Shown: one piece after another, positions 1 to 64,000 of the stretch
Numbering within the stretch: position 1 is the stretch's first letter
Layout: every line of letters begins with the position of its first letter
Assembly: GCA_963746845.1 (NCBI GenBank)
Contig: CAVVCZ010000001.1
Location: forward strand, 288,001 to 352,000
Length of the DNA: 64,000 nucleotides
Reading direction: 5' to 3'
Origin: an uncultured Chloroflexia bacterium
GTDB taxonomy: Bacteria > Chloroflexota > Limnocylindria > Limnocylindrales > CSP1-4
Notes under the pieces: model-generated
The model's database searches: none
Told to the model about the DNA's origin: nothing
Seen by the model: the letters and a program-made list of their open reading frames with translations, nothing else
Position numbers and translations under genes: made by a program

Positions 1-82
1 TCGCCGAGCCGGACGGAGGCGGGCGCCGCCCATCGGCCCCCTGGGCCTTCGGCTCCTCTTCCCAGCTGGGCTCGTCGCCCAT
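1..82 (-). CDS. Possible 5' end of a gene running off the window edge (MGDEPSWEEEPKAQG...)
   Basis: ATG at 82 just downstream of the livF stop, open to position 1; too short to assign. Confidence 0.3.
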   Translation of the reverse strand, partial: MGDEPSWEEEPKAQGADGRRPPPSGSA

Positions 83-109
83 GGCAGCCCCCGCCGACGA
101 TCCGCCGGC

Positions 110-892
110 TCAGATCTCCCCGAGGTAGGCCTTCCTGACCGTCTCGTTCTCGCGGAGCGAGGACGCCTCGCCGGACAGGACCACGTTGCCTGTCTGGAGG
201 ACATAGCCGCGATGGGCGACGTTCAGGGCCTGGAGCGCGTTCTGCTCCACGAGCAGGATCGTCGTCCCCTCGGCGTTGATCTCCCTGATCGTGTCGAACA
301 CGACCTGGATGAGGATCGGCGCCAGGCCGAGCGACGGCTCGTCGAGGAGGAGCAGGCGCGGCCGCGACATCAACGCCCGGCCGATCGCGAGCATCTGCTG
401 TTCGCCACCCGAGAGCGTCCCGCCCTGCTGGTGGGTCCGCTCGCGGAGCCGGGGGAAGAGGGTCATCACCCGGTCCACGTCCTCGGCGATCTGGGCCTGC
501 GGCTGGGTGAACCCGCCCATCTGCAGGTTCTCGAGGACCGTCAGCCGGGAGAAGATCCGGCGCCCCTCGGGGGCGTGGCCGATCCCGGCCTTCACCAGCG
601 CATGGGCAGCCGTCTTCGAGGTGTCCTTGCCGTCAAACGTCACGGTGCCCTGGCGCGGGTGGAGCAGGCCGCAGACGGTCTTCAGGGTCGTGGTCTTGCC
701 GGCGCCGTTCGCGCCGATCAGGGTCACGATCTCGCCCCGGTTGACCTCGATCGTCACGCCCTTCAGGGCGTGGATCTGGCCGTAGTAGGTATGGACGTCG
801 TCGAGCTTCAGGAGCAGCTCGCCGGCCGACGACGCGGGCGCGATCGCACCGGGCGCAGCGGCGGGGCCGGCGGTCGTCTCGGGGGCGGTCAT
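110..892 (-). CDS. livF: Branched-chain amino acid ABC transporter ATP-binding protein
   Basis: GANGAGKTT Walker A, PEGRRIF, LSGGEQQML signature, LLLDEPSLGLAP. Confidence 0.93.
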   Translation of the reverse strand: MTAPETTAGPAAAPGAIAPASSAGELLLKLDDVHTYYGQIHALKGVTIEVNRGEIVTLIGANGAGKTTTLKTVCGLLHPRQGTVTFDGKDTSKTAAHALVKAGIGHAPEGRRIFSRLTVLENLQMGGFTQPQAQIAEDVDRVMTLFPRLRERTHQQGGTLSGGEQQMLAIGRALMSRPRLLLLDEPSLGLAPILIQVVFDTIREINAEGTTILLVEQNALQALNVAHRGYVLQTGNVVLSGEASSLRENETVRKAYLGEI

Positions 893-1934
893 TGCGCCGG
901 GGCCCCAAGGTAGGCCTCGATGACCCGGGGGTCCTTGCGGACCTCCTCCGGCGATCCCTCGGCGATCCGCTCGCCGTGATCGAGGACGGTGACGCGGTCG
1001 CTGATGCCCATGACCACCTTCATGTCGTGCTCGATCAGGAGGACCGTGAGGCCGAGATCCGTCCGCAGCTTGTTGATCAGGGCCATCATGTCCGACGTCT
1101 CGCGCGGGTTCATCCCGGCGGTCGGCTCGTCGAGCAGGAGCAGCGTCGGGTCGCTGCCGAGGGCGCGGGCCACCTCGAGGCGACGCTGGTCGCCGTACGG
1201 CAGGTTCTTCGCCAGCTCGCCGCCGATGCCGCGGAGGCCGACCAGCCGGAGGAGCTCGTCGGCCCGCTCGCGCGCCTTCTTCTCGTCGGCACGGTTCTTC
1301 GGCGTCGAGAACATCGCGTCGAACAGACCCGCCTTCAGCTTGATGTGCATCCCGACGAGGACGTTCTCTTCGGCCGTCATGTTCTGGAAGAGCCGGATGT
1401 TCTGGAACGTCCGACCGATCCCGGCCGACACCATGTCATTGGGCCGGGCGCTCCGGAAGATCCCGAGACGGCTCAGCAGGCGGCGGTACCACGGCGGACG
1501 AACGATCGCCGATAGCAGCATCAGGACGAGGGCGGCCAGAGTCAGCGCGCCGCCGATGAAGGCAACGGTCTCGTCGTTGACGCCGAAGACGACGATGCCG
1601 GAGAGGATGCCGACGATCAACGCGGGCACGACCCACACGAACGGCTCGAGCCAGGCACGGACCGGCCGGGCGATCATCGTCCGGTCCCGGACGAGGATTT
1701 GCCCCGACGTCGGGTCGTAGATCCCGGCAATGATGTTGAAGAACGTCGTCTTGCCGGCACCGTTCGGCCCGATCAGGCTGACGATCGAGCCCTCGGGGAT
1801 GTCGAAGCTCACGTCGTTGACCGCGATCAGGCCGCCGAACCGCTTCGTGATCCTGCGCGCGGACAGGAGCTGCGTTCGGCCAGCGGGCACCGGCTGATTG
1901 ATCGGGCCTGCGCCGGCAGCCGGCACGTTGGCGG

Positions 1935-1938
<4 letters not shown>
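889..1938 (-). CDS. livG: Branched-chain amino acid ABC transporter ATP-binding protein with an internal hydrophobic insertion
   Basis: GPNGAGKTT, GRTFQNIRLF, LPYGDQRRLEVARAL, LLLDEPTAG, VIEAYLG. Start re-called to GTG 1938, overlapping the livM stop (GTGA), with GGAGG upstream. Confidence 0.88.
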
Positions 1939-3085
<1,147 letters not shown>

Positions 3086-3089
<4 letters not shown>

Positions 3090-4207
3090 GCCCGTTCTCC
3101 GATCTGCTGGCCGAGGATCCCGGCCGGACGGAAGACGAGCACGAGGATCAGGACGACGAACACGATCGCCTGGGACCAGCGAGCCTGGCCGACCGCCTGG
3201 GTGAACACCTCGATGAAGGCGATCAGGAAGCCGCCGATGGCAGCGCCGGTCAGGTTGCCGATCCCGCCGAGCACCGCGGCGGTGAACGCCTTGAGGCCGG
3301 CGTTGAAGCCGAGGTCGAACCGGACGAAGCCGAAGTACTGGCCCTGGAAGACCCCAGCTGCCCCGGCGAGCGCGCCGCCGATGAGGAACGTCATCGCGAT
3401 CGTCTGGTTCAGGTCGACGCCCATGAGCTGGGCGGCCTGCTGATCCTGCGCGGTCGCGCGCATCGCCCGACCGAGGCGGGTCCGGCTGATGAACGCCTGG
3501 AGCCCGACCATCAGGGCGATCGCGACGACGAAGATCACGAGGCTGATGACGCGAATCTGGGCTCCGAGGATCGCGATGTGCTCGTTCGGGACGACCTGGG
3601 GGACCTTCCGATCGCCGGTCCCGACGATGATCTGCATGAGGTTCTGGAGGATCAGCGACACGCCGATCGCGGTGATCAGCGGGGCGACGCGCGGGGCGTG
3701 GCGCAGCGGCCGGTAGGCGAACCGCTCGATCGTGACGTTGATCCCGCCCATGAGCGTCATGCCGACGAGCAGCGCCGCGGCGAGGACCGCGATCAGGACG
3801 AGGGGCTGCGTGATCGGCGCGTCCGGCAGATGGAGCCCGAGGAAGTCGAGCGGCGCCGGGAAGCTCGTCAGGAAGAAGAGGGAGACGAACGTCCCGACCA
3901 TGAACACGTCGCCATGGGCGAAGTTGATCAGCTCGATGATGCCGTAGACCATCGTGTAGCCGAGGGCGACGAGGGCGTAGATCGCGCCGAGGACGAGCGC
4001 GTTGCCCACCTGTTGGGCGCTCGTCGCGACGGCCCTCGGAAAGGCGTCGGCGACCTCAGCCGGGTCGGTAGAGCCCAGGTTCGTCAGGTACTGGATGACC
4101 AGGAGGATGCTGAAGTAGACGAGGATCCCGATGATGCTCGACAGGACGAGCTTGGCCCCGAACGGGATCCGGCGTTGCGAGACGGGCGAGGACGCAACTG
4201 CGGTCAC
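3086..4207 (-). CDS. livH: Branched-chain amino acid ABC transporter permease
   Basis: YALVALGYTMVYGIIELINFAHGD and GLKAFTAAVLGGIGN motifs. Confidence 0.93.
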
Positions 4208-4249
4208 GGTCAGCGTCTCCGATCAACGTGACAGGAGGAGAAGAGACGG

Positions 4250-4280
4250 CGAGGCCGGGGATCGTGGATCCCCGGCCTCG
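4250..4280 (-). terminator. Perfect 14-bp stem-loop after the binding-protein gene (attenuating terminator or mRNA-stabilising hairpin)
   Basis: CGAGGCCGGGGATC-gtg-GATCCCCGGCCTCG, followed on the minus strand by pyrimidine-rich CCGTCTCTTCTCCT. Confidence 0.65.
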
Positions 4281-4293
4281 TGGGTGGCCGGTG

Positions 4294-5538
4294 TTACTTG
4301 GCGAAGTCGAGCTGCTCCTTGAACGTCCAATCCTTCTTGGCGGGGTCATAAGCGTAGAAGCTGATGATCTTCTGGCTCGTGTCGCCGTTGGCGTCGAACT
4401 TGAACTGGCCGATCACCGACGTGTAGGTGATCGAGGGGTCGACGACCGCGGCGCGGAGCTTCTCGCGAAGATCCTTGACGTCGGTCGCAGTGGGGCCGGC
4501 CCGCTTCAGGGCATCGAGGACGACCTGGGCGCAGGCGTAGCCGGTGGCGGAGTAGCCGGTCGGATCCGTGCCGTACTCCTTCTTGAACTTGTCGGCGAAC
4601 TCCTGGCGGCCGGGGAAATCGCCGACGGCGGCGGCCGTCGCGTACGACTTCTTGGCGTCGTCGCCGGTGAGGTTCAGGAACGAGTCCTTGGTGGCCGCCG
4701 AGCCGTCATAGATGCCGTCCGGGCCGACAAACGGAATGTCGAGCCCGGCCTGCACGGCCTGCTTGAGGAGCCGCGCGCCGCCGTCGGCGGTGACGCCGCC
4801 GAAGTAGATCGAGCCCGGGTTCTTGGCCTTGGCCGCGGTCAGCAGCGCGGTGTAGTCGGTGGTCGTCTTCGGTGCACCGTCACGGGCGACGACGGTGCCG
4901 CCGTTCGCCTCGAAGTACTTCTGGAAGTTGTCGGCGATGCCCTTCCCGAAGGTGTCGGTGCTGTCGACGATGTAGACCGTCTTGATGTTCAGCTTCTCGA
5001 GGATGTAGCGGGCGGCCGCGGGGCCCTGGTTGTCGTCGGTCGTGACGACGCGGACGTAGTTGATCTTGGTGGGGTTGGTCTTGCGGATGTCCAGCGCGCC
5101 GAACTCGGGCTTCGTGAGGCCTTCGTTCGTGTTCGCGGGCGAGCATTGCGCCAGACCGGCCGCGTTCGAGAGCGGGATCTGGACCTTGGCGACGCTCGAG
5201 TTGAGCGGGCCGACGACCGCGACGACGTTCGGGTTCGCGACGAGCGCCGTCATGTTCTGGGCGCCGGTCTGCGGGTCATGCACGCCGTCCTTGGCGTCGT
5301 CGAGCACGACCGAGTTCGGGATGTCGATCTTCCAGCCGCCGACTTCGCCGCCCGCATCCTTCACGGCAAGCTTGATGCCGTTGATGATCGGCTGCGATGC
5401 GGCGAGCTCGCTGCCCTGCTGCGGAAGCTCGATCGCGAGATTGATCGTGCCCTTGCCGCCGGAGCTCCCGCCCTGGCTGCAACCGGCGAGCACGAGCACG
5501 CCGACGGCGCCGAACGCGCCGACTTTGCCGAGTTTCAT
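4294..5538 (-). CDS. livK: Branched-chain amino acid ABC substrate-binding lipoprotein
   Basis: Lipobox VLAGC, VVGPLNSSVA, SPANT, FDANGD; GAGGAGG RBS; first gene of the liv operon. Confidence 0.9.
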   Translation of the reverse strand: MKLGKVGAFGAVGVLVLAGCSQGGSSGGKGTINLAIELPQQGSELAASQPIINGIKLAVKDAGGEVGGWKIDIPNSVVLDDAKDGVHDPQTGAQNMTALVANPNVVAVVGPLNSSVAKVQIPLSNAAGLAQCSPANTNEGLTKPEFGALDIRKTNPTKINYVRVVTTDDNQGPAAARYILEKLNIKTVYIVDSTDTFGKGIADNFQKYFEANGGTVVARDGAPKTTTDYTALLTAAKAKNPGSIYFGGVTADGGARLLKQAVQAGLDIPFVGPDGIYDGSAATKDSFLNLTGDDAKKSYATAAAVGDFPGRQEFADKFKKEYGTDPTGYSATGYACAQVVLDALKRAGPTATDVKDLREKLRAAVVDPSITYTSVIGQFKFDANGDTSQKIISFYAYDPAKKDWTFKEQLDFAK

Positions 5539-5955
5539 TCAGTCTCCTCCTCGAACGCTCGTCGCCCGGAATGGCCCCGGACGACTCCGGTCGGCGCTCC
5601 CTCCGACTCCGACACGACCACGCCCCGCGGGTGCACCCGGGGCCCGATGCGTCGCCTCCGAACAGCCTCAGCGGTTGCCGAGTGGTCCGGATCCTGGCGA
5701 GCGGCGGTGCGTGACGGATGACGTCGCGGAGCGCTGGTTCGGCCGGCGCGCAGGTTGCCGCCGAAGCGATGCCGTATCATAGACATTGGCGGACCGAATG
5801 CAACACCGGTCGGCGCGACCCGGGCGTGGCTGTCGAGCTCATGGCTCGCCACCCCGCGAGGTGCCACCGATCGCCGTGTCAACGGTCGGCCTCCCGATCG
5901 GCGCAGGCATCACCAGGATCGCCTCCGCCGTCCAGCACGAGGTGCCTCCGCCCGC

Positions 5956-6426
5956 GTGGAATACCTGATCCGGCCCGCTCGCATCACGGACATCGAACGG
6001 CTCGTCGCCCTCGGCGGCGGTCCCGCGCGAACGTCCGCCGGTGCCGGCGCGATGGACTCTGGGGACCTGCTCCGGCAGCTGGTCTATCTCCCGCAGGCGA
6101 GCATCTTCATCGCCGAGGCACACCGTGAGGTCGTCGGAGGTGCGGTCCTCGCGCTCCGTCCGTCCGTCGCCGCCGGTGGGTTCGTCGGTGCCGTCGATTT
6201 CATCGTGGTCGATCCCGAGCACGATGCGGATCGCGTGACCGACGCGCTCCTGGAGGAGGTTCTGCGCTCGGCACGCAACAAGGGCTGCAGCGTCGTGGAG
6301 GCGGCTCTTCCCGACGACCCGGCGGAGCGGACCCGCCTGGAACGTCACGGGTTCATCGAATCGAGTCCGCGCGCGGAGTGTCGGGTGGCCGCAGTCGGAA
6401 CGGCCAGATCGCGCAGCAACAACTGA
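5956..6426 (+). CDS. GNAT-fold protein with a degenerate acetyl-CoA binding loop
   Basis: IRPARITDIERL start, VVGGAVL strand, VVDPEH...LLEEVLRSARNKGC, LERHGF; start re-called to GTG 5956. Confidence 0.7.
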   Translation: MEYLIRPARITDIERLVALGGGPARTSAGAGAMDSGDLLRQLVYLPQASIFIAEAHREVVGGAVLALRPSVAAGGFVGAVDFIVVDPEHDADRVTDALLEEVLRSARNKGCSVVEAALPDDPAERTRLERHGFIESSPRAECRVAAVGTARSRSNN

Positions 6427-6498
6427 TCAACAGCATCTGATCCGCGACGCCAGGCAGCGCATTCGCGCCGGGGTCGCTCGACCAGTCAAGGAGTCAAG

Positions 6499-8454
6499 GT
6501 GGGCAAGAACGTCGCCGTCTTCGTGGACGTGGCGAACATCTTCTACGCGGCAAAGGCCGCAGGCACGGACATCGACTACGTCACGCTCCTCCAGGCGGCA
6601 ACCGCCGGGCGCGACTTCGTCCGGGCATACGCATACACCGGGCTGGACCCGGACAACGAGAACCAGCGGAACTTCCACGCGTTCCTCGCGCGGAACCACT
6701 ACAAGGTCGTCAGCAAGGACATCCGCAAGTACGGCGACGGCAAGGTCAAGGCGAACCTCGACATCGAGCTCGTCGTCGACCTGATGAAGACCGCGCGCAA
6801 TCTGGACATCGCGATCGTCGTGTCGGGCGACGGGGACTTCGCCCCGGCAATCCGGGCGGTCCAGGAGATGGGCGTCCGCGTCGAGGTCATCAGCTTCCGC
6901 GGCAACACGTCCAGCGACCTCATCGACGTCGCGGACCTGTTCACGGACATCACCCAGCTCGCGCGCGTCGACAAGTCGTCCTCTCGGTCGGGCCGGCGGG
7001 TCGCAAGTGACGACGAGGACCTGTCGATGACCGAGGTCCCAGACAAGCAGACCGAGGGAACCGGAGCCCGTGGCCGGGGACGCGGACGCGGCCGGGGCAG
7101 GCCCGGCGAGGCCGAGCCGGCAGCGGCCAGCGGCCGGCGTGGCGGCAGAACGTCGTCCGCCCGAGCCGGAGCCGGAACCGGGGCCGCAGCGGCGGTCGCC
7201 GCCTCGGCCAACGGCGGCGGATCGCTGACCGTGCTGCCGGGCGAGAAGCTGTCCCGAGTCGCATCCATCGAGTCAACCGAGATCGACGTCGAGGACGTCG
7301 ACGAGGAGCTGCTCGAGACCGCCGAGGGCGGCGAGGGACTGACCGAGGACGGCGACGCACGCCGGCGGCGCCGTCGGCGCGGTGGTCGTGGACGCGGTCG
7401 CGGTCGCGGTCGCGACGAGACGATCGAGCCCGCGGCGGGCTCCGCGCCGGGTGGCCCGGCGAACGATGAAGACGACTTCGAGGAGGAGGAATCCGAGGAG
7501 GTCGCCGCGGCCGCGCCGCGCGGCCCGAAGACGACGCCATTCGGCTCGTTCTGGGACTCGCAGCTCGGCGTGCCGAGCGCCTCGACCGCACCGGTCGGGC
7601 CCACGGGGCCGGTCGGCGACGACGAGGACTTCGACGAGCCGGAGATCCCCGAATACCTGATCGCCGAACAGCGGCGCGGCCAGCAGCAGGGCGGTCGCAG
7701 CGGCGGAGGTCGCGGTGGCGCCCGCGGCGGACGCGCCGCCTATACGGCCGCGATCGAGCGGGAACGGTACGGCCGCGGCAGCGGCAGCGGCGGGATCAAC
7801 CGCTATCCGGATGTCAGCGGACGGGATCGTCAGGGCCAGGGCAGCGGCAGCGGTGGTGGTGGCGGAGGCGGTCGCGGGCAGGGCGGCGGTCGCGGCCAGG
7901 GCGGCAGTCGAGACGGCGGCTATGTCCGTCGCGACAGGCCCGAGGGCCAGAATCGCGTTGAGCGGCCGGCTCGAACCGGCGGCGACCCGTGGAGCGAGGT
8001 GCCGCCGGAGCTCGAGGAGATGCTGCGTGCGCAGCTCGCCCAGTCCTCGAAGGGCCGCCCGGCGGCCCCGGCCGGCGGAACAAGTGGATCCCGCGCGGGC
8101 GGACCGGCCTCCGGCGCAACCGAGGCATCGGTGGCCGAGGCGGACGTCGCCGCGGCTCCCAAGGCTCGGACGACCCGGCGCACGACCGCGAAGGCCGCGC
8201 CGGACGCATCGGCGGGCGCGGACGCCGCCCCGGCGCCGAAGCGCAGGGCGACGACGCGGAAGCCCGCGGCCGCCGCCGGCGCCCCGGACACAGCCGAGAC
8301 GTCGGACGCGTCGGAGGCCGCGCCGAAGCGCAAGACGACGACCCGCAAGACGTCCACGGGGAAGGCGACGGCGTCTGCCGCCGGCGACGACTCGGCGTCG
8401 GCCCCGGCGCCGAAGCGCAAGCCGGCGACCCGGAAGAAGGCCGAGCCCGCCTGA
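6499..8454 (+). CDS. NYN (LabA/DUF88, PIN-like) nuclease domain with a long disordered C-terminal tail
   Basis: FVDVANI, KANLDIELVVD, VVSGDGDFAP, GVRVEV motifs; AAGGAG RBS; about 480 aa of low-complexity tail. Confidence 0.88.
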   Translation: MGKNVAVFVDVANIFYAAKAAGTDIDYVTLLQAATAGRDFVRAYAYTGLDPDNENQRNFHAFLARNHYKVVSKDIRKYGDGKVKANLDIELVVDLMKTARNLDIAIVVSGDGDFAPAIRAVQEMGVRVEVISFRGNTSSDLIDVADLFTDITQLARVDKSSSRSGRRVASDDEDLSMTEVPDKQTEGTGARGRGRGRGRGRPGEAEPAAASGRRGGRTSSARAGAGTGAAAAVAASANGGGSLTVLPGEKLSRVASIESTEIDVEDVDEELLETAEGGEGLTEDGDARRRRRRRGGRGRGRGRGRDETIEPAAGSAPGGPANDEDDFEEEESEEVAAAAPRGPKTTPFGSFWDSQLGVPSASTAPVGPTGPVGDDEDFDEPEIPEYLIAEQRRGQQQGGRSGGGRGGARGGRAAYTAAIERERYGRGSGSGGINRYPDVSGRDRQGQGSGSGGGGGGGRGQGGGRGQGGSRDGGYVRRDRPEGQNRVERPARTGGDPWSEVPPELEEMLRAQLAQSSKGRPAAPAGGTSGSRAGGPASGATEASVAEADVAAAPKARTTRRTTAKAAPDASAGADAAPAPKRRATTRKPAAAAGAPDTAETSDASEAAPKRKTTTRKTSTGKATASAAGDDSASAPAPKRKPATRKKAEPA

Positions 8455-8486
8455 TCGGGACCGGCGATCGGCCGGAAGGCGACGCG

Positions 8487-9839
8487 ATGATCGCGGAGGC
8501 CCCCGCGAGCGGCGGGCGGATGCGGACGCGCGGGCACGACGCGGCGATCCGCGCCGTCCGGGCGATGATCACCGGTCGTCCCCCGCACGCGCTGCTGATC
8601 GGGGGGCCGTCCGGCGTCGGCAAGACCACGCTCGCCCTGGACCTCGCGGCGGGGCTCCTGTGCGATGACCCGGATCCGGGCAACCGGCCGTGCCGGGCAT
8701 GCCGAGGCTGTCGGCTCGTCGAGCGCGGCCGCCATCTGGATGTCCACCGGCTGGCGCCGGTCGGTCCCGGCGACCAGATCCGGATCGGGGATCGCGATCG
8801 GCCGGACGACGGGACCATCCGCCGCCTGATCCTCGACCTCGCGTTCCTTCCGGTCGAGGGTGGCGCACGGGTCGCGATCATCGAGCGGGCGGACCGGATG
8901 GGCGACGATGCCCAGACTGCGCTCCTCAAGACGCTCGAGGAGCCGCCCGCCGGGGTCACGATCGTGCTGTGCGCCGACGACGAGGATCGGCTGATGCCGA
9001 CGGTGCGCTCGCGCTGCGCCAGGATCCGGCTCGGGCCCGTCGCCGTGCGAGACGTGGAGGCGATCCTCGCCGAGGCGGGGCTCGCCGACCCGCCGCTGGC
9101 CGCCCGGCTCGCTCGGCTGTCGGGCGGCCGGCCGGGGCTGGCCCAGCTGCTGGCCCGCTCTCCGGACGCGGTCGCGGCCCGCGACGAGATCGCCCGGACG
9201 CTCCTCCACCTCCTCGGTACGGGCCACGCCGCGCGGCTGGCGGCCGCCCGGGACCTGCTGGACCTCGCGATCCGGATGGATCGCGTCCTCGAACGGTCGC
9301 TTGCCGAGATCACCGAGGCCGCGGACGACGCCGCATCCGGGGGAGCGCGCGGGCGCCGCGCCGTGGGACGCGGCCGCGGGGCGGCGGCCACGGGCGCCGG
9401 ACGGGCACCCGAGGCGCGGGCCGGCATCGACGCGAGCGCGACCCAGCCGGACGCCGCCGCGGCGACGGACGGCGAGGGCGACGGCGAGGAGGAGGAAGAG
9501 GAAGAGGACGTGGAGGCCAACCGGAAGTCCTCCGCGACGGCCCCCCAGCGTCGACGGGCGGCCGGGTCCGTGGTCGGCCTGTGGCGCGAGCTCGCCCGCG
9601 ACCTGCTCGTGGTTCGTCTCGGCGTGGACCGCGAGGTGCGGGATCCGGCGCTCCTGGACGACCTCCGTGCGGCGGCCACCACGCTCGGTCCGGACGGAAC
9701 GTCGGCCGATGACCCCGTGAACGCCGGCCTGTCGGCGTTCCTGGCCCGGCTCGACGCGGCCGGCGAGCTCGTGGAGGCGAACGTGCGGCCGGAGATCGTC
9801 CTCGACACGCTCCTCCTCGCGTGGCCCGCCGTCCGATGA
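8487..9839 (+). CDS. holB: DNA polymerase III delta' subunit-like clamp loader protein
   Basis: HALLIGGPSGVGKTT, zinc motif C..PCRACRGC, ALLKTLEEPP, PTVRSRC; start at 8487 or 8520. Confidence 0.82.
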   Translation: MIAEAPASGGRMRTRGHDAAIRAVRAMITGRPPHALLIGGPSGVGKTTLALDLAAGLLCDDPDPGNRPCRACRGCRLVERGRHLDVHRLAPVGPGDQIRIGDRDRPDDGTIRRLILDLAFLPVEGGARVAIIERADRMGDDAQTALLKTLEEPPAGVTIVLCADDEDRLMPTVRSRCARIRLGPVAVRDVEAILAEAGLADPPLAARLARLSGGRPGLAQLLARSPDAVAARDEIARTLLHLLGTGHAARLAAARDLLDLAIRMDRVLERSLAEITEAADDAASGGARGRRAVGRGRGAAATGAGRAPEARAGIDASATQPDAAAATDGEGDGEEEEEEEDVEANRKSSATAPQRRRAAGSVVGLWRELARDLLVVRLGVDREVRDPALLDDLRAAATTLGPDGTSADDPVNAGLSAFLARLDAAGELVEANVRPEIVLDTLLLAWPAVR

Positions 9840-10150
9840 GCGAATCGACACGCGCGACGACGTCCCGCCTCGAGGCGATCGTGCGCGGCCGCGTCCAGGG
9901 AGTGGGCTTCCGCTACTGGGTGGTCCGCCGGGCGACGGACCTCGGCCTGACCGGCTGGGTCGCCAACGAGCCGGATGGCAGCGTGCGGTGCGTGGCCGAG
10001 GGCTCGTCGGCGGATCTCGACCGGCTTGAAGGGCTGCTCGGCACGGGGCCGCTCGGCTCGGTGGTCGAGGACGTCCGGATCGTCCGCCTGCCGGGAACCG
10101 GCGCCTTTCGCGGGTTCGAGGTCCGATCCGGCGGCCATCGTGGCGACTGA
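9836..10150 (+). CDS. acyP: Acylphosphatase
   Basis: VRGRVQGVGFRY and GWVANEPDGSV motifs; ATGA overlap with the holB stop. Confidence 0.93.
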   Translation: MSESTRATTSRLEAIVRGRVQGVGFRYWVVRRATDLGLTGWVANEPDGSVRCVAEGSSADLDRLEGLLGTGPLGSVVEDVRIVRLPGTGAFRGFEVRSGGHRGD

Positions 10151-10280
10151 TCTCGGCCGGGCGTCCGCCCCGGGCGGTGCCCCGCTGCACCACCTTCGCC
10201 TCGGACCCGGACGTTCAGCACCGGCCGGCAGGACGATCTCCGGTATCGGTCCAACCCCACCCGGGCGATCCTTCAACGTG

Positions 10281-10580
10281 ATGGAGTCCCATCCGTCCGT
10301 CCCTGCGGAAGCCGCCACCGTCGAGCCAGCCACCGTGGCCGAGGATCTCCCCGAGCTGTATCGGCGGATCCTCGAACGGGTCGCCGTGCTCGAGCGCCTC
10401 GGCGCGCGTTCCGAGGCCGGGCGGATCCGCGTCGAAGCCACCCGAGCCTATTCGAGCGCCTGGGACGAGACGGCTCGGCGCGGCCTGCTGGCCCTGATCA
10501 TCCGGGCCGACCGGAGCGCCGAGGCCCCCGTCCGGACCCGCGGGTGGTCGCTCCGCCGGCGATCCGCGCCGGCCCGCTGA
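10281..10580 (+). CDS. Hypothetical small helical protein
   Basis: Gene-like codon usage (EDLPELYRRILERVAVLERLG...AYSSAWDE); collinear with neighbours. Confidence 0.55.
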   Translation: MESHPSVPAEAATVEPATVAEDLPELYRRILERVAVLERLGARSEAGRIRVEATRAYSSAWDETARRGLLALIIRADRSAEAPVRTRGWSLRRRSAPAR

Positions 10581-10614
10581 CCGCATCGCCCACCGCACTC
10601 GCTACCCTGTCGGC

Positions 10615-10923
10615 GTGGATGCCGACGCGCCCCGGATCGCCGACGCCCTCGCGACGGCAGGCGCCGCCTACGACGACCTGCTCGGGCTCGCGGAGGACGT
10701 CGAGGACGAGTGGTCGTACGTGAACGACCTCGCGGATGCGTGGCGTGGCCGGTTCGACGAGGTCGCGGCCCTCCGCGGCGGGGAGCCGGCGACGCCGGAG
10801 GTCGCGGCCGCGATGGCGGGCCTGGCCGACGAGGTCGCCCGGATCGACGACCCGCATCGCGCGATCGACTGGTTGTCGACCTTCCCGCAGATGGTCCTGA
10901 TCGCGGTCGGCGAGCGACCGTGA
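10615..10923 (+). CDS. Hypothetical acidic protein
   Basis: EDVEDEWSYVNDL...IDDPHRAIDWLSTFPQ; high GC3; operonic position. Confidence 0.65.
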   Translation: MDADAPRIADALATAGAAYDDLLGLAEDVEDEWSYVNDLADAWRGRFDEVAALRGGEPATPEVAAAMAGLADEVARIDDPHRAIDWLSTFPQMVLIAVGERP

Positions 10924-10936
10924 TGGGGGCGCGGGC

Positions 10937-11638
10937 GTGAGGTTCCAGGATGCGGCGCCGGATGCCCGAGCCGTCGTCTACGCGGGGATCCAGGCCGAGC
11001 CGCTCGTGGCACGGGCGGCCGCACTGCTCGCCGATGCCGGCCCGGACCAACGGATCCTCGCCCGGGCGGTCATGAATGGATCGTCCACCGAGCCGGCGGC
11101 GTGGCGGGCGATGGCGCCGAGCCTGTTCGGGCCGGCCGCGGCCGTCCCGGGACCGGACGGCGATCGAGATCGGAGCGAGGCGATCCTCGCCGTCGCGCTC
11201 GAGGTGGCGGAGCGTGGCGAGCAGATCCGCTCCCAGGTGCGCGGCGCGATCGTCGAGGCCCTGACCGAGCTCCTCGCGGGCCGGAGGACCCCGGACGCGA
11301 GCGTCCGGCGCGAACGGCGGATCCTGTTCGACGGCGTGCGCGCCGAGATCCACCCGTATGACGTTACCGTCGAGACGAGCGGCGCATCCGAGGCCATCGA
11401 CTGCAAGTGGGGAGCGCGCGGGATCAACGCCGACGTCCTCCACCAGCTCGACGACGCGCGGTCGCACGCAGCCGACGAGGACGAACGTCTCGCTGTCACC
11501 CTCGTCGTCTTCGACGCCCGCCGGTCCTGTGACGTGCGGCTCGCCCGCGAGACGGCACCGTTCGCCGGCACCGGGCTCATCTCGCTCGAGATGCTGGACG
11601 ACCTGGCGCGCGCCCCGTCCGGACGGGCCGCGCGATGA
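10937..11638 (+). CDS. Hypothetical protein with a PD-(D/E)xK nuclease-like C-terminal domain
   Basis: HPYDVTV...EAIDCKW followed by helix and strand; stop overlaps the next ATG. Confidence 0.55.
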   Translation: MRFQDAAPDARAVVYAGIQAEPLVARAAALLADAGPDQRILARAVMNGSSTEPAAWRAMAPSLFGPAAAVPGPDGDRDRSEAILAVALEVAERGEQIRSQVRGAIVEALTELLAGRRTPDASVRRERRILFDGVRAEIHPYDVTVETSGASEAIDCKWGARGINADVLHQLDDARSHAADEDERLAVTLVVFDARRSCDVRLARETAPFAGTGLISLEMLDDLARAPSGRAAR

Positions 11639-12435
11639 CGGCGTCGGCGCCCGGAACCGCTGCGGGCTGGCGGTCCTTCCACGAGACGTCGTATCGGGTC
11701 CGGTTCGACGAGGCGGGCCCGGACGGCGTCCTCCGAACGTCCGGGTACATGCGCTACGCGCAGGATCTTGCCTGGCTCCACTCCACGGCACTCGGGTTCG
11801 GGCGAGAGTGGTACGCCGAGCGCGGTCTGACCTGGCTCGTCCGGGCCGCCGAGCTGACGATCCGCGCGGATGCCCCGATGGGGACCAACGTCACGGCCCG
11901 GACCGAGGTCGTGGGCATGCGCCGGGTCTTCGCCCGCCGCCGCGGGACGTTCCGGCTTGCCGACGGCAGTCTCGCCGGCCGGGTCCACACCGACTGGGTC
12001 CTGATCGACGCACGTGGGGTCCTCACCCGCGTCCCGCCGGTGTTCGGCGAGATGTTCGGCGGCGACCAGCTCCACGACGGGGTCGGGCGGATCGCCCTGC
12101 CGCCCACGCCGCCCGACGCGTCGCGGCTGGCGCTCACCGTGCGACCGCACGAGCTGGACCCGATGGGCCACGTGAACAACGCGGTCTATCTCGACTGGTT
12201 CGAAGAGTGCCTCGCGGTGCATCCCGGCGGGGCCGCCGCGACCGCGGTTGTGCCCCGCCGCTATCGCTGCGAGTTCAGCCTGGCCGCGGAGCCGGGGGCC
12301 GCGCTCGAGGGCGCCGTCTGGCCTGACGGGGATGGCTGGAGCTTCCGTCTGATCGACGCGACGACCGGCGCGGACCTCTTCCGGGCACGGCTGGAGACGA
12401 AGGTCGAGACCACCGACGACGAGGAGGATCGATGA
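11635..12435 (+). CDS. Acyl-ACP thioesterase (double hot-dog fold)
   Basis: YRVRFDEAGPDG and ELDPMGHVNNAVYLDWFEE motifs. Confidence 0.85.
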   Translation: MTASAPGTAAGWRSFHETSYRVRFDEAGPDGVLRTSGYMRYAQDLAWLHSTALGFGREWYAERGLTWLVRAAELTIRADAPMGTNVTARTEVVGMRRVFARRRGTFRLADGSLAGRVHTDWVLIDARGVLTRVPPVFGEMFGGDQLHDGVGRIALPPTPPDASRLALTVRPHELDPMGHVNNAVYLDWFEECLAVHPGGAAATAVVPRRYRCEFSLAAEPGAALEGAVWPDGDGWSFRLIDATTGADLFRARLETKVETTDDEEDR

Positions 12436-13634
12436 CGCGGATCGTGCTGCACGGGGGCCGGCTGTTCGACGGAACGGGGAGCGAGCCGTCCGAGGCCGAT
12501 GTCGCGATCTCGGAGGGTCGGATCGTCGACGTCGGGTCCGACCTCGACGGCGACGAGCTGGTCGACGTCGCCGGCCGGACGATCCTGCCCGGCCTGTTCG
12601 ACTGCCACACCCACGTCTGCCTGTCCCACGTCGACGCGTGGAAGGTCGTCCAGGAGCCGTTCTCGCTCCAGTTCTACGACGCCGCGGAGAACCTGCGGAA
12701 GACCCTCGAGGTGGGGATCACCACGATCCGCGACGCCGGTGGCGCCGACCTCGGGATCCGGACGGCCGTCGAGCGGGGCCTGATCCCCGGTCCCCGGATG
12801 CAGATCTCGATCGTGATGCTGAGCCAGACCGGCGGGCACGGCGACGACTGGTTCCCGTCCGGTGTCGACGTCCCGCTGATGGCCAACCACCCCGGGCGAC
12901 CGTCCGGGATCGTCGACGGCGCCGATGCCGTCCGGCGGAAGGTCCGCGAGCTGCACCGGATGGGCGCCGACGTCATCAAGGTCGCGACGTCCGGCGGCGT
13001 CCTGTCGCCGCGCGACGATCCGCGCCACGCTCACTTCCGGCCGGCCGAGCTCGAGGCGCTCGTCGAGGAGGCGACGGCCGCCGGGATGTACGTCATGGCC
13101 CATGCCCAGGGCGCCGACGGGATCAAGAACGCGGTCCGGGCGGGCATCCGCTCGATCGATCACGGGATCTACCTCGACGACGAGGCGATCGAGCTGATGC
13201 TCCGCCACGGGACCTGGTTCGTGCCGACCCTCGTGGCCCCGCAGGGCGTGCTCGACGCCGTCGACGCCGGCGTGCCCCTTCCGCCGGCGGTCGTCGACAA
13301 GGCCCGGATGGTGCTTGACATCCACCGGGCCGCGTTCCGGAAGGCCGTCGAGGCCGGCGTCCGGATCGCGATGGGGACCGACTCCGGCGTGACGCCCCAC
13401 GGACGGAACCTCCGCGAGCTCGCCCTGATGCAGGCCGGCGGGATGACCCCCGCCGCGGTCCTCGAGGCGACGACGCGGAGCGCCGCCCAGCTCCTCGGCG
13501 TGGACGCGACGCTCGGGACCGTCGAGCCAGGCAAGATCGCCGACCTCGTCGTGCTCGCCGGCGACCCGTTCGACTTTGCCGGGATGGCCGAGCGGGTCGA
13601 GGGAGTCTGGAAGGACGGCGTTCGCGTCATCTGA
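12432..13634 (+). CDS. Metal-dependent amidohydrolase (prolidase/Xaa-Pro dipeptidase-like)
   Basis: PGLFDCHTH, VIKVATSGG, AHAQG, SIDHG, GTDSG, GKIADLVV. Confidence 0.9.
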   Translation: MTRIVLHGGRLFDGTGSEPSEADVAISEGRIVDVGSDLDGDELVDVAGRTILPGLFDCHTHVCLSHVDAWKVVQEPFSLQFYDAAENLRKTLEVGITTIRDAGGADLGIRTAVERGLIPGPRMQISIVMLSQTGGHGDDWFPSGVDVPLMANHPGRPSGIVDGADAVRRKVRELHRMGADVIKVATSGGVLSPRDDPRHAHFRPAELEALVEEATAAGMYVMAHAQGADGIKNAVRAGIRSIDHGIYLDDEAIELMLRHGTWFVPTLVAPQGVLDAVDAGVPLPPAVVDKARMVLDIHRAAFRKAVEAGVRIAMGTDSGVTPHGRNLRELALMQAGGMTPAAVLEATTRSAAQLLGVDATLGTVEPGKIADLVVLAGDPFDFAGMAERVEGVWKDGVRVI

Positions 13635-13653
13635 CGCGTGCCACAATCCGTCC

Positions 13654-14934
13654 ATGGCGATCGCCGAGCCGGCCGCATCCGAATCCCTCCACCAGACCTG
13701 GCAGGCCCGGACGCCGCGGTCCGCCGCGCTGTTCGAGCGAGCCGGGCGGGTCCTGCCCGGTGGCTCGACCCGGACCACGGTCTTCGCGCCGCCGTACCCG
13801 CCGTACCTGACGGGTGGCTCCGGCATCCACGTCCACGACGTCGACGGGAACGACTACCGCGACTTCCTGGGCAACTACACGTCCCTGATCCTCGGGCACG
13901 CCCACCCCGCGGTGGTGGCCGCGGTCGAGGCGCAAGTCCGGCGCGGGTCGGCCTTCGGCGCCCCGAGCGAGCTCGAGATCGCCCTCGCCGAGGAGCTCGT
14001 CCGCCGGATCGATTCGGTCGAGCGGGTGCGCTTCACGAACTCCGGCACCGAGGCCACGATGTTCGCGATCCGGGCCGCCCGCGCGGTGACCGGTCGGTCG
14101 CTCGTCGGGATCTTCGAGCGGGCCTACCACGGGACCCACGACACGGTCGTCGCCGGCTCGCCGGGGGTGCCCGGCCCCGTCGGGGAGCTCGTCGTCACGC
14201 TGCCGTGGGACGACCCGGAGGGCGTCGATCGCGCGCTGGCGGGCCACGAATCGGACCTGGCGGCGATCGTCATCGAGCCGATCCAGGGTGCCGGCGGCGT
14301 GCGTGCCGCCGCGCCGGAGCTACTCGCGCATCTCCGGGCCGTCTGCGACCGGATCGGAGCGCTGCTGATCTTCGACGAGGTCATCTCGTTCCGGGCCGCA
14401 CCGGGTGGCGCCCAGTCGCTGACCGGCGTCCGGCCGGACCTCACGACGCTCGGCAAGATCATCGGCGGCGGGTACCCGCTCGCGGCGTTCGGGGGCGCGG
14501 CCGGGATCATGGACCGGTTCGACGCCCGGCGATCGGGCGCGCTGACCCACGGCGGGACGTTCAACGGAAACCCGGTCGGGGCGGCCGCCGGTCTCGCGAC
14601 CCTCGCGCAGCTGCCTCCATCGGTCTACGACGAGCTCGCGATGCGGGCGACGCGACTCCGGGAGACCGTCGCGGCACGAGCGGCGGCCGCCAGTGTCCCC
14701 GTCCGGGTCGACACCGCGGCGTCGCTCTTCCAGGTCCGGCTCGGCGACCACACCGCCGCCTCGGCCGTCGCCACGGGCACGGGCGCGGCCGACCTGTTCG
14801 TCCGGCTCCTCCTCGCCGGCTTCTACCTGGCCCCGCGGGGGATGGGCGCGATCGCGACCCCCGCAACCGACGCCGACGTCGACGATCTCGCCGGTGCGAT
14901 CGTCGAGGCGGCCGCGTCGGTGCCGACCGGCTGA
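13654..14934 (+). CDS. Class III PLP aminotransferase (glutamate-1-semialdehyde aminomutase-like)
   Basis: FTNSGTEATM, YHG, LIFDEVISFR, DLTTLGKIIGGG, HGGTFNGNP. Confidence 0.88.
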   Translation: MAIAEPAASESLHQTWQARTPRSAALFERAGRVLPGGSTRTTVFAPPYPPYLTGGSGIHVHDVDGNDYRDFLGNYTSLILGHAHPAVVAAVEAQVRRGSAFGAPSELEIALAEELVRRIDSVERVRFTNSGTEATMFAIRAARAVTGRSLVGIFERAYHGTHDTVVAGSPGVPGPVGELVVTLPWDDPEGVDRALAGHESDLAAIVIEPIQGAGGVRAAAPELLAHLRAVCDRIGALLIFDEVISFRAAPGGAQSLTGVRPDLTTLGKIIGGGYPLAAFGGAAGIMDRFDARRSGALTHGGTFNGNPVGAAAGLATLAQLPPSVYDELAMRATRLRETVAARAAAASVPVRVDTAASLFQVRLGDHTAASAVATGTGAADLFVRLLLAGFYLAPRGMGAIATPATDADVDDLAGAIVEAAASVPTG

Positions 14935-14951
14935 GGGATCGGAGGCGGAAG

Positions 14952-15389
14952 ATGCGGACGAACCTGTCGATGGCCGATCTCGGGGACCTCCTCGAGCGGC
15001 CGATCCTCGCGGTCATGGCGACCCGCCGGCCGGACGGGACGGCGATGCTCTCGCCGGTCTGGTACGAGTGGGATGGCGACGCCATCGTGATCTGGACCAC
15101 CGGACCCACCGAGGGCAAGAACCGCCACCTCGCCGCCGATCCACACACGACCGTCGTGATCGCCGAGCCGGTGATGCCCTATCGCGGGCTCGAGGTGACC
15201 GGTTGGGCCGAGCTGACCTCCGAGGGGTTCGACGCCGCCGTTCGGCGGATCAGCGCACGCTACGTGAGCCAGGCCGAGGCCGACCAGCTGGCCGCAGGGT
15301 TCGAGCAGCCTGGCACGCTCATCCGGATCCATCCGGACCGGCTGCGCGCCTGGGACTTCGTCGACGAGTGGAACGAGGCGCCGGCCTGA
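14952..15389 (+). CDS. PPOX-class (pyridoxamine 5'-phosphate oxidase family, probably F420-binding) protein
   Basis: AVMATRRPDG..LSPVWYEWDG, KNRHLAADP; GGAGG RBS before ATG 14952. Confidence 0.8.
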   Translation: MRTNLSMADLGDLLERPILAVMATRRPDGTAMLSPVWYEWDGDAIVIWTTGPTEGKNRHLAADPHTTVVIAEPVMPYRGLEVTGWAELTSEGFDAAVRRISARYVSQAEADQLAAGFEQPGTLIRIHPDRLRAWDFVDEWNEAPA

Positions 15390-15422
15390 CGGGCCCCGCC
15401 GGCCTGAACCGCGCCGGTTCCG

Positions 15423-15884
15423 TCAGCCCTCGCCGGCTCGCCAGGAGGTGTAGATCGGCGGCCAGTCGTCGGCGGTCGGACGGCGGCCAAGGAGCGCGTG
15501 CTCGATGTCGAGCTCGAGGAGCCGATAGCCGTCGCCGTGAGCGTCGAAGGCCCAGGCCGCGTGCGCGTGCTCGCGGAGCGTTGGGTCTGTGACGTCGCGA
15601 GACCGCCCGCGGACGGCGAACTCGTCGGGCGCCGCCGGGTCGACGTGGGTGTGGAGGGCAAAGCGCGGGTCGACGGCCAGGTCCCGGGCCTTCGCGGAGC
15701 GGGCCTGGATGAAGGTCAGCAAGCGACCGTCCACGATCTCGGCGTAGACCGGGTTGATCCGCGGCGGCTGTCCGTCCCGGATGGTTGCCAGGAGGCCCTC
15801 GCCGATCCCGGATCGGGTCAGCAGGCGGCGGCCGGTCGCCGCCATGTCCGGGTTCGCGGTCTCCAGGTCGTGCCAGGTGGCCAT
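15423..15884 (-). CDS. Pyridoxamine 5'-phosphate oxidase family protein
   Basis: LATIRDGQPPRINPV and SAKARDLAVDPRFALH motifs; GGAGG RBS. Confidence 0.78.
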   Translation of the reverse strand: MATWHDLETANPDMAATGRRLLTRSGIGEGLLATIRDGQPPRINPVYAEIVDGRLLTFIQARSAKARDLAVDPRFALHTHVDPAAPDEFAVRGRSRDVTDPTLREHAHAAWAFDAHGDGYRLLELDIEHALLGRRPTADDWPPIYTSWRAGEG

Positions 15885-15895
15885 GCGTCCTCCGG

Positions 15896-16024
15896 TCAGC
15901 TGAGTGTCGTCGTCAGGCGATCATCGGCGAATCCGTCCCGGCTCTCTGCGCCGAACAGCACGGCGGCGATGTCGAGCGCGATGAGTGCGGCCACCGCCGC
16001 GACGAGTGTGATCAGGGCTTCCAT
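15896..16024 (-). CDS. 42-aa single-TM small protein (MEALITLVAAVAALIALDIAAVLFGAESRDGFADDRLTTTLS)
   Basis: AAGGAG RBS before ATG 16024; hydrophobic helix then GAESRDG; stop 11 nt before the PPOX start. Confidence 0.7.
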   Translation of the reverse strand: MEALITLVAAVAALIALDIAAVLFGAESRDGFADDRLTTTLS

Positions 16025-16049
16025 GAATGGGCTCCTTCGGTCGTTGTGC

Positions 16050-16104
16050 GGTCCGGTGCTGATGCCATGGTCGCTTGCAACCGGTCCTCTGGTAAGGTCC
16101 GGTT
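16050..16104. promoter_or_regulatory. Candidate MocR operator in the divergent promoter
   Basis: GGTCC at 16050, 16083 and 16096; imperfect inverted repeat AACCGGTCCT-N6-AGGTCCGGTT. Confidence 0.45.
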
Positions 16105-16106
16105 CG

Positions 16107-18017
16107 ATGACGAGAACGAAGACCAGTTCGGCACTGGAGCTCCTGCTCCAGCTCGACCGCGCCGGCCCCGATCCCCTCCATCGCCAGGTGGAGCGGGCGA
16201 TCCGTGGCGCCATCCGCGACGGGCGTCTCGAGGCCGGCACGGCCCTGCCGTCCAGCCGAGCGCTCGCGTTGCAGCTGATGGTCTCCCGCGGCATCGTCGT
16301 GGAGGCCTATGAGCAGCTCGTTGCGGAGGGATACGTCGTCAGCCGGCCCGGTGGATCCACCCGGGTCGCGCGCTCCGCGGCCGTGGCGGAACCGTCCCGC
16401 ATCCAGCTGGAGCCGGCGTCGTACGCCTGCGACTTCCGTCCGGGACGGCCCGAGGTCCGCGAGTTCCCGCGCACCGCCTGGCTTCGTGCGCTGCGCCGCG
16501 TTCTCGCCACCTCCCCGAGCGAACGGCTGACGTATGGGGCCGGTCACGGCATGCCGGAGCTCCGAACGGCGCTCGCCGGGTACCTCAACCGGGTCCGTGG
16601 CACGGCCGCAGATCCGGCCGACGTCATCGTCTGCACCGGGTTCGCCCAGGGCCTCTGGCTCGTCGCGCGGGCGCTCGCCGCAACCGGCGCGCGGGTCGTG
16701 GCCGTCGAGGACCCATCGGACGCGGAGTACCGGCGGACGATCGAGGCGAGCGGTCTTCGATGGGTCGCGATCCCCGTCGACGACGGCGGGATGCGCGTCG
16801 ACGCGCTGGCCGCCACCGACGCGGATGCGGTCGTGGTGACGGCCGTCCATCAGTACCCGACCGGCGCGGTGCTCGCGCCCGACCGGCGCACCGCGCTCGT
16901 CGACTGGGCGGAGCGGCGGGCCGCGACGATCATCGAGGACGACTACGACGCGGAGTTCCGCTACGACCGCGAGCCGATCGGGGCGATCCAGGGCCTGAGC
17001 CCCGGCCGGGTCGTCTACGCCGGCTCGGCGAGCAAGATCCTGGCCCCGGGCCTCCGGCTCGGGTGGCTCGTCGCCCCGCCGTCGCTGGTCGAGCCGATCG
17101 CCGCCGCGAAGGTGGCCGCGGACATGGGCTCCGCGGCGCTCGACCAGCTCGCGTTCGCCGACATGCTGGAGCACGGCGAGCTCGACCATCACCTGCGGAA
17201 GATGCGGCCGATCTACCGCCGGCGACGGGACACGCTCCTCGCGGCGCTCGCGCGGCATCTGCCCGATCTGCGGCCCACCGGGGCGTCGGCCGGGCTCCAC
17301 GTCCTCGCCTGGCTGCCTCCGGACCTCCGGATCGACGAAGTCACGATCCTCGCCGCCGCCGACCGGGAGGGGATCGCGCTGGCCGGGCTCGCGTCCCGCC
17401 GGGTGGCGCCGGGCCCGGCCGGCCTGGTCTTCGGGTACGGGGCGATCGACGACGCAGCGATCGACGACGGCGTCCGCTCCCTGGCGGGGGTGATCGCCCG
17501 GCTGAGGACGGACCCCGATCCGGACCGACCGATCGTCGCCGTCTACGGCACCCTGCGACGGGGCGAGCGGAACCACGCCGCTGATCGCGAGTGCCGAGTC
17601 GCTCGGGCCGGCCACGACCGCAGGCCGCTTGTGGGGCCTCCGCTCGAGCGCGGAACGGTCCTACGGCTATCCGGCGCTCGTCCACGACGCGGACGGACGC
17701 GTCGCCGTGGAGCTCTACCGGTTGCGGGATCATGCCCACCTCGCTCAGCTCGACGCGCTCGAGGCGTACGACCCGGACGACGAGCCGGGCTCCGAGTACC
17801 TGCGCCGACGGGTGGCCGTGGCCGACGGACCGGTTCCATCCGCCTGGGCGTACCGCCTGGCCGGGTCGATCCCTCCGTCCGCCGAGGCGATCCCCGACGG
17901 CGACTGGACCCGTCACGACCGCGACCGATGAGTTCCCGGCGCGAGCGTTGTCTCGATGGGTGGCGCCCGGAGCAATTGCTCCCGGCGCCTCCGCTGTCCC
18001 GCTCGGCGCGCGGTTGA
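16107..18017 (+). CDS. MocR/GabR family regulator (GntR wHTH plus PLP aminotransferase domain); read as given it runs into the start of a GGCT domain and then a nonsense tail
   Basis: LPSSRALA, VVEAYEQLVAEGY, HQYPTG, IIEDDYDAEFRY, SASKILAPGLRLGW. Confidence 0.85.
   Translation: MTRTKTSSALELLLQLDRAGPDPLHRQVERAIRGAIRDGRLEAGTALPSSRALALQLMVSRGIVVEAYEQLVAEGYVVSRPGGSTRVARSAAVAEPSRIQLEPASYACDFRPGRPEVREFPRTAWLRALRRVLATSPSERLTYGAGHGMPELRTALAGYLNRVRGTAADPADVIVCTGFAQGLWLVARALAATGARVVAVEDPSDAEYRRTIEASGLRWVAIPVDDGGMRVDALAATDADAVVVTAVHQYPTGAVLAPDRRTALVDWAERRAATIIEDDYDAEFRYDREPIGAIQGLSPGRVVYAGSASKILAPGLRLGWLVAPPSLVEPIAAAKVAADMGSAALDQLAFADMLEHGELDHHLRKMRPIYRRRRDTLLAALARHLPDLRPTGASAGLHVLAWLPPDLRIDEVTILAAADREGIALAGLASRRVAPGPAGLVFGYGAIDDAAIDDGVRSLAGVIARLRTDPDPDRPIVAVYGTLRRGERNHAADRECRVARAGHDRRPLVGPPLERGTVLRLSGARPRRGRTRRRGALPVAGSCPPRSARRARGVRPGRRAGLRVPAPTGGRGRRTGSIRLGVPPGRVDPSVRRGDPRRRLDPSRPRPMSSRRERCLDGWRPEQLLPAPPLSRSARG
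17521..17931 (+). pseudogene. Gamma-glutamylcyclotransferase (AIG2-like) domain split by a 1-nt frameshift near 17577
   Basis: VAVYGTLRRGERNH in the MocR frame continues in the +1 frame as PLIASAESLG...YPALV...VELYRL...LDALEAY...EYLRRRV...AWAY...IPDGDW*. Confidence 0.75.
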
Positions 18018-18199
18018 CCGCCGCGCGACCGCGGAGCAAGATGCGATCCGGCGCCGTCCCGCGCCCGACCTCCATCCCGGCGCTCACGCCGCCGGCCCGG
18101 GAGGTAGAGGTGGCTCTGCCATCGGGATCGTGATCGTCGTCGCCCTTCGGAGGGGCATCGGGAGCGTGGGTCCCGGGCCTGCCGCCGCAAGGAGCTGAC
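18014..18199 (+). promoter_or_regulatory. Sigma70-like promoter and ~150-nt structured 5' leader
   Basis: TTGACC-N17-CAAGAT at 18014-18042; stem ACCTCC...GGAGGT (18068-18105) enclosing GGCG-CTCA-CGCC; second hairpin near 18142-18157; AAGGAG RBS. Confidence 0.5.
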
Positions 18200-18937
18200 A
18201 TGACCACCCAGAAGGCCCTCAAGCGCCGCGTCCGGACGCGCATGTCGAAGACCGGCGAGGCGTACGCCGCCGCGCGCCGCCAGGTCCTGGCCCGGGCCCC
18301 GGAGCCGGAGCCGCCCGCCGAGGAGGCCGCCCCGTCGCCCGCCGAGGCGGCCCGAACCGGGACGACCCGGACCTCGTCTGACGAGGCCGTTCTCGCCCGG
18401 ACGGGTCGGCGACGAGCCGAGTGGTTCGCGCTGCTCGACGCCTGGGGTGCCGCCGATCGATCCCACCGCGACATCGCCCGTTGGCTCGCGACCGAGCACG
18501 AGGTCGATGGCTGGTGGGCGCAGGAGGTGACGGTCGACTACGAGCGGGCCATCGGCCGGCGACAGGTCGGCGAGCACCTCGACGGCTTCTCGATCACCGT
18601 CTCGCGGACGATCGGCGTCCCCGTCGAGCGGCTGTTCGACGCCTTCGTCGAGGCGGACCTTCGGGCGCGCTGGCTGCCGGACGTCGAGCTGACCGTCCGG
18701 ACGGCGACACCCCACCGGACCGCACGATTCGACGTGGGCGGCGGGCCGACCCGGCTCGCGATCGGCTTCACCGCCAAGGGCCCCGACCGCAGCACCGTGG
18801 CCATGGAGCACGCACGCATCCCCGACGCGGACGCGGCCGAGCGCTGGAAGGCGAGCTGGCGCGACCGGTTCGCCGACCTGAAGGGAGCCCTCGAGGGCGC
18901 GGACGTCGCGACCGCCGGGCGCGGGCCGGCGGGTTGA
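18200..18937 (+). CDS. Hypothetical protein: basic N-terminal helix, DUF4287-like middle, SRPBCC/START-like C-terminus
   Basis: MTTQKALKRRVRTRMSKTGEAYAAAR; RTGR..EWFALLDAWGA..H..IARWLATEHEVDGWWAQ; SRTIGVPVERLFDAF...RARWLP. Confidence 0.75.
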   Translation: MTTQKALKRRVRTRMSKTGEAYAAARRQVLARAPEPEPPAEEAAPSPAEAARTGTTRTSSDEAVLARTGRRRAEWFALLDAWGAADRSHRDIARWLATEHEVDGWWAQEVTVDYERAIGRRQVGEHLDGFSITVSRTIGVPVERLFDAFVEADLRARWLPDVELTVRTATPHRTARFDVGGGPTRLAIGFTAKGPDRSTVAMEHARIPDADAAERWKASWRDRFADLKGALEGADVATAGRGPAG

Positions 18938-19743
18938 GCAGCTCGAGGGCCGGGCGGGGCCTCGCGACCTCGTCCGACGGGATCCCGATCGTGTATTCGA
19001 TCGGCGGAGCGGGCGCCCCGGCCCTCGTCTTCGTCCACGGCTGGTCGTGCGACCGGTCGTACTGGAGGGAGCAGGTTCCGGCGTTCTCGGGCGATCACCT
19101 CGTGGTGACGATCGACCTTGCCGGGCACGGGGAGTCGGGCTCGGGCCGCGTGTCGTGGACGATGCCAGCATTCGGTGACGACGTCGTCGCGGTGATCGAA
19201 GCGCTCGATCTCGATCGGGTCGTCCTCATCGGCCACTCGATGGGCGGCGACGTCATCGTCGAGGCCGCGCTTCGCCTCCGCGACAGGGTCGCGGGTGTCG
19301 TCTGGGTCGATACCTATCGGTCGCTGGGCCTGCCGTCCGACGAGGCCGAGGACGCGGCGTTCGTCGCCTCGTTCGACGACGACTTCCCGGCGGCGGTCCG
19401 ATCCCTCGTCCGCGACGACCTGTTCCGTCCGACCGCCGATCCGGAGCTCGTCGAATGGGTCGCCTCCGACATGGCGGCCGAGCCGGCGGAGATCGGCCGC
19501 GACGCGATGCGTCACTCGCTCGCCAACGAGGGCCCCATGATCGCGGCGCTGCCGCGGCTCCGGACGCCGGTCGTCGCGATCAACCCGGACGATCCGCCGT
19601 CCGACGTCGAGTCCCTGGCCCGCCTCGGCGTCCGAACGATGGCGACCACCGGGCTCGGCCACTTCCCGATGCTCGAGGACCCAGCCCAGTTCAATCGCCT
19701 GCTTCGGGAGGTGCTCGCCGGCTTGGGCCGGCCGGTCTGCTGA
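18934..19743 (+). CDS. Alpha/beta hydrolase
   Basis: FVHGWSCD, DLAGHGES, GHSMGG nucleophile elbow, GHFPMLEDP; TTG start overlaps the upstream stop. Confidence 0.88.
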   Translation: MSSSRAGRGLATSSDGIPIVYSIGGAGAPALVFVHGWSCDRSYWREQVPAFSGDHLVVTIDLAGHGESGSGRVSWTMPAFGDDVVAVIEALDLDRVVLIGHSMGGDVIVEAALRLRDRVAGVVWVDTYRSLGLPSDEAEDAAFVASFDDDFPAAVRSLVRDDLFRPTADPELVEWVASDMAAEPAEIGRDAMRHSLANEGPMIAALPRLRTPVVAINPDDPPSDVESLARLGVRTMATTGLGHFPMLEDPAQFNRLLREVLAGLGRPVC

Positions 19744-19758
19744 GCCGGCGGCCCGCCC

Positions 19759-21969
19759 TCAGGTTCCTGCCGCCGGTGCCGACGCCGGCCCGTCGACGCT
19801 CGCGGGCTGAACCGGGCGGACCAACGGTGCGGCCGCCGAACCGGCTCCGACCGCAGCAGCCGGTGGCTGTTCCGCATCGAACAGGTGGAGCACCGTCCGC
19901 CATGTCTTCGCGACGATCCCGAGGACCGGGATGATCATCACCATGCCGACGATGCCGGCGATCGCGCCGCCCGCGGGGATCGCCAGCAGCACGACGGCGG
20001 GGTGGATGCTGACCGTCTTGCCGTAGACGAGCGGGGTCACGATGTTGCCCTGGACGATATTGAAGACGATCGTGAAGATCCCCATCAGGACGATGTCCGT
20101 CGTCGATCCGACCGCCACCGCGACGAGGAAGCCGAGCAACGTCCCGATCGCCCCGCCGATGTACGGGATGAACCCGAGGATGAAGCTCAGCACGCCGATC
20201 GGGAACGCGAGGGGCAGGCCGAGGATGAACATCGTCAGCCACTGCATGACCCCGCCCGAGAGTGACACGATCGCCGTCCCGACCATGGAGCTGTAGAGCG
20301 TCGACGCCGACTGCGTCCCGACGTCGTCGACCCGATCACGGCGGTCGAGCGGAACGACGCGCAGGAATGTCGCCCACCATGCCGCGCCGTCGCGGAGGAA
20401 GTAGAACGTCAGCAGGAGCGAGATCGTCAGGGCGATCACGAGCCCGGCCGTGTTCGCGACGATCACGGCCAGGTTCGAGGCCAGCCCGCCGACGAGCGCA
20501 TGGACGAGAGCTGCCGGGGTGGTGCCGAGGCTGAGGCGACCGGCGCCGTCTGCCGCCGTGCTCTCGATCTCTGGCAGGGACGCGACCATCGTCAGGATCG
20601 TGACGACCAGCACGAGGACCACGACCGCCACGCTGGCGATCGTCACGAGCGCGGGTGCGGCGTTCGCCCCCAGGCCGCGTTGACGGGCGACGCGCACGAG
20701 CGGGCGGAGGACCACCGCGAAGATGAGCGCGAGGATCAGGGGCAGGCTGAAGAGTGGCTGAAGGATGAGAGCAATCACGACCGCGAGGAGCCCAAGGACC
20801 ACCAGTGCCCGCCAGCTGAACTGGCCCATCCGATCGAGCCAGACCGGCACGAGGGCGTTGGTGGGCGCCGCTTGCGTTCGCGTGCCGAGGACCTCGACGA
20901 TCGCGGGCGCGAACGCCTGCAGCGCGGTCAGGACCGGGACGGCGGCGAACAGTCCGACGAACCCGAACAGGGCGCCTGCGGCAGGGATCGCGATGAGGGC
21001 GAGGCCCGGGTTGACCCGCGTTCCTGCGCCGTAGACGCGAGGTGCGAGGAACTGCCGCTCAAGGATGTTCGTGACGCCGACGAGCGCGAGGAAGGCGCCG
21101 GCGGCAAGGAACCCCTGCGTGCCGACCGTGATGAGGGTGATCACCGTCGCGCTGAACAGTCCCCCGAGGTACGGAACGAACGCGGCGATGAAGACCACGA
21201 CCGCCAGCGGACCTGCGAACGGCACGCCGAGGATCGTCAGGAACACGGCGACCGAGGCCGCATCGGCGACCGCCAACGCGGACGTGCCGCGGAGGTATCC
21301 GCTCAGCTCGTCGAGTGCGACGGTTGCTCGTGCCGTCAGGGCCCGGGCGCGCCAGTCGTCGATGTTGCTGGTGGTCGCCTCCCAGCCCCGGTCGCCATCG
21401 GACAACAGATAGAAGGTCAGGAATCCGCCGAGGATCATGATCGTGACGAAGCTCGCGATCGGGGCGACCAGCTCGGCAATGTTGCTGGCGAGCCAGGTCT
21501 GGAAGTTGTCAGCGATGGCGTTCACGAGATTGGTCAGCCCCGTCGGCGCCCCGAGCTCTGACAGCTTCGCCGACAGGGCAGCCAGCCCTTCCTTGTTGCG
21601 CTGGAGGATGTCGACGACGGCCGGGATGAAGGCGACGACGATCGCCGTCAGGGCGAGAAGCACGAGGCCGACCGCGAGGAAGCTGGCGGCCGCCGCGGCC
21701 CGGCCCCTCGGCCAGCCACGCTCGGTCCGGAGACGGATCACGACCGGGTAGACGAGGGCGGCGACCAGCAGACCGACGAGGATCGCACCGGTCACGGTCG
21801 ACAGGAAGAGCGCGAACCAGCCGATCACCAGGACCAGCGCGAGCGTCACGAGGACCCGCCAGCCGATCGCGGCGAGACGGTCAAGCCAGCTCGGGACGAT
21901 GCCGGATCCCGTCGGCGTTTCGCCCGGATCGGTTTCCGTGGCCGTGATACCTGTCGGGTCGACCGTCAT
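19759..21969 (-). CDS. AI-2E family transporter with two tandem AI-2E domains
   Basis: Two halves starting VPSWLDRLAAIGWR and VPVWLDRMGQFSWR; LTFYLLSDG vs LTFYFLRDG; FVPYLGG vs FIPYIGG. Confidence 0.85.
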   Translation of the reverse strand: MTVDPTGITATETDPGETPTGSGIVPSWLDRLAAIGWRVLVTLALVLVIGWFALFLSTVTGAILVGLLVAALVYPVVIRLRTERGWPRGRAAAAASFLAVGLVLLALTAIVVAFIPAVVDILQRNKEGLAALSAKLSELGAPTGLTNLVNAIADNFQTWLASNIAELVAPIASFVTIMILGGFLTFYLLSDGDRGWEATTSNIDDWRARALTARATVALDELSGYLRGTSALAVADAASVAVFLTILGVPFAGPLAVVVFIAAFVPYLGGLFSATVITLITVGTQGFLAAGAFLALVGVTNILERQFLAPRVYGAGTRVNPGLALIAIPAAGALFGFVGLFAAVPVLTALQAFAPAIVEVLGTRTQAAPTNALVPVWLDRMGQFSWRALVVLGLLAVVIALILQPLFSLPLILALIFAVVLRPLVRVARQRGLGANAAPALVTIASVAVVVLVLVVTILTMVASLPEIESTAADGAGRLSLGTTPAALVHALVGGLASNLAVIVANTAGLVIALTISLLLTFYFLRDGAAWWATFLRVVPLDRRDRVDDVGTQSASTLYSSMVGTAIVSLSGGVMQWLTMFILGLPLAFPIGVLSFILGFIPYIGGAIGTLLGFLVAVAVGSTTDIVLMGIFTIVFNIVQGNIVTPLVYGKTVSIHPAVVLLAIPAGGAIAGIVGMVMIIPVLGIVAKTWRTVLHLFDAEQPPAAAVGAGSAAAPLVRPVQPASVDGPASAPAAGT

Positions 21970-22083
21970 CTGGACTCCTCGCCGGGACCGCCGGTCGGCG
22001 GTCCGAACGCCGCCATCATCGCGGTCGTTGTCCAGTCGCGCCAGTGGTGGCCACCGGTCGGTCGCACCCGGTGGGCCCCGATG

Positions 22084-22866
22084 TCAGTTCCCGAAACCGG
22101 CCTCCACCTCCAGGGCGGTCGGTTCGAACGCGCCGCGCGCGCTCATCAGCTCGCCCTCCTCGAAGTAGATCTCCCGCAGGTCCACCAGGTCGAGGTGGAG
22201 GAACTGGTGGGCACCCGTGACGTGACCTCGGGCGCGGGCGGCCGTGCCGTCGCGAAGCCGCTCCGCGGGCGCGTTCGGGCGGCCCGGAAGGACCACCTCG
22301 ACGCCGCGAGCCAGTTCATCGTCGGACGGCGCCGGGCCCTCGAGGCGGACCGAGAGGAGCTGGTCGAAGTCCGGCGCCTGCCGGATCGTGTGGGCGAGGA
22401 ATCGTTCGCTCCCGCGACCGAACAGGAAGTACGTCAGATCGTCCGGCTTGTCCGCGCCACCGAACCGTGCGGCGAAGACGACCGACCGGATGTCGACGAT
22501 CAGATCGGACAGGGCGTCGATCGCCTCGCCGCCGCGTTCGAGGTGGCCACGGAAGACCGTGGCCCGGAAGGTCGTCCGGGCCGGCGGATCCGGCCGGTAG
22601 AGCGACGACAGGGCGAACTTCTCCGGGAACACGGTGTAGAGGCGCTCGTCCGGGTGCGCGTCGCGCTCGGCCGTCCAGACCGGGACGGCGTCGGCGCCGT
22701 CGCGGGTCAGGCCGACCTCCAGGATGAGCTGGGCGTCGTGCGGCGCCATGAACATCGGCAGATGGGACAGGAAGACCGTGTCGTGGCCCAGGGCGACCAT
22801 GTTGTGACGACCGAAGTCCGCCGGCGGCTCCTCAACGGCGCCGTCGTGGTGGTGACCGTGATCCAT
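22084..22866 (-). CDS. Hypothetical protein with a His-rich N-terminus and an internal two-fold repeat
   Basis: ATG 22866 with GGAGGGG RBS; MDHGHHHD; FLSHLPMFMAPHDAQL vs FLAHTIRQAPDFDQL. Confidence 0.7.
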   Translation of the reverse strand: MDHGHHHDGAVEEPPADFGRHNMVALGHDTVFLSHLPMFMAPHDAQLILEVGLTRDGADAVPVWTAERDAHPDERLYTVFPEKFALSSLYRPDPPARTTFRATVFRGHLERGGEAIDALSDLIVDIRSVVFAARFGGADKPDDLTYFLFGRGSERFLAHTIRQAPDFDQLLSVRLEGPAPSDDELARGVEVVLPGRPNAPAERLRDGTAARARGHVTGAHQFLHLDLVDLREIYFEEGELMSARGAFEPTALEVEAGFGN

Positions 22867-22968
22867 CGTCCCCTCCGCGTGCGCTGGCCTGCTCGGGCGG
22901 ACCCTATCGCCGGCATGTCTGGCCCGCGTCTCGTCGGGACGACCAACGTTGCATCTCGGGTTCACGGC

Positions 22969-22997
22969 TTGCCGCGGATCCCCGTCCCGGGCAGAAT
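22969..22997 (+). promoter_or_regulatory. Sigma70-like promoter for the leader peptide and sulfurtransferase
   Basis: TTGCCG-N17-CAGAAT. Confidence 0.5.
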
Positions 22998-23006
22998 GCC
23001 CCCGCG

Positions 23007-23081
23007 ATGACGCCCACGGAACGCATGGACCAGGGCTGTACCTGTCGCTCCTCTGCCGAGCGGGGTCGGTGCTGTCCCTGA
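23007..23081 (+). CDS. Cys-rich leader peptide MTPTERMDQGCTCRSSAERGRCCP
   Basis: 24 codons with 4 Cys (3 TGT, 1 TGC) between the promoter and a terminator, upstream of a sulfurtransferase. Confidence 0.65.
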   Translation: MTPTERMDQGCTCRSSAERGRCCP

Positions 23082-23112
23082 GCGCGGTCACGACCGCCAA
23101 TGGATGCCCTGG

Positions 23113-23140
23113 GACCCCTGCACGGCAGGGGTCTTTCGTT
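23113..23140 (+). terminator. Intrinsic terminator (attenuator) in the sulfurtransferase leader
   Basis: GACCCCTGC-acg-GCAGGGGTC followed by TTTCGTT, 40 nt before the ATG. Confidence 0.8.
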
Positions 23141-23179
23141 GCCCACGACCTTCCGGACCACAACCCGAGGAACCATCCG

Positions 23180-24529
23180 ATGTCGAGCACCATCTCCGCG
23201 AACGCCCCGACGGTCGTCACCATCGACGCCATCGATCTGCTTCGCCTCCTGTCGGATCCGCGCGTGATCGTGGTCGACACGAGACCGCTGCCATCCTTCA
23301 ACGGCTGGGGGACGGACGAACTGCCGGGCGGACACGTCCCGGGCGCCGTCGCGTTCCCGATCGACTGGCTGCGGTCGGTCGATCAGACCGAGATCGGCCG
23401 GCTCTTCGCGTCGAAGGGGATCGCGCCGGATCGCACGGTCGTCGTCTACGGCGAGCGCGACGGCGACGCGGCGCCTCTTGCCGTCCGCCTGGTCGAGGAC
23501 GGGTTCGGCGACGTCGCCGAGCTCGCGGGTGGCTGGGCCAGCTGGGTCGCTGACCCGGTCCGCCCGGTCGAGTCGCTGCCCAACCATCACCGGCTCGTCC
23601 ATGCCGGCTGGCTCCGGGCCGTCATCGACGGCGACCGGCCGGAGGCGGCGCCGGCTGGTCGGTTCCTCGTCTTCCACGTCAACTTCGGCGTTCCCGAGGA
23701 GTACGCGGAGAACCACCTCCCGGGCGCGCGCTACCTCGACACGAACTGGCTCGAGGATCCGCTCGACTGGAACCGTCGGTCGCCGAAGGAGCTCGACGCG
23801 GCCCTCCGCCACCTCGGCATCACCCACGACACGACGGTGGTCCTGTACGGTCGTGACACCGAGGGCGACGCGGACGAGAAGTGGCCGGGCCGGCGGGCGG
23901 GCCAGATCGCCGCCACACGGGCGGCCCTGATCCTCCGCTACGCCGGCGTCGATGACGTCCGGATCCTGGATGGCGGGTACGACCACTGGGTCCGCGACGG
24001 CAACCCCCTCGAGGAGCGGGTCACCGAGTCGGTGCCGGTCGAGTCGTTCGGGGTGAGCATCCCGCAGCGCCCGGAGCTCATCGTCGACCTCGACGACGCC
24101 AAGGCGATCCTCGCCGATCGCGGCGGGTCGGCCCTGGTCAGCGTCCGGACGTGGCGCGAGCACATCGGCGCGGTCAGCGGCTACAACTACATCGGTCCGG
24201 CCGGTCGGATCGCCGGCGACGTCTGGGGCAACAGCGGATCCGACGCGTACCACATGCAGCACTACCGCACGATCGACAACACGATGCGCGCATACCCGGA
24301 GATCGCCGCAAGCTGGGCGGAGGCGGGCATCACCCCGGACAAGCGGATCGCCTTCTACTGCGGCACGGGCTGGCGAGCGAGCGAAACGTGGTTCTACGCG
24401 TCGCTCATGGGCTGGCCCAACGTGGCCGTCTACGACGGCGGCTGGTTCGAGTGGAGCCAGGATCCGGTCAACAACCCGATCGAGCTGGGTGAGCCCGCCA
24501 CATCGGACGCCGTTCCGGTCCGGCTCTGA
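23180..24529 (+). CDS. Three-domain rhodanese/thiosulfate sulfurtransferase (YnjE-like)
   Basis: GGHVPGA, NHLPGA, FYCGTGWRASE active-site loop, VYDGGWFEWS. Confidence 0.9.
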   Translation: MSSTISANAPTVVTIDAIDLLRLLSDPRVIVVDTRPLPSFNGWGTDELPGGHVPGAVAFPIDWLRSVDQTEIGRLFASKGIAPDRTVVVYGERDGDAAPLAVRLVEDGFGDVAELAGGWASWVADPVRPVESLPNHHRLVHAGWLRAVIDGDRPEAAPAGRFLVFHVNFGVPEEYAENHLPGARYLDTNWLEDPLDWNRRSPKELDAALRHLGITHDTTVVLYGRDTEGDADEKWPGRRAGQIAATRAALILRYAGVDDVRILDGGYDHWVRDGNPLEERVTESVPVESFGVSIPQRPELIVDLDDAKAILADRGGSALVSVRTWREHIGAVSGYNYIGPAGRIAGDVWGNSGSDAYHMQHYRTIDNTMRAYPEIAASWAEAGITPDKRIAFYCGTGWRASETWFYASLMGWPNVAVYDGGWFEWSQDPVNNPIELGEPATSDAVPVRL

Positions 24530-24568
24530 TCCCGCCATCGGACCGAAGCTCGGGCTCCCGACCGCGCC

Positions 24569-25699
24569 CTACGCGACGATGCGCGCGACCGCTCGCAGGT
24601 CCTGCGCGAGGAGTTCGGGGACCTCGGTGGCGGCAAAATGGCCGCCGCGCGGCATGTCCGTCCAGTGCACGAGGTTGAACTGCCGGGCCGCGACCGACCG
24701 GCTCGGGGAGCCCGGCTCATCGCCCGGCATGCGGGCGATGCCGACCGGTGCCACGACCGGGCTCGTCGGTCCCGTCCGACGCGTGTGCCGGTATCGGTAG
24801 TAGGGCAGGAACGACGTGCCGATGCTGTTCGTGAGCCAGTACAGCGTGGCCGTCGCCAGCACCTGGTCCGGCGCGAACGGCGGTCCATCACCGCCGTCGC
24901 GATCGCTCCATGCGCGCCACTTCTCCACGATCCACGCGGCGAGCCCTGCGGGTGAGTCATTCAGGCCGACCGCGAGCGTCTGTGGCTTCGTACCCTGGAT
25001 GTCGCCGTAGGCGCTCTCCTCGCGTTCCCACGCGCGGACCCGACGGAGGTAGGACCGGTCCTCCGGATCCGTCGACGCCCGGGCGAGCCGGTCGTCGGAC
25101 CAGTCCGTGGTGAGGTGGATCCCGAGCACGGCCTCGGGGTGGCGTCGCGCGATCGAGATCGTGACGCCGGCACCGATGTCACCGCCATGCGCGATGAATC
25201 GGTCGTAGCCCAGGACGTCGCGCATCAGCTCGACCCACAGCTCGGCGAGCGCGAACGGCGATCGACCGTCCGAGGCCGGGGCGGGCGAGAAGCCGTAGCC
25301 GGGCATCGACGGCACGACGACGTCGAACGACAGGCCGTCGAGATCGTTCGTCAGCCGCGGCAGGATGTCGAGCATCTCCAGGAATGAGCTCGGCCAGCCG
25401 TGGGTCATCAGGAGCGGGATCGAGTCCGGCCCGGCTCCCTTCACGTGGACGAAGTGGACCGGCCGGTCGCCCAGCAGGGCCGTGAAGTTCGGCACGGCGG
25501 CGATCCGGCTCTCCACGGCGCGCCAGTCGAAGTCGGTGGCCCAGTGACGGACCAGTCCGGCGAGATAGTCGTGCTCGACGCCGTAGTCCCAGCCGGACCC
25601 GAGCGGGGCCGGGAGGCGGGTGGCGCCGAGCCTCCGGCGCAGGTCGTCCAGGTCGTCTTCGGCGGCGCGGTAGGTGAAGGGCTGCGGGATGGACGTCAC
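24569..25699 (-). CDS. Epoxide hydrolase (EHN family)
   Basis: LDDLRRRL, HGWPSSFLE, PSMPGYGFS, HGGDIGA, LNDSPAGLAAWIVEK, GGHFAATEVP. Confidence 0.92.
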   Translation of the reverse strand: MTSIPQPFTYRAAEDDLDDLRRRLGATRLPAPLGSGWDYGVEHDYLAGLVRHWATDFDWRAVESRIAAVPNFTALLGDRPVHFVHVKGAGPDSIPLLMTHGWPSSFLEMLDILPRLTNDLDGLSFDVVVPSMPGYGFSPAPASDGRSPFALAELWVELMRDVLGYDRFIAHGGDIGAGVTISIARRHPEAVLGIHLTTDWSDDRLARASTDPEDRSYLRRVRAWEREESAYGDIQGTKPQTLAVGLNDSPAGLAAWIVEKWRAWSDRDGGDGPPFAPDQVLATATLYWLTNSIGTSFLPYYRYRHTRRTGPTSPVVAPVGIARMPGDEPGSPSRSVAARQFNLVHWTDMPRGGHFAATEVPELLAQDLRAVARIVA

Positions 25700-25797
25700 G
25701 GCGAATCCCCTGGCTCGTTGCCTTGGATGAACACGAGTTATGCGACGTTAGAGGTGTTTCACCGAGACGTCAACTGGTTATTGCGTGATACTGGTGT

Positions 25798-26382
25798 CTG
25801 TCATGCGGCACGCTCACTGAGGCCCAGCGCCTCGTCGACTTCGTCAACACGGAGGACCTCCGGCGTCCCGATCGCCGAGAGCCGCCGTTCGGACCCGACG
25901 AGGGGCTCGACGATCCCGGGGCGCTCGACCACTGGCTGGCCGAGCACGAGCTCGGGGATGGAGGTGGCGCCCGCCAGGACGACCTCGACCTCGCGCGACG
26001 GCTCCGGACCGCGCTCCGCGGCGTGCTGCGACGCGACGGGAGGGTCGTCCCTGCCGAGGCGACCCTGGTGAACGACGTCGCCCGCGAGCTCCCGCTGATC
26101 ATTCGCGTCGACGGTGCTGCGCGCCCGGTCGCCGAGCCCGTGTCCGATGGGCCGCGCGGCGCGTTGACGCGGCTGCTCGCGGATCTCCTGCTGCTCCGCG
26201 ACGCCGGCGAGCTCGACCGGTTGAAGGCATGCGCGGCCGACGATTGTCGGTGGGCGTTCGTCGATCGCTCACGCCCGGGCATCGGACGGTGGTGCTCGTC
26301 GACCGCGTGCGGCAATCGCGACAAGACGCGCCGGTATCGGGGGAGCCGGCGACCGTCTACGAAAGGGTCTCGTACAGGTTGA
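25798..26382 (+). CDS. CGNR zinc finger / ABATE domain regulator; start codon problematic
   Basis: RLVDFVNT, RLKACAADDCRWAFVDRSRPGIGRWCSSTACGNRDKTRRYR; only a CTG in frame, ATG 25803 is one base out of frame. Confidence 0.78.
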   Translation: MSCGTLTEAQRLVDFVNTEDLRRPDRREPPFGPDEGLDDPGALDHWLAEHELGDGGGARQDDLDLARRLRTALRGVLRRDGRVVPAEATLVNDVARELPLIIRVDGAARPVAEPVSDGPRGALTRLLADLLLLRDAGELDRLKACAADDCRWAFVDRSRPGIGRWCSSTACGNRDKTRRYRGSRRPSTKGSRTG

Positions 26383-26734
26383 TCTCGTTCCCTTCGGGGT
26401 CGAGCAGGTCCGCGTACGCGCCCCACGCCTGGCGGCCCTCGCGGGTGAACGTGATGCCCTGGGCCTTCAACGCCGCCACGAGGTCGTCGAGGCCCGTCGT
26501 CCGGATCGCGGGCACGATCGGGGGCGGGCTCGCCGTGCCCTGCGGCTGGGGAACGCGACGGGCAAACAGCTCCAGCCGGGTCCCGCCGGTATCGAACGCC
26601 ACCCAGTTCTCGCCCGGCCGATAGATCGACGCGTCGGGCTGCTCCAGGATGGGCCGGAAGCCGAGGGTGTCGCGGTAGAACGCGAACATCAGCGGGAAGT
26701 CGTTCGCGCGGACGATGATCAGGTCGAGCGCCAT
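26357..26734 (-). CDS. VOC/glyoxalase family protein
   Basis: FYRDTLGF, WG..ADLLDPEGNEINLYE. Confidence 0.85.
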   Translation of the reverse strand: MALDLIIVRANDFPLMFAFYRDTLGFRPILEQPDASIYRPGENWVAFDTGGTRLELFARRVPQPQGTASPPPIVPAIRTTGLDDLVAALKAQGITFTREGRQAWGAYADLLDPEGNEINLYETLS

Positions 26735-26776
26735 ATCCCTCGGTACGACGCGGCTCCTCGAGCCGGTTCCGTCAGG

Positions 26777-29700
26777 TCAGCGGTCGCCCGGTCGGCGGCG
26801 AATGATGACGGCGGCGCCGAAGCCCGAGATCAGCACCAGCGTGAGGATGACGGCCCACGCCGTCGTCGCCCGGACCGGTCCGAACGGCGTCCCGAGGATC
26901 GGATCCGCGTCCGTCTGGGGGATGGCGGCGTTCACCGTGATCGTCAGCGTCGCGTCGTCGCACAGGGCGGGATCGTTCGGGCTGCAGATCCGGTACGTCA
27001 CCTGGTCCAGACCGCTGAACCCGGCGGCAGGCGTGTAGATGATCGATCCGATCGTCGCCGTCCCGTGGGCCGGACCGACGACGATCTGGGGCGTTCCGGC
27101 GTCGCCGATGTCGTTCGCCTCGACGTCGACCTCGACCGTCTGGCCCGCGCTCGTGACATCCGCGTCGTCGACGGCGACCGGGAAGACCGCGACGTTGACG
27201 GTGCCCATCGCGCAGGCGGGGATCGCGTTGTCGTCGCAGCCCTCGATGGTGAACCCGTCCTGACCCGTGAACGTGCCGGTCGGCGTGTAGGTGAACGAGC
27301 CGTCCTGGGCGATCGAGACGGTGCCGTGGGCGGGCGCGGTCGAGACCGTCAGCGTGACCGTCTGGCCGGTGTCCGGATCGGTGACCGTGACCGCACCGGA
27401 GACCGGCACCGTCGCGTCGGTCTCGACCGCGGCGTCACCGACGATCGGCGGCGTGTTGCCGACCGTGAACGTCCCGGGCACGTACGTGATCGTGTAGTTG
27501 GCGAGGCCGGTCCCGACCGCGGCCGAGATGGTGATCGGGTACGTGCCCGGTGCCGCCAGGGCCGGAGCTCCCGCGCTGGCCAGGATCGCCGCCGCGACCG
27601 AGTCCGCGTTGTGCAGGCCGGCGACGGAGAACTCCGTGCCGTCGAAGACGAAGAGGATGCCAAACGGCTTCGACTGGTCGTTGGCGGTGATCGTGAGCGG
27701 CGCCGGGTTGACCGTCAGGGCTCCCGGGACGTAGCTGATCGTGTAGTTCCCGAGCCCGGTCCCGAGCGCGGCCGACGGCGTGATCGGGTACGGGCTGCCG
27801 GCGACCGTCGCGGTCGGCGCGGCACCCGCGCTCGCGAGGGTCACGCTCGTGACGGTGTCGGTCCCGAGCAGGCCGCTCGTCGTGAACTCGGTCCCCGCGA
27901 ACACGACCGTCTGGCCGTACGTCTTGGTCCGGTCGTCGGCGGTGATCGTGAGCGGCGCCGGGTCGATCTCGTCGATGACCGTGCCCGCGTCGGCGAGGTA
28001 GTTGCCGGCCGGGTCGCTGAACGTCCACGGGTCGACCGTCGTGCCGACCGCGGTCCGGGTCGTGGCCGACAGGTCGAGCCCGGCGCTGAGGTCCTCGCCG
28101 AGGACGCCCGTGGCGGTCCCGGTCGCGGTGTGGGGCAGGGCGTCGTAGGTGACGCTGTAGCCGGTCACGACGATGACCGCGACCGCCGGGTCGACGGTGA
28201 GCGTGCCCGGGACGTAGCCGATCGTGTAGTTCCCGAGCCCGGTCCCGACCGCGGCCGAGATGGTGATCGGGTACGGGCTGCCCGCGACGGTCGCGGTCGC
28301 GATCGCGCCCGGGCTGGCCAGGCTGACGCTCGTGACGGTGTCCGTGTTGAGCAGGCCGCTCGTCGTGAACTCGGTCCCCGCGAACACGACCGTCTGGCCG
28401 TACGTCTTGGTCCGGTCGTTGGCGGTGATCGTGAGCGGCGCCGGGTTGACCGTCAGGGCTCCCGGGACGTAGCTGATCGTGTAGTTCCCGAGCCCGGTCC
28501 CGAGCGCGGCCGACGGCGTGATCGGGTACGGGCTGCCGGCGACCGTCGCGGTCGGCGCGGCACCCGCGCTCGCGAGGGTCACGCTCGTGACGGTGTCGGT
28601 CCCGAGCAGGCCGCTCGTCGTGAACTCGGTCCCCGCGAACACGACCGTCTGGCCGTACGTCTTGGTCCGGTCGTCGGCGGTGATCGTGAGCGGCGCCGGG
28701 TCGATCTCGTCGATGACCGTGCCCGCGTCGGCGAGGTAGTTGCCGGCCGGGTCGCTGAACGTCCACGGGTCGACCGTCGTGCCGACCGCGGTCCGGGTCG
28801 TGGCCGACAGGTCGAGCCCGGCGCTGAGGTCCTCGCCGAGGACGCCCGTGGCGGTCCCGGTCGCGGTGTGGGGCAGGGCGTCGTAGGTGACGCTGTAGCC
28901 GGTCACGACGATGACCGCGACCGCCGGGTCGACGGTGAGCGTGCCCGGGACGTAGCCGATCGTGTAGTTCCCGAGCCCGGTCCCGACCGCGGCCGAGATG
29001 GTGATCGGGTACGGGCTGCCCGCGACGGTCGCGGTCGCGATCGCGCCCGGGCTGGCCAGGCTGACGCTCGTGACGGTGTCCGTGTTGAGCAGGCCGCTCG
29101 TCGTGAACTCGGTCCCCGCGAACACGACCGTCTGGCCGTACGTCTTGGTCCGGTCGTTGGCGGTGATCGTGAGCGGCGCCGGGTTGACCGTCAGGGCTCC
29201 CGGGACGTAGCTGATCGTGTAGTTCCCGAGCCCGGTCCCGAGCGCGGCCGACGGCGTGATCGGGTACGGGCTGCCGGCGACCGTCGCGGTCGGCGCGGCA
29301 CCCGCGCTCGCGAGGGTCACGCTCGTGACGGTGTCGGTCCCGAGCAGGCCGCTCGTCGTGAACTCGGTCCCCGCGAACACGACCGTCTGGCCGTACGTCT
29401 TGGTCCGGTCGTCGGCGGTGATCGTGAGCGGCGCCGGGTCGATCTCGTCGATGACCGTGCCCGCGTCGGCGAGGTAGTTGCCGGCCGGGTCGCTGAACGT
29501 CCACGGGTCGACCGTCGTGCCGACCGCGGTCCGGGTCGTGGCCGACAGGTCGAGCCCGGCGCTGAGGTCCTCGCCGAGGACGCCCGTGGCGGTCCCGGTC
29601 GCGGTGTGGGGCAGGGCGTCGTAGGTGACGCTGTAGCCGGTCACGACGATGACCGCGACCGCCGGGTCGACGGTGAGCGTGCCCGGGACGTAGCCGATCG

Positions 29701-32700
29701 TGTAGTTCCCGAGCCCGGTCCCGACCGCGGCCGAGATGGTGATCGGGTACGGGCTGCCCGCGACGGTCGCGGTCGCGATCGCGCCCGGGCTGGCCAGGCT
29801 GACGCTCGTGACGGTGTCCGTGTTGAGCAGGCCGCTCGTCGTGAACTCGGTCCCCGCGAACACGACCGTCTGGCCGTACGTCTTGGTCCGGTCGTTGGCG
29901 GTGATCGTGAGCGGCGCCGGGTTGACCGTCAGGGCTCCCGGGACGTAGCTGATCGTGTAGTTCCCGAGCCCGGTCCCGAGCGCGGCCGACGGCGTGATCG
30001 GGTACGGGCTGCCGGCGACCGTCGCGGTCGGCGCGGCACCCGCGCTCGCGAGGGTCACGCTCGTGACGGTGTCGGTCCCGAGCAGGCCGCTCGTCGTGAA
30101 CTCGGTCCCCGCGAACACGACCGTCTGGCCGTACGTCTTGGTCCGGTCGTCGGCGGTGATCGTGAGCGGCGCCGGGGTCACGTCGAACGATGCGCTCGTC
30201 GCGCCGATGAGCCCGGCGCTCGAGCTCTGGAGCTGGTACGTGCCGACCTGATCGACCGCGAGGTTCCCGAACGTGGCGATGCCGTTCACCGCCGCGACCG
30301 TGAGCGTCCCACCGAGGGTCGGCCCGGCCGGCGTCAGGGCCAGGGTCACCGAGGCGCTGCTCTCGGTCACGACGAGTCCGTTGTCGTCGAGGATCGCGAC
30401 CGTCACGGCCGGGCTCATCGTCGAGCGGTAGACGGTGTTCGTCGGCCCCTGCTGGAACGCGAGGTGGGTCGCCCGATTCCAGGTGACCGTGTTGTCCGCC
30501 GAGGTGGAGACGGTGTTGGGGTTGCCGGCGAGGTCGGTCGCGACCCCGGCACCGATCGACGCGATCACGGTGCCCGAGGTGGTCATCCCGGTGACCGCCA
30601 CGTTGAACGTGGTCGGACCGCCGGTCACGGTGCCGGTCTTCACGCCGCCCGAGGTCCCACCGATCGTCACGTCGCCCGTCGCGAACCCGGTCACGGGCTC
30701 ACTGAAGGTCACCGTGAAGTTGATCGGGCTGGCATTGGTCGGATCCGCCTGGCCAATCGCCTGGTTGATCGCGACGGTCGGGGCGACCACGTCCCAGGTG
30801 ACCGTGTTGTCGACCGAGGTCGACGCGACGTTGTTGTTGCCGGCGGCATCGGTCGCCCGATTGGCCGCCATCGACGCGATCACGGTCCCGGAGGTCGTCA
30901 TCCCGGTGACGGCCACGTTGTACGTCGTGGGGCCGCCCGTCACGGTCCCGACGAGCACCCCGCCGGCGGTCCCGCCCAGGGTGACGTCCCCGGTCGCGAA
31001 GCCGATCACCGGCTCGCTGAAGACGACGGTGAAGTTGATCGGGCTGGCGTTGGTCGGATCTGGCTGAGCAGCCGCCTGGTTGATCGTCACGGTCGGCGCG
31101 ACGTTGTCCCAGGTGACCGTGTTGTCTGCCGAGGTGGAGGCGGCGTTGTTGTTGCCGGCCGGGTCGGTCGCGACGCTCGCGCCGAGTGACGCGACGACCG
31201 TGCCCGGGGTCGTCATCCCGGTGACCGCGACGTTGTACGTCGTGGGGCCGCCGGTGACGGTGCCGGTGAGGGCCCCGCCGACCGTGCTGCCGGTGAAGCT
31301 GACGTCACCGGTCGCGAAGCCGATCACCGGCTCGCTGAAGACGACGGTGAAGTTGATCGGGCTGGCGTTGGTCGGATCGGGCTGAGCAGCCGCCTGGTTG
31401 ATCGTCACGGTCGGCGCGACGTTGTCCCAGGTGACCGTGTTGTCCGCCGAGGTGGAGACGGTGTTGGGGTTGCCGGCGAGGTCGGTCGCGACCCCGGCAC
31501 CGATCGACGCGATCACGGTGCCCGAGATCGTCATCCCGGTGACCGCCACGGTGTACACGGTCGGGCCGCCGGTCACGGTGCCGGTCTTCACGCCGCCCGA
31601 GGTCCCGCCGATCGTCACGTCGCCCGTGGCGAAGCCGGTCACGGGCTCGCTGAAGGTGACCGTGTAGTTGATCGGGCTGGTGTTGGTCGGATCCGCCTGG
31701 CCGATCGCCTGGTTGATCGTGACGGTCGGGGCGGTCCGGTCGATCGTGACCGTCGGTCCGTCCGTCTGGGCGTTGTTGTTCCCGGCGGCGTCGGTGACGG
31801 CGTTGACCCGGATCCGCAGGATGACCGTCCCCGCGCCACAGCCGGTGAGGGTGACGGTGTACGCGGCAGCGGCACCGGCCGGGGCGCCGATCACGCAGCC
31901 GGCCGCGGTCCCGACGTTCGAGAGGTCGTTGGCCAGGAAGCCGGCAACGCTCTCGCTCCACGTCACGTCGAAGACGAGGGTGGCGGCGTTGGTGATGTCG
32001 TCGCTGTTCGACGCGCCGGTGTCGGAGCCGGCCTGGAGGTCGATGACGGCGGTCGGCGCGACGTTGTCCCAGGTGACCGTGTTGTCGACCGAGGTCGAGG
32101 CGGCGTTGTTGTTGCCGGCCGGGTCGGTCGCGACGCCGGCGCCGAGCGACGCGATGACCGTGCCCGGGGTGGTCATCCCGGTGACCGCCACGTTGAACAC
32201 GGTCGGGCCGCCGGTCACGGTGCCGGTCTTCACCCCGCCCGACGTCCCGCCGATCGTCACGTCACCGGTCGCGAAGCCGACGACGGCCTCGCTGAACGTC
32301 ACGGTGAAGTTGATCGGACTCGTCCCGGTCGGATCGACCTGGGCGGCGGCCTGGTTGATCGTGACGGTCGGCGCGACGACATCCCAGGTGACGGTGTTGT
32401 CGGCCGAGGTCGACGCCGCGTTGTTGTTGCCGGCGAGATCGGTCGCGACCGACGCCGCGATCGTGGCGGTCACGGTCCCCGAGGTGGTCATCCCGGTGAC
32501 CGCCACGGTGTACACGGTCGGGCCGCCGGTCACGGTGCCGGTCTTCACCCCGCCCGAGGTCCCGCCGATCGTCACGTCGCCCGTGGCGAAGCCGGTCACG
32601 GGCTCGCTGAAGGTGACCGTGTAGTTGATCGGGCTGGTGTTGGTCGGATCCGCCTGGCCGACCGCCTGGTTGATCGTGACGGTCGGGGCGACGTTGTCCC

Positions 32701-35700
32701 AGGTGACCGTGTTGTCCGTGGAGGTCGAGGCGACGTTGTTGTTGCCCGCGAGGTCGGTCGCCCGGGCCGCCGCGATCGTGGCGATGACGGTGCCCGAGGT
32801 CGTCATGCCCGTGACCGCGACGTTGAAGACCGTGGGTCCCCCGGTGACGGTCCCGGTCTTGCCGCCACCCGCGGTGCCCGCGAAGGTCACGTCGCCGGTC
32901 GCGAAGCCGATCACCGGCTCGCTGAACGTCACGGTGTAGTTGATCGGGCTGGTGTTGGTCGGATCGGGCTGAGCCGCGGCCTGGTTGATCGTGACGGTCG
33001 GCGCCACGTTGTCCCAGGTGACCGTGTTGTCGACCGAGGTCGAGGCGGCGTTGTTGTTGCCGGCCGGGTCGGTCGCGACGCCGGCGCCGAGCGACGCGAT
33101 GACCGTGCCCGGGGTGGTCATCCCGGTGACCGCCACGTTGAACACGGTCGGGCCGCCGGTCACGGTGCCGGTCTTCACCCCGCCCGACGTCCCGCCGATC
33201 GTCACGTCACCGGTCGCGAAGCCGACGACGGCCTCGCTGAACGTCACGGTGAAGTTGATCGGACTCGTCCCGGTCGGATCGACCTGGGCGGCGGCCTGGT
33301 TGATCGTGACGGTCGGCGCGACGACATCCCAGGTGACGGTGTTGTCGGCCGAGGTCGACGCCGCGTTGTTGTTGCCGGCGAGATCGGTCGCGACCGACGC
33401 CGCGATCGTGGCGGTCACGGTCCCCGAGGTGGTCATCCCGGTGACCGCCACGGTGTACACGGTCGGGCCGCCGGTCACGGTGCCGGTCTTCACGCCGCCC
33501 GAGGTCCCGCCGATCGTCACGTCGCCCGTGGCGAAGCCGGTCACGGGCTCGCTGAAGGTGACCGTGTAGTTGATCGGGCTGGTGTTGGTCGGATCCGCCT
33601 GGCCGACCGCCTGGTTGATCGTGACGGTCGGGGCGACGTTGTCCCAGGTGACCGTGTTGTCCGTGGAGGTCGAGGCGACGTTGTTGTTGCCCGCGAGGTC
33701 GGTCGCCCGGGCCGCCGCGATCGTGGCGATGACGGTGCCCGAGGTCGTCATGCCCGTGACCGCGACGTTGAAGACCGTGGGTCCCCCGGTGACGGTCCCG
33801 GTCTTGCCGCCACCCGCGGTGCCCGCGAAGGTCACGTCGCCGGTCGCGAAGCCGATCACCGGCTCGCTGAACGTCACGGTGTAGTTGATCGGGCTGGTGT
33901 TGGTCGGATCGGGCTGAGCCGCGGCCTGGTTGATCGTGACGGTCGGCGCCACGTTGTCCCAGGTGACCGTGTTGTCGACCGAGGTCGAGGCGGCGTTGTT
34001 GTTGCCGGCCGGGTCGGTCGCGACGCCGGCGCCGAGCGACGCGATGACCGTGCCCGGGGTGGTCATCCCGGTGACCGCCACGTTGAACACGGTCGGGCCG
34101 CCGGTCACGGTGCCGGTCTTCACCCCGCCCGACGTCCCGCCGATCGTCACGTCACCGGTCGCGAAGCCGACGACGGCCTCGCTGAACGTCACGGTGAAGT
34201 TGATCGGACTCGTCCCGGTCGGATCGACCTGGGCGGCGGCCTGGTTGATCGTGACGGTCGGCGCGACGACATCCCAGGTGACGGTGTTGTCGGCCGAGGT
34301 CGACGCCGCGTTGTTGTTGCCGGCGAGATCGGTCGCGACCGACGCCGCGATCGTGGCGGTCACGGTCCCCGAGGTGGTCATCCCGGTGACCGCCACGGTG
34401 TACACGGTCGGGCCGCCGGTCACGGTGCCGGTCTTCACGCCGCCCGAGGTCCCGCCGATCGTCACGTCGCCCGTGGCGAAGCCGGTCACGGGCTCGCTGA
34501 AGGTGACCGTGTAGTTGATCGGGCTGGTGTTGGTCGGATCCGCCTGGCCGACCGCCTGGTTGATCGTGACGGTCGGGGCGACGTTGTCCCAGGTGACCGT
34601 GTTGTCGGTCGAGGTGGACGCCGCGTTCGGATTTCCGCCTGCGTCCGTCGCGACGCCGGCGCCGAGCGACGCCACGACCGTGCCCGGGGTGGTCATCCCG
34701 GTGACCGCGACGTTGAAGACCGCGGGTCCGCCTGTGACGGTCCCGGTCTTCACCCCGCCCGAGGTCCCGCCGATCGTGACGTCGCCGGTCGCGAAGCCGA
34801 CCGCGTTCTCGCTGAAGGTGACGGTGAAGTTGATCGGGCTGGTCCGGGCGGGATCCACCTGGGCTGCCGCCTGGTTGATCGTGACCGTCGGGGCCACGCT
34901 GTCGACCGTCGTGTTCACCTGGTTCGACGTCACGCTGGCGCCACCGCAGTTGCCCGTGCACGTCGCCGCGGCGGTGTTGGAGTACACCGTCCCGTCCGTC
35001 GCTCCGCCGGGAACCGTGACCGGGATGGTGACCGTGTAGGTGGCGTTGTTCGCCGGCCCGGTCAGGGTGCATGACACGTTGTTGCCCACCGTCGCCGCAC
35101 AGCTCGACGCGCCGCTCGAGCCGACCCCGCTCACAATTCCGACGGTCAGAGGGCCGGGCACGGCGTCGGTGATGGTGATGTTGCCCTGGTTGCCGTTGCC
35201 GGTGACCCGCAGGGTGTAGCTGAAGCCCGCGCCGGGACTCGTCGTGGCCGGGCCGGACTTCCCGTTGGTGCCGCCGATCCAGGTCACCGCAGCGGCGACA
35301 TATGGCCCGACGAACGGACCGCCCGGGCCCGTTGGTGCGGCGCCGGCCGGCTTCAGCGGATCGCTGCCGTCGTCGGCGGCTGCCTGGGCGAGGTCCAGCC
35401 GGCCGTTGCCCGTCTCGGATCGCGTGCCGACCGGGGCCGCGGAGCGAGCCAGGCGACCCACGATCACGCCGTTGGACGCGCCCGGATCGAGCGCCCGCAG
35501 GAGGGCGGCGGCGCCCGCGACCTCGGCCGACGAGGCCGACGTGCCGCTGATCGACGTCGTGCCGCCGCCCGGCTGGAGGGTCACGATGCCGGTGCCCGGC
35601 GCTCCGAGGAAGGTGTCGGCGCCGTGGTTCGACGAGCCGTCGAGCTGGTCCGCCTCGTTGGTGTTCGACACGCCGATGACGCCGCGGTCGCCGGCCGGGT

Positions 35701-36802
35701 AGGTCGGTGCGCTCGACCCGTCGTTGCCGGTCGCCGCCACGACGACGACGTCGTGAGTCCACGCGTAGTCGATCGCGCTCTGGAGGGCAGCACTGAAGCC
35801 CGGGTTGCTGAACGAGAGGTTGATGACGTTCGCGCCGTGGTCGACCGCCCAGACGACGCCCTCGATGATGTCGCTGTCCTGGCCGAGGCCGTTGGCGTCG
35901 AGGACGGTGACCGGCATGACCTTGACCCCGGCGAAGCCGATGCCGGCGATCCCCTGGCCGTTGTCTGCCGCCGCCGCGATGATCCCCGCCATCGCGGTTC
36001 CGTGGCCGTTCGGGTCGACGGTCGGGTCGCTCCCCGGAAGCAGGCTCGTGCCGGACACCAGACGACCCGCGAGATCCGGATGCGTCGCATCGACGCCGGT
36101 GTCGAGTACCGCGACGACCGACCTGCCCGACGGGTGGGCCGACGCGCGGACCGTGTCCCAGCCGATCAACGGCAGGGACCACTGGGATGGGTATGCTGGA
36201 TCGTCCGGGGCGGCTTCGGCGGAACGCACGCGGTCCAGGTCCACGCGGAGCACGTCGGGGTCGGCGCGCAGCAGGTTGACGACGGTCGAGCCCTCAGGGA
36301 CCCGGACGACGGCCATCCGCAGGGGCGCGATCGTGTCGACCACCTCGGCGCCAGCGGCCGCCAGGATGCTCGCGCGCGCGGAGGCACCCGTGCCCGGCGC
36401 GAAGGTGACGACGTAGTCATCGGTCGCCGGCGACGCGGTCGGTGCGGGCGACGCGGGCGGCGCTGACGGCGGCGACGGCGCCTCGGATTCGGGCGGGTCG
36501 GCCGGGCCGGAGCTCTCGATCGTCGCGGCCGTCGGCGCCGGGGATGGCGCCGCGCTCGGCGTCGCCGGCGATGGCTCGGGCGACGATGGCTCGAGCGACG
36601 GTGGCTCGGGCGACGATGGCTCGGCGGGCTCGTTCGGGGCGGAGCTCGGCGTGCCGGCCGGATCGGCAGAGGCGCTCGCGTCGGGTGCCTGGCCCGGATC
36701 GGCCGCGAGACCGGCGACGGGCGACAGGAGCCAGCCCAGGATCAGGGTGATCTGGAGGAAGGCGAGCAGTCGGTAGCGCGCGCTCGGGGTCCGGTTGGTC
36801 AA
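26777..36802 (-). CDS. Giant (~3340 aa) secreted S8 subtilase-adhesin: signal peptide, Pro-rich linker, prodomain, S8, DUF11-like, ~14 Ig-like repeats, ~8 MBG-like repeats, two Ig (Big_9-like) domains, sortase-like C-terminus
   Basis: VAVLDTGVD, HGTAMAG, AATGNDG, SGTSASSA; PTVTINQA..DPTN.SPIN.TVTFSE repeats; APLTITA.DRTKTYG repeats; IPQTD-TM-RRRPGDR tail; start re-called to TTG 36802. Confidence 0.88.
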   Translation of the reverse strand: MTNRTPSARYRLLAFLQITLILGWLLSPVAGLAADPGQAPDASASADPAGTPSSAPNEPAEPSSPEPPSLEPSSPEPSPATPSAAPSPAPTAATIESSGPADPPESEAPSPPSAPPASPAPTASPATDDYVVTFAPGTGASARASILAAAGAEVVDTIAPLRMAVVRVPEGSTVVNLLRADPDVLRVDLDRVRSAEAAPDDPAYPSQWSLPLIGWDTVRASAHPSGRSVVAVLDTGVDATHPDLAGRLVSGTSLLPGSDPTVDPNGHGTAMAGIIAAAADNGQGIAGIGFAGVKVMPVTVLDANGLGQDSDIIEGVVWAVDHGANVINLSFSNPGFSAALQSAIDYAWTHDVVVVAATGNDGSSAPTYPAGDRGVIGVSNTNEADQLDGSSNHGADTFLGAPGTGIVTLQPGGGTTSISGTSASSAEVAGAAALLRALDPGASNGVIVGRLARSAAPVGTRSETGNGRLDLAQAAADDGSDPLKPAGAAPTGPGGPFVGPYVAAAVTWIGGTNGKSGPATTSPGAGFSYTLRVTGNGNQGNITITDAVPGPLTVGIVSGVGSSGASSCAATVGNNVSCTLTGPANNATYTVTIPVTVPGGATDGTVYSNTAAATCTGNCGGASVTSNQVNTTVDSVAPTVTINQAAAQVDPARTSPINFTVTFSENAVGFATGDVTIGGTSGGVKTGTVTGGPAVFNVAVTGMTTPGTVVASLGAGVATDAGGNPNAASTSTDNTVTWDNVAPTVTINQAVGQADPTNTSPINYTVTFSEPVTGFATGDVTIGGTSGGVKTGTVTGGPTVYTVAVTGMTTSGTVTATIAASVATDLAGNNNAASTSADNTVTWDVVAPTVTINQAAAQVDPTGTSPINFTVTFSEAVVGFATGDVTIGGTSGGVKTGTVTGGPTVFNVAVTGMTTPGTVIASLGAGVATDPAGNNNAASTSVDNTVTWDNVAPTVTINQAAAQPDPTNTSPINYTVTFSEPVIGFATGDVTFAGTAGGGKTGTVTGGPTVFNVAVTGMTTSGTVIATIAAARATDLAGNNNVASTSTDNTVTWDNVAPTVTINQAVGQADPTNTSPINYTVTFSEPVTGFATGDVTIGGTSGGVKTGTVTGGPTVYTVAVTGMTTSGTVTATIAASVATDLAGNNNAASTSADNTVTWDVVAPTVTINQAAAQVDPTGTSPINFTVTFSEAVVGFATGDVTIGGTSGGVKTGTVTGGPTVFNVAVTGMTTPGTVIASLGAGVATDPAGNNNAASTSVDNTVTWDNVAPTVTINQAAAQPDPTNTSPINYTVTFSEPVIGFATGDVTFAGTAGGGKTGTVTGGPTVFNVAVTGMTTSGTVIATIAAARATDLAGNNNVASTSTDNTVTWDNVAPTVTINQAVGQADPTNTSPINYTVTFSEPVTGFATGDVTIGGTSGGVKTGTVTGGPTVYTVAVTGMTTSGTVTATIAASVATDLAGNNNAASTSADNTVTWDVVAPTVTINQAAAQVDPTGTSPINFTVTFSEAVVGFATGDVTIGGTSGGVKTGTVTGGPTVFNVAVTGMTTPGTVIASLGAGVATDPAGNNNAASTSVDNTVTWDNVAPTAVIDLQAGSDTGASNSDDITNAATLVFDVTWSESVAGFLANDLSNVGTAAGCVIGAPAGAAAAYTVTLTGCGAGTVILRIRVNAVTDAAGNNNAQTDGPTVTIDRTAPTVTINQAIGQADPTNTSPINYTVTFSEPVTGFATGDVTIGGTSGGVKTGTVTGGPTVYTVAVTGMTISGTVIASIGAGVATDLAGNPNTVSTSADNTVTWDNVAPTVTINQAAAQPDPTNASPINFTVVFSEPVIGFATGDVSFTGSTVGGALTGTVTGGPTTYNVAVTGMTTPGTVVASLGASVATDPAGNNNAASTSADNTVTWDNVAPTVTINQAAAQPDPTNASPINFTVVFSEPVIGFATGDVTLGGTAGGVLVGTVTGGPTTYNVAVTGMTTSGTVIASMAANRATDAAGNNNVASTSVDNTVTWDVVAPTVAINQAIGQADPTNASPINFTVTFSEPVTGFATGDVTIGGTSGGVKTGTVTGGPTTFNVAVTGMTTSGTVIASIGAGVATDLAGNPNTVSTSADNTVTWNRATHLAFQQGPTNTVYRSTMSPAVTVAILDDNGLVVTESSASVTLALTPAGPTLGGTLTVAAVNGIATFGNLAVDQVGTYQLQSSSAGLIGATSASFDVTPAPLTITADDRTKTYGQTVVFAGTEFTTSGLLGTDTVTSVTLASAGAAPTATVAGSPYPITPSAALGTGLGNYTISYVPGALTVNPAPLTITANDRTKTYGQTVVFAGTEFTTSGLLNTDTVTSVSLASPGAIATATVAGSPYPITISAAVGTGLGNYTIGYVPGTLTVDPAVAVIVVTGYSVTYDALPHTATGTATGVLGEDLSAGLDLSATTRTAVGTTVDPWTFSDPAGNYLADAGTVIDEIDPAPLTITADDRTKTYGQTVVFAGTEFTTSGLLGTDTVTSVTLASAGAAPTATVAGSPYPITPSAALGTGLGNYTISYVPGALTVNPAPLTITANDRTKTYGQTVVFAGTEFTTSGLLNTDTVTSVSLASPGAIATATVAGSPYPITISAAVGTGLGNYTIGYVPGTLTVDPAVAVIVVTGYSVTYDALPHTATGTATGVLGEDLSAGLDLSATTRTAVGTTVDPWTFSDPAGNYLADAGTVIDEIDPAPLTITADDRTKTYGQTVVFAGTEFTTSGLLGTDTVTSVTLASAGAAPTATVAGSPYPITPSAALGTGLGNYTISYVPGALTVNPAPLTITANDRTKTYGQTVVFAGTEFTTSGLLNTDTVTSVSLASPGAIATATVAGSPYPITISAAVGTGLGNYTIGYVPGTLTVDPAVAVIVVTGYSVTYDALPHTATGTATGVLGEDLSAGLDLSATTRTAVGTTVDPWTFSDPAGNYLADAGTVIDEIDPAPLTITADDRTKTYGQTVVFAGTEFTTSGLLGTDTVTSVTLASAGAAPTATVAGSPYPITPSAALGTGLGNYTISYVPGALTVNPAPLTITANDQSKPFGILFVFDGTEFSVAGLHNADSVAAAILASAGAPALAAPGTYPITISAAVGTGLANYTITYVPGTFTVGNTPPIVGDAAVETDATVPVSGAVTVTDPDTGQTVTLTVSTAPAHGTVSIAQDGSFTYTPTGTFTGQDGFTIEGCDDNAIPACAMGTVNVAVFPVAVDDADVTSAGQTVEVDVEANDIGDAGTPQIVVGPAHGTATIGSIIYTPAAGFSGLDQVTYRICSPNDPALCDDATLTITVNAAIPQTDADPILGTPFGPVRATTAWAVILTLVLISGFGAAVIIRRRPGDR
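27676..30176. repeat. Intragenic tandem repeat, 738-bp unit, about 3.4 copies, apparently identical
   Basis: Same sequence recurs at 27676, 28414, 29152 and 29890; identical antisense ORFs at 738-bp spacing. Confidence 0.95.
32061..34606. repeat. Intragenic tandem repeat, 945-bp unit (three 315-bp Ig domains), about 2.7 copies, near-identical
   Basis: Antisense ORFs repeat at 32625/33570/34515 and 32985/33930; only rare synonymous differences seen. Confidence 0.93.
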
Positions 36803-36950
36803 GGTCGTTCCGTGGTGCCGTTCTGACGCGTCGGGACGGCGTGGAGATGATCGCGCGGAGCCCGCGCGATCAGGGCAACCCGACCGTACGATGGCTGATC
36901 CCCACCGGCCACAGTACCTTTGGGGGGTGCGGCCGGCCGGCCCGGTGGCC

Positions 36951-38000
36951 TCAGCCGGCGAGGGTCGGGCTCGGGTGGACGATGACCTTGATCCCGGTCC
37001 GGGCCGCGAGCCTGGCAAATGCCTCCGGAGCCTCCGCCAGGGCATGGCGGTGGGTGATCAGCCCGGCCAGGTCGACCCGTCCGTCCACGGCGAGGGCGAT
37101 CGCCCGATCGAGGTCCTCGGCGCGCATCCGGCGGCTGAACACGAGCGACAGCTCCTTCCGCCGGGCCGTGCTCGCCCGGAGGCTCGACCGGTCGCCGGGC
37201 GGGATCCCGACGAGCACGGCACGTCCGCCGGGCCTCGCCGCCTCGATCGCTGCCGCCAGCCCCGCATCGGTTCCGGCCGCGTCGAAGGCGACGTCGACAG
37301 CGCCGCCATGGCCGGCCGCGTCCGTCGCCCCGAGCGCGAGCGCGGCCGCCAGCCGGTGCGGCAGCGGGTCGCTCGCGAGGATCGGGTGCACGCCGGCCAG
37401 CCGGAGGACCTGGACGATCAACAGCCCGATCGGGCCGCAGCCCACCACGGCGGCGCCGTCGCCTGGCTGGAGCTGCGCCAGGTCGACCGCGTGGAGCGCG
37501 ACGCCGAGCGGCTCGAGCAGGGCCGCTTCGTCGGGCGTGATCGGCTCCGGCACGGGCCTGAGGAGTCGGGAGGGCCACCACATGGCCGAGCGCAGTGCCC
37601 CGTCCGTGTCGCTGTGCCCGGCGAAGCGGGTCGTGAGGCAGAGGTGCTCCAGGCCGGTTCGGCACGCCGGGCACGATCCGCACGGGATGCACGGATCGGC
37701 AACGACGAGCCGGCCGTCGTCGAGCCGCCCGCAGAACTCGTGCCCGAGGACGAGCGGATGGTCGAGTCCGGAATCGCCGATGGCGCCCTCCTCGAACCAG
37801 TGGAGGTCCGAGCCGCACAGGCCCACAGCGGCGACGGTCAGACGGACGTCATCCGGACCGACCGGAGGCTCCGGCTCGTGGACCACCCGGATGTCACGCG
37901 GGCCGAACAGCCGGGCCGCCGCCACCGAGCCGCGGTCACGGCCGTCCCTGCCCGGAGTTTCCGCCGAAGACGCTCGGCGTGCCGAGAAGTCTGCCTGCAT
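36951..38000 (-). CDS. Zinc-dependent alcohol/polyol dehydrogenase (MDR family)
   Basis: GLCGSDLH, LGHEFCG, C..C..C......C structural zinc site, EPLGVALHA, GCGPIGL; true start may lie further downstream. Confidence 0.88.
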   Translation of the reverse strand: MQADFSARRASSAETPGRDGRDRGSVAAARLFGPRDIRVVHEPEPPVGPDDVRLTVAAVGLCGSDLHWFEEGAIGDSGLDHPLVLGHEFCGRLDDGRLVVADPCIPCGSCPACRTGLEHLCLTTRFAGHSDTDGALRSAMWWPSRLLRPVPEPITPDEAALLEPLGVALHAVDLAQLQPGDGAAVVGCGPIGLLIVQVLRLAGVHPILASDPLPHRLAAALALGATDAAGHGGAVDVAFDAAGTDAGLAAAIEAARPGGRAVLVGIPPGDRSSLRASTARRKELSLVFSRRMRAEDLDRAIALAVDGRVDLAGLITHRHALAEAPEAFARLAARTGIKVIVHPSPTLAG

Positions 38001-38146
38001 CGCGATCGCCTCGTGCGGGGCCGGCGAGATGAGTCAACCGTGCGGATGCCATCTTCATCCGGATCCCGGTCGAGCGGTACAGGACGCTTCTCACGCTCCC
38101 GGTCGAGCCCTCGCAGTCGGCAGGCCGAACCGGCAGGGCAGACGGG

Positions 38147-39643
38147 TCAGCCGAGGGCGGGCACCGAGACCCTCCCCGCGTGGATGGCCGCGACGTACGC
38201 CGCGTGGTCCCGCTCGTTGACCGTCGCGTAGGTCTCGGAGAAGTCGGCGATCGCGCCGTCGAACCTGTCGCTCGTCCCCAGGTACGCCGTGATGGCCACC
38301 GCATCGCCGGTCACGGCGTGGGCCCGCGCGAGCGACCAACCGCAGACCGCGCCGTAGAAGCCGAGGCCGACCGGATCCATCGTGGTGATGTCCACCGAAC
38401 CCTTCATGTCCCAGAGCTGTCGCAGATAGAAGTCGTGGCCGCTCGGTCCGCGCGTCCAGCCGAGGAGGATGTCGGGCGTCGCCTGCATCCGCTGCTGCCC
38501 GACCACGACCCGCTCCGCATGGCTCGCATGCGCGCTCTGGTCGACATACGGCGCGAGGACCGACGCGGTTGCCTCCTTCGCCTGGAGGATGAGCGGGTCG
38601 TTCTCGTCACGCCCCTGGAGGACGAGCACGTAGCAGCGCGTCCCGACGCTGCCGACACCGACGACCTTGAGAGCGAAGTCCACGAACCGATAGCGCTCCA
38701 GGAAGGCGCGCCGGTGCTCCGGCATCGTCGCGCGGTAGTCACTGAAGACCTTCTCCAGGGCCTTGGAACCGCCGATGCCCTCGATATCAACGTGGGTGAT
38801 GACGGGCGGGTCGTCGAGGATCGTTCGGCGTCCGTCCACGACGGCCGTCAGCTTCTCGAAGGCGCGCATCCCGTCGCGCTGGCGGGCCTTGCTGAAGATC
38901 GCCTCGAGGTTCCGGCGGCGAACGATGCCTTCGCGGCCCTGGAGTCTTCCCGTCGCCTCGGTGGCCTCCCGGATGTCGGCCTCGGTGATCGAGGCGTACC
39001 AGGCCGCCATGAGGCTCATGCCCGCGTAGCGGGCCATCCATTGGCGATAGCTGCGGACCGTGGCCATCGCCGCCCCCCGGTTCTGGGCGGCGCTGAAGCC
39101 CCGCGCCCGGCCGGCGATGACGACGCTCGCCGCGAGCCGTTTGACATCCCACTCCCAGGGCGCGGGTAGCGTCTCATCGAAGTCGTTGGCGTCGAAGACG
39201 AGCGTCCGCTCAGGCGAGGCGAACAGCCCGAAGTTGCTGAGGTGGGCGTCACCACTTGCCTGGACGAGGATGTCCGTGCGAGGGGTGGTCCCCAGGTCGA
39301 ACGCCATCACGGCGGCTGTCCCGCGGTAGTAGGCGAACGCCGACTCGGCCATCCGCTCATGGCGGACGGGAACGAGGTCCTGGAGCCGGTCCACCTCCTG
39401 GGCGGCCAGGATCGCGATCGGGTCACGGCCGAGGGCGGGGTCGAAGGCGGCATGGCTCACCCGTGGGACACGCTTGCGGGCTGCCTTGCCCGTCGCACTG
39501 CGCTCGCTCGGCGGGAGCCATGGTCGAGCGGTCCAGGCGCCATTGGTCGGGTGATCGGCCTGCGCTGTCGCGTCGAAAGCCGTTGCGGTTGTGATGTCGG
39601 GAGTCGTGCTCTTCGGCCGTCGTGCGGTCGTCGGATTGGTCAT
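38147..39643 (-). CDS. DUF2252 family protein (kinase-like fold)
   Basis: RHERMAESAFAYYRG, GDAHLSNFG, FDANDFDE, KVVGVGSVGTR, LQAKEA, YLRQLWDMKGS, LARAHA. Confidence 0.9.
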   Translation of the reverse strand: MTNPTTARRPKSTTPDITTATAFDATAQADHPTNGAWTARPWLPPSERSATGKAARKRVPRVSHAAFDPALGRDPIAILAAQEVDRLQDLVPVRHERMAESAFAYYRGTAAVMAFDLGTTPRTDILVQASGDAHLSNFGLFASPERTLVFDANDFDETLPAPWEWDVKRLAASVVIAGRARGFSAAQNRGAAMATVRSYRQWMARYAGMSLMAAWYASITEADIREATEATGRLQGREGIVRRRNLEAIFSKARQRDGMRAFEKLTAVVDGRRTILDDPPVITHVDIEGIGGSKALEKVFSDYRATMPEHRRAFLERYRFVDFALKVVGVGSVGTRCYVLVLQGRDENDPLILQAKEATASVLAPYVDQSAHASHAERVVVGQQRMQATPDILLGWTRGPSGHDFYLRQLWDMKGSVDITTMDPVGLGFYGAVCGWSLARAHAVTGDAVAITAYLGTSDRFDGAIADFSETYATVNERDHAAYVAAIHAGRVSVPALG

Positions 39644-39710
39644 TGGGATGTCCTCGGATCAGGGCCAACGGGAAGACCGCCTCTATTTCAGGGGCTCGTG
39701 ACGGCCGGAG

Positions 39711-39731
39711 CATCCTCCCATTCGGAGGACA
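39711..39731. promoter_or_regulatory. Palindromic operator, copy 1
   Basis: CATCCTCC-cattc-GGAGGACA in the divergent intergenic region. Confidence 0.65.
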
Positions 39732-39798
39732 CCGTTCAGTCCAGCCGCGGCGGTCGCCGAGCCCAACGTCTTCCGCGAGCCGCGATCCCAGCTCCCGT

Positions 39799-39819
39799 CC
39801 TCCTCCGACGGGGAGGATG
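39799..39819. promoter_or_regulatory. Palindromic operator, copy 2
   Basis: CCTCCTCC-gacgg-GGAGGATG in the same intergenic region. Confidence 0.65.
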
Positions 39820-39915
39820 CGGACGAACGGTGACGTTGCCTACGGTGACAGCGCGCCAAGCGCCGTCGGCCGGAGGGCGATGCTCGCACCGATCGCAAGG
39901 AGCCGAGGTATCGAT

Positions 39916-40548
39916 GTGACCGAACAACACACGACCGAGACACTGTCGGCCATCCACGCCGACGACGCGGTCGCCATCGTGAGCCAGGTGGCGGCGTCCG
40001 AGCCAGGTGGCGAGATCGCGGGCGCGGGGCCGCAGGCCCTCATCGTCGCCCGATTCGCGGACCCGACGCTGGCGCTGAGTACGTATGACGACCTCATCGA
40101 CGCCGAGGTCGCGGGTCTCCTCGAGGTCGACGGCGTCCTCGTCGTCAGGTCGGACGAGGACGGCAAGCTCCACGTCCAGAAGATGACCGATCACAGCACC
40201 CGGACCGGCCTCAAGTGGGGCATCGTCGGCGGCGTCGCAGCAGCGATCTTCCTGCCCGCCACGATCGTCGCCGGCGCAGTTTCGCTCGGAGTCGCCGGTG
40301 CTGCGGCCGGCAAGGCGCGCAACCTCCACCATCGGGTCGGGGTCGAGAAGGAGCTCGCCGACGTGCTCAAACCGGGCACCTCCGGAATCCTCGCGCTGGT
40401 TTCGGCAGTCGATGCGGATGCCGTCGCGCGGAAGATGCCGGAGGCCGAGCAGGTGAAGACGGTCCCGGTCGACGAGGAAACCGCCGGGGCGATCAAGGCC
40501 GCCGCCGCGGCAGCAGCGTCCCACGACGCGCCGGCAACCACAGCCTGA
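39916..40548 (+). CDS. DUF1269 family membrane-associated protein
   Basis: DGVLVVRSDEDGKLHV, glycine-zipper TM region, LKPGTSGILAL; GAGG RBS before GTG 39916. Confidence 0.78.
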   Translation: MTEQHTTETLSAIHADDAVAIVSQVAASEPGGEIAGAGPQALIVARFADPTLALSTYDDLIDAEVAGLLEVDGVLVVRSDEDGKLHVQKMTDHSTRTGLKWGIVGGVAAAIFLPATIVAGAVSLGVAGAAAGKARNLHHRVGVEKELADVLKPGTSGILALVSAVDADAVARKMPEAEQVKTVPVDEETAGAIKAAAAAAASHDAPATTA

Positions 40549-40623
40549 GCGAGCGCGGGGACGTACCCGACGGGCGAGACGACCGGCGCTCGACGCAGGG
40601 AACCAAGGTCGAGGAGAGCAGGC

Positions 40624-41625
40624 ATGCCAGACAAGCACGTGACCGGCCCGATCCAGGTGTTCGTGGTCGGCTTCGACAAGTTCGAGATGACCGGCCGGAT
40701 CATGGCCGAGCTGCGCCGGGTCCGAAGGCGCGGCGTGATCCGTGTCGTGGACGTGATCTTCGTCCAGAAGGACAAGCGCGGTGACATCGAGAACTCGATG
40801 CACCTGACCGACCTCTCGGAGACCGAGCGGATGCGCCTCGGCTCGATCGCCGGCGGGCTCATCGGGCTCCACGCCGGTGGCGTCGAAGGCATGGCCGAGG
40901 GGGCCGAGCTCGGTGCCCTCGCTGTCGCCGAGCGCGACGCAGGACTCTCGGTGGATCGCATGCGGGAGCTCGCCGCGTCGATCCCTTCGGGCGGCGCGGC
41001 GGCGATCCTCGTCATCGAGCACCACTGGGCGGCGAGCTTGCGCGACGCGATCGTCGACGCGGGCGGTCGAACCCTCATGCAGGCGATGATCGCGCCCGAC
41101 GCGCTCGCGATCGTCGGAGACGAGCTGCGCGTGAAGATGGAGGCCGAGGACGCCATCGAGGCAGCCGAGGCAGTCAAGCTCGCCGCCGCCATCGAGGTCG
41201 CCCAGACGCTGGTCGAGGCAGAGCTCATCGAGGAGGCCGCCATCGCCGAGGCCGCGGAGGTCGTCGCCACGGCGCTCGCGGTCGAGGACGCCGCCGCCGA
41301 GGACGTGGTCGACACGCTCTTCGCGGCCGAGCTCATCGAGGAGGCGGCCAAGGAAGAGGCGGAGGATGTCGTCCGCATGTCGCTCGACGTCGAGGAGGCC
41401 GCGACGGAGGAGGCCGAGGAGGCCGTGGCCGAGTCTGACGAGGTCGTGGCGGCGGCGGCGCTTCGGGCTGTTCGCGCGCTCATTGCGGCGGACCTCTTTG
41501 GGCGCGAGGCGGCTCAGGAGGCGGTCGACGCCCTCGTCGCGGCCGAGATGATCGAGCAGGAAGCGGCGGACGAGGCCCTCGCGTCGGTTCTCGCCGGTGA
41601 GGAGGTGGCGGCCGGCGTGAGTTGA
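40624..41625 (+). CDS. DUF6325/DUF1269-like protein with a long Ala/Glu-rich acidic tail
   Basis: GPIQVFVVGF, GVIRVVDVIFVQKD, AAAILVIEHHWA..LRDAIVDAGG. Confidence 0.75.
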   Translation: MPDKHVTGPIQVFVVGFDKFEMTGRIMAELRRVRRRGVIRVVDVIFVQKDKRGDIENSMHLTDLSETERMRLGSIAGGLIGLHAGGVEGMAEGAELGALAVAERDAGLSVDRMRELAASIPSGGAAAILVIEHHWAASLRDAIVDAGGRTLMQAMIAPDALAIVGDELRVKMEAEDAIEAAEAVKLAAAIEVAQTLVEAELIEEAAIAEAAEVVATALAVEDAAAEDVVDTLFAAELIEEAAKEEAEDVVRMSLDVEEAATEEAEEAVAESDEVVAAAALRAVRALIAADLFGREAAQEAVDALVAAEMIEQEAADEALASVLAGEEVAAGVS

Positions 41626-41682
41626 GGAGACTGCAACCAGACGCTCGTGGTTCGAGCATCATCCGACGAAGGAGACCCTCAA

Positions 41683-42306
41683 ATGAGCGACGAGACGAAG
41701 AACGCGGCGGCAGCGCCGGATCAGCCGGTCGACGCGGCTGTTGCCACCCTCAGCGACGACCGCGGTGTCGAAGCCGCGGCCGGGATCGCCGTCCAGGGCG
41801 ACCAGGCGCTCATCGTGGCGCAGTTCGCCGACATGGACTCCGCCAAGAACGCCTACTACGCGCTGATCGACGCCGAGGTCAAGCGGGCCATCGACATCGA
41901 CGGCGTCCTGGTCGCCAATGCCGACTACCAGGGCAAGATCCACATCCAGAAGATGACCGATCACAAGACGCGGAGTGGCTTCCTGTGGGGCGCCGTGGGC
42001 GGTGCGGCCATCGGGCTGATCTTCCCGCCCACGATCCTTGCCGGCGCCGTGGGCGTCGGCGTCGCGGGGGCGGCGGTCGGCAAGGCGCGCAATGTGCTCA
42101 TGAAGAGCGAAGTGGCCGACGAGCTCGCAGGCGTCATTACATCCGGCACGTCGGGCATCGTGGCGCTGGTGTCCATCACCGCGGTCGATGCGGTGGAAGC
42201 GACGATCCCCGACGCCAAGGTGGTCAAGTCCGCTCCGGTCAGCGACGAGGCCGCCGCCGCGGTCAAGCAGGCGGCCAAGGCCGGGGGCGATCAGACCGCC
42301 GGCTGA
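41683..42306 (+). CDS. DUF1269 family protein, paralog of 39916..40548
   Basis: Shared QALIVA.FAD, LIDAEV, DGVLV, QKMTDH.TR.G..WG, GKARN, GTSGI; AAGGAG RBS. Confidence 0.8.
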   Translation: MSDETKNAAAAPDQPVDAAVATLSDDRGVEAAAGIAVQGDQALIVAQFADMDSAKNAYYALIDAEVKRAIDIDGVLVANADYQGKIHIQKMTDHKTRSGFLWGAVGGAAIGLIFPPTILAGAVGVGVAGAAVGKARNVLMKSEVADELAGVITSGTSGIVALVSITAVDAVEATIPDAKVVKSAPVSDEAAAAVKQAAKAGGDQTAG

Positions 42307-42476
42307 AGCGTCCGCTGAAGCTGCCGGACGGAAGCCCGTTCGCACGCTGAGCTAGGGATCGAGGCGACCCGGGGTCGTGCCGAGCGACCCGGGCCGCCCG
42401 CGATCCATGACGCACCCGGGGTGCCCCAGATGGACCGATCTGACCTCGGTCAGACACATGATGGAGCTGCTACCAG

Positions 42477-42842
42477 ATGAACAGCCTTGGTGATTTCCTC
42501 CTCTGGACGATTGAGGTGTTTTTCCTCTTCCTCGCGATCTGGGTCTTCATCGCGATCTTCTCGGACATCTTCCGACGGACCGACATCCACGGCGGCGCGA
42601 AGGCCGGCTGGATCCTGTTGATCTTCGTCCTGCCGTTCATCGGCTGCCTGATCTACATCATCGCCCGTCCGAAGGTCACGCCCGGGGACGTCCAGATGAT
42701 GGTCCAGGCTGAGGCCGCCCAGAAGGCGGTCGCCGGCGTGTCGACGGCGGACGAGCTGGCCAAGCTGCAGCAGCTCAAGGATGCCGGAACGATCACCCCG
42801 GCGGAGTACGACTCGCTGAAGGCGAAGACGATCGCGAGCTGA
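42477..42842 (+). CDS. PLDc_N plus SHOCT domain membrane protein
   Basis: DIFRRTD..GGAKAGWILLIFVLPFIG.LIYIIARP; ADELAKLQQLKDAGTITPAEYDSLKAK. Confidence 0.88.
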   Translation: MNSLGDFLLWTIEVFFLFLAIWVFIAIFSDIFRRTDIHGGAKAGWILLIFVLPFIGCLIYIIARPKVTPGDVQMMVQAEAAQKAVAGVSTADELAKLQQLKDAGTITPAEYDSLKAKTIAS

Positions 42843-42972
42843 GCCGAGCCGCCGGTCGCGGAACGACGGTCTCCGCCGCTGCGGCGAGTGGACCGCCCCC
42901 TCGTCGTTCCGCTAGGCTGCGGTCATCGACGAAGGACTCGGTCGAAGAACCGGGCCGCCAGCCCTGAAGCCC

Positions 42973-45309
42973 ATGCCCACCCCAACGTCCACCCTCGACA
43001 GGGGATCGACCCCACAGAGAGAGTTCGCGCGAGAGGCGCGCGCTCCTGCTCCGGCGGAACCTCTCCTCGAGGCCAGGCTCGTCATGCCGCGGCGCCACCT
43101 CGGGACGCTTCGTCGGACGAGGCTGCTGCGGCAGCTCCGGTCGGCCCGGGATCGACCCGTCATCTCGATCGCCGCGCCTCCCGGCTACGGCAAGTCGAGC
43201 CTCCTGGTCCAGTGGGCCACGGAAGACACCCGGCCCGTCGCCTGGCTGACGGCCGACGACAGTGACAGCGACCCGGTAGTGCTCCTCGCCGACCTCGCGG
43301 CGGCGATCGACCGCCACGTGCCGCTCGGTCCAGAGCTCTTCAGCGCGATCGCGTCGGACACGGTCTCGTATCGGACCGTGGTGGGCCGATTGCTCGCGGC
43401 GATGTCGCAACCCCCTGAGTCCATCCGGATTGCCATCGACGACGGGCACCGGATCACTTCGAGAGCGTGCCTGGACATCCTGGCCGAGCTGGCCGAGCAC
43501 GTCCCCGAGGGTTCGCAGGTGGCCATCGCGGGACGCGCACGGATGCGCCTTCCGTTCGCCCGCTGGCGCGCCGGGGGCTCACTGCTCGAGCTCGGTCCCG
43601 CGGAGCTGGCGATGGACGAGCGTGAGGCCGTCGGGCTGGCACGGGAGCTCGGCCTGCGGCTAGCGGCCGAAACGACGACGCGCCTGACACGAGAGACCGA
43701 AGGGTGGCCGGCTCTCCTGGCGCTCGCGATGCTCGGAGCCAGGACGACCCGGGAAGGATCTGATCGGATCAACGCCCCCACCGATCTCCTCGTCGCCGGC
43801 TATCTGCGGTCCGAAGTGCTTGAGCGCCGATCGGCGCCCGAGATCGCCTTCCTGACCCGCACGTCGATCCTCGAGCATCTCACCGGACCGCTGTGCGATG
43901 CGGTGACGGATCGACAGGAATCGACCGATGTCCTACGAACACTTGCAAGGTCGACCCTGCTGATGGACGAGTACGGCGGTTCGTATCGCTATCACACCCT
44001 GCTCCGGGACTTCCTGCGTGACGAGCTGACGACGCGCGAGCCTGCGCGGGTGACCATCCTCCACCAGCGAGCCGCCACGTGGTACCAGGCAAACCACGCG
44101 ATCGAGCCCGCAGTTGAACACGCATTCGCCGCGAACGATCTCGACCTCGCCGCCTCGCTCGTTGGCAACGGCTGGCACCTCTATCACTGGTCCGGCCGAC
44201 GAGCGACGATCCGGGCATGGGCGAGGCGGTTCGGTGCCGCCGCTCTCGCGGCACACCCATGGCTCGCCGTGCTTGCCGCCTGGGAGGAGATCGCCGCGGG
44301 GGATGTCGCCGCGGCGGTTCGCTTCGCGGATGTCGCCGAACGTGGGTCGTTCAACGGCTTGCCCCCCGACCGCACCGCCTCCTTTGAAGCCGGGCTCGCG
44401 ATGCTCCGAGCCGGCATGGCCCGCAATGGCGCCGACGACGCGCTGGCGAATGCCGCGCGAGCGGTCGAGCTTGAAGGGGACCTTGGCTCCTGGCGGGACT
44501 TCGCGCTGTGGCAGCTGGCCTTTGCGCGCCTCACGTTGGGCGATCTGGCCGGCGCAGATGCGGCCCTGGCCGCCGCGGCCGCGGCGGCCCGATCGTCGGG
44601 CGACGTCGTCGTCCGGTACTGCGTGCTCGGGCACCGCGCACTCGTGGCCGTCGAACAGGGCGCCTGGGATGCGGCCGCCGCGTTCATCGAGGAGAGCGAC
44701 GCGATCGACCCGGCACTCCAGATCGACGGATACCTCTCGACGATCCCGTCTCGCGCGGTGCGCATCAGGCTGATGATCCACCGCGGAGAAATCGCCGCGG
44801 CGCGTCGCGAGCTCGTTCGCGCGACGGGGCTGCGACCACTCCTGACGGCAGCCGTGCCTGGAGGCGCCGTCCAGCTCCTCGTCGCGCTCGCTCGCGCGCA
44901 CCTGGCGGTCGACGACCCGGCCGGCGCGCGTGCCCTCGTCGCGCAGGCGAGCGACGTGATCCACGATCGACCCGACCTTGGCGTGCTGCCGGCCGAGGTC
45001 GACGCACTCCGGGCGACTGTCGCCGCCCTGGAGCCCAAGCGCGCCTGGGGTGCCACGAGCCTCACGGTCGCAGAGCTCCGCGTCCTCGCGCTCCTGCCCT
45101 ACTACCTGTCCTTCAAGGAGATCGGGCAGCGACTCGGTGTCAAGGAGACGACGATCAAGTCGCAGGCGCTCGCGATCTACCGCAAGCTGGGCACGGCGAC
45201 CCGCAGCGACGCCGTGGATCTGGCCGTCGAGGCTGGATTACTCGAACGGTTCCTCCCGGTCGTCGCGGCCCCGCCATCGAGCGAGGTCACGGTTCGACGA
45301 GATCCTTGA
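42973..45309 (+). CDS. MalT-like LuxR family ATP-dependent transcriptional regulator
   Basis: APPGYGKSSLL, IDDGH, TEGWPA, YRYHTLLRDFL, C-terminal LTVAELRVL..SFKEIG...TIKSQALAIYRKLG HTH. Confidence 0.9.
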   Translation: MPTPTSTLDRGSTPQREFAREARAPAPAEPLLEARLVMPRRHLGTLRRTRLLRQLRSARDRPVISIAAPPGYGKSSLLVQWATEDTRPVAWLTADDSDSDPVVLLADLAAAIDRHVPLGPELFSAIASDTVSYRTVVGRLLAAMSQPPESIRIAIDDGHRITSRACLDILAELAEHVPEGSQVAIAGRARMRLPFARWRAGGSLLELGPAELAMDEREAVGLARELGLRLAAETTTRLTRETEGWPALLALAMLGARTTREGSDRINAPTDLLVAGYLRSEVLERRSAPEIAFLTRTSILEHLTGPLCDAVTDRQESTDVLRTLARSTLLMDEYGGSYRYHTLLRDFLRDELTTREPARVTILHQRAATWYQANHAIEPAVEHAFAANDLDLAASLVGNGWHLYHWSGRRATIRAWARRFGAAALAAHPWLAVLAAWEEIAAGDVAAAVRFADVAERGSFNGLPPDRTASFEAGLAMLRAGMARNGADDALANAARAVELEGDLGSWRDFALWQLAFARLTLGDLAGADAALAAAAAAARSSGDVVVRYCVLGHRALVAVEQGAWDAAAAFIEESDAIDPALQIDGYLSTIPSRAVRIRLMIHRGEIAAARRELVRATGLRPLLTAAVPGGAVQLLVALARAHLAVDDPAGARALVAQASDVIHDRPDLGVLPAEVDALRATVAALEPKRAWGATSLTVAELRVLALLPYYLSFKEIGQRLGVKETTIKSQALAIYRKLGTATRSDAVDLAVEAGLLERFLPVVAAPPSSEVTVRRDP

Positions 45310-45322
45310 GGGCGTGGCGGAA

Positions 45323-45343
45323 CATCCTCCGACACGGAGGATG
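45323..45343. promoter_or_regulatory. Palindromic operator, copy 3 (extended perfect inverted repeat; may also act as a terminator)
   Basis: GGAACATCCTCCG-aca-CGGAGGATGTTCC between the regulator and the MFS gene. Confidence 0.65.
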
Positions 45344-45433
45344 TTCCTTGACGATCCATCGGACAGTCTCTTCCGGGTTCCGGAGCCGGGGCCGTACGGT
45401 TCGAGGCAGGTACGCCAGGATGGGGTTGTCCCG

Positions 45434-47068
45434 ATGAAGAACAGGTCTGCCCTGATCGCCCTCGCCGGCGCCCAGTTCGTCATGGTCCTCGACCAGACCG
45501 TCATGGGGGTCTCGATCAGTCAGCTGGTCGCCGACTTCGACACGACCGTTACGACCATCCAGGCAATCATCACCCTCTACTGCCTCGTGATGGCCATGTT
45601 GATGCTCGCGGGCGGCAAGATCGGCGACATCATCGGGCGCCGCCGGGCCTTCCGCGTCGGCCTCGTCATCTACGGTTGCGGCTCCGCCTTGACGGCGCTC
45701 GCCCCAACGGTCGTGATCCTCACCCTTGGCTGGTCGATCCTCGAGGGCATCGGCGCCTCGCTCGTGCTGCCCGCGATGGTCGCGCTGATCGCCGGCAACT
45801 TCGAGGGCAGGGACCGCAAGGTGGCCTACGCGGTCATCGGCGGCGTCGCCGGCGCCGGCATCGCCGTCGGTCCGATCCTCGGCGGGTGGGCTACCACGGT
45901 CCTCACCTGGCGGGTCGTCTTCGCCGGGGAGGTTCTCCTCGTGCTCGGGATCTTCGCGATGACCCGGTTCGTCGGTGACGCGCTCCGGAGCGGGCCGAAA
46001 CCTCGACTCGACGTCGTGGGCGCCGCACTGTCTGCGACCGGCCTCGGGCTGATCGTTTTTGGGACCCTGCAGTCGAGCGTCTGGGGTCTGATCGAGCCGA
46101 AGGACGCGCCGGTCGAGCCGCTCGGCCTCGCCCCCACCTTCTTCGTGATCGCGGCGGGCGGGGTCCTGCTGTGGGTATTCGTGGCCTGGCAGCGCCACCG
46201 TGAGGCGATCGGGAGCGACCCACTGGTCCACCTCGACCTGCTCAAGATCCGGCCGCTCCGATCCGGCCTTGTCGGTCTCTTCACACAGAACCTTCTCCTG
46301 ATGGGCGTCTTCTTCACCGTTCCTCTGTATCTCCAACTCGTCCTCGGCCTCGACGCGCTCCAGACCGGCCTCAAGATGCTGCCGGTCTCGATCGCGATGT
46401 TCGCGGCGTCCGCCGCGGGGTCTCGCCTGTCGACCCGATACTCCGTGCGCACGATCACCAGGACGGGGCTCGTCCTCTCCGGGATCGCGTGCGCAATGCT
46501 GCTCGCGACGATCAAGCCCGACCTGGCCGACCTCGCGTTCGCGACGGCCATGGGGGTGCTCGGTGCCGGGATGGGCCTGATGGCTTCGCAACTCGGCCTC
46601 GTCGTGCAGTCGTCGGTCGACGCCTCCGGTCGCGGTGAGGCCGGCGGCCTGCAGTTCACCGGGCAGCAGTTGGGGTCGTCCCTTGGGGTCGCCCTCATCG
46701 GCGCCATCGTCCTGGCGGGCCTGACGACGACGTTCGCATCGACCATCCAGGCCGACCCACGCCTCAGCCAGGAGGTCGCAGGACAGGTGGGGACCGCGGT
46801 CGGCACCGGGATTGACTTCGTCTCGTCCGCGGCGATCGAGACTGCCGCACAGGAGGCCGGGCTCGACGCGGCCACGACCGCCGCGATCGTGGAAGACTAC
46901 GAGCAGGCGCAGCTTCGGTCGCTCAAGGCCGGCTTGCTCGCGGCGGCGCTCCTCGCCCTCGTGTCACTCGCGTTCACCGAAGGCTTGCCGGGAACCGTGC
47001 CGATCACCGCGTCGGTGCCCGGGGACGGCGCAGCGTCCCGCGACGGACCCACATCGGCGACCGCCTAG
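45434..47068 (+). CDS. MFS transporter (DHA2/EmrB-like)
   Basis: QFVMVLDQTVM, GGKIGDIIGRRRAF motif A, VGPILGG..TWRVVF; about 14 TM segments. Confidence 0.9.
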   Translation: MKNRSALIALAGAQFVMVLDQTVMGVSISQLVADFDTTVTTIQAIITLYCLVMAMLMLAGGKIGDIIGRRRAFRVGLVIYGCGSALTALAPTVVILTLGWSILEGIGASLVLPAMVALIAGNFEGRDRKVAYAVIGGVAGAGIAVGPILGGWATTVLTWRVVFAGEVLLVLGIFAMTRFVGDALRSGPKPRLDVVGAALSATGLGLIVFGTLQSSVWGLIEPKDAPVEPLGLAPTFFVIAAGGVLLWVFVAWQRHREAIGSDPLVHLDLLKIRPLRSGLVGLFTQNLLLMGVFFTVPLYLQLVLGLDALQTGLKMLPVSIAMFAASAAGSRLSTRYSVRTITRTGLVLSGIACAMLLATIKPDLADLAFATAMGVLGAGMGLMASQLGLVVQSSVDASGRGEAGGLQFTGQQLGSSLGVALIGAIVLAGLTTTFASTIQADPRLSQEVAGQVGTAVGTGIDFVSSAAIETAAQEAGLDAATTAAIVEDYEQAQLRSLKAGLLAAALLALVSLAFTEGLPGTVPITASVPGDGAASRDGPTSATA

Positions 47069-47085
47069 AAGGGAGCTGAACACCG

Positions 47086-47808
47086 ATGGAGCCCGATCGA
47101 CCCACCGATGAGGAACGGACCGACCCGGCCGCCGGGCGATCGGTGGGCCGCAGCCGCACCTCCCGACCGGCCGATGTCCTGCCGCTTGACCGCTTCAACG
47201 CGTTCACCGATGGCGTCTTCGCGATCGCGATCACGCTGCTGGTCCTCGAGCTCTCGGTTCCGGCCATCGGCGGTCGCCTCCTGCCGGCCCTCGCGGAGCA
47301 GTGGCATGAGTTCCTCGGGTACCTGATCAGCTTCGTGTTCATCGGGGGGATCTGGGTCAGCCATGCCGGGATGACGAAGCTGATGCGACACGCCGACACG
47401 TTGGCCTACGGGATCGACCTGCTGATGCTGCTCTTCGTCGGAGTCCTCCCGTTCTCGACGAATCTGATGGTGACCCACCTGTCCGGTCCGGACGTCGAGC
47501 CCGCGGTCATCATCTACGGCGTCAATGTGCTGCTGGCGTCACTGACACTGAGCCTGCTGATGTTCTACATCGCCAGCGAACGGACGCTCGTCGTGGATGG
47601 CGTAGCCGACGAAACACTGGAAGCAAAGGTCCGTCAACGCTGGGTCCTGATCGCCGTGAATATCGCCGCGATCGCCCTCGCCCTCGTGGCGCCGCTCGCC
47701 GCTGTCGCGGTGTATCTGGCCATGACGTTCCTCGCCCTGGCGCTTCCGCTGATCCATCTTCGTCGACGTCGTCACCAGGACCCCGGAGGTCGGCACCCAG
47801 CGACCTGA
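47086..47808 (+). CDS. TMEM175 family (DUF1211) potassium channel-like protein
   Basis: RFNAFTDGVFAIAITLLVLEL, YLISFVFIGGIWVSH, LPFST. Confidence 0.88.
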   Translation: MEPDRPTDEERTDPAAGRSVGRSRTSRPADVLPLDRFNAFTDGVFAIAITLLVLELSVPAIGGRLLPALAEQWHEFLGYLISFVFIGGIWVSHAGMTKLMRHADTLAYGIDLLMLLFVGVLPFSTNLMVTHLSGPDVEPAVIIYGVNVLLASLTLSLLMFYIASERTLVVDGVADETLEAKVRQRWVLIAVNIAAIALALVAPLAAVAVYLAMTFLALALPLIHLRRRRHQDPGGRHPAT

Positions 47809-47858
47809 CCGTACGAGAAGGACCGCCCGGCACGCGAACACCACCGGGGCGGACGCGT

Positions 47859-50399
47859 TCAAGGCCCGTCCTGCCCGCCGATCCTGCCCGCGAGCTGGGT
47901 CCGACGCTCAGCGCCGAGCTTCAGCATCGCCGAGCTGAGGATCCGAGCGACCGTCGGGCGGCCGATGCCCAGCCGACGGGCGATCTCGAGGTTGGTGAGC
48001 CCGCGATCCACCAGCTCGACCAGCTCTCGCTCGCGCGCCGTCAGGCCCATCGTCCCGGTCGCACCGCGGGCGGAGCCGGGTGACCGCACGCCCGACTGCC
48101 GGAGTGAGCGACGGATCCGGGCGGCGATCGGTTCGGCCGACATCGCCGTCGCCGCGTGCAGGGCGCTCGTCAGCGCCGCGGTTGCCTCCTCGAGGCGTCC
48201 CGAGCGACGGAGCGCGTCGCCCGCGGCCCAGCGGCACAGCACCTCGTGGGTGGCATGGAACCCGGCCCAGCGTTCCGCCGCGGCGTCGAATGCCGCGGCC
48301 GCCTCATCGAACCGGCCGCCGTGGAGGTGATCGAGTCCCCGGAGCTCGTCGCCGGCGCCGGCCAGCGACGGTGCCAGGACGTCGTCGATCGCGTCCGCGG
48401 GCGCGCGCCCGAGGTCCAGGTGCGCCCAGGCACGGACCAGCCGCGGCTCGACGTGGGCGACCGGGATCGGGGCCGGGATGGCGAGCGACGACTCCGCGGA
48501 CGAGATGGCCGCGGCCGGTCGGCCGCTCCAGTACGCGAGCTCCGCCTCCCTGGCGAGCGCATCGCCCCGTCCGAGGAAATCCGGCGTCGCCGTCGCGAGG
48601 AGCGGGCGGAGCGTGGCCTCGCACTCGTCGAGCCGGCCCAGCGCGATCAGGGCCCTGGCTCGATGGACGCCGGCGCGCTGTCGCGCGCGGAGCGGAGCCG
48701 GACGTTCGAGGACCTCGTCCGCCAGGGCAAGGGCGTCCACATGGTTGCCGGCCAGGACGGCGGCCAGCGCGGCATCCGCCCGGAACTCGAGGGCGACGCT
48801 CGCCAGCCCGACCTCCTCGAACCGTGTCGCCTGCTCGAGGAGGAACGCGAGGGCGTGCGCCGGACTGGACGTCATCAGGTACAGGTACTGGAGCACCCGC
48901 GCCCGGTCGGTGGCGGTCCGATAGCGATGGGCCGCGAAGGCCTCGTCCGCCCCCGCCTCGACCAGCGCGACCTGGTCCGGCACCGGCCGCGCGAGCAGCG
49001 AGATCGCCGCGCGGAGGACGGTGAGGTCACGGGCGGCGACGGGACCAAGCCCGGGTGTCCCGAGAGCGTCATCGAGCGCCGCGAGCGCCCCGGGCCAGGC
49101 CCCCTCGACGTTGACGAGGAACGTCGCCACCTCGATCGTCCGACGCACGGCCGCCGGCGACGTCGGGTCGACCATCCGCTCCTGCGCCCGGGCGAGGTGG
49201 GCGCGGCTCGCCTCGACCGCACCGGTGCGGTAGGTGGCATGCGCCACGAGCGCGTCCCGCTCGACGAGCAGCTCGGCCGTCCCCGTCGACCCGGCGCCGT
49301 CGAGGATCCGCACGATCGTCTGCCACTCGCCGACCTCGTCGAGCAGTCGCGCGGCCCGGACATCGAGCTCCAGCGCCCCCGTGCCCGCGCTGGCGTCGGC
49401 TGCCGCGACGAGCAGGGCTGCCCGGGTCCGCGGATCGCCGGCCGTCGTCTCCGCCTCGATCCGGGCCAGTGCCTCCAGGGCGACCCGTCGCCCGTCCGCG
49501 TCCCGGCCGGCGGCCGTCAGGTGACGCGCGGCATCGGCCGGGTCGTCCGCGAGGTCCGCTGCCCGAGCGTGCAGCGCCCGGGCGTCGGACGGGCTGAGGG
49601 CGTCCCGGACCGACCCGGCGACGAGGTCGTGGCGGATCCGGAGGCCGTCCCGGCTGTCACGGACGAGGCCGAGGTGGCACGCCTCGGTGACGGCCGGATC
49701 AATTCGCTCGGCGAGCACGGGCCGATCGACGATTGCGAGGAGCTCGACGGCGTCCCGTGCCCCGGCGGACAGACGATCGACGGAGGCGGCCAACGCATGG
49801 GCGAGGTCCCGCGACGGCTCGCCGCCCTCGCTGAGCTCCTCGAGCAGCAGCGGGTTGCCGGCGGCGCGCTCGACGATCTCGTCCAGCCGCGCCGCGTCGA
49901 TCGTCGGTCGGATCGCCCGGACGATCTCGCGCGAGGCGGCCGCCGGGAGGGGCTCCACGGACAGCAGTGTGCCGCCCGACGCACTGAACGCCGCCGCGGC
50001 CTCGGCCGCGCCGGCGTCGCCGCTCCGGACCGCCCCGATGACCAGGATCCGTCCGATCAGCAGTGACAGGGCGGCGAGTGACTGCTCGTCCGCCCACTGG
50101 AGGTCGTCGATGAACAGGACGTCCGGACCGACGACCGCCTCGACGACGGACGCGACGCTCGACGGATCGCCCGCGAGGACCGCGCCGACGGCGAGCTCCA
50201 GGGGCAGATACGGCCGCCAGGAGAGCGTCGCGTACGAACCGCCCTCGCGGATCCCACGCCGGGCATCGGCTGCTGCCGCGCGCGCGAGGGCCGTCTTCCC
50301 CACACCGGCCTCGCCGACCAGGGCGACGGACCGATCCTCCCGGATGACCTCCGCCAGGTCCGCCAGCTCGGTCTCTCGTCCGACCAGCGCCGGCGTCAT
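47859..50399 (-). CDS. AAA ATPase / LuxR-HTH transcriptional regulator
   Basis: LVGRETEL, GEAGVGKTAL, IDDLQWAD, AAGNPLLLEEL, C-terminal LTARERELVELVDRGLTNLEIARRL. Confidence 0.88.
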   Translation of the reverse strand: MTPALVGRETELADLAEVIREDRSVALVGEAGVGKTALARAAAADARRGIREGGSYATLSWRPYLPLELAVGAVLAGDPSSVASVVEAVVGPDVLFIDDLQWADEQSLAALSLLIGRILVIGAVRSGDAGAAEAAAAFSASGGTLLSVEPLPAAASREIVRAIRPTIDAARLDEIVERAAGNPLLLEELSEGGEPSRDLAHALAASVDRLSAGARDAVELLAIVDRPVLAERIDPAVTEACHLGLVRDSRDGLRIRHDLVAGSVRDALSPSDARALHARAADLADDPADAARHLTAAGRDADGRRVALEALARIEAETTAGDPRTRAALLVAAADASAGTGALELDVRAARLLDEVGEWQTIVRILDGAGSTGTAELLVERDALVAHATYRTGAVEASRAHLARAQERMVDPTSPAAVRRTIEVATFLVNVEGAWPGALAALDDALGTPGLGPVAARDLTVLRAAISLLARPVPDQVALVEAGADEAFAAHRYRTATDRARVLQYLYLMTSSPAHALAFLLEQATRFEEVGLASVALEFRADAALAAVLAGNHVDALALADEVLERPAPLRARQRAGVHRARALIALGRLDECEATLRPLLATATPDFLGRGDALAREAELAYWSGRPAAAISSAESSLAIPAPIPVAHVEPRLVRAWAHLDLGRAPADAIDDVLAPSLAGAGDELRGLDHLHGGRFDEAAAAFDAAAERWAGFHATHEVLCRWAAGDALRRSGRLEEATAALTSALHAATAMSAEPIAARIRRSLRQSGVRSPGSARGATGTMGLTARERELVELVDRGLTNLEIARRLGIGRPTVARILSSAMLKLGAERRTQLAGRIGGQDGP

Positions 50400-51052
50400 C
50401 CGGCCCCGTGCTCGTTCGTCGGTTCGAGCCAGCCCCGTCGTCGCGCGACGGCGATCGCCTCGGTCGTCCGCTCCACGCCGACGGCCCGCCGCGCGTCGGC
50501 GAGACGTCGGTCGGCCGTTCGCCGGGCGAGGCCGAGGGATTGCGCAGCGTCGCCCAGGGACAGCCCCTCCGCCAGCAGGGCGAGCAGCGCCCGTGCCTCG
50601 CCTCCCAGCTGCGGCGAGCCCGGCGGATCGGTCGCCTCGCGCACCTCGACCCGCCCCACGTGGCGGAGGTCACCGACGAGCGCGTCGACAAGCTCGCGAT
50701 CGGCGTGTGTCGCGACGAGCAGGCCAGCGCCCCGCACGGCGGCCAGGACCGCTCGGGCCGCATCGTCGGCCGTTCTGATGACCGCCACCCGGACGACAGA
50801 ACTGCCCGGTGGCGGATCGGCGATCAGGCCTCGGACGACCGGGTGACCGGCCAGGCGGAGGCGGGCGACCTCGTGCTCGGGGACCGACGCCGACCCGTCG
50901 AGGACGATCAGAGGCGGGCGACCCGGCGTGGCGCCGTTCGTCTCCGCCGCGCGATGGATCGGCCGGTCCCCCATGACCGCTCGGCTCGGCGCGCCCCTCC
51001 CCAGGACGATCCTCGGTGGATGGCCAGGATCGTTGCGCCGATGGTAGTGCAC
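50396..51052 (-). CDS. Small LuxR-type HTH protein (start uncertain, possibly about 50975)
   Basis: LLALLAEGLSLGDAAQSLGLARRTADRRLADARRAVGVERTTEA; stop overlaps the next ATG. Confidence 0.7.
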   Translation of the reverse strand: MHYHRRNDPGHPPRIVLGRGAPSRAVMGDRPIHRAAETNGATPGRPPLIVLDGSASVPEHEVARLRLAGHPVVRGLIADPPPGSSVVRVAVIRTADDAARAVLAAVRGAGLLVATHADRELVDALVGDLRHVGRVEVREATDPPGSPQLGGEARALLALLAEGLSLGDAAQSLGLARRTADRRLADARRAVGVERTTEAIAVARRRGWLEPTNEHGAG

Positions 51053-51125
51053 GGGAGGCGCGCGAAGACGTGCGGTCGCGGCCCCGGGCGGGCCCGGGGC
51101 CGCGCCGAGTGCGCGCGACGAACGG

Positions 51126-51674
51126 TCAGGAGGTGTGGCCGATCGTCACCTGGACGCCGGTGCTGCCGTCGCCGGCCGGGAAGACCGACACCGCGCCACC
51201 GAACGAGCCATTGGCGTCGTTCGCGATGATCCAGCTGTATCCGCCGTTGGACGATGTCGTCGAGATGATCTGGAGCCCGGTCTTCGGGATCGTGCTCTCG
51301 TAGAACGACTTCAGGGTGTCGGGGGAGTCCGTCGACTGATACATCGCGAAGAACGTGCCCTCCGCGGCGGTACGCGTCACTTCGTGTGAGTTCGGCGGCA
51401 CGAGCTGCTTCGCCACCGCCTCGGTGTCGCCACCGACCCCGGTGGTCGTCCCGCCGCCGGTGGCAGCGGATGGGCCGCCGGTGTCAGCCGATGGGCCGCC
51501 GCCCGCGTCGGGGTTGGCCTGGCTCGGCTGGGCCGCCGGGGCGCTTGCACCTCCGGTCGTGCCGCCGCCGCCTCCCGCAGATGCGGCCGGCGTCCCGGAC
51601 GACGAGCCGCATGCCGCGACCAGGCCGACCGCCATCGCCAGGGCCAGGAATCGATGCTGTCTGGTGGAGCCCAC
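51126..51674 (-). CDS. Lipoprotein with a Gly/Ala/Ser linker and a small C-terminal domain
   Basis: GAGGGGAGG RBS, GTG 51674, lipobox LVAAC. Confidence 0.78.
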   Translation of the reverse strand: MGSTRQHRFLALAMAVGLVAACGSSSGTPAASAGGGGGTTGGASAPAAQPSQANPDAGGGPSADTGGPSAATGGGTTTGVGGDTEAVAKQLVPPNSHEVTRTAAEGTFFAMYQSTDSPDTLKSFYESTIPKTGLQIISTTSSNGGYSWIIANDANGSFGGAVSVFPAGDGSTGVQVTIGHTS

Positions 51675-51996
51675 GGTCCTCCCCTCGTGCCGGCACGCTG
51701 CCATGTTGGCCCGATGCTCGGCCCGAGGACCCTGCCCGTCATCGTCCACCTGCGCCACGACGCGGGCCGGAGTGCCGCCCGGGCAGCCGCCGGATCAGGG
51801 ACGGAACAGACGCGCGATCGGGATGACCTCGCTGCCATCGACGCTCCCGCCGGCGACGAGCACGTCCCCGTCCCGGAGCGTGGTCACAGCGGCATCCATC
51901 GCCAATCGGAATTGGACCGCCAGTTCGGTCCACTCGGCCCTGTCGCGGCTCTCGACCGGGGTGGGACGATGGCGGTTGACCCTGGAGGAGTTGGAC

Positions 51997-52245
51997 ATGG
52001 GAAAGGAACGGCAGGTGGTCGCGGACGTGATGACCATCGATGTGATGGTCGTCGCCGTGGACGCCTCCCTCGAGGAGGCTGACAAGGCGCTTCGGTCGAC
52101 CGTCGTGACCGGCCTCCCCGTCGTCGACGGCAGCGGTGCCCTGGTGGGTGTCATCAGCCATGCGGACCTCGCCGCGCACCGATTTGCCGATCGGAGGCCA
52201 TCGGCCGAGCCGGACCCGTCGGGCCCGGAGCCGGCGAGGCGATGA
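51997..52245 (+). CDS. Stand-alone single CBS domain protein
   Basis: VADVMT..V..V..DASLEEA...GLPVVDGSGALVGVISHADL; GGAGGAG RBS. Confidence 0.78.
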   Translation: MGKERQVVADVMTIDVMVVAVDASLEEADKALRSTVVTGLPVVDGSGALVGVISHADLAAHRFADRRPSAEPDPSGPEPARR

Positions 52246-52246
52246 G

Positions 52247-53968
52247 TTGTCGGCCACCGCGCTGCCGCCCGCGCCGACAGCGGTGAGTCAAGGCACAGCC
52301 CCTCATCTCGCTGTTCGGAGCCGTGGGCACGAGTTGATCGCGAACCCTCTCCTCAACAAGGGGACGGCGTTCACGATCCGCGAGCGAGATGCGTTCGGCC
52401 TTCACGGTCTGCTGCCGCCGGGTGTGGCGACGATCGACGAGCAGGTGAGGTTGGAGCTCGAGCACGTCCGTCGCAAGGCCGATGACCTCGAGCAGTACAT
52501 CGGACTCGCCGCACTCCAGGATCGCAACGAGACGCTCTTCTACCGACTCCTCGTCGAGAACCTCGAGGAATTCCTTCCCATCGTCTACACGCCCACCGTG
52601 GGTCTCGCCTGCCAGCAGTTCAGCCACATCATCCGGCGCCCGCGTGGTGTCTGGATCACACCCGATGACCTCGGCCGGATCGACGTCATCCTTCGATCGA
52701 TCGGCGACGACATCCGCCTGATCGTCGTCACCGACAACGAGCGGATCCTGGGCCTCGGTGACCAGGGGGCCGGCGGGATGGCGATCCCGGTGGGCAAGCT
52801 GGCGCTGTACACCGCGGCCGCGGGTATCCATCCGGCGCGGACGCTGCCCGTCTCGCTCGATGTCGGGACCGACCGTCGGGAGCTCCGGGACGATCCGCTC
52901 TACGTCGGTTACCGCGCGCCGCGGTTGCGCGGAACCGAGTACGACGCGGTGGTGGAGGCGTTCGTGGACGCCGTAGCCCGGGTGTTCCCGGCGGCCATCG
53001 TCCAATGGGAGGACTTCAAGGGACACAATGCGGTACGAGTCCTCGACAGCTATCGGCACCGGCAGCCGAGCTTCAATGACGACATCCAGGGGACCGGAGC
53101 GGTCGTCCTCGGTGGTCTCCTCGCTGCGCGCCGAGTGCGTGGGGGCCTGACCTCCGACCGCTTCCTGTTCGTCGGCGCGGGTGGAGCGGCGATCGGCATC
53201 GCCGCTCTCCTGCAGCGCGAGCTCATCGCCGAGGGCATGGATCCGCACGCCGCGGCTGCGGCCATCGTGATGCTCGACAGCAACGGCCTGGTCCATACGG
53301 AACGCCCGGCATTGCCCGACGATCAGCGGACGTTCGCCGTCGATCCCGCTCGGCTCCTGGGCGCCGGGCTGCGACCGTCGGAGCTGGTCGACCCGGTCGC
53401 GATCGCCCGTGTCGCCGAGTCGACGGTGCTGATCGGCGCGACCGCCTGCTCGGGTGCGTTCACGGAGGCCCTCGTCCGCGAAGTTGGACTCCACGACGCG
53501 GTGCCGATCGTGCTGCCGCTGTCCAACCCGGGCTCCTGCGCGGAGGCACGTCCGGAGGACATCCTCGCCTGGACCGGAGGACGCGCTCTCGTCGCTGCGG
53601 GTGGCCCGAGTCGCGAGGTCGACGGGCCCGAGGGCGTTCGGGTCATCGGCCAGGCGAACAACGTCTTCATCTTCCCCGGGATGGGCCTCGGTGCGATCGT
53701 CGCCCAGACGCGCGAGGTGACCGACGACATGTTCCTGGTGGCCGCTCATCGCCTGGCCGATCTCGTGTCGGACGAGCGATTGCGGTCGGGCGCGCTCTAC
53801 CCGCCCGTGGCCGGGCTCCGAGCCGTGGCGCGGGCGATCGCGATCGCCGTGATCGGCAAGGCCCGCGATGACGGGCACGGGCTGGCCTACACGGATCCGG
53901 AGATCGAGGTCGCCGTCGATCGTTCGATGTGGTGGCCCGACTACGTCGCGCTCGAGCCGGGCGACTGA
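52247..53968 (+). CDS. maeA: NAD(P)-dependent malic enzyme
   Basis: NPLLNKGTAFT, PIVYTPTVG, VTDNERILGLGDQG, QWEDF, FNDDIQGTG, PLSNP, QANNVFIFPG; start approximate. Confidence 0.9.
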   Translation: MSATALPPAPTAVSQGTAPHLAVRSRGHELIANPLLNKGTAFTIRERDAFGLHGLLPPGVATIDEQVRLELEHVRRKADDLEQYIGLAALQDRNETLFYRLLVENLEEFLPIVYTPTVGLACQQFSHIIRRPRGVWITPDDLGRIDVILRSIGDDIRLIVVTDNERILGLGDQGAGGMAIPVGKLALYTAAAGIHPARTLPVSLDVGTDRRELRDDPLYVGYRAPRLRGTEYDAVVEAFVDAVARVFPAAIVQWEDFKGHNAVRVLDSYRHRQPSFNDDIQGTGAVVLGGLLAARRVRGGLTSDRFLFVGAGGAAIGIAALLQRELIAEGMDPHAAAAAIVMLDSNGLVHTERPALPDDQRTFAVDPARLLGAGLRPSELVDPVAIARVAESTVLIGATACSGAFTEALVREVGLHDAVPIVLPLSNPGSCAEARPEDILAWTGGRALVAAGGPSREVDGPEGVRVIGQANNVFIFPGMGLGAIVAQTREVTDDMFLVAAHRLADLVSDERLRSGALYPPVAGLRAVARAIAIAVIGKARDDGHGLAYTDPEIEVAVDRSMWWPDYVALEPGD

Positions 53969-53995
53969 TCCATCCCGGATTGTCCGGGCGGGCCC

Positions 53996-55237
53996 TCAGA
54001 CGCGTTCGAAGGCCATCGCCACCGACCCGCCGCCACCGAGGCAGAGGGTCGCGAGGCCGTAGTGGCCCTGGCGACGCTGGAGCTCGTACAGGAGGGTTGC
54101 AACGATGCGCGCGCCCGATGCTCCGATCGGGTGACCCAGGGCAATCGCCCCACCGTTCACGTTCACCTTGTCCCAGTCGAAGCCGAGCTCGCCGCCGTCG
54201 GCGAGGGTCTGGGCCGCGAACGCCTCGTTGATCTCGACGAGATCGAACGCCTCGATCGGCATCTCGATCCGATCGAGCAGCCGGCGGACGCCCTGGACCG
54301 GCGCGAGGAACAGCCACTTCGGCTCGACCTCCGCCTGGGCATAGCCGATGATCCTGGCGAGTGGCTTGAGGCCATATCGCTCGACGGTCCGCTCGCTGGC
54401 GACGACGGTCGCGGCCGCGCCGTCCGTGATGCCCGGGGCATTTCCGGCCGTGACCGTGCCCTCGGTCGCGTCACCGCGATCCTCGCCGTCGGGCAGCGGG
54501 AAGACCGCCTTGAGCCGCGCCAGGGCCTCGATCGTCGAATCGCGCCGGGGACCCTCGTCGACGGCCACCACGGTCTCGCGACCCTTGGCATCGCGCAGGG
54601 TGACCGGCGCGATCTCCGCCTCGAACCGGCCTTCATCGATCGCCGCAACCGCCCGCTGGTGGCTGCGCAGGGCGAACTCGTCCTGGTCCTGACGGCTGAC
54701 GTTGTTCGAGATCGCGACGCGCTCGGCATGGGTGCCCATGTGACACCCTTCGATCGCGCAGGTCAGGCCATCCTGGACCGTCGCGTCGACCAGCGTTCCG
54801 TTGCCCAGGCGATAGCCGAAACGCGCCCGAGGCAGGAAGTAGGGCGCGCCGTTCATGCTCTCCATCCCGCCCGCGACGACCACTTCGGCGTCGCCGGCCC
54901 GGATCTCGGCCGCCGCGAGCATGATGGCCTTGAGCGCGGAACCGCAGACGCGGTTGATGGTCGTCGCGCTCGTCGTGACGGGCAACCCGCCACGCAGGGC
55001 TGCCTGACGTGCGGGTGCCTGACCGACGCCGGCCTGCAGCACCTGGCCCATGAGGACCTCGTCAACCGGGACCTCGGCCGGCAGGCCACTCCGCTCGACC
55101 GCGGCCCGAATGGCGACTCCGCCAAGCTCGACTGCCGGCACATCGGCCAGCGCGCCCCCGAACTTGCCGATGGGTGTCCGTGCTGCGCTCACCAGATAAA
55201 CGCCACCATTGCGTTCGGCGCGGGCCGTGTCAGTCAT
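53996..55237 (-). CDS. phaA: Acetyl-CoA C-acetyltransferase (beta-ketothiolase)
   Basis: RTPIGKFGG, INRVCGS, EINEAFA, NGGAIALGHPIGASG, LCLGGG. Confidence 0.93.
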   Translation of the reverse strand: MTDTARAERNGGVYLVSAARTPIGKFGGALADVPAVELGGVAIRAAVERSGLPAEVPVDEVLMGQVLQAGVGQAPARQAALRGGLPVTTSATTINRVCGSALKAIMLAAAEIRAGDAEVVVAGGMESMNGAPYFLPRARFGYRLGNGTLVDATVQDGLTCAIEGCHMGTHAERVAISNNVSRQDQDEFALRSHQRAVAAIDEGRFEAEIAPVTLRDAKGRETVVAVDEGPRRDSTIEALARLKAVFPLPDGEDRGDATEGTVTAGNAPGITDGAAATVVASERTVERYGLKPLARIIGYAQAEVEPKWLFLAPVQGVRRLLDRIEMPIEAFDLVEINEAFAAQTLADGGELGFDWDKVNVNGGAIALGHPIGASGARIVATLLYELQRRQGHYGLATLCLGGGGSVAMAFERV

Positions 55238-55297
55238 CGTGTGTCTCCTCTGGGAGCGATCGGTCTCGATGGAAACGAAGGGTCGACGGGCCGGAGA

Positions 55298-56041
55298 TCA
55301 GGTATACAGCCCGCCGTCGATGGCGATCACCTGGCCGGTGATGTAGTCGCCGTGCGAAACCAGGAATTCGACCACCTGGGCGATCTCCTCCGGCCGCCCG
55401 AAGCGACCCATGGGGATCTTCGCGAGGATCCTGGCGCGGACCTCCTCCGGCATCGCCGCGATCATCTCGGTCTCGATGAAGCCCGGCGCGATGGCGTTGA
55501 CCGTGACGCCCTTTCGGGCCAGCTCAAGCGCCGCAGACTTCGTGAAGCCGATGATCCCGGCCTTGGCCGCCGCGTAGTTCGCCTGGCCGAAGTTGCCATG
55601 GACGCCGATCACCGAGCTGATGTTCACGATCCGGCCGTAGCCGGCCTCGACCATGTGCGGCAATACCCGGGACGTCACGAGGAAGACGCTGGTCAGGTTC
55701 GTCTGGAGGACGGCGTTCCATTCCTCGAATGACATCTTGGCGAGCGACCGGTCGCGGGTGATCCCGGCGTTGTTGACCAGCACGTCCAACTTGCCGAAGT
55801 GCTCCATGACGCTCGCGACGGCCGTCTCGACGGCAGCGGGATCCTGGACGTCGCAACCGAACGCGAACGCCGTGCCGCCGTGCGTTGCGATCTCGGCCGC
55901 GACCTGCTCGGCCGCATCACGGTTGCTGGTGTAGCCGACGGCGACGGACGCGGAATGCCGTCCGAGCTCGAGCGCAATCGCCCGGCCGATGCCGCGCGAC
56001 CCGCCGGTAACAAGGCAGGCCCGGCCTGTCAGATCTGTCAT
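55298..56041 (-). CDS. phaB: Acetoacetyl-CoA reductase (SDR)
   Basis: TGGSRGIG, NNAGITRD, GNFGQANYAAAKAG, GFIETEM; located in the PHA cluster; start re-called to 56041. Confidence 0.85.
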   Translation of the reverse strand: MTDLTGRACLVTGGSRGIGRAIALELGRHSASVAVGYTSNRDAAEQVAAEIATHGGTAFAFGCDVQDPAAVETAVASVMEHFGKLDVLVNNAGITRDRSLAKMSFEEWNAVLQTNLTSVFLVTSRVLPHMVEAGYGRIVNISSVIGVHGNFGQANYAAAKAGIIGFTKSAALELARKGVTVNAIAPGFIETEMIAAMPEEVRARILAKIPMGRFGRPEEIAQVVEFLVSHGDYITGQVIAIDGGLYT

Positions 56042-56128
56042 CGCACAACCCTCCTCGAGTCGGCGGAGCCGCAAACGAAATGGCCGGCGATCAGTCGCCG
56101 GCCACGTCGTCGCCGATCAGCAGCTTGC

Positions 56129-56521
56129 TCAGCGCTTCGCGGTCTCGGTCGCCTTCGCGGTGGCCTTGATCGTTGACTGCCACGTCTCGAGCGTCGCCTG
56201 CTGGGTTCGCTTGAGGAGGTCCGTGAACTGCGCGACAGCCTGCTTGTTGCTCTTGACGCTGAGGTCGAAGAGGCTCAGGCCCGCGTCGATCGCCGCGTTC
56301 TGCGCGCCGAACGCCGTCCGAAGGACGGCTTCGCTCTGCGTGGACCAGGTGCTCAGGAGGTCCCGGCCGAGGACGCTTGCCTCGTCGAAGGACGAGCGCG
56401 CAGCCTCGATCGAGGCCTTGGCATTCTCGGTGTTGGTACGGGCCGCCTGGGCGGCGATCCGGGTGGCTTCCGCGACGGCGGCCGCCGCGGTCTCTGGCAT
56501 GTCGTTCACTGGGGTGGACAC
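56129..56521 (-). CDS. phaP: Phasin-like amphipathic granule protein
   Basis: 130-aa Ala-rich helical protein; AAGGAG RBS; strong promoter; first gene of the phaP-phaB-phaA unit. Confidence 0.6.
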   Translation of the reverse strand: MSTPVNDMPETAAAAVAEATRIAAQAARTNTENAKASIEAARSSFDEASVLGRDLLSTWSTQSEAVLRTAFGAQNAAIDAGLSLFDLSVKSNKQAVAQFTDLLKRTQQATLETWQSTIKATAKATETAKR

Positions 56522-56570
56522 GGTGCTCTCCTTCGCCTATGATCTCGTTGACTCTACCTGCGCATCAACT

Positions 56571-56608
56571 CTAGGTGCATTGTGCACATAGTGACTCGCA
56601 CTTGTCAA
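56571..56608 (-). promoter_or_regulatory. phaP promoter with an overlapping palindromic operator
   Basis: Minus strand TTGACA-N18-CACAAT; palindrome CTAgGTGCA-ttg-TGCACaTAG (56571-56591) covers the -10. Confidence 0.6.
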
Positions 56609-56647
56609 GCCACTCTGAAGAGAGAGCCGAGAACGTCGTTGTGAACC

Positions 56648-57157
56648 ATGTCTGACGAACACGCCACCGCCAGGTCGGTTCCCGATCCGGGGGAGTCGCT
56701 CGACGAGCGCGAGCCGCTGTCCGGCTGGCCGCCGCGCGACGTCCTGGCACCGTTCGTCCTGCTGGCCGTGTCAATGCAACGCGCCCACGGCTACGTGATC
56801 GAGGACTATCTGCGAGCTCTCGGCGTGTTCGGGATCACCATGAGCACGCTGTACCGGACGCTCCGCCAGATGGAGAAGGACGGCTTCCTCGAGTCGACGT
56901 GGGAGCCCGGGCCAACGGGTCCCGCCCGGCGCGTCTACTCGATCACCGACGCGGGCCACACGTGGCTCGACTCCTCGGTGGTCATGCTGGACGCCTATCG
57001 CCAGACCATCGACCGGTTCCTCGACCTGTACGGCACGGGCCCCCGCGCGACACGCAAGGCAGCCGACCCGCCGACGGACGGCAAGGGGACGACCAGGCAG
57101 CGGACGGCCGCGAAACGGACGAAAGAACAGGGGACGAGGAAAGGGACAGACCGATGA
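56648..57157 (+). CDS. phaQ: PadR family PHA-responsive repressor (PhaQ-like)
   Basis: LAPFVLL...HGY...TLYRTLRQMEKDG.LESTW...GPARRVYSITDAG; located in the PHA cluster. Confidence 0.75.
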   Translation: MSDEHATARSVPDPGESLDEREPLSGWPPRDVLAPFVLLAVSMQRAHGYVIEDYLRALGVFGITMSTLYRTLRQMEKDGFLESTWEPGPTGPARRVYSITDAGHTWLDSSVVMLDAYRQTIDRFLDLYGTGPRATRKAADPPTDGKGTTRQRTAAKRTKEQGTRKGTDR

Positions 57158-57849
57158 CGAAGGCCCAGGAAGCCAGCCAGGACACCGATGCGTTCGCGGT
57201 CTGGCGCCAGCTCTACGACGCCAATGAGAGGGCCTGGAACTCGGCCCTTGAGGGGGCGATGGGCAGTCCGGAGTTCGGCGAATCGAGCGGGCGACTGCTC
57301 GAGACGATGCTCGCCGCCCAGAAGTCGGTTCGCGACAACATGCGGGCCTACCTCGAGACGATGAACGTACCGACCCGCGAGGATATCGCCCGGCTCGGGG
57401 AGCTCGTCGTCGGGCTCGAGGAGAAGAGCGATCAGATCGCCGACCGACTCGACGTCCTCGAGGACGCCGTTCGCAGCCGACCGGCCGAGGTCGCCAAGAT
57501 CGATCGGATCGCCAAGCGACTCGACACGATCGAGCGAGCGGTCCGCAGCCGACCGGCCGAGGTCGCCAAGATCGATCGGATCGCCAAGCGACTCGACACG
57601 ATCGAGCGAGCGGTCCGCAGCCGACCGGCCGAGGTCGCCAAGATCGATCGGATCGCCAAGCGACTCGATACCATCGAGCGAGCGGTCCGACCCCGAGCCG
57701 CGGACGCGGCCAGGACGGCGACGCGAGCCACCCGCCCTGCGGCCGCCAAGGTCGCCACGGCGGCCGCGGCCGCCGGCCCGGCCCGGTCCGCGGCCAAGGT
57801 CGCCGCACCCGCAAAGCCGGCCACGACCCCGGCTGGCACGGCCGAATGA
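57154..57849 (+). CDS. PHA synthase accessory subunit (Bacillus PhaR / PhaE-like) with a repeat insertion and an Ala/Lys tail
   Basis: WRQLYDANERAW, YLETMNVPTREDIARLGELVVGLEEK; translationally coupled to phaQ and phaC. Confidence 0.78.
   Translation: MTKAQEASQDTDAFAVWRQLYDANERAWNSALEGAMGSPEFGESSGRLLETMLAAQKSVRDNMRAYLETMNVPTREDIARLGELVVGLEEKSDQIADRLDVLEDAVRSRPAEVAKIDRIAKRLDTIERAVRSRPAEVAKIDRIAKRLDTIERAVRSRPAEVAKIDRIAKRLDTIERAVRPRAADAARTATRATRPAAAKVATAAAAAGPARSAAKVAAPAKPATTPAGTAE
57472..57687 (+). repeat. Three 72-bp tandem repeats encoding RSRPAEVAKIDRIAKRLDTIERAV
   Basis: Units start at 57472, 57544 and 57616; near-identical. Confidence 0.95.
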
Positions 57850-58916
57850 CCACGACCGCGGCGGCCACCTACCCGGACGCGGCCAACCTGTGGTCGTCAG
57901 CCGACCGCGCGCTCGAGATGGCCCGTGTCGTGCTCGGCTCGGCCGACGCGCCCGTCGGCCTGACGCCGAAGGAGCTCATCTGGCGCAAGAACAAGGCGCG
58001 ACTCTACCGCTACGTCCGATCCGAGCCGGCCGCTCACCGGACGCCGATCTTCCTCGTGCTGCCGCTCATCAACCGTGCCTACATCCTGGATCTGCGGCCG
58101 GGAGCGAGCTTCGTCGAGTATCTCCTCGGCGAGGGCTTCGACGTCTTCCTGATCGACTGGGGGACACCCGGGGACGAGGATCGGGCCCTCGACGTCACGA
58201 CCCTCGTGACGCGCTACCTGCCGCGTGCCGCGAAGGCGATTCAGCGAGCCACCGGGGCAGAGCAGATCACGGTGCTCGGCTACTGCATCGGCGGCGCTCT
58301 CGCGACGTGCTTCGCGGCCCTCCATCCGGAAGTCGCACGGAACCTCGTCCTCCTGACGGCTCCGCTCGATTTCGCCGACGCGGGTCAGTTCGGTCGGATG
58401 ACGGCGCGTGGCGTCTTCCCCATCGATCTGCTGACGGACACGTATCCGACGATCCCCGGGCAGATGCCGGATGTCGGCTCGAAGCTCCTCAACCCGATGG
58501 CCAACTACGTGGGCACCTATCGCAACCTGTGGCAGAAGTTGGGTGATCCTGCCTTCGATGTCACCGCCTGGCAGGCGATGTACCGGTGGGTCAACGACAG
58601 CGTCCCATTCGCCGGCGCGGCATTCCGCCAGTGGATCGTCGAGTTCTACCAGGAGAACCGGCTGACCCGGGACATGCTCGAGATGGACGGCCGGCCCGTT
58701 CGTCTGGCCGACATCCGGTGTCCGGTCCTCAACATCGCCGCGAGTCGGGATCAGATCGCGCCGCGGCCCACGACGAGCGTCGTCAACGGACGCGTCGGAA
58801 GCGAGGACGCGTCCGAGATCCTCATCGAAGGCGGCCATGTCGGCATCGTCGTCGGCCGCTCGGCCAGCCAGAACCTGTGGCCAAAGGTGGGCGCCTGGCT
58901 CAGCGCCCACGACTGA
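57846..58916 (+). CDS. phaC: PHA synthase catalytic subunit (class III/IV size)
   Basis: GLTPKELIW, LINRAYILDL, LIDWG, GYCIGG lipase box, RDQIAP, GGHVG; 356 aa. Confidence 0.92.
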   Translation: MTTTAAATYPDAANLWSSADRALEMARVVLGSADAPVGLTPKELIWRKNKARLYRYVRSEPAAHRTPIFLVLPLINRAYILDLRPGASFVEYLLGEGFDVFLIDWGTPGDEDRALDVTTLVTRYLPRAAKAIQRATGAEQITVLGYCIGGALATCFAALHPEVARNLVLLTAPLDFADAGQFGRMTARGVFPIDLLTDTYPTIPGQMPDVGSKLLNPMANYVGTYRNLWQKLGDPAFDVTAWQAMYRWVNDSVPFAGAAFRQWIVEFYQENRLTRDMLEMDGRPVRLADIRCPVLNIAASRDQIAPRPTTSVVNGRVGSEDASEILIEGGHVGIVVGRSASQNLWPKVGAWLSAHD

Positions 58917-58942
58917 TCCGACCCGGAGTCGGCGATCCGCGG

Positions 58943-59956
58943 TCAGCCCCCCGGGGAGACCCACGATCGAAGCGTTCTCATGTAGTTGGCGCGCTCGAAC
59001 GCTGACGGGTCCTCGGTGGTGGCCTGGCTCGCGCTTCCCTTGAGCTGGTCAACCGATTCGTACTCATGCTCGATCAACCACGTCCGCATCTCCGCCTCCA
59101 CGGTGGCGACATGCTCGGCGCCGTGTCGAAGCAGGGCTGACGTCATCATCACCACATCCGCGCCGACCATCAGGCCCTTGACCGCGTCCGTCCCGGTCTG
59201 CACGCCGGAGGTTGCCGCCAGGGACACGCCGGGGCCGAGCTGCGGTCGCAGGATCGCGATCCAGCGGACCGGCAGTCGCATCTCCCAGGGCTGGCTCAGG
59301 TCGAGTCGCGGGACGACCTCCATCGTCTCCAGGTCGAGATCGGGCTGGTAGAAGCGATTGAACAGGACGAGGCCATCCGCGCCGGCATCGACGGCCGAAG
59401 CGGCGAAGTTGGCGAACGCCGAGTAGTACGGGCTCAGCTTGACGGCCAGCGGGATCGCCACCGAGTTGCGGACAGCGGCGATCAGCTCCAGGTCGGCAGC
59501 TTCCATGTCGGCCGCGGTCCGCGTCGGATCGGCGGCGAGATGGTAGAGGTTCAACTCGAGCGCGTCGGCTCCCGCCTCCTCGATCCGCCGTGCGTACGTG
59601 ACCCAACCGCCGGCGGAGCTGGCGTTCAGGCTGGCGATGATCGGCACCGCGATCCTGCGCTTGACCACTTCGAGCGATGCGAGGTAGCGATCCGCCGCGC
59701 CGACGAACCCCTCGACAGCGGGAAAGTAGTCGAGCGCCTCGGCGAAATGCTCGGTGCCCTGCTCCAGCGAGCGGTTGAGCTCGATCTCCTCCGCCACGAT
59801 CTCCTCCTCGAAGAGCGACGGGAGGACGATCGCGCCCGCCCCGGCGCGCTCCAGGAGCGCCGCCATGGCCGGCTCCCCATTGTGCGGAGCTGCCGAGGCG
59901 ACGATGGGCGAGCGGAGCTCGAGACCGAGGTAGTGGGCGCGCAGATCGACGCTCAC
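58943..59956 (-). CDS. Dihydroorotate dehydrogenase-like flavoprotein (PFOR-associated)
   Basis: YLGLELRSPIVASA, LPSLFEEEI, ELNLY, VKLSPY, LFNRFYQPD, FERANY. Confidence 0.88.
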   Translation of the reverse strand: MSVDLRAHYLGLELRSPIVASAAPHNGEPAMAALLERAGAGAIVLPSLFEEEIVAEEIELNRSLEQGTEHFAEALDYFPAVEGFVGAADRYLASLEVVKRRIAVPIIASLNASSAGGWVTYARRIEEAGADALELNLYHLAADPTRTAADMEAADLELIAAVRNSVAIPLAVKLSPYYSAFANFAASAVDAGADGLVLFNRFYQPDLDLETMEVVPRLDLSQPWEMRLPVRWIAILRPQLGPGVSLAATSGVQTGTDAVKGLMVGADVVMMTSALLRHGAEHVATVEAEMRTWLIEHEYESVDQLKGSASQATTEDPSAFERANYMRTLRSWVSPGG

Positions 59957-62900
59957 GCCGGATCCTCCTCGCCCTCATCTCGGTAGCCCGCGTCGCTCTC
60001 TACCTCGGGCACGATGTCCGGGTCCGGTCGATGCACGTGCGGAACGGTGCGTTCGACACCCGCGAGCTGCTCGTAGTAGCGCCAGCGTTCGTCGGCGTCG
60101 GCCTGGGCGAGGACCGCGAGCTCGGCAGCTCGATCGGGATGCGTCCGCTGGAGGATCGCGAAGCGCGTCTCGGTCGCGACGAAGGAGGCGATCGGGATCG
60201 ATGGGGCGGAGGAGTCCAGCTTGAAGGGCTTGCCCCCTTCGATCTCGGACGGGTGGAAGCGGTACAGCGGCCAGTAGCCGCTCTTGACCGCCTCCTTCTG
60301 GTGGGTCATCGACTTGCTCATGTCGATCCCGTGGGCGATGCACGTGCTGTAGGCGATGACGAGCGACGGACCCGGCCAGGCATCGGCCTCGAGCAGGGCC
60401 TTGGTGGTCTGCTGATCGTTCGCGCCCATCGAGACCTGGGCGACGTAGACGTTGCCATACGAGCGGGCGATCGCTCCGAGGTCCTTCTTGGCCGTTCCCT
60501 TGCCTGCAGCGGCGAACTTCGCCACGGCGCCGCGCGGCGTCGCCTTCGAGGACTGGCCACCGGTGTTGGAATAGACCTCGGTGTCGAGGACGAGGATGTT
60601 GACGTTCCGACCGGATGACAGGACCTGGTCGAGGCCCCCGAACCCGATGTCGTAGGCCCAGCCGTCCCCGCCGATGATCCAGATGCCCTTGCGGACGAGA
60701 TCGCCGGCGAGGGCGAGCAGGTGTCGGGCATCGGAGGCGCGTGGCCCCTCGACGTGGGCGAGTGCGTCGCGGAGACGGCCGACCCGCTCTCGCTGGAGCC
60801 CGATCTCGACCTCGCTGTCCTGGACGGCTCCGAGGAGCCCGCCGACGAGGTCGGTACCAACCTCGGGTGCGAGGCGCTCGAGAAGCCGTCGGGCGTGATC
60901 GGTCAGGGCGTCGACCGCGAGGCGCATCCCGAGGCCGAATTCCGCGTTGTCCTCGAACAGCGAGTTGCTCCACGCCGGTCCACGGCCGGTGGCGTTGACC
61001 GTCCAGGGCGTGGTCGGCAGGTTGGCGCCGTAGATCGACGAGCAGCCGGTCGCGTTGGCCACGATCATCCGATCGCCGAAGAGCTGGCTCACGAGCCTGA
61101 TGTACGGCGTCTCCCCGCAGCCTCCGCACGCGCCCGAGAACTCGAAGAGTGGTTCCAGGACCTGGCTGCCCTTGACCGTATCGTGCGCGATCAGGCTTCG
61201 ATCGAGCGGGGTGATGGACTGGAAGAAGTCCCAGCGCGGTCGCTCGATGTCGCGGTGTTCGGCGACGGGCTCCATGTTGATCGCCTTGTGGCTCGTATCG
61301 GTCTTGCTCTTCGCGGGGCAGACATCGACACAGACCCCGCAGCCGGTGCAGTCGTCGGGCGCGACCTGGATGGTGAGCCGGTGGTCAGGCAGGTCCCGGG
61401 AGCGGAACTCCTTGTGCAGGAAATCGGCGGGAGCGGTCTCGACCGCGGACGATGGGAACACCTTCATCCGGATCGTCGCGTGCGGGCAGACCATCGCGCA
61501 CTTGCCGCAGTCGATGCAGATCGCGGGATCCCAGATCGGGATCGTCTGGGCAATCGCCCGCTTCTCGTATTTCGCGGTCCCGGTCGGGAAGGTGCCGTCG
61601 ACCGGCAGGGCGCTGACCGGCAGCATGTCGCCGTCACCGGCCATCAGCCGGGCGGTGATTCTGGCGACGAAGTCGGGCACGTCGTCGGGCACCGGCGGGG
61701 TCGTCGGGCGGCTGTTGGTGACGCGGCCGAGCGGGACATGGGCGAGACGCCCGAGCGAGCGGTCGATCGCGGCAAAGTTGCGGGTCACGATGGCTTCGCC
61801 GCGCTTCGCGTACGTCTTCTCGACGAAGGCCTTGATTCGGCTGATCGCTTCGTCCGCGGGCAGGATGCCGGCGAGCTGGAAGAAGCACGGCTGCATGACC
61901 GTGTTGATCCGGCTGCCCATCCCCGCCTCGTCGGCGACCGCGACCGCATCGATCACCCAGAAGTCGATCTCCTTGTCGAGGAGCAGCTTCTGCATGCCCC
62001 CGGGCAGGTGGTCCCAGACCTCGTCGGGACCGTACGGGGCGTTGAGCAGGAACGTCGCCCCGTGCCTGGCGTGCTCGAGCACCTTCGTCTTGCCGAGCAG
62101 CCCGAACTGGTGGCAGGCGACGAAGTCGGCCTCCTCGATGAGATAGGTCGATCGGATCGGCTCGGGGCCGAAGCGCAGGTGCGACACGGTGACCGAGCCC
62201 GACTTCTTGGAGTCGTAGACGAAGTAGCCCTGGGCGAACAGATCGGTGCTCTCGCCGATGATCTTGATCGACGCCTTGTTCGCACCGACCGTACCGTCCG
62301 AGCCGAGCCCGAAGAAGACTGCCTGCACTTCACCCGCCGGACGCGGGTGCCGGAACTCGCCGTCGATCGGCAGGCTGAGATGCGTCACATCGTCGTAGAT
62401 CCCGACCGTGAAATGCCGTTTCGGGCGCGTCGCAGCGAGCTCATCGAAGATCGGCTTGATCATCGCGGGCGTCATCTCCTTGGATGACAGCCCGTAGCGT
62501 CCGCCGATGACCCGCGGCGCCGTCGCGAACGGCGGAGCGTCGCCGTCCATCTCCTCGGCAAGGCCCGCGACGACCTCCAGGTAGAGCGGCTCGCCGACGG
62601 CGCCCGGCTCCTTGGTCCGGTCGAGGACGGCGATCGCCCGGACCGTCGAGGGCAGGGCGGCCACGAGCTGCGCTGCCGGGAACGGCTGGAACAAGCGGAT
62701 CCGGAGCATCCCGACCTTCTCGCCCGCGGTGACGAGCGCATCGACGGTCTCTTCGACCGCACCGCTGGCCGAGCCCATCACGATGACGACGCGGTCGGCG
62801 TCCGGGGCGCCGTGATAATCCACCAGCCCGTACTGCCGGCCGGTCCGGGCTGCGAGCTCGTCCATGACCTCCTGGACGATCCCGGGCGCCGCGAGATGGA

Positions 62901-63603
62901 ACGGGTTCGCCGCCTCGCGAGCCTGGAAGAAGACGTCGGGGTTCTGGGCCGTCCCCCGAACGACGGGAGCATCGGGGGTCAGGCCGCGACTGCGGAAGGC
63001 CAGCACGTCGTCGTCGCGCACCAACGACCGGATGTCGTCCTCTTCGAGCACCGCGATCTTGTTGATCTCGTGCGACGTGCGGAAACCGTCGAAGAAGTGG
63101 AGGAACGGGATCCGGGTTCGGAGCGTCGCCGCGTGGGCAACGAGCGCGAAGTCGTGCGCCTCCTGGACCGAGCCCGACGCGAGCATCGCCCAGCCGGTCG
63201 TGCGCGCGTGCATCACATCGCTGTGGTCGCCGAAGATCGAGAGGGCGTGGGTCGCCACGGTCCGCGCGGCGACATGGATCACCGTTGGCGTCAGCTCGCC
63301 GGCGATCTTGAACATGTTGGGGATCATCAGGAGGAGGCCCTGCGACGCGGTGAACGTCGTCCCGAGCGCGCCGTTCTGCAGGGCGCCGTGGAGGGCCCCT
63401 GCCGCGCCGGCCTCGGACTGCATCTCGACGACATCCGGAACCTTGCCCCAGAAATTCGGCCGGCCGGCTGCCGCCCAATCGTCGCAGTGCTCGGCCATCG
63501 GCGAGGCCGGGGTGATCGGGTAGATCGCGATCACTTCGGACAGGGCGTACGCGACCTGTGCGGCCGCCTCGTTGCCGTCGAGGCACTCGTGACGATGGGC
63601 CAT
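59953..63603 (-). CDS. nifJ: Pyruvate:ferredoxin (flavodoxin) oxidoreductase
   Basis: DGNEAAA, YPITPASPMAE, EMQSEAGAAG, CIDCGKC and CTGCGVCVDVCP Fe-S motifs, GGDGWAYDIG; start re-called to ATG 63603. Confidence 0.95.
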   Translation of the reverse strand: MAHRHECLDGNEAAAQVAYALSEVIAIYPITPASPMAEHCDDWAAAGRPNFWGKVPDVVEMQSEAGAAGALHGALQNGALGTTFTASQGLLLMIPNMFKIAGELTPTVIHVAARTVATHALSIFGDHSDVMHARTTGWAMLASGSVQEAHDFALVAHAATLRTRIPFLHFFDGFRTSHEINKIAVLEEDDIRSLVRDDDVLAFRSRGLTPDAPVVRGTAQNPDVFFQAREAANPFHLAAPGIVQEVMDELAARTGRQYGLVDYHGAPDADRVVIVMGSASGAVEETVDALVTAGEKVGMLRIRLFQPFPAAQLVAALPSTVRAIAVLDRTKEPGAVGEPLYLEVVAGLAEEMDGDAPPFATAPRVIGGRYGLSSKEMTPAMIKPIFDELAATRPKRHFTVGIYDDVTHLSLPIDGEFRHPRPAGEVQAVFFGLGSDGTVGANKASIKIIGESTDLFAQGYFVYDSKKSGSVTVSHLRFGPEPIRSTYLIEEADFVACHQFGLLGKTKVLEHARHGATFLLNAPYGPDEVWDHLPGGMQKLLLDKEIDFWVIDAVAVADEAGMGSRINTVMQPCFFQLAGILPADEAISRIKAFVEKTYAKRGEAIVTRNFAAIDRSLGRLAHVPLGRVTNSRPTTPPVPDDVPDFVARITARLMAGDGDMLPVSALPVDGTFPTGTAKYEKRAIAQTIPIWDPAICIDCGKCAMVCPHATIRMKVFPSSAVETAPADFLHKEFRSRDLPDHRLTIQVAPDDCTGCGVCVDVCPAKSKTDTSHKAINMEPVAEHRDIERPRWDFFQSITPLDRSLIAHDTVKGSQVLEPLFEFSGACGGCGETPYIRLVSQLFGDRMIVANATGCSSIYGANLPTTPWTVNATGRGPAWSNSLFEDNAEFGLGMRLAVDALTDHARRLLERLAPEVGTDLVGGLLGAVQDSEVEIGLQRERVGRLRDALAHVEGPRASDARHLLALAGDLVRKGIWIIGGDGWAYDIGFGGLDQVLSSGRNVNILVLDTEVYSNTGGQSSKATPRGAVAKFAAAGKGTAKKDLGAIARSYGNVYVAQVSMGANDQQTTKALLEADAWPGPSLVIAYSTCIAHGIDMSKSMTHQKEAVKSGYWPLYRFHPSEIEGGKPFKLDSSAPSIPIASFVATETRFAILQRTHPDRAAELAVLAQADADERWRYYEQLAGVERTVPHVHRPDPDIVPEVESDAGYRDEGEEDPA

Positions 63604-63890
63604 GACCGAAGGCTCCCTTCGAGGTCTGCCGGGACGCGTCGTGAGCGGGCACCAGGTGGGATCGGACCCGGAGACACGAGTATGCCTCGCCCAGGGAGAT
63701 CGGCTGGCAGGCCATTGGGCGCCTTCTCGGGGGCCGTTCAGCTGGGACGACGGTGGCGAAGGCCCGGCTGTGACCAATGGACGGCGTCGACGGGCCATTC
63801 GGCCGACGCGACGTGGATCGGTTCCGCCGACTATCGGGCCGACGGGCGCCGATGGCGCGTCAGGAACGGGGAGAACGACGAGGACTGATC

Positions 63891-64000
63891 ATGAGCGGCC
63901 AACCGACGGAGACCTCCTGGCAGCTGCGCTTCGATCGCCTCGCGGTTGCCGACGTCATGACGATGGACCCGGTCACCGTCGGCGTCGACGCCACCATCGA
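63891..64000 (+). CDS. CBS domain protein, 5' part (truncated by the window edge)
   Basis: GAGG RBS; MSGQ...LAVADVMTMDPVTVGVDATI resembles the CBS protein at 51997. Confidence 0.65.
   Translation, partial: MSGQPTETSWQLRFDRLAVADVMTMDPVTVGVDATI

Follow-up and report, generated by a model that had tools for sequence, protein, structure and literature searches.

A conserved pseudoknotted leader RNA and the basic helical hairpin encoded directly behind it: a probable control unit in several bacterial phyla

The locus, its protein and its promoter

The window, meaning the whole stretch of DNA that was analysed (64,000 nucleotides), carries a gene for a 245-residue protein, preceded by a predicted promoter and a structured leader RNA and followed by an alpha/beta hydrolase gene. 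The features are the following; for the RNA elements, the cells found paired and the base pairs changed on both sides among relatives are given in brackets.

18014-18019, plus strand: -35-like hexamer TTGACC, predicted from the sequence, 17 nt before the -10-like hexamer
18037-18042, plus strand: -10-like hexamer CAAGAT, predicted from the sequence, 7 nt before the first base of P1
18050-18199, plus strand: conserved leader RNA with pseudoknots, spanning the whole 5' UTR (matched by the covariance model at 18048-18205)
18050-18065, plus strand: P1 hairpin, GGCG (18050-18053) with CGCC (18062-18065), UCCC in the loop (99.5% of cells; 3 of 4 pairs)
18057-18060, plus strand: PK1, 5' side, the P1-loop UCCC that pairs with GGGA at 18124-18127 (95.9% of cells; 3 of 4 pairs)
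18069-18104, plus strand: P2 (18069-18073 with 18100-18104) around P2a (18077-18082 with 18090-18095), from covariation
18083-18089, plus strand: PK2, 5' side, the P2a loop CUCACGC that kisses the P5 loop at 18164-18170 (94.8% of cells; 4 of 7 pairs)
18109-18123, plus strand: P3 hairpin GGUGGC/GCCAUC, with a conserved junction (family consensus CAAA) before it (94.3% of cells; 4 of 6 pairs)
18124-18127, plus strand: PK1, 3' side, GGGA
18128-18158, plus strand: region variable in length and sequence; it holds the anti-SD-like CCCUU (18143-18147) and the 5' half of a helix enclosing P5
18159-18175, plus strand: P5 hairpin CGGGA/UCCCG, whose 7-nt loop GCGUGGG (18164-18170) is the 3' side of PK2
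18190-18194, plus strand: Shine-Dalgarno (SD) motif AGGAG, 5 nt before the ATG
18200-18937, plus strand: gene for the 245-residue protein (N-terminal module, linker, DUF4287-like region, SRPBCC/AHSA1)
18200-18292, plus strand: basic helical hairpin, residues 1-31, MTTQKALKRRVRTRMSKTGEAYAAARRQVLA (AF2, conservation, codon analysis)
18305-18364, plus strand: Pro/Glu/Ala-rich linker, residues 36-55 (pLDDT below 50; length and sequence vary among homologs)
18386-18508, plus strand: DUF4287-like helical region, residues 63-103 (PF14117)
18584-18916, plus strand: SRPBCC/AHSA1 (Aha1-like) domain, residues about 129-239 (Foldseek, PDB profile, PF08327)
18934-19743, plus strand: alpha/beta hydrolase gene (Pfam Abhydrolase_6 at E 4e-22)

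The layout of the protein is as the initial annotation described it: a discrete Arg/Lys-rich module at the N-terminus, a Pro/Glu linker, a DUF4287-like region and an SRPBCC domain. The DUF4287-like region reaches 26.4 bits for PF14117 in hmmscan (cut-off 27) and 28.8 bits in a six-frame search of the genome; many homologs carry a precomputed match to this family. For the C-terminal domain, the predicted structure retrieves 2m89 in Foldseek (E 7e-6, TM 0.67 on the target) and 61 chains at E<=0.001, a PDB profile search retrieves 2k5g at E 1.6e-4, and PF08327 reaches 21 bits, just below its cut-off of 22.1. As modelled, the domain belongs to the SRPBCC/AHSA1 group. Relatives of the DUF4287-SRPBCC protein are encoded in 341 genomic stretches.

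SRPBCC domains commonly bind hydrophobic ligands, and it had been proposed that this one responds to a ligand and uses the N-terminal module to tune its own expression together with that of a coupled alpha/beta hydrolase. In the window, the hydrolase reading frame can start at a TTG overlapping the stop codon of the gene before it (TTGA). However, when 89 loci were searched, only the window copy was matched, and the hydrolase was not found downstream in the other 88. Moreover, the RNA and the peptide also precede BtrH_N/DUF4872 and WD40 proteins, which have no SRPBCC domain. Neither the coupling nor the tuning is borne out by these comparisons: control by a ligand of the SRPBCC domain is very improbable, and the hydrolase is a neighbour, outside the conserved RNA-peptide unit.

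The two hexamers proposed as a promoter about 150 nt before the ATG (TTGACC-N17-CAAGAT) are both present, the ATG at 18200 standing 158 nt after the second one in the window sequence. A simple sigma-70 scan did not list this promoter among its sites because CAAGAT matches the consensus at only 3 of 6 positions. The position of the -10-like hexamer is nevertheless conserved across the family. Of 99 homologous leaders, 81 have a TANNNT hexamer 6-10 nt ahead of P1, counted from its first base, and elsewhere in the 60 nt before the RNA this hexamer is almost absent; TTG[AC]N words are concentrated 35-40 nt ahead of P1, where 28 of the 99 have one. This fixed position argues for a transcription start near 18047-18050, about 150 nt before the ATG, as expected from sequence.

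Comparative evidence for the leader fold

Folded as a single sequence, the window leader is no better than its shuffles (z 0.17), so that the evidence for structure beyond chance is comparative. Its minimum free energy fold also differs from the consensus fold (-78.0 vs -74.4 kcal/mol, before the pseudoknots are counted). The z score is what could be expected of ordinary GC-rich intergenic DNA with stems arising by chance, a reading of vanishingly small probability, which is refuted by the conservation of the sequence across phyla and by compensatory changes in 29 of 36 base pairs. Among 100 homologous leaders aligned to the covariance model, 95.5% of cells pair over these 36 pairs, which include PK1 and PK2, neither of them in the search model, and none of 500 shuffles reached the observed pairing values. 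In 41 leaders aligned with MAFFT, 83.3% of cells pair, vs 74.0% in shuffles and 35-51% with slid partners. An nhmmer search with the window leader matched 59 of 78 non-self ortholog upstream regions at E<=10 (37 of these below 0.001), and the similarity lies at the same offset upstream of orthologs from other phyla. None of the reading frames runs uninterrupted through the leader (per frame, 49-58 of 102).

Comparative sequence analysis thus confirms that 18050-18199 is a conserved, pseudoknotted 5' leader, and a conserved RNA structure upstream of genes bearing the peptide motif had indeed been anticipated. Searches of Rfam 15 returned no family overlapping the leader at E<=10 in window positions 17000-20000, and no leader match at E<=1 in seven diverse loci, where only tmRNA and tRNA were found elsewhere. 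The initial annotation had been unable to assign the leader to a named riboswitch, and this agrees with the searches.

The fold comprises five helices and two tertiary pairings, and its 3' end is the ribosome-binding site. The covariance model (R1) scores 110.4 bits at the leader, its sole match in the genome. The outer stem that was first recognised, CCUCC/GGAGG, is real: it is P2, paired in 98.1% of cells and changed on both sides at 5 of 5 pairs. The hairpin placed inside it, GGCG-CTCA-CGCC, was in the wrong register. The comparative data favour P2a, CCGGCG/CGCCGG, in which 95.6% of cells pair and all 6 pairs covary; its 7-nt loop (18083-18089) pairs with 18164-18170, the P5 loop. This pairing, PK2, is a 7-bp loop-loop kiss with a duplex energy of -9.6 kcal/mol in the window; among relatives it takes the forms CCCAC/GUGGG and CCCCAG/CUGGGG (alignment A6) and CCUGCGC/GCGCAGG (locus L107). 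The purine-rich stretch noted behind the hairpin, AGAGGTGG, is there, not as an element of its own but as the junction and the 5' strand of helix P3. One position of P3 is mostly G-U (75 of 99), and this settles the strand. A second hairpin had been drawn at GCCCTTCGGAGGGGC; it falls in the variable part, where it is not itself conserved. In that part, the helix enclosing P5 is paired in 62% of cells, its pairing being poorly aligned. P5 itself is paired in 89.7% of cells, with covariation at 4 of 4 pairs (18160-18163 with 18171-18174, the outer pair 18159-18175 being left out of the count).

The N-terminal peptide and its linkage to the leader

The first residues of the protein, about 31 in number, follow the consensus MTxxKxxKRxVRxRMxKTGExYxxAR. 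AF2 predicts a helix at residues 3-18, a turn and a second helix at 22-31, with block-mean pLDDT values of 87-94. Positions M1, K8, R12, R14, M15, T18, G19, Y22 and A25 are invariant in alignment A7, K5 and R26 nearly so, and L/F7, V11, M15, Y22 and A25 form a hydrophobic mini-core of the hairpin. At R12, R14, T18, G19, A25 and R26, all invariant or nearly invariant, third codon positions are free (entropy 1.0-1.6 bits); selection therefore acts on the peptide and not on the RNA in this segment. The peptide occurs in 4080 protein clusters at E<=0.001, nearly all of which begin it at residue 1. It matches no Pfam or NCBIfam family, and a PDB profile search gave only 2oka at E 1.3.

RNA and peptide were found to go together wherever a complete copy of either could be followed. 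All 30 complete RNA matches of at least 55 bits, of which 18 come from the genus, 9 from five other genomes and 3 from the phylum sample, lead within about 10 nt into an open reading frame that begins with the peptide motif. Conversely, a peptide-profile search of 43 genus genomes gave 18 sites, and the RNA lies directly before the peptide in all 18. The RNA was present in 100 of the 100 sources searched, all of them fetched through a motif-bearing gene or an RNA match. It should be noted that the loci were gathered by the protein or the RNA model and that the phylum scan was run with strict filters, so diverged orphans of either kind may be missed. In five DUF4287 genes without the peptide, the RNA was absent even with filters off (best score 13.5 bits, for a 19-nt piece). 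One of these five, a paralog of the DUF4287-SRPBCC family, comes from a genome that also carries the unit. One locus (L047) has a partial RNA copy, its 5' half only, before a 46-residue open reading frame without the motif.

The unit stands before protein bodies of several kinds, among them DUF4287+SRPBCC, BtrH_N+DUF4872 and WD40. The peptide is the only feature common to the downstream genes, which have no metabolic theme in common. Genomes carry one to three copies, before different genes. Cultured carriers include Nocardiopsis flavescens (L078) and Micromonospora species.

The functional tie between leader and basic module that the initial annotation had suggested is supported by this one-to-one association, which holds in several phyla and for no fewer than three unrelated protein bodies. 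Part of the co-occurrence could stem from physical adjacency, with 250 nt at the 5' end moving together as a cassette. Promoter, entire 5' UTR and the opening 31 codons of gene 18200-18937 are best explained as one portable unit, and, as far as sequence comparison tells, the RNA and the peptide probably form an undescribed control unit in several bacterial phyla.

A leader of this kind may also be a riboswitch for a small molecule or ion. The hairpin would then have a separate job, such as targeting, association with ribosomes or nucleic acids, or signalling degradation, and the linkage would stem from a common physiological programme plus adjacency. Conserved, structured and covarying, the leader looks like an aptamer: it has several helices with invariant nucleotides at the junctions, two tertiary pairings and an SD at its 3' end. 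One to three copies per genome before different genes resemble a small regulon. Pseudoknotted translational riboswitches such as ZTP/pfl, preQ1-II and SAM-II also have a conserved aptamer fold with long-range pairings, set immediately before an SD whose access the fold may block. Unlike them, the present RNA matches no Rfam family, and its downstream genes share a peptide and no pathway. Independent elements would be expected to separate sometimes, whereas the intact RNA stood alone in 0 of 30 cases and the peptide alone in 0 of 18, and the peptide-less DUF4287-SRPBCC paralog also lacks the RNA. We therefore consider a riboswitch unlikely.

It is still less probable that the leader responds to some other factor in trans (a protein or small RNA, temperature, the ribosome), with the peptide binding some other nucleic acid, for example DNA or rRNA. 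A basic helical hairpin could bind many nucleic acids, but this would leave the one-to-one linkage across phyla and protein bodies unexplained. The leader also has no significant likeness to the genome's own 8.1-kb 16S-anchored stretch, where the rRNA operon is expected (23S not located): the local score was 31, vs 27.0 +/- 3.6 in 100 shuffles. By estimate, the best alignment in that stretch lies beyond the rRNA genes.

A possible translational feedback

In the reading we prefer, translation is controlled through binding of the peptide to its own leader; the binding is inferred from co-occurrence, and we give this reading an even chance. The peptide, either as a nascent chain tethered to the mRNA or within the finished protein, would bind the folded leader and stabilise a fold in which the SD region is paired. 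Each motif-bearing protein would thereby limit its own translation, and probably that of the cell's other motif-bearing genes, while the C-terminal domains would be cargo with no part in control.

A modest signal of SD occlusion is found in the leaders. Complementarity between the variable region and the SD region has a mean z of -1.15 over 76 leaders, and when 102 3' domains are folded to minimum free energy, the -15 to -5 region is paired at 68% of its positions, vs 55% with a shuffled upstream part; relatedness among the sequences inflates both statistics. In a constrained fold of the window leader, the variable region pairs with the SD. No terminator-like site was found.

The RNA-peptide complex might instead be a scaffold, a chaperone or an address label that keeps the protein with its own mRNA or delivers it there, and not mainly a translational switch. 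An N-terminal helical module, a disordered linker, interchangeable cargo domains and the strict co-occurrence with the RNA would all suit such a role. Encapsulation peptides of bacterial microcompartments have a similar layout, with an N-terminal helix and a flexible linker before interchangeable cargo; they are single amphipathic helices that bind shell proteins and have no linked RNA element, whereas here a two-helix hairpin comes with an RNA. Control of initiation fits better, given that the 3' end of the RNA invariably coincides with the SD and start codon and that its SD region tends to be paired; no genes for partner structures or compartments were seen nearby in neighbourhoods viewed unsystematically. 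We regard such a role as rather improbable.

Several known systems offer parallels to the preferred reading, in which the peptide binds the leader. Leaders of ribosomal-protein genes (S15, L20, L1, the S4 operon) are structured, often pseudoknotted, and include or abut the SD; the product binds them and feeds back on initiation. By analogy, the present leader abuts the SD of a gene whose product would bind it. A ribosomal protein recognises its leader, which mimics rRNA, with the same surface that serves its main function; here, in contrast, a detachable module of 30 residues sits on unrelated enzymes and a beta-propeller, and no likeness to rRNA was found in the 16S-anchored stretch. The arginine-rich-motif peptides of lambda N-boxB, HIV Tat-TAR and Rev-RRE bind small hairpins and act in antitermination or export. 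The present peptide resembles them in being short, basic (K8, R12 and R14 invariant) and, in the AF2 model, helical, in lying at the N-terminus and in occurring together with a specific structured RNA. It differs in being a two-helix hairpin with a hydrophobic mini-core, and the RNA, part of the peptide's own mRNA, has several helices over 150 nt. Finally, the Rop/Rom protein of ColE1 plasmids folds as a helical hairpin and recognises 7-bp kissing complexes between RNA loops, working in trans, as a dimer, on two RNAs; here, too, a helical hairpin adjoins an RNA with a 7-bp loop-loop kiss.

A more specific version can be put forward tentatively, as possible. Promoter, leader and 31 codons would make up a self-contained cassette whose nascent hairpin, linked to the mRNA through the translating ribosome, captures the kissing-loop fold of that leader and shuts the ribosome-binding site. 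Any protein fused to it would gain a cis-acting, dose-limiting feedback, and recombination would have carried the cassette to many unrelated genes in Actinomycetota, Chloroflexota, Gemmatimonadota and Acidobacteriota.

Whatever the mechanism, the RNA family is new to Rfam 15 and the peptide domain is new to Pfam and NCBIfam, with no notable PDB sequence match; both are widespread. A compact orthogonal RNA-peptide pair could serve as a part in synthetic biology. If the peptide does bind the leader, evolution would have used a modular RNA-peptide pair as a plug-in regulator for unrelated proteins, in contrast to the feedback of ribosomal proteins, where RNA binding is built into the protein.

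The leader in its genomic context

The gene at 18200-18937 encodes a 245-aa protein with weak Pfam matches to DUF4287 and AHSA1/Polyketide_cyc2. It lies in high-GC DNA of a 3.56 Mb source genome (12 contigs), and the stop of the preceding coding region is at 17931. Relatives of similar length number 1029 and, in a collection of species genomes, 341 stretches from Chloroflexota, Actinomycetota, Gemmatimonadota and Acidobacteriota encode a relative of the protein. The intergenic region of the window was compared, using blastn and nhmmer, with the 300 nt located 5' of 79 of these genes. The part that matches, at about 118-268 of the region (window 18049-18199), keeps a constant offset from the start codon, with blastn identities of 70-87%. 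With nhmmer, 59 of 78 non-self upstream regions were matched at E<=10, and for 37 the E-value was below 0.001. A copy is present in Nocardiopsis flavescens (locus L078). Such conservation of non-coding sequence between phyla points to a functional element. The initial annotation could not assign it to a named riboswitch. No described family was matched, either by the window leader in Rfam 15, even at E<=10, or by seven diverse leader copies in Rfam at E<=1.

Features of the site (window positions)
15423-15884, minus strand: PNPOx-like (pyridoxamine 5'-phosphate oxidase family) ORF
16100-17931, plus strand: MocR-like gene (GntR HTH and class I/II aminotransferase domain) and the GGACT region into which it runs
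17962-17989: near-perfect 28-nt palindromic hairpin, GGCGCCCGGAGCAATTGCTCCCGGCGCC
18014-18019: TTGACC hexamer
18037-18042: CAAGAT hexamer
18050-18199, plus strand: leader, conserved RNA
18934-18937: TTGA, overlap of a candidate TTG start of an alpha/beta hydrolase ORF with the TGA stop of the SRPBCC gene

Several features of the surroundings deserve mention. The PNPOx-like ORF, on the opposite strand and just upstream of the MocR-like regulator, looks like the target in a typical regulator-target pair. The MocR-like ORF reads in the same frame into the beginning of a gamma-glutamyl cyclotransferase (GGACT) domain (…VAVYGTLRRGERNH), the remainder of which is found in a different frame ending at the upstream stop. 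The frame must therefore change near 17570-17600, which could mean that the sequence contains an error, that a fusion is broken or that two genes overlap. The palindrome, 30 nt past the upstream stop, outside the conserved RNA and devoid of a T run, might serve as a terminator-like hairpin or as a site bound by a protein; a simple promoter and terminator scan of 17500-19900 returned no site. Finally, the TTGA overlap suggests translational coupling of the hydrolase to the SRPBCC gene in the source genome only. The view that the hydrolase is a conserved partner coupled to the unit of leader and N-terminal peptide was abandoned, as no hydrolase was found downstream in the other loci searched.

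Conserved fold of the leader

Taken alone, the window leader folds with a z of 0.17, no more stably than shuffled sequences, and z for the whole intergenic region is -1.47 (plus strand) and -1.44 (minus strand). Judged on the window alone, the leader would look like ordinary GC-rich sequence. Single-sequence folding was uninformative as evidence, and the minimum-free-energy fold differs from the conserved one. The structure was read from alignments of 36 and 41 leaders.

Elements of the leader seen in the alignments
P1: helix GGCG/CGCC
P2: helix CCUCC/GGAGG
P2a: helix CCGGCG/CGCCGG, closing a 7-nt loop (18083-18089 in the window)
Conserved CAAA junction, then helix P3, then a variable region
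P5: helix GGGA/UCCC, closing a 7-nt loop (GCGUGGG at 18164-18170 in the window), then the SD and the start codon

Inspection of the alignments revealed two long-range pairings. In PK1, UCCC of the P1 loop pairs with GGGA located 3' of P3. In PK2, the P2a loop CUCACGC is exactly complementary to the P5 loop GCGUGAG. The two PK2 loops co-vary, the variants being CCCAC/GUGGG, CCCCAG/CUGGGG and CCCCGAC/GUCGGGG in Gemmatimonadota; a WD40-linked copy has CCUGCGC/GCGCAGG.

In a MAFFT alignment, 83.3% of the cells are paired; shuffling lowers this value to 74.0%, and sliding the partners lowers it to 35-51%. A covariance model of five nested helices (R1) was used to align 100 leaders, and 95.5% of the cells are then paired, with none of 500 shuffles matching any observed measure. 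PK1 and PK2 lie outside the R1 model, so that this alignment gives no bias toward them; they are nevertheless paired in 95.9% and 94.8% of the cells, respectively. Moreover, the strand of the RNA is fixed because G-U is the commonest pair at one position. A reading of the leader as an upstream ORF was rejected, no frame being consistently open across the family.

A structured leader had been proposed from the window sequence. Upstream regions of motif-bearing genes, once collected and modelled, do display a conserved structure with compensatory changes (both sides changed in 29 of 36 pairs of the 100-leader alignment). The outer stem of that proposal corresponds to P2, whereas the register of its inner hairpin, GGCG-CTCA-CGCC, is not the conserved one, which is that of P2a. 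These data show that a folded RNA does exist at the ribosome-binding site.

A basic N-terminal peptide linked to the leader

All orthologs open with MTxxKxxKRxVRxRMxKTGExYxxAR. A 35-column profile of this peptide, searched against 1.84 billion representatives of 50%-identity clusters, matched 4080 clusters at E<=0.001 and 815 at E<=1e-10. The match begins at residue 1 almost always; the other cases look like start codons called too far 5', reading through the RNA. At the invariant residues, codon positions 1-2 never vary and third positions have 1.0-1.6 bits of entropy. These free third positions show that selection acts on the peptide and rule out RNA-level conservation of the first codons. 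AlphaFold2 predicts two helices (residues 3-18 and 22-31) connected by a TGE turn, with pLDDT about 90. Residues 36-55 are predicted to form a disordered linker, beyond which come a helical region resembling DUF4287 and an SRPBCC domain whose predicted structure matches Aha1/AHSA1 structures.

Pfam has no match to residues 1-40, and no relative of the module was found in Pfam, NCBIfam or PDB; the PDB sequence search with the profile had 2oka as its sole hit (E 1.3, 12 residues). The search of the ESM Atlas for look-alikes of residues 1-35 gave nothing usable. Fused forms longer than 429 aa were sought with residues 1-40 among 5.8 billion proteins, and none of 60 candidates reached E<=0.01; a 40-residue query being too short for a database of this size, the question was answered by the profile and genome searches instead. 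The homodimer prediction for the 35-residue module (score 0.00) counts neither for nor against. The peptide is a real module. An initial genome search found it, without the DUF4287-SRPBCC body, on 450-aa BtrH_N+DUF4872 proteins of related genomes, and a matching leader RNA with compensatory changes lies upstream of their genes.

R1 scans gave one match in the source genome, matches in 13 of 43 genomes of the genus (at most three copies per genome), nine strong matches in five of five other genomes, and matches in 5 of 151 genomes of a phylum sample under strict filters. All 30 complete RNA matches of at least 55 bits are followed by an ORF opening with the motif, the body being DUF4287+SRPBCC, either of two kinds of BtrH_N+DUF4872, or a WD40 propeller. 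Two more strong matches run off contig ends. Three weak ones (27.6-33.3 bits) are devoid of the motif and a fourth (27.9 bits) comes from the strand opposite a strong match; all four are taken to be noise. Conversely, 12 of the 43 genus genomes contain sites matching the peptide profile; there are 18 such sites, each directly 3' of an RNA match. Among 54 longer representatives, Pfam identified DUF4287 in 12, BtrH_N in six, DUF4872 in five and AHSA1 in three, and PG_binding_1, GerE, Ala_racemase_N and Abhydrolase_1 once each. About half match no Pfam family, and several are clearly metagenome gene calls with frame shifts.

Controls point the same way. No RNA was found, with filters off, at five DUF4287 genes without the peptide, and all four DUF4872 genes of those genomes coincide with RNA matches. 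One of the five, a close paralog of the DUF4287-SRPBCC family (locus L132, G209:C2, around 453205), differs in its N-terminus, which is not basic, and lacks the leader RNA, in a genome where two complete RNA and peptide units are present. Leader RNA and peptide are therefore strictly linked in the sites examined. The sole oddity is a partial leader copy of 76.7 bits, comprising only the 5' half (P1-P3), at 1979-2107 of locus L047. It lies about 900 nt upstream of the complete copy, a 46-aa ORF that lacks the motif comes after it, and it may reflect an insertion by which the leader was split or duplicated.

Two units have RNA genes upstream, a tmRNA gene about 1 kb from a BtrH-type unit (locus L004, 1-368) and a tRNA gene in the case of the WD40-type unit (locus L107, 211-283), which may be coincidence or mark integration hot spots.

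Predicted transcript start, ribosome-binding site and proposed control

The hexamers proposed as a promoter in the initial annotation, TTGACC and CAAGAT, are present with a 17-nt spacer, CAAGAT lying 7 nt 5' of G18050. Of 99 leaders, 81 have a TANNNT hexamer 6-10 nt 5' of the first P1 base, and hardly any such hexamers occur at other positions in the upstream 60 nt. From the fixed position of this -10-like hexamer, the RNA probably begins at the transcript 5' end, with a start predicted 0-3 nt 5' of P1, and fills the entire 5' UTR. A survey of RNA runs has no bearing on expression, since among the 20 runs listed none has the region (shares <=0.21).

A CCYUU-type stretch in the variable region shows complementarity to the SD region (mean z -1.15; 76 of 100 leaders parsable). 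In minimum-free-energy folds the SD region is paired at 68% of positions versus 55% in controls (n=102), the test statistic being inflated because the sequences are related. The SD is paired as well when the fold of the window leader is constrained to the consensus. The MAFFT columns for SD pairing and for a P5-enclosing helix are 43-62% paired and poorly aligned. Occlusion of the SD is likely.

It can be proposed that the peptide binds the leader and modulates initiation, a reading to which we give about an even chance. The simplest effect would be that binding stabilises the SD-paired fold, resulting in negative feedback on initiation; a hypothetical variant acting in cis, with the nascent chain as the actor, is attractive. 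This reading is favoured because the genes concerned share an N-terminal basic helical hairpin, of a kind that binds RNA, because RNA and peptide never separate in the sites examined, and because the RNA ends at the SD. A metabolite riboswitch followed by an unrelated peptide tag would also place a structured RNA at the SD, and is unlikely given the constant association of the two partners. A ribonucleoprotein devoid of any regulatory role would share that association, and is quite improbable for an RNA ending at the SD. Control by other trans factors, which would leave the linkage of RNA and peptide unexplained, is the least probable of these alternatives. The suggestion that the SRPBCC domain tunes the switch is disfavoured, as the unit works with other bodies.

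Mimicry of rRNA was also rejected. The closest local alignment joins the most conserved part of the leader (GCGCTCACGCCGCCGG…) to an 18-nt stretch on contig C4 of the source genome, near 1250.3 kb. The two agree at 17 of 18 bases, which does not stand out from shuffled controls, and the stretch falls beyond the rRNA genes by position estimate.

Neither this RNA nor this peptide family was found described in Rfam, Pfam, NCBIfam, PDB or the titles and abstracts of the literature. The same databases, titles and abstracts gave no description of a detachable peptide-RNA pair moved onto many unrelated genes. At that level, nothing joins DUF4287 with a riboswitch, and DUF4287 alone retrieves only unrelated work. 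Among the matches listed, those for SRPBCC and riboswitch are unrelated by title or abstract, and the strings KTGERY, KTGESY and KTGEAY have no occurrence. An earlier unnamed listing of the RNA may exist, motif catalogues from RNA discovery sitting largely in supplements, outside the literature search.

Control of its own leader by the encoded protein is a known idea for ribosomal proteins, which the control proposed here would resemble. Phage N and HIV Tat and Rev provide short basic peptides that bind RNA, as the present one would do. The RNA family and the peptide domain are probably new, whereas the kind of control proposed, a protein acting on its own leader, is already known.

Follow-up and report, generated by a model that had tools for sequence, protein, structure and literature searches.

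Classical leader-peptide transcription attenuators control the trp, his, leu, thr and pheA operons of enterobacteria, and in the leu leader a rare synonymous codon serves as the sensor. Cysteine is seldom sensed by leader-peptide attenuators; the published cases found, as far as the available text of the sources goes, are those of mycobacteria (translational), Actinobacteria (terminator-less) and cysS of Rhodobacterales (predicted). According to the accessible part of the report of Canestrari et al. (10.1101/834739), pausing at Cys codons in the mycobacterial "Cys ribulon" relieves repression at low cysteine, the criterion for the sORFs being at least two consecutive Cys codons. In the same text, the leaderless Cys-rich sORF Ms5788A of M. 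smegmatis controls an operon with a putative thiosulfate sulfurtransferase gene, cysA2, and the control of Ms5788 is described as translational, with a stable duplex hiding the ribosome-binding site. In Rhodobacterales, uORFC-8-2 preceding cysS was predicted to be a ribosome-mediated transcription attenuator (Brewer et al. 2021, PMC8632094), whereas the candidate leader peptides of the cys/cbs operons in Actinobacteria, which carry runs of Cys codons close to the stop codon, had no conserved terminator hairpins in the text available, Rho-dependent termination being suggested there (Seliverstov et al. 2005, PMC1262725). Literature on attenuators in Limnocylindria was searched for and none was found.

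The window, that is, the whole stretch of 64,000 nt of DNA that was analysed, comes from an uncultured Chloroflexota bacterium and contains a Cys-rich short ORF and an intrinsic terminator in front of a rhodanese gene. On the basis of the sequence elements, conservation, reading-frame constraint, codon bias and alternative pairings obtained here, this element is considered, with a probability of about 80%, to be a ribosome-mediated leader-peptide transcription attenuator sensing charged tRNA-Cys. Like the classical attenuators, it has a short ORF rich in codons of the amino acid presumably sensed, and a predicted antiterminator that shares one strand with the terminator; a stall at the regulatory codons would favour the antiterminator, whereas the terminator would be favoured once the ribosome reaches the stop codon. 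Its use of UGU resembles that of the rare codon in the leu leader. It differs from the classical cases in that cysteine would be sensed and a rhodanese gene targeted, the mRNA is predicted to be near-leaderless and lacks a Shine-Dalgarno sequence, and the antiterminator's 5′ strand includes the stop codon, a conserved 1:2 pairing not being established. Because of this position of the stop codon, the translating ribosome itself would act as an anti-antiterminator.

The first-pass annotation had cited mycobacteria as a precedent, which was correct in that Cys-rich leaderless sORFs act as attenuators there, but these work by hiding a ribosome-binding site and not through an intrinsic terminator. 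Both systems possess an unannotated, Cys-rich short ORF before a sulfur gene, leaderless in mycobacteria and predicted to be near-leaderless in the window; unlike Ms5788, as described in the available text, the rhodanese gene has a free GAGGA about 30 nt past the terminator and outside the alternative folds, and the read-out would be an intrinsic terminator. The mycobacterial sORFs in that text contain consecutive Cys runs, whereas the Chloroflexota family has CxC plus a distal Cys, and the leader peptides share no sequence similarity, as judged from four of them searched against Pfam and NCBIfam. With a different mechanism and no sequence homology, the two systems are analogous in function alone. 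With uORFC-8-2 the element shares a conserved AUG, Cys codons and a terminator stem that is followed by a U-run; in the part of the paper available (PMC8632094), that motif carries a tandem pair of Cys codons at positions 14-15 with UGC dominant, versus UGU in the Chloroflexota family, and it precedes a cysteinyl-tRNA synthetase gene in alpha-proteobacterial hosts; its sequence and structure are unrelated to those of the Chloroflexota element. The actinobacterial candidates, as far as the available text tells (PMC1262725), are likewise short ORFs with Cys codons, located before cysteine-metabolism genes, but differ from the Chloroflexota element, which has a clear, conserved intrinsic terminator and a predicted antiterminator. 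Attenuation as a principle is textbook knowledge; the present family, which has no Rfam match, and its sulfurtransferase target have not yet been described.

Leader layout and occurrence in related genomes

The promoter, Cys ORF, TGT codons, terminator and sulfurtransferase gene claimed in the first-pass annotation were all located when the sequence was read (Table 1). The gene upstream of the leader is divergent, on the minus strand. Motifs resembling the window's ribosome-binding site (GAGGA/GGGA) were also seen in the rhodanese orthologs displayed.

Table 1. Features of the leader and the downstream gene in the window (promoter, antiterminator and terminator are predictions)
Feature	Position	Strand	Basis or remark
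-35-like hexamer TTGCCG	22969-22974	+	Sequence reading
-10-like hexamer CAGAAT	22992-22997	+	17-nt spacer after TTGCCG; ATG 9 nt downstream
Leader ORF MTPTERMDQGCTCRSSAERGRCCP	23007-23081	+	ATG at 23007; 24 codons plus TGA; Cys codons TGT 23037-39, TGT 23043-45, TGC 23070-72, TGT 23073-75
Proposed sensor codons TGT-ACC-TGT (Cys11, Cys13)	23037-23045	+	Conserved CxC/CC
Putative antiterminator, 5′ strand, within ORF, including GGGGTC 23062-23067	23057-23077	+	Folds
Apical hairpin H (GCGGT / ACCGC), directly after stop codon	23082-23098	+	-7.1 kcal/mol, z -1.47
Putative antiterminator, 3′ strand (linker plus terminator 5′ arm)	23102-23124	+	Folds
Predicted intrinsic terminator, stem GGGACCCCTGC / GCAGGGGTCTT, loop ACG, T-tract TTTCGTT	23111-23140	+	-19.3 kcal/mol; hairpin GACCCCTGC 23113-23121, loop ACG, GCAGGGGTC 23125-23133, then TTTCGTT 23134-23140
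GAGGA ribosome-binding site of rhodanese gene	23167-23171	+	Sequence reading; outside alternative structures
Three-domain rhodanese sulfurtransferase, EanB/YnjE type, 449 aa	23180-24529	+	Pfam, solved-chain matches

With a covariance model (R1), the element was detected in 48 of 80 related loci in addition to the window (E <= 2e-7), lying directly upstream of the triple-rhodanese gene, and it was single-copy in the window's own genome. In a class-wide sample of 151 genomes, 12 of the 13 genomes possessing the gene had the element directly upstream, and the 138 genomes that lack the gene all lacked the element too. Neither flanking gene was conserved within 2 kb at the orthologous loci. The predicted element is thereby conserved in dozens of uncultured soil Chloroflexota, its shared parts being a putative promoter, an ORF of 20-29 codons, CxC or CC, a stop codon inside the predicted antiterminator hairpin, and a terminator with a T-run. 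The sequencing runs listed with the region were four soil DNA runs from one study, with no RNA run listed.

Screening of the genome for Cys-rich sORFs and then for terminators gave 15 candidates. The two of these that were inspected besides the present leader (C2 at 135027 and C1 at 381393) were rejected, as they did not look intergenic and had neither promoter nor leader features; the one at C1 381393 falls inside a 475-codon ORF.

The claimed promoter gained support from the family, in which the -35/-10 arrangement is common to 46 of the 48 aligned leaders, with a TTG 17-18 nt upstream of a -10-like hexamer. The -10 consensus of the family was tGgCA.AAT, with its 3′-end 7-10 nt (mostly 9) before the ATG, which predicts a 5′ UTR of about 0-3 nt and thus a near-leaderless mRNA. 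The hexamers in the window agree with the consensus at only 8 of 12 positions, and simple consensus scans of nt 22500-23600 returned neither promoter-like sites, the TTGCCG hexamer being below threshold, nor terminator-like sites. Since these scans were empty and several single-sequence statistics of the window are weak (see below), the case for the element rests on conservation.

Reading frame and Cys codons of the leader ORF

The near-leaderless Cys ORF was conserved at a fixed relative position in the 49 homologous leaders. An in-frame ATG was present in 48 of the 49 and a stop codon at the conserved place also in 48, both being present in 47. A frame-blind search for promoter plus ATG gave 47 matches, 46 of them in frame with the Cys codons, and the distances from ATG to Cys were 27, 30, 33 or 36 nt, i.e., lengths change by multiples of three. 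Standard annotation does not see this ORF family.

Such constraint on the frame could also be expected if the product of the ORF were a Cys-rich micro-protein with a function of its own, such as a partner that binds metal or sulfur for the rhodanese, with a partial terminator that merely sets the ratio of the two products and no sensing of cysteine. The C-terminal half reads ...AEQGRWC-x-stop in most homologues, and its conserved Cys codon, the third, located two codons before the stop, is left unexplained by attenuation. However, it is the third codon positions that are most conserved in the 3′ half of the ORF (entropy 0.60 vs 0.93 and 0.77 for the other two), and in the Glu codon positions 1-2 are free to vary whereas the third base, with which helix P1 starts, is invariant; conservation in this half tracks the predicted RNA pairing, not codon position. 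Further, the N-terminal half has no conserved residues, four leader peptides searched against Pfam and NCBIfam had no match at E <= 10, and a strong bias to rare TGT (see below) is not expected of a peptide that is merely expressed. The micro-protein is thus regarded as unlikely.

CxC or CC was found in 47 of 48 leader peptides, which average 3.6 Cys per 24 residues; the window leader has 4 in 24 codons, including a consecutive TGC-TGT at codons 22-23. The conserved motif of the family is CxC, with CC in some members only. The second Cys codon was 96-100% conserved per position, though unpaired in the model. In some leaders the CxC motif is displaced by one codon, yet it is kept while the nucleotide context changes, and the residues around it are not conserved.

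The use of TGT, described in the first-pass annotation as unusual for this genome, was confirmed at the level of the family: the leaders contain 123 TGT vs 45 TGC (73% TGT) and the downstream rhodanese genes 3 TGT vs 96 TGC (3%), with a Fisher probability of 4e-33 that treats lineages that are not independent. TGT makes up 11.8% of the Cys codons in 1486 long ORFs of the window's genome, and from this share the binomial probability of three TGT among the four Cys codons of the window leader is about 0.006. The genome has one tRNA-Cys, with a GCA anticodon. This use of rare UGU points to codon choice as part of the sensor.

A peptide of the TnaC type, whose arrest would let it or its ribosome sense a sulfur compound or the redox state with the same terminator/antiterminator read-out, would have an architecture identical to that of the tRNA-Cys attenuator, and the conserved Cys and near-C-terminal Trp could be peptide features. 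This is nevertheless held to be very unlikely, because the residues flanking CxC lack conservation, the motif itself can move by one codon, the rare-codon bias points to decoding speed, and conservation of the C-terminal half follows RNA pairing.

His was also enriched, amounting to 12.6% of the N-terminal leader residues vs 2.3% in the rhodanese, and a second sensor for His was considered and rejected. The +2 frame of the same DNA contains 15% His and 44 of the 49 His codons are the common CAC, indicating a C/A-rich nucleotide bias and not a second sensor.

Predicted terminator, predicted antiterminator and alternative folds

The proposed terminator, at -19.3 kcal/mol, had a z of -3.61 and none of 200 shuffles was as good; the T-tract of the window is interrupted (TTTCGTT). 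The antiterminator proposed in the first-pass annotation, GGGGTC with GACCCC, was recovered in that GGGGTC pairs with 23113-23118 in the fold of 23056-23124, but it accounts for 6 bp of a far larger structure, namely a predicted hairpin of about 65 nt in which both the stop codon and an apical hairpin with covariation lie. Its 3′ strand is shared with the 5′ arm of the terminator, so that the two folds are mutually exclusive. RNAalifold on the MAFFT alignment A1 recovered the terminator and one stem of 3 bp but nothing more, as the sequences past the stop codon were too poorly aligned; the antiterminator was therefore set by hand from single-sequence folds, and the leaders were realigned with a covariance model.

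The terminator stem was paired in 94.8% of cells across the 49 leaders, helix P1 (GCAGGG with CCCTGC) in 96.6%, and helix P2 in only 67%; the alignment used, A4, had been fitted to the structure. Alignment of the regions upstream of orthologous rhodanese genes, a check suggested beforehand, had the outcome hoped for with respect to the Cys codons, which are conserved, and in part with respect to pairing: compensatory changes were observed at 8 of the 11 pairs of the apical helix and at none in P1. The covariation score was 0.154 compared to 0.106 in shuffles, of which 0 of 500 reached it, and slid controls were <=0.061.

Folding with ribosome-masked segments, likewise suggested beforehand, produced the antiterminator in truncated transcripts, while the full-length folds at equilibrium were mixed. 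When transcripts were cut before the 3′ arm of the terminator, the 5′ arm paired with the 3′ part of the ORF in 39 of 39 leaders with the ribosome at either Cys codon, and in 0 of 39 with the ribosome at the stop codon. After shuffling of the ORF 3′ segment, 477 of 780 (61%) still paired with the C-rich arm, at a mean of -31.4 kcal/mol vs -37.6 for the native segments, and composition therefore explains much of this pairing. For full-length leaders at equilibrium with the ribosome at the second Cys codon, mean probabilities were 0.69 for the terminator and 0.30 for the antiterminator, and for the window alone the terminator had a probability of 1.00. Since the terminator thus often wins at equilibrium despite a ribosome at the second Cys codon, the attenuation model needs kinetic, co-transcriptional folding.

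A conserved, long hairpin that contains internal loops, ends in an apical stem with covariation and alternates with a terminator is also the usual layout of an expression platform, as would be expected of a riboswitch or a protein-binding RNA in which the ORF is incidental. An incidental ORF would hardly keep its ATG in a constant place with respect to the promoter and, in 46 of 47 cases, in frame, change length by multiples of three, retain its stop in 48 of 49 leaders, and preserve Cys codons amid changing nucleotide context. Moreover, a scan of 21000-26000 against Rfam 15 at E <= 10 yielded noise only, the sole hit in the leader being mir-6827 with 17.8 bits against a gathering threshold of 80. 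This explanation was judged less likely than either of the peptide-based ones.

Least likely of all is the absence of regulation, with a chance ORF and a terminator that is leaky or belongs to an upstream transcript, which would fit the empty scans and the weak statistics of the window (z -0.61 for its own antiterminator fold, with 50 of 200 shuffles equally good and hence no better than shuffles, and z -1.32 for the whole leader), but not an arrangement kept in 49 loci and accompanying the gene in 12 of 13 genomes, as against 0 of 138 that lack it, nor the upstream gene, which cannot use this terminator because it is divergent.

Proposed control and the sulfurtransferase gene

The stalling reading agrees with the fixed positions in the 49 leaders, and the geometry fits a stall at the first Cys codons that frees the antiterminator. 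Where transcription starts, how the ribosome stalls and transcription terminates, and which direction and ligand the response has are predicted from the sequence as follows. The promoter would set the 5′-end of the transcript at the ATG or within about 3 nt of it. When cysteine is scarce, the first ribosome would stall at UGU-x-UGU (23037-23045), its 3′ edge lying just short of 23057, and the segment 23057-23077, the hairpin that follows the stop codon and 23102-23124 could then form one long antiterminator hairpin, permitting RNA polymerase to read into the sulfurtransferase gene. When cysteine is plentiful, the ribosome would reach the stop codon inside the 5′ strand of the antiterminator and melt that strand, whereupon the freed 5′ arm of the terminator would pair with 23125-23135 and transcription would end at the T-tract. 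The rare UGU, to be read through a G:U wobble by the single tRNA-Cys(GCA), would probably sharpen the response. Most likely, the sulfurtransferase gene would thus be switched on when cysteine is short.

The downstream gene was correctly described as a rhodanese gene, since its 449-aa product has three PF00581 Rhodanese stretches (E 4.9e-37). Full-length matches to solved chains were 6h98_A (E 7.4e-115), 6ktv_A (E ~1e-115) and YnjE 3ipo_A (E 4.5e-93), and the CGTGWR loop is conserved relative to 6h98_A and 6ktv_A, chains that the structure table labels only as "Sulfurtransferase" and that we take to be EanB, ergothioneine synthase. The closest solved relative is taken to be an ergothioneine synthase, and the protein is not an obvious cysteine-biosynthesis enzyme, which counts against cysteine control. 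PF10017, representing the partner histidine methyltransferase EanA/EgtD, had no match in the 92% complete genome of the window. According to the available text of PMC9516567, a function is not known for many EanB-like enzymes.

In this poorly studied phylum of soil bacteria, the family has a complete set of predicted parts, from promoter and leaderless ORF to antiterminator and terminator. Induction by cysteine shortage would hint at sulfur acquisition as a role for EanB-like enzymes. Tentatively, and as a possibility that we hold with rather low confidence, the orphan EanB-like triple rhodaneses of this clade may be cysteine-starvation-induced enzymes for sulfur acquisition or mobilisation, with polysulfide, thiosulfate or thio-imidazoles like ergothioneine among the conceivable sources, and not ergothioneine synthases, a distinction drawn because no histidine methyltransferase was found in the genome. 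In the same tentative reading, the near-exclusive choice of UGU would be a selected tuning device of the sensor, and ribosome-sensed cysteine control of rhodaneses may have arisen independently in several phyla, counting the unrelated Cys leaders of sulfurtransferase genes in mycobacteria.

Leader of the rhodanese gene in the window

The first-pass annotation had proposed a cysteine-sensing transcription attenuator upstream of the rhodanese gene, and the promoter, ATG-initiated ORF, four Cys codons, terminator and GGGGTC/GACCCC complementarity on which it relied were all present where claimed; in the predicted fold, GACCCC (23113–23118) was paired with GGGGTC (23062–23067). The Cys codons were, in order, TGT, TGT, TGC and TGT, and the remark that TGT is unusual for this genome was correct, as TGT made up 11.8% of genomic Cys codons versus three of the four in the leader.

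Features of the leader region and adjacent genes (window coordinates)
Feature	Position	Strand	Remarks
-35-like TTGCCG	22969–22974	+	Read from sequence
-10-like CAGAAT	22992–22997	+	17 nt after TTGCCG; 9 nt before ATG at 23007
Leader ORF MTPTERMDQGCTCRSSAERGRCCP	23007–23081	+	Translation
Terminator hairpin GACCCCTGC / ACG / GCAGGGGTC	23113–23133	+	Followed by TTTCGTT
GAGGA before rhodanese gene	23167–23171	+	Gene start at 23180
Rhodanese gene	23180–24529	+	449 aa, three rhodanese domains
Divergent neighbour gene	22084–22866	-	260 aa, begins MDHGHHHDG

The terminator was clearly non-random (z -3.61; 0 of 200 shuffles folded equally well), and the antiterminator fold was no better than that of shuffled sequence (z -0.61). 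Consensus scans of the region called neither the promoter nor the terminator. The window copy was a divergent member of the leader family, scoring 71 bits with R1, the covariance model of the element, versus up to 112 bits, and its antiterminator was weak. Because the neighbour gene lies on the opposite strand, the two divergent genes share a 313-nt intergenic region; the 260-aa product of the neighbour had no match in Pfam or NCBIfam. An ORF of 3422 codons (26777–37045, minus strand), some 2 kb 3′ of the rhodanese gene, had a GC3 of 0.95, the highest among the ORFs checked.

Distribution and architecture of the leader family

Relatives of the window rhodanese, sought in one genome per species, were found at 80 loci (64–80% identity; L-numbers below), labelled mostly Chloroflexia, Limnocylindrales or Chloroflexota and for the remainder Gaiellaceae, Actinomycetes or Dormiibacterota. 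Two loci were without any upstream sequence, and the 400 nt preceding the gene were surveyed in 79 regions, namely 78 loci and the window. A short ORF with at least three Cys was present on the gene strand in 56 of the 79 regions versus 22 on the opposite strand, and most of the former were visibly homologous, ending in CxC-x(3-5)-AEQGRWC-x-stop. Thirty-nine homologous leaders were aligned (alignments A1 and A2), a structure was derived and R1 was built. At E ≤ 2e-7, R1 matched the window and 48 of the 80 loci on the gene strand. The record titles of 46 of these 48 name Chloroflexota of some rank and those of two name Verrucomicrobiia, while the element was found in none of the 17 Actinomycetota-labelled and neither of the two Dormiibacterota-labelled loci. 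The window genome (3.56 Mb; completeness 92%) had a single copy. Among 151 genomes sampled from the same class, the rhodanese gene (E ≤ 1e-100) occurred in 13 and the element in 12, all among these 13 and with the element within ~150 nt upstream of the gene, and none of the 138 genomes lacking the gene possessed it. Since the element was coupled to the gene and the genes flanking it in the window were found near it in none of the 80 related loci, leader and rhodanese gene move as one unit.

Family members began with a -35 element cTTGc, a spacer of 17–18 nt and a -10 element tGgCA.AAT, mostly 9 nt from the ATG, with no Shine-Dalgarno sequence before the ATG. The ORF continued with 7–12 unconserved C/A-rich codons, TGY-nnn-TGT and a spacer of about five codons, and ended in GCC-GAG-CAG-GGC-AGG-TGG-TGT-nnn-stop. 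Directly 3′ of the stop came the apical hairpin H and a linker frequently containing CACC, followed by the terminator, (G)ACCCCTGC, loop, GCAGGGGT(C/T) and T-run, with the gene starting 20–80 nt further on. As 46 of 48 leaders had the -35/-10 arrangement at a constant distance from the ATG, the transcript is inferred to start 0–3 nt before the ATG.

Several loci carried other upstream regions. A second, unrelated-looking leader, possibly a Cys leader of independent origin or one that has diverged strongly, preceded the same gene in L032 (~1794–1895) and L065 (same layout) and, ahead of the rhodanese match at 2001, in L003 and L006, all Chloroflexota-labelled; its GTG or ATG start directly followed a TAGGGT-like -10, and the peptide V/M-I-A-H/R-R-x-S-R-D-M-C-x-C-W-R-P-R-H..., with one Cys left in L006, was followed by a GC-rich hairpin and T-run. 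Orthologues with a Gaiellaceae or Actinomycetes label were devoid of the family leader and had, in its place, an AT-rich box close in sequence to TAGTCGCTTTACTTTGTAAACTAATG 20–60 nt before the gene (L005, L024, L027, L031, L034, L040, L042, L047, L053, L069, L072, L073 and L078). This box is a possible operator or promoter belonging to another regulatory system. A palindromic TTGACTAT...ATAGTCAA box was seen in L019 and L048, and yet another box in L036 and L061. Degenerate regions included L016 (~445–523; R1 E 0.04), with promoter and hairpin/terminator kept and the ORF lost, L074, with promoter, an ATG ORF without Cys and no terminator, L017, whose promoter adjoins the gene, and L020, with TGT-TGT present and ATC instead of ATG.

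Reading frame of the leader ORF and the predicted RNA switch

When the 49 leaders were anchored on the second Cys codon, an in-frame ATG 24–48 nt upstream was found in 48 and a stop 30–54 nt downstream in 48, both being present in 47. The exceptions were L052 (1853–1964), with no in-frame ATG, and L044 (1851–1967), frame-shifted by a one-base difference in a C run, so that it read CCCC (TGT TGC TGT TGC) and ran through the terminator; these oddities could be homopolymer assembly errors or real variants. A frame-blind pattern, TTG-N3-N17-18-NANNNT-N7-10-ATG, gave matches in 47 of 49 leaders, 46 of which had the ATG, 27, 30, 33 or 36 nt from the Cys codon, in frame with the Cys codons (chance, one third). 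Thus the near-leaderless Cys ORF claimed at the outset has kept its reading frame across the family, the start of its transcript being predicted from the promoter position.

Alignment of the orthologous upstream regions also bore out conservation of the Cys codons, CxC or CC occurring in 47 of 48 peptides, with a mean of 3.6 Cys per 24 residues. The CxC was shifted by one codon along the alignment in L026, L033, L037, L046 and L064, which indicates that conservation acts on codons and not on nucleotides at fixed columns. The second Cys codon was 96–100% conserved at each position, yet unpaired in the structure model. With L044 and L052 left out, the leaders used 123 TGT and 45 TGC versus 3 TGT and 96 TGC in the rhodanese genes that follow them (Fisher 4e-33, overstated because the lineages are related), and this rare-codon signature is unusually clean. 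The window genome had one tRNA-Cys, with anticodon GCA, so that UGU is decoded by wobble. A third conserved Cys codon, which precedes the stop by two codons, was TGT in ~90% of leaders (window 23073–23075; columns 40–42 of A4, the model-based alignment) and is unexplained by the attenuation model, since a ribosome stalling at this codon would promote termination. The N-terminal codons of the leaders, for instance L077 1844–1864, encoded many His (12.6%), Thr and Arg residues, in stretches such as THHH and RHHAHH; the His enrichment probably reflects a C/A-rich nucleotide bias, since the +2 frame was equally His-rich and CAC dominated.

The terminator stem was paired in 94.8% of cells (49 leaders), and leaders cut just before its 3′ arm folded into one long hairpin, the antiterminator. 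It comprised helices P1, in which GCAGGG (third base of the Glu codon, complete Gln codon, two Gly-codon bases) paired with terminator arm CCCTGC, P2, between GG/GGT of the Arg-Trp codons and ACC/CC in the linker, and P3/H, whose 5′ strand contains the stop codon. In A4, which was fitted to the same structure and hence favours it in the pairing and covariation figures, P1 was paired in 96.6% of cells and, its two strands being nearly invariant, showed no compensatory changes. P2 was paired in 67% and P3 in 76%; 8 of the 11 P3 pairs had compensatory changes, and the covariation score was 0.154 versus 0.106 in shuffles (0 of 500 reached 0.154) and at most 0.061 with the partner slid. Third codon positions were the most conserved in the 3′ half of the ORF (entropy 0.60 versus 0.93 and 0.77), and the Glu codon varied at positions 1–2 (GAG, ATG, GGG, GCG, GTG, AAG, CGG) with its third base invariant, so that conservation of the peptide AEQGRWC mostly reflects the RNA helix. 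In the ribosome-free fold of L077, CACCACCAC paired with GGTGGTG of the antiterminator strand and could be an anti-antiterminator.

By classical logic, stalling at hungry Cys codons would cause antitermination and full translation would lead to termination. A ribosome with the second Cys codon (23043) in the A site would cover the mRNA to ~23055, the antiterminator beginning at 23057. Once the stop codon occupies the A site, the ribosome would cover ~23064–23093, a stretch containing the greater part of P1, P2 and the H 5′ strand. Ribosome-masked folding of truncated leaders (A1) agreed with this proposal: with the ribosome at either Cys codon, the terminator 5′ arm paired with the 3′ part of the ORF in 39 of 39 folds (mean -38 kcal/mol), versus 0 of 39 at the stop (mean -6 kcal/mol), where another partner was found in only five. 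However, shuffled versions of the ORF 3′ segment kept the pairing with the C-rich arm in 477 of 780 cases (mean -31.4 kcal/mol), and in full-length leaders at equilibrium the terminator frequently won even with the ribosome at the second Cys codon, the window included, so the switch would have to be kinetic. The shuffle control, the equilibrium folds and the weak antiterminator of the window all weaken the structural argument.

Relation to known systems and the putative target gene

In mycobacteria, Cys-rich leaderless sORFs were reported to relieve repression at low cysteine, one of them preceding an operon with a thiosulfate sulfurtransferase; Ms5788 is controlled at the level of translation, by a duplex covering the ribosome-binding site, and the authors stated that uORF-mediated attenuation for cysteine was previously undescribed (10.1101/834739). 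Cys leader peptides predicted in Actinobacteria by Seliverstov et al. (2005) were presented there without terminators (PMC1262725), and in Rhodobacterales Brewer et al. (2021) reported uORFC-8-2 upstream of cysS as a predicted terminator attenuator with Cys codons, UGC being dominant (PMC8632094), whereas TGT prevails in the present family (123 versus 45). The family had no match in Rfam, its peptides had none in Pfam or NCBIfam, and no prior description was found in the open-access literature searched. The observation is real, the attenuator interpretation is supported by comparative evidence, and the leader, judged from its sequences, represents a new family within a known class of switches; both the phylum and the type of target are new.

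The 449-aa rhodanese, an EanB/YnjE-like three-domain enzyme, had full-length matches to two solved chains, 6h98_A and 6ktv_A (E ~1e-115; 7.4e-115 for 6h98_A), with the CGTGWR active-site loop conserved, and also matched E. coli YnjE (E 4.5e-93). The first two chains are labelled only 'Sulfurtransferase' in the database; we take them to be EanB, an ergothioneine synthase from Chlorobium limicola that works independently of oxygen. An EgtD/EanA-type methyltransferase (PF10017) was not found in the window genome (92% complete), making the rhodanese an 'orphan' EanB-like enzyme. Many EanB-like enzymes are without known function (PMC9516567). If the enzyme is induced when cysteine runs short, sulfur acquisition would be a fitting role for it.
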